Source: a virus (Duplodnaviria; Caudoviricetes). Taken from it: a DNA stretch of 27,368 bases. The notes under the pieces were generated by a model. The model did no database searches and was not told where the DNA came from. It saw nothing but the letters and a program-made list of their open reading frames with translations. The stretch lies in IMG/VR virus record IMGVR_UViG_3300033067_000654, positions 1-27,368 of that record. The stretch is one strand, 5' to 3'. Made by a program: the position numbers and the translations under genes. Shown here in pieces: positions 1 through 27,368 of this stretch. Position 1 is the stretch's first letter; each line of letters starts with the position of its first letter.

Positions 1-1136
1 GTGGCACCAATATCACCTTGCAAGCCACGTGGACCAGTTGCTCCAGTGGCCCCTGTTGCTCCAGTTAATCCTGTGGCACCTTCTGGGCCAGTTGCACCAG
101 TTGCGCCGGCTGGGCCTTGCACCCCGGTTGCTCCACGTGGACCTGTGGCGCCCGATGGCCCTTGCATACCCAAGACCCCACTAGCACCTGTAGCACCTGT
201 AGCACCTACTGGCCCCGGTAATCCACTAGCACCTGTTGCGCCTTGTGTTCCGATTGCGCCGCGTGGCCCTGTTGCTCCCGATGGCCCTATTGGTCCTTGT
301 AGACCTTGTGGACCTGTTGGGCCGCCTGCTGGCCCTATTGGGCCTTGTGGACCTGTTGGGCCTTGTGGACCCACGATCTCGCCAAGATCAACAAATTCAA
401 CACCGGACCACGCCCAAATATGGGTTCCGATAATAAATGCATCGCCTTTTTCGTTGTTTTCAGTTGGCAAATCTACAGTATTGTTTAGCTTGCCTACAAT
501 TCTAAGCATACCTACTGGAACACCCCCGACGCTAGTGCCTATTGGTAAGGACAAATTTCCAGTATTATCAATACCAATAGTACTATCACCTATCTGAATA
601 GTATCGTTGGCTTTTAGGTTACTGACAACTATTTGACCATCTGCACTCGTAATCGGGACACCATTAATGTAAACAGCACCGGACCCTACCCAAAGATCGC
701 TGAATTGATTTGTAACATTGCCGAGACTATATTCTAAGTCTTCTGCCGGAATGATATCCGAAGCAACGTTTGTTAAGTCAATACCTTGCCCGACCTCTCC
801 TAGCAGTGCATTAACTTGATCTTGCGTATAGTATTCGCCGACTTGAAATGCAGTTGCTTGCAACGTCCCGTCGGGAAATTTCAGCGTTCCGCTGGATCTA
901 AACATCCAATTTGTATCTTGATCGACATTGATAGTCAAGTCTTCGGGGCTACTAATAGTATTGCCTTCGAAAGTCAATACGCTATTTGCAATTCCGTTGG
1001 CGACTCCAGTGAGTGCAATATTGCCACTAACTAAATCGAGAAAATTGTTGTTGATCTTTGTGAACGCTACTCGTAGCTGGTCGCCATCGCCAGTACTTGG
1101 TCCAGATCCTGTGTTTACTAATCGTAGATTGCCCAT
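1..1136 (-). CDS. Collagen-like (G-X-Y) virion structural / tail fibre protein, 3' end outside the window
   Basis: Not in the ORF track because it has no stop in the window. ATG at 1136 with AGGA SD gives [32 protein letters not shown], resembling the G-D-x-L-R-x-A-F-x-K-I-N-x-N-F N-terminus of T4-like baseplate/fibre proteins. The same frame ends in GPQ/GAT collagen triplets. Confidence 0.85.
3..372 (-). repeat. Collagen triplet repeat region (GPQ, GPT, GAT, GPR)
   Basis: 9-nt periodicity; the minus frame has Gly at every third residue (…[20 protein letters not shown]). Confidence 0.9.
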
Positions 1137-1143
1137 ATGTTAT

Positions 1144-1168
1144 GTCCTATAAACAGTATTTATAGGAC
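1144..1168 (-). promoter_or_regulatory. T4-type late promoter TATAAATA (1164-1157) inside a 10-bp hairpin that sequesters the SD of the structural gene
   Basis: Minus strand reads GTCCTATAAA-TACTG-TTTATAGGAC-ATAACAT-ATG, a perfect inverted repeat with AGGA in the 3' arm. Confidence 0.7.
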
Positions 1169-1192
1169 TTGGGCGATTAGTTTCTTAGAGTA

Positions 1193-1753
1193 TTATTTGA
1201 GTCCGCCGTAAATTCGACGATTCACATGTTCCCAATTTATACAGCGCCACATGTTATCCAAGTACTTTTTCTTATTGCTAGCGTAATCCAATGCCCACGA
1301 ATGCTCCCACCAGTCAATAAGCAAGGCAATATCTTTACGTTTTGCATGATTTCTAATGGTTTTGATTTCCCCGCCCCGGGTCATGTAAACCCATCCGCTA
1401 CCTTGCAGAGACATAGCTGCTTTTTCAAATTCTTCTTTGAATCGATCAAAGCTAGTCCAACGCCGATCAATTAAGGCAGCACTTGTACCGTGGGGCTTAT
1501 TGCCATTTTTTGGTGGCTGCAAGTCTGCAAAGTAGATATTGTGTAAAAATGCGCCGGCTTCGTTGAAATCTGCATCGCCTTCGCCTTTGTTGTATCTATC
1601 AACATACCCCTTGGCCAATTTGCTATAATGGTAGTTGATTGCAGCATTGCTTAATACTGGTGCGAGTGCGTCTCTAGAATAAGGTAGAGGAGCTAATACC
1701 AACTTATCTTTGTTAGCTGCTTCTACTAGATTGATAGCCTTGCGCAAATCCAT
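1193..1753 (-). CDS. sod: Fe/Mn superoxide dismutase
   Basis: LPY..DALAP N-terminus, YH, FLHNIYF, GSGW and DWWEH metal-ligand motifs. Confidence 0.92.
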   Translation of the reverse strand: MDLRKAINLVEAANKDKLVLAPLPYSRDALAPVLSNAAINYHYSKLAKGYVDRYNKGEGDADFNEAGAFLHNIYFADLQPPKNGNKPHGTSAALIDRRWTSFDRFKEEFEKAAMSLQGSGWVYMTRGGEIKTIRNHAKRKDIALLIDWWEHSWALDYASNKKKYLDNMWRCINWEHVNRRIYGGLK

Positions 1754-1974
1754 TATGATTTATTTCGATAAACCACTCGGCCTTTAGTGATATCGTACGG
1801 ACTAACTTCAATATCTACGCTATCGCCTAGTAGAATTTGAATGTTATGTTGCCGCATTTTGCCGCCCAATGTAACTGTTACTTTATGATTATTGGGTAGC
1901 AATACCCTAAATGTTGCATTTGGTAGTACTTCGTGTACAACACCAGTCATGCGAACCGCTTCTTCTTTAGCCAA
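1753..1974 (-). CDS. infA: Translation initiation factor IF-1
   Basis: MAKEE..G.V.EVLPNATFRV.L.N.H…GKMR…I.IL.GD.V..E.SPYD.TKGR..YR; TTG start with AAGGAG SD. Confidence 0.95.
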   Translation of the reverse strand: MAKEEAVRMTGVVHEVLPNATFRVLLPNNHKVTVTLGGKMRQHNIQILLGDSVDIEVSPYDITKGRVVYRNKS

Positions 1975-1994
1975 GTGACTTATCTCCTTTAATA

Positions 1995-2008
1995 AAACAG
2001 TATTTATT
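1995..2008 (-). promoter_or_regulatory. Late-promoter-like AATAAATA box upstream of infA
   Basis: 13-mer ATAAATACTGTTT (minus strand) identical to that at 1151-1163. Confidence 0.5.
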
Positions 2009-2342
2009 GATTCTCAATTTCGTTAGCAGTTTGCTCTATTACTTTAGCTAGATTTAGTGCAGCTTGCTTGGACAAAATCATATGATGTTCTTGTTTATGG
2101 ACGCCTTTAAATAGCACTTCGTATGCAGCTTTGAATCGTCTCCATGGGTTTTCCCAAAGTGGAGTCCAAGTAGTCACATAAAAACTAACGTCGACCTCAG
2201 GAACGTCTTGATCTTTTTGTACTTCGATCCACATCTTGGCACTATGATCAGCTGATCCGCAAGAGCACTCAATATGATAGTTCCTGGCATCGCCCCAGTC
2301 GCCAATTAGCATGATTCCTTCTGCAGGAGTTTGTGGTGTCAT
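2004..2342 (-). CDS. Hypothetical protein (CxC…H motif)
   Basis: 112-aa ORF with AAGGA SD and ATGA overlap with the upstream gene. Confidence 0.75.
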   Translation of the reverse strand: MTPQTPAEGIMLIGDWGDARNYHIECSCGSADHSAKMWIEVQKDQDVPEVDVSFYVTTWTPLWENPWRRFKAAYEVLFKGVHKQEHHMILSKQAALNLAKVIEQTANEIENQ

Positions 2343-2503
2343 TGTAATCCTTGTTGTTTACGATAACGATATTCGCGTTTTAGCCAATACTTGTATTTTC
2401 CAAAGTATTCCTTGGCAGTATAGGGAACCGGTTGCCCCCAGCTAACGAGCTCATCGCAATGTGTGTACCACATTTCCTGCGCCCAGAGTTTAAAATTTTT
2501 CAT
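2339..2503 (-). CDS. Small aromatic-rich hypothetical protein (54 aa)
   Basis: Not in the track. MKNFKLWAQEMWYTHCDELVSWGQPVPYTAKEYFGKYKYWLKREYRYRKQQGLQ; fills the gap exactly, with an ATGA overlap. Confidence 0.7.
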   Translation of the reverse strand: MKNFKLWAQEMWYTHCDELVSWGQPVPYTAKEYFGKYKYWLKREYRYRKQQGLQ

Positions 2504-2504
2504 G

Positions 2505-3338
2505 TTAAGTCCACAACGATTCTCTGATACGAATGAGCCTGATCATCATTTGCTCATCTTCTTTTTCGTACTGTTGCTCTATTTTGCGCATAGTAGCAAG
2601 TGCTTTCTGCGTTTCCTTCTTTTCAGTAGGGGTATTGTCCTCACCAAAAATTAAGTCTTCGTCGCCGCCCCGGCGTCTCTCACAAATATCGCTCCACCCA
2701 CTAATATCGTTGGGGTCTGCACGATTGGGCCTTTCCTGAGTCCACCAATAGTAAAGATCTAGGATTTCTCTAGCCCCGATAGCTTGCCCTGTTGGCATGT
2801 TATAATTCTTGTCTCCGGGCTTGGCCCCAACGGCACTGTGTGTTAATCCAGCGGCCCATTCGAGATGCTCGATCCCGGCCTCGGGGCAGCGCCAAGTTCT
2901 TCTATTAAACCAACGAGCGGGCCACTTATTGGGAAACTTGTACTTAGATCGTGCATTCTCGTCCCACAATACGTGATGTACGGCAGTTTCAACTTCGACG
3001 AAGTTAACTAATTCATTAAACAAGCATGGCAAGAATCGATGACCAACATCGCACCAGTGACCTGGCTTAATATCTGTAGGATGTGCAGTGAGACTATGGC
3101 TGCGACTAATCCAGCGATTGTTTATGTAATACCGTGCGCTATCAATTTGGTCAAGCGGCCACATTACAAAATTTTGCAAATATTGTAATCCTTCATCAGC
3201 AAGCCAGAATCGAATCGGATGCTTGGCTTTTGCAGCACGTTTCCAATCTCTCCACTCTTTACTGGTGCCCATCTTTAGACTAGCCGTACCTCTTAGCCAG
3301 TCGGCAAACGCACCAATAGTCCAATAATTAGCTCTCAT
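2505..3338 (-). CDS. Trp-rich hypothetical phage protein
   Basis: Long ORF in operon context; likely start MRANY at 3338, just after the upstream stop. Confidence 0.8.
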   Translation of the reverse strand: MRANYWTIGAFADWLRGTASLKMGTSKEWRDWKRAAKAKHPIRFWLADEGLQYLQNFVMWPLDQIDSARYYINNRWISRSHSLTAHPTDIKPGHWCDVGHRFLPCLFNELVNFVEVETAVHHVLWDENARSKYKFPNKWPARWFNRRTWRCPEAGIEHLEWAAGLTHSAVGAKPGDKNYNMPTGQAIGAREILDLYYWWTQERPNRADPNDISGWSDICERRRGGDEDLIFGEDNTPTEKKETQKALATMRKIEQQYEKEDEQMMIRLIRIRESLWT

Positions 3339-3342
3339 TTTG

Positions 3343-3711
3343 TTACTTTGATCCAAATACTTCTGTTATTGCTTTGATCATGCTGTCTTGCTCAGCTGAA
3401 CTAAGAGTATCTAGTCCATCTGTACTGACTGTAAATGAGTTGTTACCTTTTCGATTTTTTATGTTAGTAAAAAGATCAGTAAAGTTTGCAGCTTGACCCA
3501 CAAATTCTTGATCAACATAGGCATAATAACATCCATTTACTTTTTCCACAAACAGTTTGCCTATGTTTGATGCCGGTTTGTTCTCGGAAGTATTCTCGTC
3601 TTCGGCTTCTTTGAGTAGTTCTTTGACTATAGAATTTGCCATACTAACTTTGCCAAAGAAATAGCAAGCAGCACCAAAAAGCCCAATTAAAATAAGGTCA
3701 GCGATAGTCAT
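3343..3711 (-). CDS. Hypothetical protein with N-terminal membrane anchor
   Basis: Hydrophobic N-terminus LILIGLFGAACYFFG; ATGA overlap. Confidence 0.75.
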   Translation of the reverse strand: MTIADLILIGLFGAACYFFGKVSMANSIVKELLKEAEDENTSENKPASNIGKLFVEKVNGCYYAYVDQEFVGQAANFTDLFTNIKNRKGNNSFTVSTDGLDTLSSAEQDSMIKAITEVFGSK

Positions 3712-4043
3712 GTATTCTTGCTTTCTTCTGTTACTAAAATCTTCATTAGTTGAAACTGCTCGTAAGCAGCTTTGAGTCCGGGATGCTTTTCCATTAGTGC
3801 ATGTAGTTGTTCTTGTTCGGCACGTTGCTGACTAGCCCACCTAATAGCAGCCTCGGCTTCTCCGCTAAGACCTATTGTACTTTGCATAGAAATATTTAAC
3901 CAAGTGTTGCCGTCATACACTTCAAAGGTATCATTTCGGTACCGAACCATACCGGCATTGTATGCACCGGGACTAATATACGGCCCACCACCTCCGCCGT
4001 ATACGGTAATATACGGGCTACTGCTAGTTACAGAGTTTATCAT
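3708..4043 (-). CDS. Hypothetical protein
   Basis: 111-aa ORF with GMVRY..FEVYDGNTW and a helical C-terminus; ATGA overlaps on both sides. Confidence 0.75.
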   Translation of the reverse strand: MINSVTSSSPYITVYGGGGGPYISPGAYNAGMVRYRNDTFEVYDGNTWLNISMQSTIGLSGEAEAAIRWASQQRAEQEQLHALMEKHPGLKAAYEQFQLMKILVTEESKNT

Positions 4044-4549
4044 CTTAGAGATTCTCGTTCAATCACAGTGCGTAGTATTGATTCTACATATTGATTGAAC
4101 GTCACATCTTCTTTATGAGCGCGGGTCATTAAGTCCAGCATTTCGGCGTCGCTAAGAGTAAGAGGAACGCTAATTCTAGTATCGTAGTCTAGTTGACCGT
4201 TTACAATGGCTGCACATTTTTGCAAGAAGTCTTCGGCAACTTCTAAATCAGTGAATTCGACGTCATCCCAGGCTTGATTGTTGTTGATCTCGCGCAATTT
4301 TGCTTCATCTGCTAGTGCCTGTGCAAACTCGGGATTAATCCATCGGTAAGATCTATCATTGATTAGGTCAGAAACTTCAGCTGAATACACAGTTTGATTA
4401 ACACCGTCAAACACAATGCTAGCACTGTATTTGCTCGGCTCTTCGCTGTCTAGCCATCTTGCATTGGGCCCAAAGCACTGCCAGCCATATTCACTACCGC
4501 CAGTGAATTGAAATTTAATTGCTTGAGAAAAATCTTGAATTGTTACCAT
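4040..4549 (-). CDS. Hypothetical protein with possible C-terminal ribbon-helix-helix-like segment
   Basis: Start at ATG 4549 with GGAG SD behind a sigma70 promoter; C-terminus VPLTLSD..MLDL…AH..DVTFNQYVE.ILR. Confidence 0.75.
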   Translation of the reverse strand: MVTIQDFSQAIKFQFTGGSEYGWQCFGPNARWLDSEEPSKYSASIVFDGVNQTVYSAEVSDLINDRSYRWINPEFAQALADEAKLREINNNQAWDDVEFTDLEVAEDFLQKCAAIVNGQLDYDTRISVPLTLSDAEMLDLMTRAHKEDVTFNQYVESILRTVIERESLR

Positions 4550-4569
4550 ATTTGCTCCAATGTTTGCGT

Positions 4570-4598
4570 ATTCTAGCACAAGTTTGTCTAACAGTCAA
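4570..4598 (-). promoter_or_regulatory. sigma70-type promoter
   Basis: TTGACT-N17-TAGAAT with an extended TG. Confidence 0.65.
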
Positions 4599-4777
4599 TG
4601 CACTCCGGACCATTTTAAACTAAAAACAGTGGCGTGTTCTAAATCATCGAATTTAAAATTGAGTCCTTGCCCCGGCCAGTTTGTTGTCATGGCCCATTTT
4701 GTAATTGGTAAATGATCTAAACACCAGTTACATGCAGCACCGGCCGTTCGGGAATCAGAAACGTGGATTGTAATCAT
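4595..4777 (-). CDS. LRW-family small protein
   Basis: WC..H; C-terminus FKFDDLEHATVFSLKWS. Confidence 0.75.
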   Translation of the reverse strand: MITIHVSDSRTAGAACNWCLDHLPITKWAMTTNWPGQGLNFKFDDLEHATVFSLKWSGVH

Positions 4778-5582
4778 TTAGTATATCATCTGTTGTGGGA
4801 GGGGTGATGTGGTTTTGTAATAGATATCTAGCTTCCTGATCACGATTCGATCTACTAGACTCTCCCATAATAACTACAGAATATTGCTGACCCTGTTGCT
4901 CAACTAACATGGCTAGACACTTGCCTGCACTAGTTGTTGTTCCGGTTTTACTAACAACAATGTTGTCAAATTCGTCTAGGATTGCTTTGTTTGTATTGTT
5001 GATACTAATCGCCCGGGCTCGTTTGCTGTTAGAATTAATTTCTACCACAGGCTGGCTGCTTGAGTGCCTAATGTCTGGGTACTGTCCAGCGGCTATTAGC
5101 ATTTTAGCAACATCGCTGGCAGTTGCTGAATTGTCGTTATTTAGGCCCGATGGGTCTTTGAATTGTGCGCTTAACATGCCCAAGCTAAAAGCCTTGTCAT
5201 TCATGGCTTGAATAAAGGCTGCACGATTACTGTGAAAGTTTTTGCTCAGTACCTCTGCTACATAATTGTCGCTTCTAACTAGCAGCAAGTTTAATAGTTC
5301 TTTTACAGTGTATTCACGCTTGCCCATATATGGCGTCGGTAATTTAATAACCTTGAGTGGATTGGTTGTTTGATCCAATACCACCATTGCAGTCATTAAT
5401 TTAGTAATGCTAGCGATGCTGCGTACACGATCCGGATTCTTTTCGTATACAACACGGTTTACAGAAGTGTTTAATACAATAACGCTGTGTTCGGTTACCG
5501 GAGGTTTAACTTTGCGTGGCTTTCCCCCGGCGTGTACGTTAGTGCATAATAGTGCAATGGCGATAATGGCTGCAAATTTCAT
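4755..5582 (-). CDS. D-alanyl-D-alanine endo/carboxypeptidase, peptidase S11 (PBP7/PbpG-like)
   Basis: Signal peptide; SxxK (ASITKLMT), SxN (SDN) and KTG motifs; DPSGL. Confidence 0.9.
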   Translation of the reverse strand: MKFAAIIAIALLCTNVHAGGKPRKVKPPVTEHSVIVLNTSVNRVVYEKNPDRVRSIASITKLMTAMVVLDQTTNPLKVIKLPTPYMGKREYTVKELLNLLLVRSDNYVAEVLSKNFHSNRAAFIQAMNDKAFSLGMLSAQFKDPSGLNNDNSATASDVAKMLIAAGQYPDIRHSSSQPVVEINSNSKRARAISINNTNKAILDEFDNIVVSKTGTTTSAGKCLAMLVEQQGQQYSVVIMGESSRSNRDQEARYLLQNHITPPTTDDILNDYNPRF

Positions 5583-5812
5583 AGATAGGTCATCCTAAAC
5601 ATTGTTGCAGCTTCATCGCTATAGAAATCGAGGAAAATAGTTTCCCGGTATCCTGTTTCGTTAGACCACACACGATGTTTCCGAACAGTGAACCCCAGTT
5701 CTTCCTTCATCTTGGAACGAATAAGAATAATGGATGGCTTGTGTTCATAACGTTTGGCCAGCTTATTATATACAGCCACCCATTCGGCATCGGTCAACGC
5801 AATAGGTTTCAA
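5579..5812 (-). CDS. LRW-family small protein (divergent)
   Basis: C-terminus LDFYSDEAATMFRMTYL. Confidence 0.7.
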   Translation of the reverse strand: MKPIALTDAEWVAVYNKLAKRYEHKPSIILIRSKMKEELGFTVRKHRVWSNETGYRETIFLDFYSDEAATMFRMTYL

Positions 5813-6297
5813 ATGTCACCTTCATAGCCCGGTGGCATGATCAGCCCGGAATCTAGCACTACCCCATTAATAGTATGGGGCTCGCTTTCATCATAAGTCC
5901 AGCCTAACACTTTCATCATTTTGTGCTTGACTAACAGGTTAGGACTGCGAAATGCCTCGCAATCACTAAACCCCATCATTACACCAACTTCGCAAACTGC
6001 GCCACTGCGACAAACCCCAGCAACACAATGAACTACAACATTCATTCTATTTAGTTGGGCATGTTGCAACAATTCAACTAGGCTTTGTGCTTGCTGATCG
6101 CTGATTTTTACGTCCTCGGGGGCATCGTCATCTCGTTCAAGATCCAGAAACTTAAACTGGTGCGTCTCTTTAAACTTGTGCATGGGCACAGGAAACTCCA
6201 TGTCTGGGTCAACGATCTGAATCAGCATAGAATTTTCGCCAGCATTATGATGCCGGCCCTTGGGAATATCTCCCAGAGATACGTTTTCAATCCACAT
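5809..6297 (-). CDS. Cys-based protein tyrosine / dual-specificity phosphatase-like protein
   Basis: VHCVAGVCRS (HCx5R P-loop) with an upstream F.D motif. Confidence 0.85.
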   Translation of the reverse strand: MWIENVSLGDIPKGRHHNAGENSMLIQIVDPDMEFPVPMHKFKETHQFKFLDLERDDDAPEDVKISDQQAQSLVELLQHAQLNRMNVVVHCVAGVCRSGAVCEVGVMMGFSDCEAFRSPNLLVKHKMMKVLGWTYDESEPHTINGVVLDSGLIMPPGYEGDI

Positions 6298-6309
6298 AAT
6301 TTACCTTGG

Positions 6310-6528
6310 TTAGAGCCATTTCAATCTGAATAGTATAACATCTTTTTCGTCACTGAACAAGTATGCTGCAATTTCGTCCCACAGGTAGCTAACATCTTGC
6401 ACATCTTGCACATGGTATCCTGCATAACTTTGGCAATGCTCCCGAGCCCAACGATCAATTTCGGCAAAGTACTTGTGATTGAGCCCGTATCCACCGCCCT
6501 TTTCGTCGTTGACTAGAACTTCAATCAT
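6310..6528 (-). CDS. LRW-family small protein
   Basis: C-terminus FSDEKDVILFRLKWL; TAATG-coupled start. Confidence 0.75.
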   Translation of the reverse strand: MIEVLVNDEKGGGYGLNHKYFAEIDRWAREHCQSYAGYHVQDVQDVSYLWDEIAAYLFSDEKDVILFRLKWL

Positions 6529-6764
6529 TACCAAACCCACTTACATATAAACATGCTAGCATCTGCTTCGCTCTCAAATGCAAATTCCCTTGTTTGATAG
6601 CTATTGACACAGCCACAAAACACATGCCGCGACACCCATATAATAATACCTAGCCAGCTAACGTTATGCTTTTCTAGAGTATTGGCAGGCAATGTAACAA
6701 CATGCCAGCCCTTCCTGCGAGCTCCGCGCACGGAACGAGGGTCAGTTCTTTTGTGCTGTCTCAT
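6528..6764 (-). CDS. LRW-family small protein
   Basis: C-terminus FAFESEADASMFICKWVW; ATGA-coupled start at 6764. Confidence 0.75.
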   Translation of the reverse strand: MRQHKRTDPRSVRGARRKGWHVVTLPANTLEKHNVSWLGIIIWVSRHVFCGCVNSYQTREFAFESEADASMFICKWVW

Positions 6765-6982
6765 GATTTTAGCGTAAAGATTAGAAACAAATCTTTCAAT
6801 GGGTGATTCCACGGGTCCTGAACGCCATATGCAATATATCCAAACCTAACATCCATGTCGATGTAGTCAATGCCTTTAGTCTTGAGCTTGCCATTGATAG
6901 AAGTTAACTCGGTTCCGTCTGGAAGTTGGTTGTACTCTTCGCGAGTAAACAGATACAGCCCATCTTCATTCCAAAGTTGCAT
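6761..6982 (-). CDS. Hypothetical protein (weak LRW-like tail)
   Basis: TAATG-coupled start; ends DLFLIFTLKS. Confidence 0.7.
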   Translation of the reverse strand: MQLWNEDGLYLFTREEYNQLPDGTELTSINGKLKTKGIDYIDMDVRFGYIAYGVQDPWNHPLKDLFLIFTLKS

Positions 6983-7230
6983 TATAACCACCTCAAGGTA
7001 AAGTACACAGCGTCAACTTCTCGCTCAAAATAAATGAATTCGTCCATGATACTCATGTAAAACTTGCCCGGGCTATCGTGCAACTGTAATGTTCTTTTGG
7101 TTTTGTTAAACTTATCCCGACTATACCATCCTTCAAAATAAGGAGTCAGTGCAGTTTTAAATGGTTCCTTGGGCAAACAAATCGAAAACCACTTTGCTCG
7201 TAGATGTTTTTGTTTGTTCCAGTACTTCAT
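6982..7230 (-). CDS. LRW-family small protein
   Basis: C-terminus YFEREVDAVYFTLRWL. Confidence 0.78.
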   Translation of the reverse strand: MKYWNKQKHLRAKWFSICLPKEPFKTALTPYFEGWYSRDKFNKTKRTLQLHDSPGKFYMSIMDEFIYFEREVDAVYFTLRWL

Positions 7231-7496
7231 GCCCACTTGATTGCAAACATAGTTGAATCTTCTTCCCTGCGGAATACAAATACAAGATTGTATGTAATGT
7301 TGTCGTCCCAGACATCCTCGTCTAGCTCGACATTCTCGTCTGGCTGTGGAACGTCCTCGTAATAAAACCAGTCATCAACGCCCATCCAAGTATTGACGCG
7401 GAACCTACGTGTGCCACGCCCGACATTTTGTCGCAACCAGTCTTCGACCTCATCTAAGTTATCACGGTGTTTATTGTTGAGTAAAATACTATTCAT
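7227..7496 (-). CDS. LRW-family small protein
   Basis: WLRQNVG; C-terminus FVFRREEDSTMFAIKWA. Confidence 0.78.
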   Translation of the reverse strand: MNSILLNNKHRDNLDEVEDWLRQNVGRGTRRFRVNTWMGVDDWFYYEDVPQPDENVELDEDVWDDNITYNLVFVFRREEDSTMFAIKWA

Positions 7497-7731
7497 TGGT
7501 TGTTCCAAACTTCAATGCAAACATTATAGCAGGTTCTTCCCACTCAAATTGCACAATGTCATAATTTTTTTGATAAAGATCTGCCCATTCTACATGCCAC
7601 CGGCGAAAGTAGCGGTCCTGTGCATCATATTGCGTACACCATTCGTACATTTCAGTAGTGCATTTTGGAACTTTAATCCTATAACTAAATCTTGGTCGGT
7701 TATTGCCGCCACCGCCGTGAAAGTATTCCAT
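7489..7731 (-). CDS. LRW-family small protein
   Basis: EWC; C-terminus VQFEWEEPAIMFALKFG. Confidence 0.75.
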   Translation of the reverse strand: MEYFHGGGGNNRPRFSYRIKVPKCTTEMYEWCTQYDAQDRYFRRWHVEWADLYQKNYDIVQFEWEEPAIMFALKFGTTNE

Positions 7732-8000
7732 TACCCTATCCTCTCTTCGAGTAAGGACCAGTCATTGGAGGAAACTCTCATCATAAACATAGTCTCTTGC
7801 TCTAGTGTTTCTGTAGTTATAATCAGACTTGTACTTACAATATATTGTTCACCCTTTCCGTACACTGAGAAAGGTGAAAGATTATTCTTTATTTTGAGAT
7901 CATATCCGCTGGAGGCAAACCACAGTGCATCTTGTAACGATAGCTGCCCGGGGCCGACGTATTGCCAAGTCTTGATTACACGGTCTTTAACGTATTCCAT
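7731..8000 (-). CDS. LRW-like small protein (divergent)
   Basis: ETLEQETMFMMRV near the C-terminus. Confidence 0.65.
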   Translation of the reverse strand: MEYVKDRVIKTWQYVGPGQLSLQDALWFASSGYDLKIKNNLSPFSVYGKGEQYIVSTSLIITTETLEQETMFMMRVSSNDWSLLEERIG

Positions 8001-8437
8001 ATGCCCAGTTGTTCTTTAAGAATTTTATTCTCGTCTTGTGCTTTTTCTGCGGCCTTTACAGCATCTCTAGTCAGCGACTCTGCGGTACGTATTGCAGACT
8101 TTGCTTCCGATAAAATGTCGACAACACTACGAATTTTTAATCGTTTGACTTCTTCTCTTAACTCTTGAACTTCACGCTGTGAAACTACCAATTCATCCTC
8201 GAGCCAATCTGTGTTGCTTTCTAGGTGTTGGATATACTCAGCGGGGGAATAGTCTTGGTAGTCTACAGTAAAGATATTAGTGGCGGGATCCATTCCGATT
8301 TCTACTAGCTCCCCAACTATTCCTCCACGAATGCCAATGAGCATATTAACCAATCGCAACACAATAGGATCTGAGCTAGTTAGATCTAGATAATTTAATA
8401 GTTCAAGATCAGTTAAATGATTTAAATTCTTATTCAT
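7976..8437 (-). CDS. Coiled-coil hypothetical protein
   Basis: Heptad-rich C-terminal half; ATGA-coupled start. Confidence 0.75.
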   Translation of the reverse strand: MNKNLNHLTDLELLNYLDLTSSDPIVLRLVNMLIGIRGGIVGELVEIGMDPATNIFTVDYQDYSPAEYIQHLESNTDWLEDELVVSQREVQELREEVKRLKIRSVVDILSEAKSAIRTAESLTRDAVKAAEKAQDENKILKEQLGIWNTLKTV

Positions 8438-8661
8438 GCCCACCTCAGCAAAAAGGCTGTATACATTTTTTCATCGGGAAATTCTACCCACATTCCGATG
8501 TCGTCGCGCAAATTGTTGATGTTGAATCTTTTAAAAGCGCTGTATTCATGCTCTAGCATTTCCCAAATACTCATGCCTTTATTATAAGTATCTTGACCGT
8601 CAAGCGTGTCCCAATACCATGTAGCAAGTTTCCGCCATTGCGGTTGAATGTTAACGATCAT
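8434..8661 (-). CDS. LRW-family small protein
   Basis: C-terminus VEFPDEKMYTAFLLRWA. Confidence 0.78.
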   Translation of the reverse strand: MIVNIQPQWRKLATWYWDTLDGQDTYNKGMSIWEMLEHEYSAFKRFNINNLRDDIGMWVEFPDEKMYTAFLLRWA

Positions 8662-8882
8662 ATGCCTTTTAGTAATATCAAACTCATCAATTTTTCATGC
8701 ACCCAGTATCGGGCACGATGATAAGCTCCGTGTACTTTCCATAGTTCGTTATCGTGTTGCTCAATCCAATCTCCAAACTGGTATCGACAATCTAGTAGAT
8801 ACCAGTCAACTCCGTGCTCGTCTTTGCGAACATTGCATTGAACATCTTGTGGATACTCCCAACCTTTTTTAACTGTGCTCAT
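8658..8882 (-). CDS. LRW-like small protein (divergent)
   Basis: WIEQH…W; ends YWVHEKLMSLILLKGI. Confidence 0.65.
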   Translation of the reverse strand: MSTVKKGWEYPQDVQCNVRKDEHGVDWYLLDCRYQFGDWIEQHDNELWKVHGAYHRARYWVHEKLMSLILLKGI

Positions 8883-9201
8883 AACCATTTGTTAAGGCCT
8901 TAACTAATTCGTATCGTTTAACAGCTTCTTGAACTTCGTCCCAGGCTGCTGCTAGTGCAGGTGTGTTTTTAGATTCTCGACGATCTTCATACCATTCCCA
9001 CGGGTTGGCATCACACCAGTAAACCACAGCGGCTCTGTGACTGTGAGTAGCAACACTTTCGCGCCACCCTGTGTTGGTTCCAGCAAAGTAACTGGTACCT
9101 ATGCCGCCTTCATCCGCAAGTGTGGGCCCAACAAAAGTCAGATAGGTGCCGCACTGCTCGGGCAGTTTTTCGTTTGTGTTATACCAGAAGGTTGTTTTCA
9201 T
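8869..9201 (-). CDS. Hypothetical phage protein (W….EKLPE..G.YL N-terminus, DUF551-like)
   Basis: Motif recognised by eye. Confidence 0.7.
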   Translation of the reverse strand: MKTTFWYNTNEKLPEQCGTYLTFVGPTLADEGGIGTSYFAGTNTGWRESVATHSHRAAVVYWCDANPWEWYEDRRESKNTPALAAAWDEVQEAVKRYELVKALTNGYEHS

Positions 9202-9205
9202 AATA

Positions 9206-9457
9206 TTACGACCACCGTAACATAAACACTGTTAAGTCTTGCTCGTCTCTAAACCAAAATTTGCTGTTGTTTGTATACCATCGAGCCCCTGGAGTCCAAA
9301 TACCATCTTGTGGTTGCGTTCCAAATGTTTTGTTGCACCAATCCATTACATCCCGCCAGGTGGTTGCAGTATCAGAAAACGAGTACTCGTTGAAAATAAG
9401 TTTAACAGTATAATACCGTTTTCCGCTTATTCGCCCCTCGTTTAGTCCTAACTCCAT
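9206..9457 (-). CDS. LRW-family small protein
   Basis: WCNKTFG…RW; C-terminus FWFRDEQDLTVFMLRWS. Confidence 0.8.
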   Translation of the reverse strand: MELGLNEGRISGKRYYTVKLIFNEYSFSDTATTWRDVMDWCNKTFGTQPQDGIWTPGARWYTNNSKFWFRDEQDLTVFMLRWS

Positions 9458-9681
9458 TTTAGTAAAAATAGCGATAAATCTTCGCGTTTGTCAAACAACA
9501 CTTCGCCGTGATCGATATAATCCTTCCACCTGATTTGTGCAGTAAGATGATTGTAGCCCGGCGGCCCGTATACATTGTAACACCATTTTCTAATTTCCGC
9601 AACGGCATCTTTGCTGGTGCTAAATGCAGCTACAGCATGCCCTTGATCCCAATATTCGTCATATGTATGGATAAACATCAC
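9448..9681 (-). CDS. LRW-family small protein
   Basis: WCYNVYG…RW; C-terminus FDKREDLSLFLLKWS. Confidence 0.8.
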   Translation of the reverse strand: MMFIHTYDEYWDQGHAVAAFSTSKDAVAEIRKWCYNVYGPPGYNHLTAQIRWKDYIDHGEVLFDKREDLSLFLLKWS

Positions 9682-9878
9682 GAATACCTTAAAACAAACA
9701 GTGTGTACAAATATTCATCATGCCACTTGACATTCAGCTTATAGTATTTGCTCTTGCTCTTGCCGAGTGTGCCTTTATATTCCTTCAATCGTTCTTCAAT
9801 AACATCTTCGCCGTTATGACTGAGAATGAAGTTATTGAAATAGCCGGTCTGAGACCTTTCGTATTGTTTCTTTATCAT
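9678..9878 (-). CDS. LRW-family small protein
   Basis: C-terminus VKWHDEYLYTLFVLRYS. Confidence 0.75.
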   Translation of the reverse strand: MIKKQYERSQTGYFNNFILSHNGEDVIEERLKEYKGTLGKSKSKYYKLNVKWHDEYLYTLFVLRYS

Positions 9879-10054
9879 AGCCAAATCAAGTTAAACCAAA
9901 TTGCATCTTTTTCTTCCACTAAGAAAAAAATATCATCTAACCCAATTTGCCATAAACTCCAATTGGTCATATCTACGTAGTCCTTGCAATTTGCTTGTAT
10001 CCAACTGCATTGCTCATGCCAAGTGATAGGGCAACTAATAGTAATCTTAGTCAA
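9875..10054 (-). CDS. LRW-family small protein
   Basis: WIQANC; C-terminus FLVEEKDAIWFNLIWL; TTGA-coupled TTG start. Confidence 0.72.
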   Translation of the reverse strand: MTKITISCPITWHEQCSWIQANCKDYVDMTNWSLWQIGLDDIFFLVEEKDAIWFNLIWL

Positions 10055-10470
10055 GACCACCTCAGCATAAACATTATAAATTCTTGCTCGTCCTTAAAAG
10101 CTACAAATATGTAATCCCCGCCGCCAAGATCATTTAATTCCCATTGGTTTGCAGTAGCTGGGCATCTTATTGCACGGAAAAAGTCCATGCGGTACTTTTC
10201 TTTGCAATTGGTCTCGCACCATTTGTCTACTATATAGGTGCCGACCATGCCCAGGTCCCAATAATATACCTCGTGATTGCGATTTTCGAATACGTAGACA
10301 TAGGGATACCCATGATAAAACTCTTTAATTCGTGTAGCACGCCAATTAACATCAGGGTCAAACCGATGGTTATATTGACGCCAATTTTCACAGTGATGTT
10401 TTTTGAGAAAACGACGATCCTGCCAAGCTTTATAGCGTTCGCGAATTTTTGATATTAAATTGATAGCCAT
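10051..10470 (-). CDS. LRW-family protein with N-terminal extension
   Basis: WCETNC; C-terminus AFKDEQEFIMFMLRWS; likely start MAIN at 10470. Confidence 0.8.
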   Translation of the reverse strand: MAINLISKIRERYKAWQDRRFLKKHHCENWRQYNHRFDPDVNWRATRIKEFYHGYPYVYVFENRNHEVYYWDLGMVGTYIVDKWCETNCKEKYRMDFFRAIRCPATANQWELNDLGGGDYIFVAFKDEQEFIMFMLRWS

Positions 10471-10700
10471 TTTAATGCAAACACCGCACGGTGCTCTGGA
10501 TCCCTGATACGCCAAATGTCAACATTAAACAAATATGAAGTTAGTTTGCTATCGCTAGTGTTAAGAGCAGACTCTGCTGCGATGTTCATTTCCCTACACC
10601 AGTTGACTACTTCACGTCGATACTTATTCGGCACCATGATATCGCGTTCATCACTAGTGAGTTTTAAGTTGCCGTGTTCTGCAAATATTTTTGTAGACAT
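10455..10700 (-). CDS. LRW-family small protein
   Basis: NWCRE; C-terminus IRDPEHRAVFALKWL. Confidence 0.78.
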   Translation of the reverse strand: MSTKIFAEHGNLKLTSDERDIMVPNKYRREVVNWCREMNIAAESALNTSDSKLTSYLFNVDIWRIRDPEHRAVFALKWLSI

Positions 10701-11014
10701 TACGTATCACTCAATATGTCAAATAATGTAGCGTATTGTATTTCTGGCTCCATGTGAAAACCTGTGCCCCACACTACCCAGACTCGCCTCTTGTAGACTG
10801 TTTCCCACCAGACTTTTTTACCAGCGACTGTCTTACGAGGCCACCAAGCAAATGCTTTACGCCAGGGGTAACAGCCTGCGCCATCTTCAATGATGGTTAT
10901 TTCCATGTACTTATTTCCGGGTGCAGGATTAAAATTCATTGCGCCATTAAAACTCATTCGTGCCTTGTTGTATCGGATATTGTCGCCTATGCTTCTACCC
11001 CAGAGAATCTTCAT
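10700..11014 (-). CDS. Trp-rich hypothetical protein, related to 18222..18425
   Basis: W…FAW.P……VW..T.Y.R…EI.Y.T.FD.L pattern shared with 18222..18425. Confidence 0.75.
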   Translation of the reverse strand: MKILWGRSIGDNIRYNKARMSFNGAMNFNPAPGNKYMEITIIEDGAGCYPWRKAFAWWPRKTVAGKKVWWETVYKRRVWVVWGTGFHMEPEIQYATLFDILSDT

Positions 11015-11226
11015 TTAGACCCAGCAAAATAGTCCCAAGGTTTACCGCCAAGTGTTTCCCAGTTTTCGTATTTTTGGGCTTCTTCCTTGCAGCTCTGCGG
11101 TTGTCCAATAGATCCAACTACTGCCATGCAGTCTTCACATCGGTAAGAAATGCCCGAACCTTCATCAAAGTATGCTGTGCCGCCACAAGGTAGCTGCATT
11201 GGGGGAAATATATCTTGTGTTTTCAT
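11011..11226 (-). CDS. Small putative zinc-ribbon protein
   Basis: PCGG…YRCEDC…C. Confidence 0.72.
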   Translation of the reverse strand: MKTQDIFPPMQLPCGGTAYFDEGSGISYRCEDCMAVVGSIGQPQSCKEEAQKYENWETLGGKPWDYFAGSK

Positions 11227-11423
11227 GTCCACTTTAATGTATACAATAGGATATTGTGCGATTCTCGGATAATCATCATATGGCTAACAGCATTATACTC
11301 CCAGGGCCCGCAGAATTCGCGGTGTCCAAATGTTTTTTCACACCACATAATTCGATCTTGTACTTGGCTCCAGCCCTCCATTCCCCGGGGCAGATTAAAA
11401 ACTTGTACGTCTACTTTATCCAT
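11223..11423 (-). CDS. LRW-family small protein
   Basis: WCEKTFG…W; ends LLYTLKWT. Confidence 0.78.
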   Translation of the reverse strand: MDKVDVQVFNLPRGMEGWSQVQDRIMWCEKTFGHREFCGPWEYNAVSHMMIIRESHNILLYTLKWT

Positions 11424-11638
11424 TTTAGTGTGAACCACATTTGTTGCTGCTCAGTTTCAAACCACCATTGGTATTGCTGCTCTTCATACTGCCGCCCAGG
11501 TCCAGCCCAGAATACACACCATGAGCCGCTACGATTTCCTATTGCTTCCCATCTTGTGCCCCATTGCTCTACACACCAACGTTCGGCATTGTGTAGTATT
11601 TTTCTAGTAGTTTGCACACCATATGGTAACTGCTTCAT
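11411..11638 (-). CDS. LRW-family small protein
   Basis: WCVEQWG; C-terminus WFETEQQQMWFTLKW. Confidence 0.78.
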   Translation of the reverse strand: MKQLPYGVQTTRKILHNAERWCVEQWGTRWEAIGNRSGSWCVFWAGPGRQYEEQQYQWWFETEQQQMWFTLKWIK

Positions 11639-11880
11639 TGCCACCTCATCACAAACCAGTTAAGTTTCTTTTCATCTGTAAAGAAATATTTGTTGCGCAT
11701 ACGCTTCCAACCAGTGACAGGTTCCTCGCCCCACAAGTCACCTTTACCAAATACCTCTTCGCACCAGGTGTCAATGTTAGGATACCAATCTTGTCCCCAG
11801 AAGTTCATTTCAGGACGCCATGGTGGCTCATCTAACTCGGCGGTATAATATCCCGCATTGTATTCTGTTTGAATGATCAT
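11635..11880 (-). CDS. LRW-family small protein
   Basis: WCEEVFG; C-terminus YFFTDEKKLNWFVMRWQ. Confidence 0.8.
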   Translation of the reverse strand: MIIQTEYNAGYYTAELDEPPWRPEMNFWGQDWYPNIDTWCEEVFGKGDLWGEEPVTGWKRMRNKYFFTDEKKLNWFVMRWQ

Positions 11881-12128
11881 GACCACTTCAATACAAACAA
11901 AGTGTATTTGGCATCATTGTTAAATGTTACTACAAATCTGTAGTCATTGTCCTTGCACTTAAAAGTTGCATCCATCTGCGCAAGCTCTTCTCGCATTAAG
12001 GACTGTACTACTCCGGGCCCAGCAATCTTCCCGCCGATTCGCCTATTCCATAAGTCGGCATACCACTTTTCAAAGTAGTCTCTGGGCTTGTGAACATTGA
12101 TATTCTGATAATACTCTTTAACTATCAT
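11877..12128 (-). CDS. LRW-family small protein
   Basis: C-terminus VTFNNDAKYTLFVLKWS. Confidence 0.78.
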   Translation of the reverse strand: MIVKEYYQNINVHKPRDYFEKWYADLWNRRIGGKIAGPGVVQSLMREELAQMDATFKCKDNDYRFVVTFNNDAKYTLFVLKWS

Positions 12129-12514
12129 GTGCCCCACCTTAGCATATACCATTCGTAGTCTATAGCATCACGGAAGTTAATATACCCTAAACCAACATAC
12201 CAACGTGACCATGCATCCTGCTTCACGGGATGTGCGCCAAACTGTTCAGTACACCATGCAATAGCTTGATTGTATTCATCAGACAAGCGCCATACTGAAT
12301 CACTATTGAGTTTAACAGTATACCACTTGGCACGACTGAACTTATACTTTGATTCTGGCGGAGACGGAAACATGATTTCCTTGCAGAGATTGGTATCGTG
12401 GATACGACTCTTGAGAGCCGTGTAGTAAAGACTTTTACCAGTTTGGCGACCTCCAGAGAATATCATCATTTCTCCGGGAGAAATACCTTCAGTGACGTTT
12501 CGCATAATATTCAT
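12125..12514 (-). CDS. LRW-family protein fused to an N-terminal Walker-A-like fragment
   Basis: GISPGEMMIFSGGRQTGKS, then WCTEQFG…RW…FRDAIDYEWYMLRWG. Confidence 0.78.
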   Translation of the reverse strand: MNIMRNVTEGISPGEMMIFSGGRQTGKSLYYTALKSRIHDTNLCKEIMFPSPPESKYKFSRAKWYTVKLNSDSVWRLSDEYNQAIAWCTEQFGAHPVKQDAWSRWYVGLGYINFRDAIDYEWYMLRWGT

Positions 12515-12723
12515 GTCCACCTCAGCATAATCATTGACATTATAGATTCATGTTTAACTCTAATAATACTCATTGCACTACCGTAGTAAGCAATAACCCA
12601 CAGCTTGTTTTCGTCATCGCCAAATGTATCCCGCATCCAGTTAAGAAATCCGTAGCCGATGACTGAAATCTCCCAAGAGTCGGGGTCACATGTGCGCTGT
12701 GTAACTTTGATGTTTATGTCCAT
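12511..12723 (-). CDS. LRW-family small protein
   Basis: WMRDTFG…W; ends HESIMSMIMLRWT. Confidence 0.75.
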   Translation of the reverse strand: MDINIKVTQRTCDPDSWEISVIGYGFLNWMRDTFGDDENKLWVIAYYGSAMSIIRVKHESIMSMIMLRWT

Positions 12724-12956
12724 TTTAGCACAAAGAATGTAAACTTTAGTTCGTCAATCACGTGATACCCTTTGACATTCGTAAAGTCCTCGGATAAAAC
12801 AAGCTGTAATCCACTGTCTTGCTCAAAGTAATAGAGTTTTGCATCCTGCTCTGCAATACCTGTGATAACTCGCGCTTCTGGGGGACAATACTTAATTGTA
12901 CTACCGACTTCGACTGCCCATTTGTTCATCGCAGATTTAATTGACGAACCAATCAT
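12714..12956 (-). CDS. LRW-family small protein
   Basis: Ends VIDELKFTFFVLKWT. Confidence 0.75.
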   Translation of the reverse strand: MIGSSIKSAMNKWAVEVGSTIKYCPPEARVITGIAEQDAKLYYFEQDSGLQLVLSEDFTNVKGYHVIDELKFTFFVLKWT

Positions 12957-13168
12957 GACCACCTCAGTGCAAACAACATTGCATCTTGCTCACTATACAA
13001 TATAAAGCTAGTCCGATTATGGAGATGTTCCAACCCCCATTGTCCCCTGGAAAAGTTTTTAGAACACCAAGATATTATATTAGCCACTTGCTCGGGATCG
13101 TTATTTAAACCGCAAGTGACAATACAGTGCCAGCAGTCAAAAATGCTTTTCTTAACAGTTAGTTCCAT
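12953..13168 (-). CDS. LRW-family small protein
   Basis: WCSKNF…W; ends YSEQDAMLFALRWS. Confidence 0.78.
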   Translation of the reverse strand: MELTVKKSIFDCWHCIVTCGLNNDPEQVANIISWCSKNFSRGQWGLEHLHNRTSFILYSEQDAMLFALRWS

Positions 13169-13368
13169 AACACACAAAAGAATGTAGCATCGTGAGACTC
13201 ACGGAATCGAAGGTGCGGTTTGCGTCCATATCCGTTGCCAACAATAGACCAGCGGGCAACACCCATTTCGAAATCTTGTCTAATGTTGTTACCTAGCCAA
13301 ATAGCCAACTCATCATAGGACACTGTACTGCCATCTAGTCGTTGTTTAGGAATAGGTATTTCTGTCAT
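13159..13368 (-). CDS. LRW-family small protein
   Basis: WLGNNI…RW; ends FRESHDATFFCVLWN. Confidence 0.75.
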   Translation of the reverse strand: MTEIPIPKQRLDGSTVSYDELAIWLGNNIRQDFEMGVARWSIVGNGYGRKPHLRFRESHDATFFCVLWN

Positions 13369-13661
13369 GACCACTTTAGCACAAAGAATGTTAGATCTGC
13401 GTGTGTTTTGAACTTGATATATCGCTCATCCCACTTCTTAGTTATTTTGTAGGTTGCATTAAAATTGGCCAGCTGGCGTACAAAGTTTTCGTCGTATCCC
13501 AAATTCCAATCCGCTGTATCTTTTACGTGCCGGAGAAATTTAGCCCAATACGGTTCAAACACGGCACGTTCATCTAATTGTCCATATTGGTCAAAATACC
13601 GCTCATACCTAATTACAAGGTCTTTGAGTTTGATTATGCAATCATCGGGTCTGATAGCCAT
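13365..13661 (-). CDS. LRW-family small protein
   Basis: Ends IKFKTHADLTFFVLKWS. Confidence 0.78.
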   Translation of the reverse strand: MAIRPDDCIIKLKDLVIRYERYFDQYGQLDERAVFEPYWAKFLRHVKDTADWNLGYDENFVRQLANFNATYKITKKWDERYIKFKTHADLTFFVLKWS

Positions 13662-13664
13662 ACG

Positions 13665-13982
13665 TTACGCACAGAGTAAAGCCCAAACCGCAGTCTTTTC
13701 AAGATCATCTTGAAATTCGGGGTACACGCTATTCAGTTCATCAAGTTCAACTGACTTGTATCCACTATGTAATTTCTTTTCAAACATTTCGATAGCGTCC
13801 CGAGTGCTGCTTTCGAACAGTTTGGTTTGCAGCTTTTTGCCGCGGCGTCCCCAAAACGACACATACTGATTTTTAGTGTAACCAAAATCATTTGTATCAT
13901 TGTTACGTAACAGGATAATGCCCCAAACTTTGTCAGAGTTTTCTTCTTCGTTGCGATACCAACCAATGTGTTTATATTCCAT
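13665..13982 (-). CDS. WGR-domain-like protein
   Basis: SDKVW…FWGRRG…Q…KK…GY pattern of WGR domains; TAATG-coupled start. Confidence 0.75.
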   Translation of the reverse strand: MEYKHIGWYRNEEENSDKVWGIILLRNNDTNDFGYTKNQYVSFWGRRGKKLQTKLFESSTRDAIEMFEKKLHSGYKSVELDELNSVYPEFQDDLEKTAVWALLCA

Positions 13983-14275
13983 TATGCCCACCTTAGAGTT
14001 GCAATAAGTTTGAGTTCGTCTAGATTGCCTATGGCGTTATTATATACAATAATAACAAAGTGATCAATAGTTCCTGCTTTAGACGTTAAACTCCAGCCAT
14101 ACTGCCCGGTATTTGCTATACACCACGAGCTAACTTCGCTATAGTCTCGGGAGTTCGTTTCGATCCTAAATACTTCTTTTCGACGTGCCCGATCGATATA
14201 GGCCATAGAAGATTCAATTTTGAAGGTTGCCCTTGGTCTCTTTAAGAGCGCACTAATGTCTGCCACATTACCCAT
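13982..14275 (-). CDS. LRW-family small protein
   Basis: WCIANTG..GW; ends IATLRWA. Confidence 0.72.
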   Translation of the reverse strand: MGNVADISALLKRPRATFKIESSMAYIDRARRKEVFRIETNSRDYSEVSSWCIANTGQYGWSLTSKAGTIDHFVIIVYNNAIGNLDELKLIATLRWA

Positions 14276-14520
14276 TTTTCAAAATCCTCTGCATCGTCGC
14301 TGTCCTCAAATTGAACAGCTTGATTGGGACTCCAGCTAGGAGTTGTATAAAATGCTGCACGACAGTTCTCTTCGCACCATATTCTGATTCGAAGCATGTT
14401 GGAATTGAATTCGCAAAATGAATCAAAGAAGTCATTGCGATTATGCCACGGAACACTAACCCAGTGTAGTTTGGGTACTTTTACGTCTAGTCCCGGCCAC
14501 GGTGTAGTGTACGTTATCAT
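14242..14520 (-). CDS. LRW-like small protein, probably translated from a leaderless mRNA
   Basis: WCEENC; VQFEDSDDAEDFEKW; ATG lies 7 nt after the -10 box. Confidence 0.72.
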   Translation of the reverse strand: MITYTTPWPGLDVKVPKLHWVSVPWHNRNDFFDSFCEFNSNMLRIRIWCEENCRAAFYTTPSWSPNQAVQFEDSDDAEDFEKWVMWQTLVRS

Positions 14521-14527
14521 ATGCTAT

Positions 14528-14556
14528 ATTATAGCAAGAAACGGACATCAAGTCAA
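14528..14556 (-). promoter_or_regulatory. sigma70-type promoter
   Basis: TTGACT-N17-TATAAT with an extended TG. Confidence 0.75.
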
Positions 14557-14762
14557 TCCAAATTCCAACGTAAAAGAAACATAGTCACTGCTGCTTCGTT
14601 ACGCAATTTCCAGCCATTGTAACTTTCTCGGTAACCTAATTCGTGCTGCTGTACCCAGTGGCTGATTTCTACTAAGTCGGCATCTGTTGGGGAACCTACG
14701 TCACGTTCCCAAACTTCTACATAGCGCGGCCTAGTGGTAAATGTTTTAACAAAGTAACTCAT
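14553..14762 (-). CDS. LRW-family small protein
   Basis: Start MSYF (ATGA overlap); ends RNEAAVTMFLLRWNLD. Confidence 0.75.
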   Translation of the reverse strand: MSYFVKTFTTRPRYVEVWERDVGSPTDADLVEISHWVQQHELGYRESYNGWKLRNEAAVTMFLLRWNLD

Positions 14763-14992
14763 GCCCAGCGGATAGCAAACAGAGTTAGGGTTTCGGCTGT
14801 GGGTATGTTTACTGTCATTCCTTGCATAGTGCAGCCGTTTTCTAAACACCAATTGACGAATTCGTCAACATGGTCAGACCAAAATTTAAGATCAGTTAAC
14901 AGTATCATATAATCGGTATCTGAGCCGTCGGGCATAAGCAATGGCGGCACCACCATAAACTTGTCAGTATGCCAATCTCCGATATTGCTCAC
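14759..14992 (-). CDS. LRW-family small protein
   Basis: WCLENG; ends LTLFAIRWA; GTGA-coupled GTG start. Confidence 0.75.
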   Translation of the reverse strand: MSNIGDWHTDKFMVVPPLLMPDGSDTDYMILLTDLKFWSDHVDEFVNWCLENGCTMQGMTVNIPTAETLTLFAIRWA

Positions 14993-15237
14993 ATCCACCT
15001 CATAACAAACCACAGGTAATCGGGTTGATGCTTAAATGAAAACGTAGTGTAACCAAACATTGAGTGTATAGTCCAATTGGGTAACACAGTCCAGTCTTTG
15101 GGGTACTGCTCCCCAATCCATTTACCGGTCCCAAATTGACAGTCGCACCAATGAGACATTTCTGTTTGTTGATGATATCGATCTTTTCCGTATGTTACTG
15201 CATATTTTTTCGAAAGATCGCAAAGATCAGTGGCCAT
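14989..15237 (-). CDS. LRW-family small protein
   Basis: WCDCQFG…W; ends FSFKHQPDYLWFVMRWM. Confidence 0.78.
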   Translation of the reverse strand: MATDLCDLSKKYAVTYGKDRYHQQTEMSHWCDCQFGTGKWIGEQYPKDWTVLPNWTIHSMFGYTTFSFKHQPDYLWFVMRWM

Positions 15238-15496
15238 ATTTTAAATGAAAGTATGTTGCGTCCTGCTCTGAAAACTGTGCGATGATGCGTACATGATATC
15301 CATATGAGGTGGTGTTAAATCCAGTTAGCCATTGTGGTTCGGGACAACTATGTTCCATTACCCATTTGCCTGCCTCAGTTTGTTGCCACTCGTAAATAGG
15401 CTGAGCTGCATAAATTGCAGGATCTTCTACGTCACCTAACGTAAACGCATGAACAAGAACCTTTGTCATGCCCGATTGTAGCACAGTTTTGTTCAT
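15227..15496 (-). CDS. LRW-like small protein
   Basis: GDVEDP..YAA.P..EW…G.WVM; ends FSEQDATYFHLKYG. Confidence 0.75.
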   Translation of the reverse strand: MNKTVLQSGMTKVLVHAFTLGDVEDPAIYAAQPIYEWQQTEAGKWVMEHSCPEPQWLTGFNTTSYGYHVRIIAQFSEQDATYFHLKYGH

Positions 15497-15948
15497 TTGT
15501 CAAACTCAGTTTTCTTAAGGGTGTCCCACACTACCATTTTTTCTTTAATATCTGCCTCAAGCTTGCGATATTGGTCACCTAGCTGTTTGAGTTCTTCCCA
15601 CTCTTTTTCTATTTCGAGATTGGGCTGCAATATAGCCAATCGCTCTTCGATGGCCTCGATAGCTTTGCACAAACTTTTACCATTGACTTTGATGTCTGCG
15701 CCCTCGCCATTGACACTTAACGAGGTGTCATTACTCCAGGTATTTTGTCCAACGGCTCCGATGCCCCATGTTGTTCCCGGGGTACCGATAGTCCAGTTAG
15801 TGTTAGTTCCGGTAGTTAGTATAGACCCCATTGCCCAATTGGTAGGATCAATGGTGTATGTAGAACCAGTAGCCCCGACTGTGTATTTGTATTCGTGAGT
15901 AGAATAATCGTCGATTGTTAGGTTAGTATCTTTTGAATTGTCTGACAT
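15493..15948 (-). CDS. Hypothetical protein (Thr/Gly-rich N-half, coiled-coil C-half), probably leaderless
   Basis: Start MSDN at 15948, 6 nt after the -10 box. Confidence 0.75.
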   Translation of the reverse strand: MSDNSKDTNLTIDDYSTHEYKYTVGATGSTYTIDPTNWAMGSILTTGTNTNWTIGTPGTTWGIGAVGQNTWSNDTSLSVNGEGADIKVNGKSLCKAIEAIEERLAILQPNLEIEKEWEELKQLGDQYRKLEADIKEKMVVWDTLKKTEFDK

Positions 15949-15954
15949 GAATGT

Positions 15955-15983
15955 AGTATAAAGTTTTACAAGTGACTTGTCAA
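15955..15983 (-). promoter_or_regulatory. sigma70-type promoter
   Basis: TTGACA-N17-TATACT. Confidence 0.75.
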
Positions 15984-16024
15984 TTAAAGTGGTAAAATAT
16001 CCCAACTAAAGTACTAAATATTGC

Positions 16025-16633
16025 ATGCGAGAAGTTAAATCAATCCCCGGATATTGCTACCCAATATCATATCAAGTTGACTACGACCGGCTATACAGTA
16101 GTATAAACACATTGTTATCTCGATTGGGGCTTAGTATGGCGGACATCAACAAACGTTGTTTAACTGAGTTTGCCCACACAATTAACCTCACACATCAGCT
16201 GGGACTCACTGGCGACGATCGTTGGAAAAAGTATGCCGGTGGACATCGCGCTGTTGCAAGACAAGGTGCGCATGAAGTTGATTTTGTCCAGCATTTAGAC
16301 GAAATTAAGGATCTGTATCTAGGGCAAGTGTTACGGGATGTATATGATCAACATCCTGGATTATTCCAAGGTAGGGCACAGCTAATTTGGTTAGGTGCCA
16401 AACAAAGATATGATATGCACCGCGATCCGCATACTCCTAATAGGTACCACATACCGATTATCACAAACACGTTATGCTATTGGGTATTGGCAGAGCCTAA
16501 TAAAGAACCAGTTAAACTGCATATGCCTGCAGATGGCAGAGTTTGGTATCTAAATCCAGTTGCACTTGAGCACACCTTCATTAATGATTCTAACGTGCCT
16601 AGACTGCATATACTTTTAACTAGTGGATTGTAA
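16025..16633 (+). CDS. 2OG-Fe(II) oxygenase, aspartyl/asparaginyl beta-hydroxylase-like
   Basis: HRD…RYHIPIITN…H…N….R.H (HxD…H facial triad); preceded by CTAAATA. Confidence 0.8.
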   Translation: MREVKSIPGYCYPISYQVDYDRLYSSINTLLSRLGLSMADINKRCLTEFAHTINLTHQLGLTGDDRWKKYAGGHRAVARQGAHEVDFVQHLDEIKDLYLGQVLRDVYDQHPGLFQGRAQLIWLGAKQRYDMHRDPHTPNRYHIPIITNTLCYWVLAEPNKEPVKLHMPADGRVWYLNPVALEHTFINDSNVPRLHILLTSGL

Positions 16634-16639
16634 GTCATG

Positions 16640-16669
16640 AAAAAGCCCGCCGAAGCGGGCTTTTATTTT
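16640..16669. terminator. Bidirectional intrinsic terminator
   Basis: AAAAAGCCCGC-CGAA-GCGGGCTTTTATTTT between the convergent oxygenase gene and tRNA operon. Confidence 0.88.
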
Positions 16670-16743
16670 GGTACCTGGACACGGTTTCGAACCGCGGACC
16701 CTCTCGGTGTAAACGAGACGCTCTCCCCCTGAGCTATCCAGGC
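16669..16743 (-). tRNA. tRNA-Val(TAC)
   Basis: GCCTGGATAGCTCAG…CTCG-TTTACAC-CGAG…GGTTCGAAACC…TCCAGGTACCA. Confidence 0.93.
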
Positions 16744-16763
16744 AATGTAAATTGTAGTAAGTC

Positions 16764-16821
16764 TGGTGCTGATATCCAAACATAGCCGGGATACACCGGG
16801 GAGCATAACGCTCAGATCAGC
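16764..16821 (-). ncRNA. 58-nt tRNA-like mini-RNA ending in ACCA
   Basis: GCTGAT/ATCAGC acceptor-like stem plus ACCA, with internal GAGC/GCTC and CCGG/CCGG hairpins and no TTCRA T-loop. Confidence 0.45.
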
Positions 16822-16843
16822 AATACGTATCTCTACAAAAATC

Positions 16844-16917
16844 TGGAGCGGGTACCGAGAATCGAACTCGGGCTCTAACCTTGGCAAGGTCACAGGCTAC
16901 CATTACATCATACCCGC
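16844..16917 (-). tRNA. tRNA-Gly(GCC)
   Basis: GCGGGTA…ACC-TTGCCAA-GGT…GTTCGATTC…TACCCGCTCCA. Confidence 0.92.
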
Positions 16918-16964
16918 TTACATATACTATTTATTATACTCCGTATGTCAGGGAGTATTTTATT

Positions 16965-17041
16965 TGGTGCGGATGGAGAGACTCGAACTCTCAGCTTACG
17001 GCTTCTAAGACCGCTGCGTTTACCAATTTCGCCACACCCGC
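16965..17041 (-). tRNA. tRNA-Leu(TAG) with a short variable loop
   Basis: GCGGGTGTGGCGAAATTGGTAAACGC…GCGGT-CTTAGAA-GCCGT-AAGCT-GAGAGTTCGAGTCTCTC…ACCA; 77 nt. Confidence 0.9.
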
Positions 17042-17050
17042 GTGTGTTAA

Positions 17051-17112
17051 CAGGTTAATACTAGTTTAATGACCTAGCAGTCGCCATATGTATATATCGC
17101 TGTAATTAACCT
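17051..17112 (-). ncRNA. Possible structured RNA in the tRNA spacer
   Basis: 8-bp closing stem AGGTTAAT/ATTAACCT enclosing CAG…CTG and CTAG/CTAG hairpins. Confidence 0.3.
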
Positions 17113-17117
17113 AAATC

Positions 17118-17191
17118 TGGATGCGGGTACAAGATTCGAACTTGTGATGCTCCGAGCTTATGAGACTGGAGTGGTGGCCGCCCTACCCGCT
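17118..17191 (-). tRNA. tRNA-Met(CAT), initiator-like, with atypical D and anticodon arms
   Basis: AGCGGGT…CTCATAA loop…ACAAGTTCGAATCTTGT-ACCCGCATCCA; 1:72 mismatch. Confidence 0.75.
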
Positions 17192-17197
17192 GTATTC

Positions 17198-17383
17198 TTA
17201 TTTAACCTTTAGCAAATACTCCGTACCAATTTTACCTTGCTCGATTTCTGCAATAGCAGTCATCACTTCTTTAGTCTTAGTTGCAATTAGCGGACGATGC
17301 CCACGTTTCAACTCACGAACTCTAGCAGATGCTGCTAACACAATATCGTATCGGTTTGTTAGCGGTTCTTTTTTAAAAGCCAT
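17198..17383 (-). CDS. rpoZ: RNA polymerase omega subunit homolog
   Basis: NRYDIVLAASARVREL..G..PL…K….AI.EI..GKIG aligns with omega NRFDLVL.AA.RARQ…ALREIEEG; AAGGA SD. Confidence 0.85.
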   Translation of the reverse strand: MAFKKEPLTNRYDIVLAASARVRELKRGHRPLIATKTKEVMTAIAEIEQGKIGTEYLLKVK

Positions 17384-17396
17384 GTAAATCCTTGTT

Positions 17397-17471
17397 TGGT
17401 CCGGCGTAAAGGAATCGAACCTTTATTAATAGCTTAGAAGGCTACTGTTCTATCCATTGAACTAACGCCAG
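17397..17471 (-). tRNA. tRNA-Arg(TCT)
   Basis: CTGGCGTTAGTTCAATGGATAGAAC…TAGC-CTTCTAA-GCTA…GGTTCGATTCC…ACGCCGGACCA. Confidence 0.93.
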
Positions 17472-17491
17472 TTGTTTAAAAGTAAAACACT

Positions 17492-17520
17492 ATTGTAATT
17501 TATTTATTGTGTAGTGTCAA
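17492..17520 (-). promoter_or_regulatory. sigma70-type promoter of the tRNA/rpoZ operon, with a nested late-type AATAAATA box
   Basis: TTGACA-N17-TACAAT; AATAAATA at 17508-17501. Confidence 0.7.
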
Positions 17521-17537
17521 GTGATTTGTGAATTATT

Positions 17538-17759
17538 TTAGCAGTCTGGACGAATATCATATTCGTCCCTATACAAATCCACGATCTCATTTAATCTTTC
17601 AATTTCGTGTGCTGCTTCTTCAAGCAAGTCGGCAATTCTATCTCTAGCACCTTCTTCTACTGACTTACGTCCGGGAATCTGTCTACGTATTTCGGCCCTC
17701 TTTCGAAGTCTAAACACAAGACTCTGTTCTGCTACAGGCAAGTGGCTTTCGTCGATCAT
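17538..17759 (-). CDS. Hypothetical phage protein
   Basis: LVFRLRKRAEIRRQIPGRKSV…DRIADLLEEAA; ATGA overlap. Confidence 0.75.
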   Translation of the reverse strand: MIDESHLPVAEQSLVFRLRKRAEIRRQIPGRKSVEEGARDRIADLLEEAAHEIERLNEIVDLYRDEYDIRPDC

Positions 17760-17917
17760 ACTACATCCTGTTTTTTAATCTTATGGCACTTGTCACATTG
17801 GTAAGTGTAGCGAGTACCGTAAGGTATGGGATTATCGTTTTTAACTAAATTACTCAAACTGCGGGCCCGCCATTTATGCCAGCAACCGTCTCTTAAGAAT
17901 TCCCACAGTCTAATCAT
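17756..17917 (-). CDS. Small putative zinc-binding protein
   Basis: GCWHKW…CDKC; ATGA-coupled start at 17917. Confidence 0.7.
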   Translation of the reverse strand: MIRLWEFLRDGCWHKWRARSLSNLVKNDNPIPYGTRYTYQCDKCHKIKKQDVV

Positions 17918-18222
17918 GACCACAACCTCAAAGTTTTCATAATTGGCGGCCAATCATCTTTATTACGCGGGGCAAAAACAATGCCCACTTCGTCATTGTC
18001 GAGTCTGCTTTCGGTGATAACTTTACAATCACGAACTTTTTTCAACTCGGCAAATTCTTCGTCACTTACCATACAAGTAACTTTCTTGAAAGAATTATTG
18101 AGCCAATTATGTGTTTCGGGCAGGTGCTGAAACTCTAACCAGCCAATTAGCCCAGCGTGAGCTGCTGTGTTTAGGGCATGTCCAGTTGGGACCCAATCTT
18201 TAATAGCAATGTACATTTTCAT
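17914..18222 (-). CDS. Peptidyl-tRNA hydrolase, Pth2 family
   Basis: KMYI.I…..G…..AAHA…….WL…F.KV…V…E and C-terminal P…LRL pattern of Pth2. Confidence 0.75.
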   Translation of the reverse strand: MKMYIAIKDWVPTGHALNTAAHAGLIGWLEFQHLPETHNWLNNSFKKVTCMVSDEEFAELKKVRDCKVITESRLDNDEVGIVFAPRNKDDWPPIMKTLRLWS

Positions 18223-18425
18223 TATTCACCTCTAAGCACATCAAAAATTGTACCGTATTCGACTTCTTCCCAATCATCAATGTCAACATAACAGATAGTA
18301 GTACGACGGTATATTGTTTTAAGCCACACATAGCCACTGTGTATTTTAACAGGGCGCCATGCAAACCATTGTTCCCAGGGAAGTTTAATAACTTTCCGGT
18401 AGATGCGTGATCCGGGATCAAGCAT
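18222..18425 (-). CDS. Trp-rich hypothetical protein, related to 10700..11014
   Basis: WEQWFAWRPVKI..G.VWLKTIYRR…YGTIFDVL; AAGGA SD. Confidence 0.75.
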   Translation of the reverse strand: MLDPGSRIYRKVIKLPWEQWFAWRPVKIHSGYVWLKTIYRRTTICYVDIDDWEEVEYGTIFDVLRGE

Positions 18426-18429
18426 TTCC

Positions 18430-18531
18430 TTAGGCCGCCTCCATGTAGTTTCGGACCCATGCTAGGCGAGATTGCTCATCCATAGCTGTGTATTCGACAA
18501 TGTTAGCACGAATAGCATCCACTAGTGTCAT
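18430..18531 (-). pseudogene. 33-aa remnant ORF duplicating the C-terminus of the RNA ligase
   Basis: MTLVDAIRANIVEYTAMDEQSRLAWVRNYMEAA aligns without gaps to ligase LLSAIQENIEAYTAKTEQERLAWIREFLA. Confidence 0.7.
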
Positions 18532-18758
18532 AGTTCAACTCCAAAATGGTCTTTCATCAACAATCTAAAATTGCTCAAGGTTACCGCAGACTCACTCATA
18601 TCTCTATGAGAAATATTAGAATATCGCATCTGTTCTGCTAATGCTAAGTCCATGCACTCTTTGATAATTAACTCAGCGAATTCTTCAAACTCAATATCAA
18701 AATCCGGATCAATATAATATCCGGCCTGTTCAGCAAGTTGCCTCATTCTTTTACTCAT
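18528..18758 (-). CDS. Hypothetical protein (FAELI..EC family)
   Basis: MSKRMRQLAEQAG…EEFAELIIKEC…HFGVE; paralog of 20551 and 20799. Confidence 0.75.
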   Translation of the reverse strand: MSKRMRQLAEQAGYYIDPDFDIEFEEFAELIIKECMDLALAEQMRYSNISHRDMSESAVTLSNFRLLMKDHFGVEL

Positions 18759-18850
18759 GCTAATCTTCCCAAGATATTACCCAACCACATCATTCCTGCT
18801 CCGAGCATAATGGTGCCAACGATTAGTAGTTTGATTTCAGTTCGGTTCAT
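18755..18850 (-). CDS. 31-aa single-pass membrane peptide
   Basis: Not in the track. MNRTEIKLLIVGTIMLGAGMMWLGNILGRLA with GGAG SD and ATGA overlap. Confidence 0.6.
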   Translation of the reverse strand: MNRTEIKLLIVGTIMLGAGMMWLGNILGRLA

Positions 18851-18885
18851 AGTAACTCCATTTTATCAACAAATCTTTAGTTCGG

Positions 18886-18922
18886 TATAAATAAGTATAG
18901 CATAAACAATGTTTTATGTCAA
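18886..18922. promoter_or_regulatory. Abutting opposed promoters: late TATAAATA (+, 18886-18893) and sigma70 (-, 18922-18894)
   Basis: TATAAATA on the plus strand; TTGACA-N17-TATACT on the minus strand. Confidence 0.7.
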
Positions 18923-18929
18923 CAAAAAT

Positions 18930-18999
18930 GTCCTTCACGGTTCTCCCAAACCCAAGGACTCTAACAGTTTACAAGGAACTATCAGCATGAGTATTTATT
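18930..18999 (-). ncRNA. Structured element / putative antisense RNA over the GIY-YIG leader (copy A)
   Basis: Stems covary with the copy at 21248-21324; minus-strand AATAAATA at 18999-18992. Confidence 0.55.
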
Positions 19000-19658
19000 G
19001 CGTTTACCTAACCATCTACAAAGGAAATAAACTTCCGCCTTTCTATATTGGATCTAGTTCAGTAGAAAAAGTTAATAACGGATATCATGGATCCGTTTGT
19101 TCTAAACAATTCAAAGAAGTTTGGAAGCATGAGATAAAACACAATCCCGGATTGTTTTCTACTAAAATCATATCTACCCACAGTGATCGAAAAGAAGCAA
19201 CTCTTAAAGAAAGAGTGTTTCAGAAGAAAGTCAATGCAGTTAGAAATCCTTTATATATTAACCAATCGTTTGCTGCCTATGATAGTTTTACTGATAGGAA
19301 TCAACAAGGGAAGAATAATCCAATGTATGGCACTAGTCGCAAAGGCAAAGATAATCCATTCTACGGACAAAAACATTCCGAAGATGCATTAGCAAAAATG
19401 CGAGGAAGAAAATGCACCGAAGAAAACAAACAACTGTATAGTAAACTCAAAAAAGGCGTCACTGACTCCGACGAAACTAAAAAGAAAAAGAGTGACTCCA
19501 AAAAAGGAAAGTTGCCAAATAGTATCAACATACTAGGGACTATTCTCAAAGAGAAATTTCTTTGTAGACTAGACACTCGTAAAGAATACAGTTATGTTAA
19601 TTCTTGCCAGCAATTTCCTGATTTGAAATCTCTATTCTGGACTAAAAAGTCAGGCTAA
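18987..19658 (+). CDS. GIY-YIG (Seg-like) free-standing homing endonuclease with NUMOD3 motifs
   Basis: YCVY…FYIGS…Y.GS…E….N; NPMYG, NPFYGQKHSE and basic repeats; start MSIY at 18987 with AAGGA SD. Confidence 0.88.
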   Translation: MSIYCVYLTIYKGNKLPPFYIGSSSVEKVNNGYHGSVCSKQFKEVWKHEIKHNPGLFSTKIISTHSDRKEATLKERVFQKKVNAVRNPLYINQSFAAYDSFTDRNQQGKNNPMYGTSRKGKDNPFYGQKHSEDALAKMRGRKCTEENKQLYSKLKKGVTDSDETKKKKSDSKKGKLPNSINILGTILKEKFLCRLDTRKEYSYVNSCQQFPDLKSLFWTKKSG

Positions 19659-20549
19659 GAACTCTCGTATCCAAGCCAATCGTTCTTGTTCAGTTTTTGC
19701 AGTATAGGCTTCGATGTTTTCTTGAATTGCAGAAAGCAAAGGATAATATTCTTCGTCAATTTGTTCTTTGAATTCTTTAGACATCAACTTGTCTGTGCGT
19801 GGATTACGGGCCATCCACTTGTTAACCAGATAATGCGGAGATTTAATCTTGAACGCCACACCTTCTTCGGAGTATGCAACAAAGCCTTCGTGCTTCACAG
19901 TCTTGGTCAAGTTCTTCAACGCCCGTACAGTCAAGTGTTCACATTCAGGAACGTAGCAATTGAACATTTCGCCCAGTTGCTCTAACACAGCAGGATGATG
20001 GCCAACTTCTGACCTCCAAGTCTTTTCACGATAACCCAAGATATACATACCAGGCTTTTCAACCACGATATGAGGATCGTTAGGGTGTACGCACTCAAAC
20101 ATGAAAGTCATGTCGCGGCAGTCATCAGCCATCAATGCCATTTGCCAGTCTGCCCAAGGCATGTGCTTTAGCATCATCTCCTTAGCCATGTCAACAAAGT
20201 CACCTGATGTAGAACCAGTAGTGGACACTAGAACGTCACCTGCATGATACGAAACTGCCACCATGAAACCGTTAACCTTACGGAAAGCAGTTACGATAGT
20301 ATCAAGTTCAGAAAACACAGGTGCTTCTTTTTCAATACCATAGTTATAAATCTTTTGAAATGGGTAAGAGACAAGATTAAAATCGGCGTCAATTACCGAA
20401 CCGCGGCAATGCTCCAGATATTCATCCCAAAGATTGTCGTAAAAAACTTTTTTACGATACTTGAGAACAAAGATTCCATCTCCGGCGGGCTTCATCGAAA
20501 CCAACTTAGGATTCTCTGCTACATATTGCTTCAATTTTTCTTGGAACAT
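19650..20549 (-). CDS. RNA ligase, T4 Rnl1-like
   Basis: CRG…YPFQKIYN, motif I KVNG, FEC, EGFV and KIKS nucleotidyltransferase motifs; start MFQE at 20549 with GGAG SD. Confidence 0.88.
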   Translation of the reverse strand: MFQEKLKQYVAENPKLVSMKPAGDGIFVLKYRKKVFYDNLWDEYLEHCRGSVIDADFNLVSYPFQKIYNYGIEKEAPVFSELDTIVTAFRKVNGFMVAVSYHAGDVLVSTTGSTSGDFVDMAKEMMLKHMPWADWQMALMADDCRDMTFMFECVHPNDPHIVVEKPGMYILGYREKTWRSEVGHHPAVLEQLGEMFNCYVPECEHLTVRALKNLTKTVKHEGFVAYSEEGVAFKIKSPHYLVNKWMARNPRTDKLMSKEFKEQIDEEYYPLLSAIQENIEAYTAKTEQERLAWIREFLA

Positions 20550-20550
20550 T

Positions 20551-20802
20551 TTAAACTCCGTTGCGCCAAACAGCAACACCTTCTTCTTCACCGAAGCCCA
20601 TAGCCTCAGCAACATAGTCACCGACATACTCGCAATCGGCGTCTTGTGCCATATCAGCATAGTCAGCACACATCCGAACAATCAACTCGGCGAACTTTTC
20701 AGCAAAGGCACGAGTCTGATATGGTGCAGGTAGTCCTTGATCCTGAACAATTTTGAATTGTTCGCTGGCTACTAGGTAAAGTTCTTGTAATCGTTTGTTC
20801 AT
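20551..20802 (-). CDS. Hypothetical protein (FAELI..C family)
   Basis: MNKRLQEL…EKFAELIVRMC. Confidence 0.75.
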   Translation of the reverse strand: MNKRLQELYLVASEQFKIVQDQGLPAPYQTRAFAEKFAELIVRMCADYADMAQDADCEYVGDYVAEAMGFGEEEGVAVWRNGV

Positions 20803-21005
20803 ATTGAATCCTTATTAGCATCTGTCCACCCATCGTCCAATCCTTTGCGGTATGCGTCAACACGAACCCTTGCAATCAAATTTTCCAATTTTTCGGGTGG
20901 GTCAAATGTGATATATGCTTCTTTGTTGAGCGCACCGTCACTTTCTATGCGTTGCCAAAACTCGCCGCCAGCCTGTTTAACGAGCTCCTTCATTTGTTCG
21001 TTCAT
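20799..21005 (-). CDS. Hypothetical protein (same family, divergent)
   Basis: MNEQMKELVKQAG…EKLENLI; AAGGAG SD. Confidence 0.72.
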   Translation of the reverse strand: MNEQMKELVKQAGGEFWQRIESDGALNKEAYITFDPPEKLENLIARVRVDAYRKGLDDGWTDANKDSI

Positions 21006-21006
21006 A

Positions 21007-21168
21007 TCAAACTCCTTTCACGGTACGGTAGCTGATATTAGCAAGTGCCCATCCCAACTCACTGATATCCAAGAGACGCATTGCTTCCGCTTTAGCTTGC
21101 TCCCATGTGACGGCTTCAAACTCAACGGTCTCACTGAAGCTGGACACTGTCCATACAAATGTTATCAT
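21007..21168 (-). CDS. Small hypothetical protein (53 aa)
   Basis: Not in the track. MITFVWTVSSFSETVEFEAVTWEQAKAEAMRLL… with AAGGAG SD directly behind a consensus promoter. Confidence 0.7.
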   Translation of the reverse strand: MITFVWTVSSFSETVEFEAVTWEQAKAEAMRLLDISELGWALANISYRTVKGV

Positions 21169-21197
21169 CGTGTGCTCCTTAGTGATTCAATACAAGT

Positions 21198-21226
21198 ATT
21201 ATAGCACCAAACCCATTTAATGTCAA
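21198..21226 (-). promoter_or_regulatory. Consensus sigma70 promoter
   Basis: TTGACA-N17-TATAAT with an extended TG. Confidence 0.85.
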
Positions 21227-21234
21227 CCAAACGG

Positions 21235-21242
21235 CATAAATA
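21235..21242 (+). promoter_or_regulatory. Late-type promoter CATAAATA for the HNH gene
   Basis: One mismatch to the T4 late consensus TATAAATA. Confidence 0.55.
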
Positions 21243-21247
21243 GAAGT

Positions 21248-21324
21248 GAGGGTCACGATGCGTCAACATCTACCCTCTCTAATGCTAAAGTATTACATAA
21301 GGAGCACCAGCAATGATATTTATT
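21248..21324 (-). ncRNA. Structured element / putative antisense RNA over the HNH leader (copy B)
   Basis: Stems covary with the copy at 18930-18999; minus-strand AATAAATA at 21324-21317. Confidence 0.55.
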
Positions 21325-22092
21325 GCCAACAAATATAGTCGTGTCTATTTCAAAATAATAGACAGAGCAAAATCTAGATCCATCACTGGATACAAAGAAA
21401 CTCACCACATTACACCCCGAAGTTTGGGCGGATCTAATTCCCTTGATAATCTAGTAGACTTAACAGCGAAAGAACATTATATTGTTCATCTATTGTTACC
21501 GCATATAGTTACTGAAAGTATCCACAAAAAGAAAATGTGGGGTGCTTTAAGATGTATGTCTAAACTGATTTCTAGCACTCATAAACGCTATATTGGTTCT
21601 GCTAGATTCTACGAGAAAGCCAAACAAAATACTGATTTTGGTTTAGGTAATCGCGGAAGAAAACAATCACCAGAAGAGATTGAAAAACGAGCTTCCAAAC
21701 TTCGTGGCAAAGTTTGCGCTGATGAAACTAAGCGTAAAATCGGATTAGCAAACTCCGGACCTAGTGGACAAACACCATGGAACAAAGGTAAATCTGGATA
21801 CAAGATTCACAAAGAAGAAACCAAATTAAGACTAAGCCAAGAACGAAAGGGTGTCCCGAAATCCGAAGAGACTAAAGCCAATATGAAGATCGCCCAATCA
21901 CTTAGGACTAAAGATTCTTATGCTCAACCAGGATGGAAACATTCTGAAGATACTGTAGAAAAAATAAGAGAATATGCCAGGAACCGTCCTCGTTTAACTT
22001 GTCCGCATTGCAAACTAGAGGGTGCAGTTCCTGGCATGAAACGATATCACTTTGACAATTGCAAACTCTTTTCAGAGTCTTCCAAAAGTTGA
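21313..22092 (+). CDS. HNH homing endonuclease with NUMOD3 repeats and a C-terminal zinc finger
   Basis: ETHHITPRSLGGSN…NLV.LTAKEHYIVH; repeated (H/S)..ETK motifs; CPHC…HFDNC. Confidence 0.9.
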   Translation: MIFIANKYSRVYFKIIDRAKSRSITGYKETHHITPRSLGGSNSLDNLVDLTAKEHYIVHLLLPHIVTESIHKKKMWGALRCMSKLISSTHKRYIGSARFYEKAKQNTDFGLGNRGRKQSPEEIEKRASKLRGKVCADETKRKIGLANSGPSGQTPWNKGKSGYKIHKEETKLRLSQERKGVPKSEETKANMKIAQSLRTKDSYAQPGWKHSEDTVEKIREYARNRPRLTCPHCKLEGAVPGMKRYHFDNCKLFSESSKS

Positions 22093-22610
22093 TACGCTCT
22101 TGTCCTCAAAGTTGTATCCGCTTTTGTCATCACTTCCAATAACAAACGCTTTTCCACCAAGTAGGTCTTGGCAAAATTAGCATCGTGCTTTACGATACTC
22201 TGAGTATTACTGATTAAATCACAAATTTTTATGTTTTGTGCCTCGGCGGGCGCCCGTGCAGTATGCTCACGGTCTACAGCCTTGCGATGGGCACGATTGC
22301 CATCATGCGGTTGACTAACATCAGTCAACCATCCAACCAAGGTCGCAATGTCGATACCAAAGTTCAAGTGAATGTCAGTGAACGTGCAACCAGTGTCTTC
22401 CACAACATCATGCAACCAAGCAGCCGCAACCATGTCTGGTGTGCTACCTGGAACACCTGCTACGATGCTGGCAACTTCTGCAGGGTGAACGATGTAGGGC
22501 TCACCGGTATACTTACGCTTTTGTCCAACAGCCGCATGAGCCGCGATAGCGAACACTTGTGCCTTGTGTACAATATTCATGTCGCCCAATTCCATTGTAA
22601 AGTTTTCCAT
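22047..22610 (-). CDS. HD-domain (p)ppGpp hydrolase-like protein (SpoT/Mesh1-type small alarmone hydrolase)
   Basis: AH..Q.RK.TGEPYI.HP..VA…AA.LHDVVEDT…K..D…N. Confidence 0.85.
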   Translation of the reverse strand: MENFTMELGDMNIVHKAQVFAIAAHAAVGQKRKYTGEPYIVHPAEVASIVAGVPGSTPDMVAAAWLHDVVEDTGCTFTDIHLNFGIDIATLVGWLTDVSQPHDGNRAHRKAVDREHTARAPAEAQNIKICDLISNTQSIVKHDANFAKTYLVEKRLLLEVMTKADTTLRTRAYQLLEDSEKSLQLSK

Positions 22611-22632
22611 GCTATGTTCCTTGTTACGGTTT

Positions 22633-22661
22633 ATTATAGCAGCACTTTACTAAAATGTCAA
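22633..22661 (-). promoter_or_regulatory. Consensus sigma70 promoter
   Basis: TTGACA-N17-TATAAT with an extended TG. Confidence 0.85.
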
Positions 22662-22885
22662 TTGGTGTTGGGATATTTTTCTACTATAACGACTTCTAAA
22701 ACTTTATGCTTTCGTAATCGCATGAATGTCCTAAATTTTGCTTCGATCATCATAGGACTGTACCCGTCAGTATAAGGCACTATAGCTACATCTTCGTAAG
22801 GTTCGTCGTTCTCATCGGTAGCTATAAAGGTTAGTTTTACCTTGCCCGATTCGGGACGGTTGAATAGATTTTTAATCCAGGACAT
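22658..22885 (-). CDS. Hypothetical protein
   Basis: 75-aa ORF in operon context. Confidence 0.7.
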   Translation of the reverse strand: MSWIKNLFNRPESGKVKLTFIATDENDEPYEDVAIVPYTDGYSPMMIEAKFRTFMRLRKHKVLEVVIVEKYPNTN

Positions 22886-22893
22886 ACGTGTAT

Positions 22894-23442
22894 TTACACA
22901 TGATGTCCTTTAATCTTACCTGTCATAGCATCGGATATGGCACGTTCCATTTCGACTACAATATAGCCAGTTGCATCCATGCCCATATCACGAGCACGGA
23001 AATCTTCTAAGCCACTGACACCGCCGTGTAGGTGTCCATGAAAATGCAGTGCGCCGCGATGCATCTGATCCCACTCTGCTATGGGATAATGTAACATAAC
23101 GCATTTGTGGCCAGCATAGTTAATGTCCAGATAGTGATGCACTTCTTCGAAGCAACTACGGAATCCAGGATCAGTTAACAACTTGCGGTCATGATTTCCT
23201 TGTATTAGAATCTTACGTCCGTTACAACGGCGCATGTATTCTGTGGCCTTCTGGGCCGGTAAAAATGCAACATCGCCTAAAATATAAACAAGGTCTTCGG
23301 GCTGGACAATACTGTTCCACTCCGCAACCATTTGTTCGTTCATATAGTTCACGTCATTGCGAAACCGCGCACGTGACTGAGGACAGAACTTCATAATGTT
23401 CGTGTGCCCAAAATGTAAATCTGATGTAATAAATGTTCTCAT
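22894..23442 (-). CDS. Calcineurin-like metallophosphoesterase
   Basis: DLH, GD, GNHD, H and HGHLH motifs; start MRTF at 23442 with AGGA SD. Confidence 0.9.
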   Translation of the reverse strand: MRTFITSDLHFGHTNIMKFCPQSRARFRNDVNYMNEQMVAEWNSIVQPEDLVYILGDVAFLPAQKATEYMRRCNGRKILIQGNHDRKLLTDPGFRSCFEEVHHYLDINYAGHKCVMLHYPIAEWDQMHRGALHFHGHLHGGVSGLEDFRARDMGMDATGYIVVEMERAISDAMTGKIKGHHV

Positions 23443-23477
23443 ATTAGTTCCTATTGTAACACCAGATGATATTTTAG

Positions 23478-23942
23478 TCAACTGGCGTACCAAATTTCTT
23501 TAAAGCCTTCGTCTTCTGAAGGCATATCAAAGTTTTCAATCATGCTACGCATAACATGGGCTGGGATGTTCTTGCCTGGGCGGCTAGCCAAACGACAAGC
23601 CAATTCTTCCTGCGGAGGTGTCTTAAACACCACAGCAATATGCTCATAGTCCGGCAACATGTTAAACTTACGTACACGGCTCTTGACCGAAGTACTTGTT
23701 TGGTCCCAGATTATATCGCGACCTGCTTCGCGGGCACGGGTAACCTTATCGGCCATAAGTTTGACTGCGGTGGGCATGTAATCGTCAAACACTTCCGAAT
23801 ATGTAGATCCACACTCACGGGCATAATCTTCGACAAACTCGTCAGTAGAAACAACTACGCAATCTTCAATCCAAGTTTGATTTTTAATCCAAGTACTCTT
23901 GCCCGATGCTGGGACACCAACTAGTTGATAACATTTTGGCAT
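23478..23942 (-). CDS. Polynucleotide kinase-like P-loop protein (AAA_33 type)
   Basis: GVPASGKST Walker A; STD; IIWDQT; R…R lid; EGF. Confidence 0.85.
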   Translation of the reverse strand: MPKCYQLVGVPASGKSTWIKNQTWIEDCVVVSTDEFVEDYARECGSTYSEVFDDYMPTAVKLMADKVTRAREAGRDIIWDQTSTSVKSRVRKFNMLPDYEHIAVVFKTPPQEELACRLASRPGKNIPAHVMRSMIENFDMPSEDEGFKEIWYAS

Positions 23943-23943
23943 A

Positions 23944-24177
23944 TTAACCTTTCACTCTCTTTGGTGCACCTATACGGCTAGCTTTGTTCCAGTCGTATTC
24001 TACACCGTCGGGGCAAACACCATCTTTTACTGTGTCTACACCAAACACGCCGCAGACTTCGAAGTCGGGCGATTTAATTGTTACAAAAAAACCCAACTTC
24101 TTGGCAGCAGCCATTGCCAAATCTAGAGTCAAGCACTCGCCCAACTCAACACCTACTTTGTTTATTACTTTATACAT
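23944..24177 (-). CDS. Hypothetical protein, probably leaderless
   Basis: Start MYKV at 24177, 6 nt after the -10 box. Confidence 0.72.
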   Translation of the reverse strand: MYKVINKVGVELGECLTLDLAMAAAKKLGFFVTIKSPDFEVCGVFGVDTVKDGVCPDGVEYDWNKASRIGAPKRVKG

Positions 24178-24183
24178 TTTAGC

Positions 24184-24212
24184 AGTATATAGCCAAAGTA
24201 TCAAGTTGTCAA
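24184..24212 (-). promoter_or_regulatory. sigma70-type promoter
   Basis: TTGACA-N17-TATACT. Confidence 0.75.
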
Positions 24213-24217
24213 CACCA

Positions 24218-24460
24218 TCAAACGTTATTCAGCCCAATCCTTGAGTGTGCAAACTTAGCTCTGATCTCTTTGCGACGCTCTTCGTGCCGAGTTATCAATT
24301 CCTCTGATTGTAATTCTTCATCGTTGACATCTTTCAGCGCCTCTTCGAGAGTACGACCGCAAGTGCCTACATATTGTACACCATCTTTCCAGTGGGCGTA
24401 TTTTTCAATGCCTTCGCGTACACCTGCGTAATATGCCTTGGCCAGTTGTTTCTTATTCAT
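24218..24460 (-). CDS. Hypothetical protein
   Basis: 80-aa ORF with YAHWKDGVQYVGTCG and an AGGA SD. Confidence 0.72.
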   Translation of the reverse strand: MNKKQLAKAYYAGVREGIEKYAHWKDGVQYVGTCGRTLEEALKDVNDEELQSEELITRHEERRKEIRAKFAHSRIGLNNV

Positions 24461-24461
24461 A

Positions 24462-24665
24462 TCATCGTCCTACTGCAATCATTCGAACTCGCAATGCGTT
24501 CAAGCTGGTTTGGATATCAGTCAATTCAGTCAGTGCTTTTGTGTAATGGCCGTTGGTGTGTTTCTCATGACTCATCTTACGATCCACGCCCATAGCCATC
24601 TTTGTTGCTGCAATGGCAGAGTCAACTGCTTCGATTCGGGCGTCTAGTTTTTCCAAATCTGTCAT
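24462..24665 (-). CDS. Hypothetical helical protein
   Basis: 67-aa ORF in operon context. Confidence 0.7.
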   Translation of the reverse strand: MTDLEKLDARIEAVDSAIAATKMAMGVDRKMSHEKHTNGHYTKALTELTDIQTSLNALRVRMIAVGR

Positions 24666-24678
24666 GGCCTAACCCCCA

Positions 24679-25086
24679 TTAACTAAACACTGTTTTGGCA
24701 ATAGTAGAAGCAACCTTGCCGTCGTACTGACCAGCATAGTTCTCCTTCATAAACTTCATAAACTCTGGCATTGAACTAAATTGTTTCGCTACATCCAAAA
24801 TGGCTTGTTCAGTCATTTGAACTGGCAAGAATTGTTCTAGCACACGGCGTTCAACGAAGAAAGCAATTGCATCTTGGTTGCGGCTAGTTAGTGCCGCGAT
24901 AGTTTCGTCAATGTTTTTGACGAACTTCTTAACCACTGCTACAGCTTCTTGGTCGGTAGTTTCGCGGCCAGCATTCTTGCCAACCATTGCAGCTTCGCCC
25001 AACAGTGTAGTTAGCAGACTTGCATCAGCGGTGCCTGCTTTACGTGCAGCAATTTGCTCTGCTTTGATTTGTTCCATTAGTGTCAT
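24679..25086 (-). CDS. GatB/YqeY domain protein
   Basis: IK…..ARKA…..L..LL.E…D.E…V.KK..K…E……E…L..FLP.Q…M….G..DGK. Confidence 0.8.
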   Translation of the reverse strand: MTLMEQIKAEQIAARKAGTADASLLTTLLGEAAMVGKNAGRETTDQEAVAVVKKFVKNIDETIAALTSRNQDAIAFFVERRVLEQFLPVQMTEQAILDVAKQFSSMPEFMKFMKENYAGQYDGKVASTIAKTVFS

Positions 25087-25095
25087 TTTGTTTCC

Positions 25096-25443
25096 TTAAT
25101 TGAATGCGCTCTTACCTTGAAATTTCTTTTGCAGCCTTTGAAACTCTGCAAACTCTTTTGCCTCTTGATCGGCCTTGTTCTGCTTTTTAATTTGTTTTTC
25201 TTTCTTTTCGCGGGCTAGACGTTCTGCATATTCTTTGTCGTTTTCTTCTCGGCTCTCCCACAATTCAAGTTCCTTGTCACCGTCATAACCGCAGCTAGAA
25301 ACATTGAAGTAAACATGACGATCGGGGTATCCCGCTTGCAGTTCCTTCATGCGCTCGATGACTTCAGCTGGAGTCCGTTGATCCAGGATATCATAAAACG
25401 ATTCTTCACCCAGGCGAATATTTACAATTTTACGTTTGCTCAT
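25096..25443 (-). CDS. Hypothetical protein with a charged helical C-terminus
   Basis: 115-aa ORF with GAGG SD. Confidence 0.72.
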   Translation of the reverse strand: MSKRKIVNIRLGEESFYDILDQRTPAEVIERMKELQAGYPDRHVYFNVSSCGYDGDKELELWESREENDKEYAERLAREKKEKQIKKQNKADQEAKEFAEFQRLQKKFQGKSAFN

Positions 25444-25444
25444 A

Positions 25445-25744
25445 TTAAAACCTCACTGGCTTGGTGCCGTCAAAACCCCAATCGTCCGATGTGTAATCGT
25501 ATGCGAAGTTGTAATCTTCGCCGCGATCATAGTCGCCATCATTGTGAATATAATCATACTCGTCATTGCCAGCACGATCCTTGTTGTCTTTGTTGTAGCC
25601 GTAGCTATCAAAGCCTTCTGGATCGTACTGAACAAATTCGTCACCGGTTACATTGGCGTATGCGTATTTGGTCCACCATTCCTGGTCCTTCATGTACGCA
25701 CGGGTAACGGTTGGACTGTATTTGCCTCTCATACTGTGCTCCAT
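25445..25744 (-). CDS. Acidic Tyr/Asp-rich hypothetical protein
   Basis: YDPEGFDSYGYNKDNKDRAG, with short (Y/F)D..G-type repeats. Confidence 0.72.
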   Translation of the reverse strand: MEHSMRGKYSPTVTRAYMKDQEWWTKYAYANVTGDEFVQYDPEGFDSYGYNKDNKDRAGNDEYDYIHNDGDYDRGEDYNFAYDYTSDDWGFDGTKPVRF

Positions 25745-25995
25745 TCTTCATTCAGGCTTTTACGTGCAGCACTTGCAAATTTGCTCCAGTTGCCGCATTT
25801 ATCTTCCCAACGAAGCAGGCTACGGCAAGTGTAAGTAATGTCGCGCTTGCTCGAGCAAACTGCTTCTTGATTCACTTCACCATTTACTAACACACGGCAA
25901 TGATAGTTGCCATTGATGTTGCGAACAGTTACTTTGTGTTCAACTTCGCCCAGAATGCAACGTTGCATGCGAAGGACTTGTTTGTATCGTTCCAT
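25729..25995 (-). CDS. Hypothetical protein
   Basis: AAGGAG SD; first gene behind a consensus promoter. Confidence 0.75.
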   Translation of the reverse strand: MERYKQVLRMQRCILGEVEHKVTVRNINGNYHCRVLVNGEVNQEAVCSSKRDITYTCRSLLRWEDKCGNWSKFASAARKSLNEEWSTV

Positions 25996-26022
25996 GTTGC
26001 ACTCCTTTTGTTTAATAAGTGT

Positions 26023-26051
26023 ATTATAACGCCTTTTGGACAGATTGTCAA
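26023..26051 (-). promoter_or_regulatory. Consensus sigma70 promoter
   Basis: TTGACA-N17-TATAAT. Confidence 0.85.
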
Positions 26052-26096
26052 CTGAATTTGTGTCGTGTTTATTTCGATGTTGTCATAAATAATGCT

Positions 26097-26792
26097 ATGG
26101 AACCGCTATTTAAAACAAACAAATATTCAACTTGGTATTTTGATATAGTACAAAATGCTAGATTAGATGTCCGAGCAAAAGGCGACGGGAAATATTACGA
26201 GTTGCACCACATTGTGCCAAGATCATTTGGCGGGTCAAATAAAAAAGAAAATTTAATTTTGCTCACTGCCCGAGAACATTTCTTGTGTCACTTATTATTA
26301 CCTAAAATGATGATAGATCCGATCAAAGCAGGAAAAATGGTATACGCATTTTTCCGTATGAAGAATAAACACAAGAATAGTAAAATTTTTGATCGATTTC
26401 GCACCTCGTACGGTCTGCTAACAACTGGTGAAAATAATCCTTTTTATGGCAGAACGCATACTGCCGAGACAAAGGAGAAAATTTCTAGGCTAGGAAAGTA
26501 CCATTCTATCGAATCTCGGCAAAAAATGAGTGAGTGCAAAAAGGGCAAAAACACTGGGGCAGAAAACCATATGTACGGTAAAGTACATCCACAAGAATGG
26601 CGAGACGCACATTCTGCTAGGCTGTCTGGGGAGAATCACTTTAATTTTGGGAAGGATGCATTTACCAAAGGCAGAGTCTGGGTTAACAATTCTATTGAAT
26701 CAAAAATGGCCAGCCCAGACGATGTGCCTTTGCTTATTGCAAACGGGTGGGTTAAAGGCCGTTTACCAAAGCAAATCAAAGTTGCCAGATAG
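26097..26792 (+). CDS. HNH homing endonuclease with NUMOD3 motifs
   Basis: ELHHIVPRSFGGSN..ENLI.LTAREHFLCH; GENNPFYG.TH..ETK; GW.KGR. Start at 26097, 5 nt after CATAAATA. Confidence 0.9.
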   Translation: MEPLFKTNKYSTWYFDIVQNARLDVRAKGDGKYYELHHIVPRSFGGSNKKENLILLTAREHFLCHLLLPKMMIDPIKAGKMVYAFFRMKNKHKNSKIFDRFRTSYGLLTTGENNPFYGRTHTAETKEKISRLGKYHSIESRQKMSECKKGKNTGAENHMYGKVHPQEWRDAHSARLSGENHFNFGKDAFTKGRVWVNNSIESKMASPDDVPLLIANGWVKGRLPKQIKVAR

Positions 26793-27368
26793 TACTTTTT
26801 TAACTGAACTCTTTAATCCGGTTCTGTGGTCAGTTACAACATCGTCTTGGAAGCGATAAGTGCGAATTTTGTCTCCTCGCATTCCTGATCCGACTTGAGA
26901 TTTTCTGTCCGCAGACAACTGTTTAACTACAGCATTGGCAAAATGCTGCTCAACTCGGATTAAAATAGCATCCAACGCTTGCTTATGACTGCTTAATCGG
27001 TCTCTGGTTTGGGCAGTTGCTACAGTTCCAGTGGGAACGTGAGTTATTCTACAAGAATTCATTACTTTATTCCTGTTCTGTCCGCCAGCGCCAGTTCCCG
27101 AATACCATTCAATCCGTAGGTCTTTTTGATCTAGTTTAAACTTGGGTTTACTAGGATCAATTACTGCTACGGTTACTGTGCTGGTGTGAACGCGGCCTTT
27201 ACGTTCTGTGGGTGGTACACGCTGTATTCGGTGCCCCCCGGGCTCATTTTCTAAGCCGGATAAATCATCGCCTTGGACTTCTAGACTGCATTCGCCAAGA
27301 CGTACATCTATCAGGCGGGTAGTTCAGCCGAGGCGTTGCGCCATTCGGGTATAAGCGTCTGCCAAATC
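26763..27368 (-). CDS. prfA: Class I peptide chain release factor, RF1-type, with an in-frame TGA at 27326-27324; 5' end outside the window
   Basis: The frame reads DLADAYTRMAQRLG*TTRL…EPGGHRIQRVPPTERKGRVHTSTVTVAV…GAGGQNRNKV…KIRTY.F…VTDHR; PxT specificity and GGQ motifs are intact. Confidence 0.85.

Follow-up and report, generated by a model that had tools for sequence, protein, structure and literature searches.

A shuffled array of small paralogues in an uncultured phage: candidate anti-immunity cassettes

We analyzed a 27,368-nucleotide stretch of DNA (hereafter, the window) from an uncultured phage of river and lake origin, about 40% of which is occupied by a tandem array of small paralogous genes. 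The reading that we favor (probability about 0.45) is that the array consists of shuffled carrier-domain cassettes acting against host immunity, some of which may serve as decoys of immune triggers. The proteins are likely expressed from host-type promoters and free rather than part of the virion; the 3 family members of phage PA5oct do not bear the virion mass-spectrometry tag borne by their neighbors, evidence that covers these 3 genes only and a method that small proteins can escape.

Layout of the array

The array spans positions 4595–15496 on the minus strand and comprises 40 genes in the same orientation, of which 32 belong to one family (29 firmly, 3 as borderline cases) and 8 are unrelated, in agreement with a preliminary description of an ~11-kb co-oriented array of about 32 small paralogs. 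Members range from 59 to 139 aa, and 30 of the 32 fall within 59–100 aa, close to the 60–100 aa previously given for most of them. Near-identical contigs from 4 runs in 3 studies cover 30/30 bins of the array, with several genes bridged per contig; no single near-identical contig covers it entirely.

From the upstream end, the members (scores on the family profile in brackets) begin with 15227..15496 (24.3 bits), 14989..15237 (30.5), 14759..14992 (17.8), and 14553..14762 (27.1), the last gene of the first block. An inner block opens with 14242..14520 (16.1) and continues with the weak member 13982..14266 (13.0), 13365..13661 (25.6), 13159..13368 (21.1), 12953..13168 (38.9), the borderline 12714..12956 (9.9, with orthologues at 12.7–21.0 bits), 12511..12723 (19.1), the cargo-bearing 12125..12514 (37.3), 11877..12128 (23.1), 11635..11880 (34.2), 11411..11638 (24.9), 11223..11423 (21.7), 10455..10700 (21.0), 10051..10470 (29.4), which has a long N-terminal part, 9875..10054 (26.2), 9678..9878 (14.9), 9448..9678 (32.2), and 9206..9457 (52.2), which belongs to a widespread subfamily with 28 orthologues in the fetched loci. 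The borderline 8658..8882 (8.2), 8434..8661 (24.1), the doubtful, likewise borderline 7731..8000 (6.3), 7489..7731 (25.1), 7227..7496 (24.0), 6982..7230 (22.9), 6528..6764 (25.1), and 6310..6528 (32.7) complete the inner block, followed by the divergent 5579..5812 (11.1) and the last gene of the array, 4595..4777 (29.3).

The interspersed nonmembers are a WGR-like gene (13665..13982; PF05406, E 0.0033, below cut-off), a four-cysteine protein recognized from its sequence and matching no family (11011..11226), a gene that travels with such arrays (10700..11014; 21 orthologues in the fetched loci), 8869..9201 (2.3 bits) and a coiled-coil-like gene (7976..8437), both with relatives in loci L082 and L083, and 6761..6982, treated below. 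Two further genes represent a conserved flank, a tyrosine/dual-specificity phosphatase-like gene (5809..6297; PF00782 and PF00102; 83% identical in the close relative L001) and a D-Ala-D-Ala carboxypeptidase of the S11 type (4755..5582; PF00768, E 1.5e-37). The window also encodes IF-1, a release-factor-like protein, an RNA polymerase omega subunit, five tRNAs, and RNA repair genes, as well as three homing-endonuclease-like genes.

Family detection and distribution

Firm membership was assigned to genes with ≥10 bits against a family profile built by iteration, a level reached by 1 of 17,259 reversed control ORFs. Because the profile was seeded with window members, leave-one-out scoring served as the independent test. 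The bar was set by the top controls, 9.4 bits among 990 shuffled sequences and 6.8 bits among 213 other ORFs of the window; 27 of 33 candidates exceeded both, and those at 13982 (9.2 bits), 12714, 8658, 7731, 5579, and 6761 did not. The candidate 6761..6982, which has a look-alike tail and matches phrog_34791, scored 0.0 bits and was dropped. The F-x-L-[RK]-W ending first taken as the family hallmark closes only 14 of the 32 members in its literal form and 22 in a relaxed form, and the accompanying W-C motif is seen in 15 of 32.

No member exceeded the curated cut-off in Pfam, none had a PHROGs match under E 0.01, PADLOC returned a single weak match among 31 tested and NCBIfam another among 110, and the PDB contained no match to the family. 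The earlier inability to name a family is thus borne out by the profile searches, and with 2,436 clusters at 50% identity, this is among the larger uncatalogued phage protein families. Its hosts are gp23-type jumbo phages, including the cultured Phosso (39 profile matches), with 4 matches in Atu_ph07, 3 in PA5oct, and at least 25 members in the complete relative G007; searches of T4, RsoM2USA, JNE01, and Vibrio 2.275.O with the family profile found none. The relatives have genomes of 333–344 kb with a gp23-type capsid, whereas the window's own record is only 27 kb. Proteins of the same family or fold from Phosso, Atu_ph07, PA5oct, and the uncultured Caudovirales in BFVD are annotated as uncharacterized or hypothetical.

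Predicted fold of the family domain

An AlphaFold2 model of 12953..13168 (pLDDT 84.9) has a beta-beta-alpha-beta-beta-alpha order, matching the small alpha/beta scaffold proposed from sequence. The model of the divergent 5579..5812 (pLDDT 94.9) has the C-terminal helix-strand-strand-helix order in common with the family and a different N-terminal half, and its profile similarity to the family (hhalign probability 89.5) is confined to the last 25, C-terminal columns; the postulated common fold is thus borne out only in part. In comparisons bearing on LAGLIDADG, ACT, and eIF1-like folds, the best Foldseek match had E 0.067 and TM 0.47, and VIA gave best Z values of 6.7 (rmsd 2.4, 63 aligned) and 5.2. 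The fold resembles small alpha/beta domains of a generic kind, ACT and eIF1 among them (Z 5.7–6.7), with matches at background level. The closest structures were BFVD entries from uncultured Caudovirales phages, with TM as high as 0.71 by query. Net charge spans −10 to +6 among members, which counts against a common nucleic-acid ligand.

Junctions and promoters

Adjacent genes overlap at 35 of the 39 junctions, 18 of them by 4 nt, consistent with the tight coupling originally noted, although start codons were chosen as those nearest the upstream stop, a rule that favors apparent coupling. The L-R-W tail is also the ribosome-binding site (RBS) of the next gene, its arginine being encoded by AGG in 24/35 tails vs 1/31 elsewhere. 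Conservation of the tail, whose LRW helix was earlier proposed as a possible docking element for one partner, is partly due to this overlap. In Phosso, the copies inspected are less clustered and for the most part have no AGG-TGG RBS, and the tail is retained there at the protein level where the RBS is absent. A tail coding for both a folded helix and the RBS of the following gene offers a neat account of how the array could grow and be reshuffled. The reported absence of long DNA repeats has to be qualified by short ones, namely a 39-nt junction repeat family of 10 copies with 62%–77% identity to the reference.

Neither terminators (9 vs 9.5 expected) nor promoters in a general scan (26 vs 30.6 by chance) were in excess. 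Sigma-70-type promoter-like sites matching 11/12 bases on the sense strand numbered three against 0.3 expected, and 0/200 shuffles reached three. They lie on the minus strand at 15955..15983, at 15475..15503 (extended −10), and, where the inner block begins, at 14528..14556 (extended −10). Two have a leaderless-type ATG just downstream: 15227..15496 probably starts at 15469, with the ATG 5 nt 3′ of the −10 box and the L001 orthologue beginning at the matching place, and 14242..14520 has its ATG 7 nt after the box. Both genes are predicted to be leaderless, and the sites agree with the suggestion that host-type promoters feed the array.

Age, selection, and turnover

The members are old paralogues (median identity 19%), and 22 of the 32 have orthologues elsewhere at 41%–72% identity. 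Over 157 orthologous pairs, dN/dS was 0.157 and exceeded 1 in 0 of 111 measurable pairs; these values are pairwise or regional rather than site-level, with synonymous sites near saturation. Every part of the proteins is under purifying selection (dN/dS 0.11–0.22; N-terminal parts, 0.20), and dN/dS in orthologous pairs revealed no diversifying selection, so that the initial view of the N-termini and loops as hypervariable does not hold, and the repertoire changes instead as old genes are gained, lost, and shuffled. Both content and order vary among related phages, as anticipated: 28 neighbor pairs differ from the window order and 6 agree, L001 has 7 members at the corresponding locus, and copy number differs four-fold. 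Contig joints checked for excised mini-circles are short-sided and may stem from other phages.

N-terminal segments resembling core proteins

N-terminal look-alikes of core-protein motifs occur in 43 of 1,052 family clusters, as counted with patterns composed after the sequences had been seen, and include the capsid Gol region, a second capsid segment, the helicase/terminase P-loop, a ribonucleotide-reductase loop, and a polymerase motif. In the window, 1 of 26 N-terminal parts tested carries such cargo, that of 12125..12514, whose orthologue in L081 is 72% identical. Residues 10–29 (12428..12487) resemble a helicase P-loop (27.3 bits) with a terminase-type R-Q-T-G-K-S, six residues identical in the G007 terminase, and residues 38–53 (12356..12403) resemble the N-L-C-x-E-I loop of ribonucleotide reductase (23.1 bits); each is the best match among 294 G007 ORFs, with 2/300 shuffles. 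The cargo is conserved in the orthologue (pN 0.29, pS 0.58).

When 621 N-terminal parts were compared with all 294 ORFs of ≥120 aa in G007, matches of ≥23 bits fell on the major capsid protein (27; shuffled 0), NrdA (8; 0), a helicase (4; 0.6), and a tail-fibre-like ORF (4; 0), and at ≥28 bits there were 24 real matches vs 0.6 shuffled and 0 reversed. Among 23,850 short ORFs, 14 had ≥29 bits to capsid or helicase, all 14 being family members. P-loop pieces are found on 9 distinct cores and Gol-like pieces on 7, and one core bears different pieces depending on the phage. Against T4 gp23, one capsid piece aligns to residues about 75–131, and a second (about 252–312) also recurs; one cargo-bearing member matches 2,499 phage records through its capsid piece. 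Relatives of 12125..12514 carry a 35–50 residue homologue of the Gol stretch, which we take to be T4 gp23 residues 94–122; none of the 26 N-terminal parts tested in the window has one.

Proposed function and alternatives

In the anti-immunity reading, each gene would supply the translation start signal for whichever gene comes next, and with this signal carried by the gene, cassettes could be inserted and reordered without loss of expression. The conserved domain would be a stable carrier, its aromatic residues probably structural; cargo pieces would act as bait, occupying sensors of short core-protein motifs without firing them, and cargo-free members would use their own conserved N-terminal parts to bind other targets in the host. 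The core-motif look-alikes lend the earlier anti-defense idea indirect support, and with pieces on only 43/1,052 clusters and 1/26 window parts, few genes fall directly under the decoy reading. Documented immune triggers include capsid, helicase, polymerase, and terminase, and Lit and CapRel read short motifs, whereas most Avs sensors are described as wrapping whole folds (PMC13581612); Upx has been modelled on unfolded terminase strands (PMC13601566). No mention of ribonucleotide reductase, as a trigger or otherwise, was found in PMC13581612. Against decoys stand the shortness of the two window pieces (27 and 23 bits), the lack of the diversifying selection that an arms race might give, and the single weak PADLOC match (1/31). 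A trigger piece could instead fire its sensor, by analogy with T4 vs.8, a stand-alone terminase-like ATPase that is toxic with Avs2 (PMC13601566). A bolder version, which we regard as doubtful, is a peptide-display library in which a self-coupling carrier picks up the best-conserved motifs from essential proteins of the jumbo phage itself (capsid, terminase, helicase, reductase, polymerase, and tail fibre) as decoys. If so, the captured set would be a direct read-out of the motifs that bacterial sensors watch, including unknown triggers such as the reductase active-site loop; decoys of this kind would name new immune triggers and point to a general counter-defense principle.

Host-takeover adaptors or regulators are an unlikely alternative, in which the common domain attaches to a single host machine (ribosome, RNA polymerase, protease, chaperone, or EF-Tu), with clients that differ according to the N-terminal part, a capsid piece recruiting EF-Tu or chaperones rather than blocking immunity. 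Gol is reported to bind EF-Tu without Lit, possibly in all T4-like phages (PMC3014915), and the window's IF-1, release-factor-like, omega-subunit, tRNA, and RNA repair genes, the persistence of the tail as protein in Phosso copies without the RBS, and the resemblance to ACT and eIF1 (Z 5.7–6.7) would suit such a role; yet the fold matches are at background level, the charge range (−10 to +6) speaks against a common nucleic-acid ligand, and pieces from several unrelated essential proteins are left unexplained. A further alternative is phage–phage conflict, in which dominant-negative fragments would poison the assembly or replication of co-infecting relatives, or tune the phage's own assembly: the donor motifs are the most conserved across T4-like phages (2,499 records via the capsid piece) and the second capsid piece (T4 residues about 252–312) recurs. 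We consider this improbable, since the pieces would strike the phage's own near-identical motifs too, active-site-loop pieces of 15–50 residues would hardly fold or compete, and most members have no piece. More improbable still, the array may be a by-product, an RBS-tailed stable mini-domain able to spread since every copy is expressed and does no harm, its pieces having been carried along by recombination or by homing-endonuclease repair where motifs are conserved. Inteins and introns classically insert at P-loops and at the reductase loop, and the self-coupling tail, junction repeats, four-fold copy-number differences, and three homing-endonuclease-like genes all fit; purifying selection (0.157 over 157 pairs, 0/111 above 1), the 22/32 members with orthologues at 41%–72% identity, the conserved window cargo (pN 0.29, pS 0.58), and the restriction of pieces to this family (14/14 short ORFs among 23,850) do not.

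Comparison with known systems

The Gol trigger is described as a segment of 29 residues that lies in the first quarter of gp23, is the most conserved region of that protein, binds EF-Tu, and activates Lit (PMC3014915). In T4, this trigger sits within the capsid protein itself and acts with EF-Tu and the e14 Lit protease (PMC3014915, PMC9712102, PMC8829019), whereas the Gol-like piece of the family is detached, fused to a putative carrier domain, and found in relatives but not among the window's members. Like the non-terminase Avs2 activators T4 vs.8, Ksap1, and Ksap2, which engage the trigger's sensor, cargo-bearing members are small accessory proteins resembling a core trigger; vs.8, however, is a whole ATPase-like domain that activates, and the family pieces are 15–60 residues on an unrelated domain (PMC13601566).

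As in the PeSL cassettes of T4-type hyperplastic regions, small nonessential genes are gained, lost, and shuffled, with sigma-70-type promoters and repeated DNA at module borders (PMC2839356). PeSLs are described there as an intergenic promoter plus stem-loop between unrelated genes, whereas in the array the repeat is formed by the 3′ ends of the paralogues' coding sequences, which carry the RBS; intergenic promoter–terminator units of the PeSL type were absent between modules, with 35/39 junctions overlapping and no terminator excess. A parallel in copy number is the zinc ribbon of Bacillus phage G, with ~35 copies, a lineage-specific paralogue expansion in a jumbo phage (PMC7824862); there, too, one small domain of unproven function is present dozens of times. 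Compared with its description there, the array has another domain without zinc ligands, is tandem, overlapping, and self-coupling, and includes copies bearing core-protein pieces; the consulted passages of PMC7824862 do not mention the array family. With many paralogues per genome (29–32 in the window, at least 25 in G007, and 39 in Phosso) and confinement to a phage lineage (none in T4, RsoM2USA, JNE01, or Vibrio 2.275.O), the family is itself a lineage-specific expansion.

Small LRW-tailed paralogues form a widespread, uncatalogued family

The region 4595..15496 (minus strand) contains 40 genes, namely 29 firm members of a family of small paralogues, 3 borderline members, and 8 non-members. 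In leave-one-out profile comparisons, 27 of 33 candidates outscored every one of 990 shuffles and 213 control ORFs, and this test ruled out the ORF at 6761-6982 as a member. Paralogue identity has a median of 19% and a maximum of 35% (496 pairs). The F-x-L-[RK]-W ending ascribed to the members in the preliminary description is present in its literal form in 14 of 32 and, when relaxed, in 22 of 32.

A profile of 31 window members retrieved 2,436 proteins at E ≤ 0.001 from 1.84 billion 50%-identity representatives, whereas a word-based homologue search retrieved only 10. Among cultured phages, Phosso has 39 profile matches, Atu_ph07 has 4, and PA5oct has 3; there were none in Vibrio 2.275.O, JNE01, RsoM2USA, or T4. 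Searches of cultured phages with single members using tblastn gave no match except for a weak one in a single search, and the member at 9206 had no close relative in 185,579 prokaryote genomes, in a search that detects close relatives only. The 1,176-aa helicase P0052, which ranked within the top 150 profile matches, was taken as a false positive and excluded from all counts. Five other matches (P0017, P0028, P0065, P0078, and P0095) contain two matched stretches or two visible domain copies, as a fusion of neighboring cassettes would produce.

The earlier failure to name the family was upheld in Pfam, PHROGs, NCBIfam, and PADLOC, none of which contained a naming match. A sequence search of the PDB returned only Skp1 (E 0.01), which was rejected, having no passing stretch; in the ESM Atlas, the closest clusters consist of viral hypothetical proteins. 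The array is of an already known kind, resembling the paralogue expansions of jumbo phages (PMC7824862) and the shuffled cassettes of T4-type phages (PMC2839356). Our literature search, with subscription papers mostly outside its coverage, found no description of the family, of a ribosome-binding-site tail, or of carrier-borne trigger pieces or decoys, and passages of an anti-defense database preprint list no class of this sort (10.1101/2025.06.06.658234). The system is real, uncatalogued, and widespread; two features of its design are unusual, and any function is putative.

The member at 12953 was modeled with AlphaFold2 from a 110-row alignment as beta-beta-alpha-beta-beta-alpha (pLDDT 84.9). 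Structural neighbors of the family model are uncharacterized proteins of uncultured phages, and comparisons with PDB structures gave nothing above background and no clear match to a known fold. The divergent member at 5579 is predicted to be beta-alpha-alpha-alpha-beta-beta-alpha (pLDDT 94.9) and has in common with the family only the order of C-terminal elements and 25 profile columns, along with some BFVD neighbors at weak E-values. The proposal of a conserved scaffold is accordingly narrowed: the models point to a common C-terminal core, which includes the member at 5579, and not to a full fold common to every member. A homodimer prediction for the member at 12953 scored 0.00 and carries no weight either way.

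Old, conserved genes are shuffled between phages

As anticipated, array content differs among related phages. A fetched locus whose flanking genes match those of the window in identity and order (L001) has 7 members, and the 26-member inner block of the window (14520 down to 6310), with a promoter of its own, is replaced by a single member there. Orthologues at 41% to 72% identity were found in the fetched loci for 22 of the 32 window members, yet 28 neighbor pairs in these loci are unlike those of the window and only 6 are alike, all at the flanks. The complete genome of a relative, G007, encodes at least 25 members, 21 of them in one array.

The sequences are not hypervariable, as had been supposed, but under purifying selection: across 157 independent homologous pairs (60% to 95% identity), dN/dS was 0.157 overall and 0.20 in the N-terminal parts, and it exceeded 1 in none of the 111 measurable pairs, with synonymous sites near saturation. 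The repertoire is one of old conserved genes that are shuffled.

A second small-ORF family (W-F-A-W-x-P ... Y-x-T-x-F-D-x-L) is represented by two similar ORFs at 10700-11014 and 18222-18425; 21 orthologues of the former lie next to LRW arrays, and the G007 array contains a related ORF.

The conserved tail encodes a ribosome-binding site

The genes were described as co-oriented and tightly coupled, and indeed all lie on the minus strand and overlap at 35 of 39 junctions, a count favored by the choice of start codons close to the upstream stop. The L-R-W-x-stop ending is usually encoded by (G)AGG-TGG, a Shine–Dalgarno match; the next ATG follows 8 or 11 nt downstream. In loci fetched regardless of codons, AGG encodes the tail arginine in 24 of 35 cases versus 1 of 31 other Arg-Trp pairs (p = 2e-8); the corresponding values are 91/139 versus 4/87 in pattern-fetched loci (seed genes excluded) and 9/12 versus 1/8 in the window. 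Where the arginine codon ends in A, the following tryptophan codon completes an ATG, which is often the start of the next ORF. In Phosso, the tail is retained as protein sequence with other codons, which argues that it is constrained both as protein and as ribosome-binding site. Each gene would supply the start signal for its successor, so that the cassettes would be interchangeable, and the 39-nt similarity at junctions may guide recombination.

The host-type promoters reported previously were also recovered: three sense-strand sigma-70-type sites match at 11 of 12 positions (0.3 expected) and are located at the heads of the array and of the inner block. At four strong promoter-like sites (15955-15948, 15475-15469, 14528-14520, and 24184-24177), an ATG follows the −10 box by 5-7 nt, and transcripts from them are predicted from the sequence to be leaderless; at other promoter-like sites of the window, the leader includes a ribosome-binding site. 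The distant carrier PA5oct relies on the host's RNA polymerase, and its genome contains sigma-70-type promoters (PMC7318152).

Some members carry pieces resembling core phage proteins

Of 62 top profile matches scanned, 3 have an N-terminus that passes the Pfam cut-off for the major capsid protein Gp23, and PHROGs agreed. When 468 N-terminal parts were compared with 12 core proteins from three relatives, 18 matched capsid, 5 NrdA, and 2 helicase with scores of ≥26 bits, versus 0 for shuffles. When 621 N-terminal parts were compared with all 294 G007 ORFs of ≥120 aa, the top donors were capsid (27), NrdA (8), helicase (4), and a tail-fiber-like repeat (4). Among 23,850 six-frame ORFs, all 14 short ORFs bearing strong capsid or helicase pieces were members, in loci chosen near members. 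The capsid pieces map to two stretches of T4 gp23, at about residues 75-131 and 252-312, of which the first spans the Gol region (PMC3014915).

In the window, the gene at 12125-12514 combines a helicase-like P-loop ending in the terminase motif R-Q-T-G-K-S with an N-L-C-x-E-I loop as in NrdA, where the loop has a catalytic role. For each piece, that protein is the best match among the 294 G007 ORFs, a level reached by 2 of 300 shuffles, and ESM Atlas placed the cargo near P-loop ATPase clusters at 0.77-0.82, below its bar. On the same core, other phages have a Gol-like piece, only the reductase loop, a motif like that of polymerase B, or no piece at all, and 23 of 44 related cores show a motif. 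Overall, a recognizable piece was found in 43 of 1,052 family clusters, by patterns written after seeing the data; within the window, just 1 of the 26 N-terminal parts compared has one. Candidate D-I-E and Q-motif pieces occurred near chance (8 versus 1.8 and 5 versus 0.9) and were left out of the counts. Some members bear a piece of the tail-fiber-like repeat G-x-I-R-F-N ... E-x-Y-x-G-x-x-W (fetched loci L301, 1718-2075, and L272, 1234-1591; minus-strand frame positions), and a similar stretch lies in the non-member gene at 3708-4043.

Proposed function

Bacterial immunity is known to be triggered by phage capsid, terminase, helicase, and polymerase proteins (PMC13581612, PMC11564622, PMC13601566, PMC9712102). 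We tentatively propose, with a probability of roughly 45%, that the carrier domain would be made as a free protein, that the members would constitute a swappable panel directed against host immunity, and that some would display pieces of the proteins that immune sensors watch. Against this proposal, cargo is missing from most members, most Avs sensors read whole folds rather than pieces, and a piece might itself trigger a sensor. That the members are instead host-takeover adaptors appears unlikely; a role in phage–phage interference is more doubtful still, and the array being a by-product of a self-coupling gene is the least probable of these explanations.

The window derives from a putative jumbo phage

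No capsid gene is present in the window, a virus record of 27,368 bases. Phages found by way of either its neighboring peptidase gene or the family have genomes of 333-345 kb (estimated or measured) and encode a T4 gp23-type capsid protein, for which the closest cultured matches include those of Phosso, PA5oct-like phages, and Atu_ph07; we infer that the window comes from a jumbo phage of this kind. Near-identical DNA is present in riverine and freshwater metagenomes, with 5 runs holding at least half of the window's words and none of the listed runs holding them being an RNA dataset. Contigs from 4 runs of 3 studies cover the array piecewise; contig joints skipping parts of it were short-sided and left out of the analysis.

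Host-like genes of the window encode five tRNAs (16669-17471), RNA polymerase omega (17198-17383), IF-1 (1753-1974), an Fe/Mn superoxide dismutase (1193-1753), and a release-factor-like ORF with RF-1 and PCRF domains (26763-27323). An RNA-repair-like cluster (19650-23942) comprises a T4-type RNA ligase, an HD hydrolase, a phosphoesterase, and a polynucleotide-kinase-like AAA protein. A 202-aa ORF at 16025-16633 (plus strand), with no match in Pfam or PHROGs, contains H-x-D and H motifs suggestive of a 2-oxoglutarate/Fe oxygenase. The left end (1-1152, minus strand) has collagen-like G-x-x repeats and is apparently the start of a tail-fiber gene (compare L001, 14361-17384). Three plus-strand homing-endonuclease-like genes (NUMOD3/HNH; 18909-19658, 21313-22092, and 26019-26792) each overlap or abut a minus-strand gene at its 3′ end.
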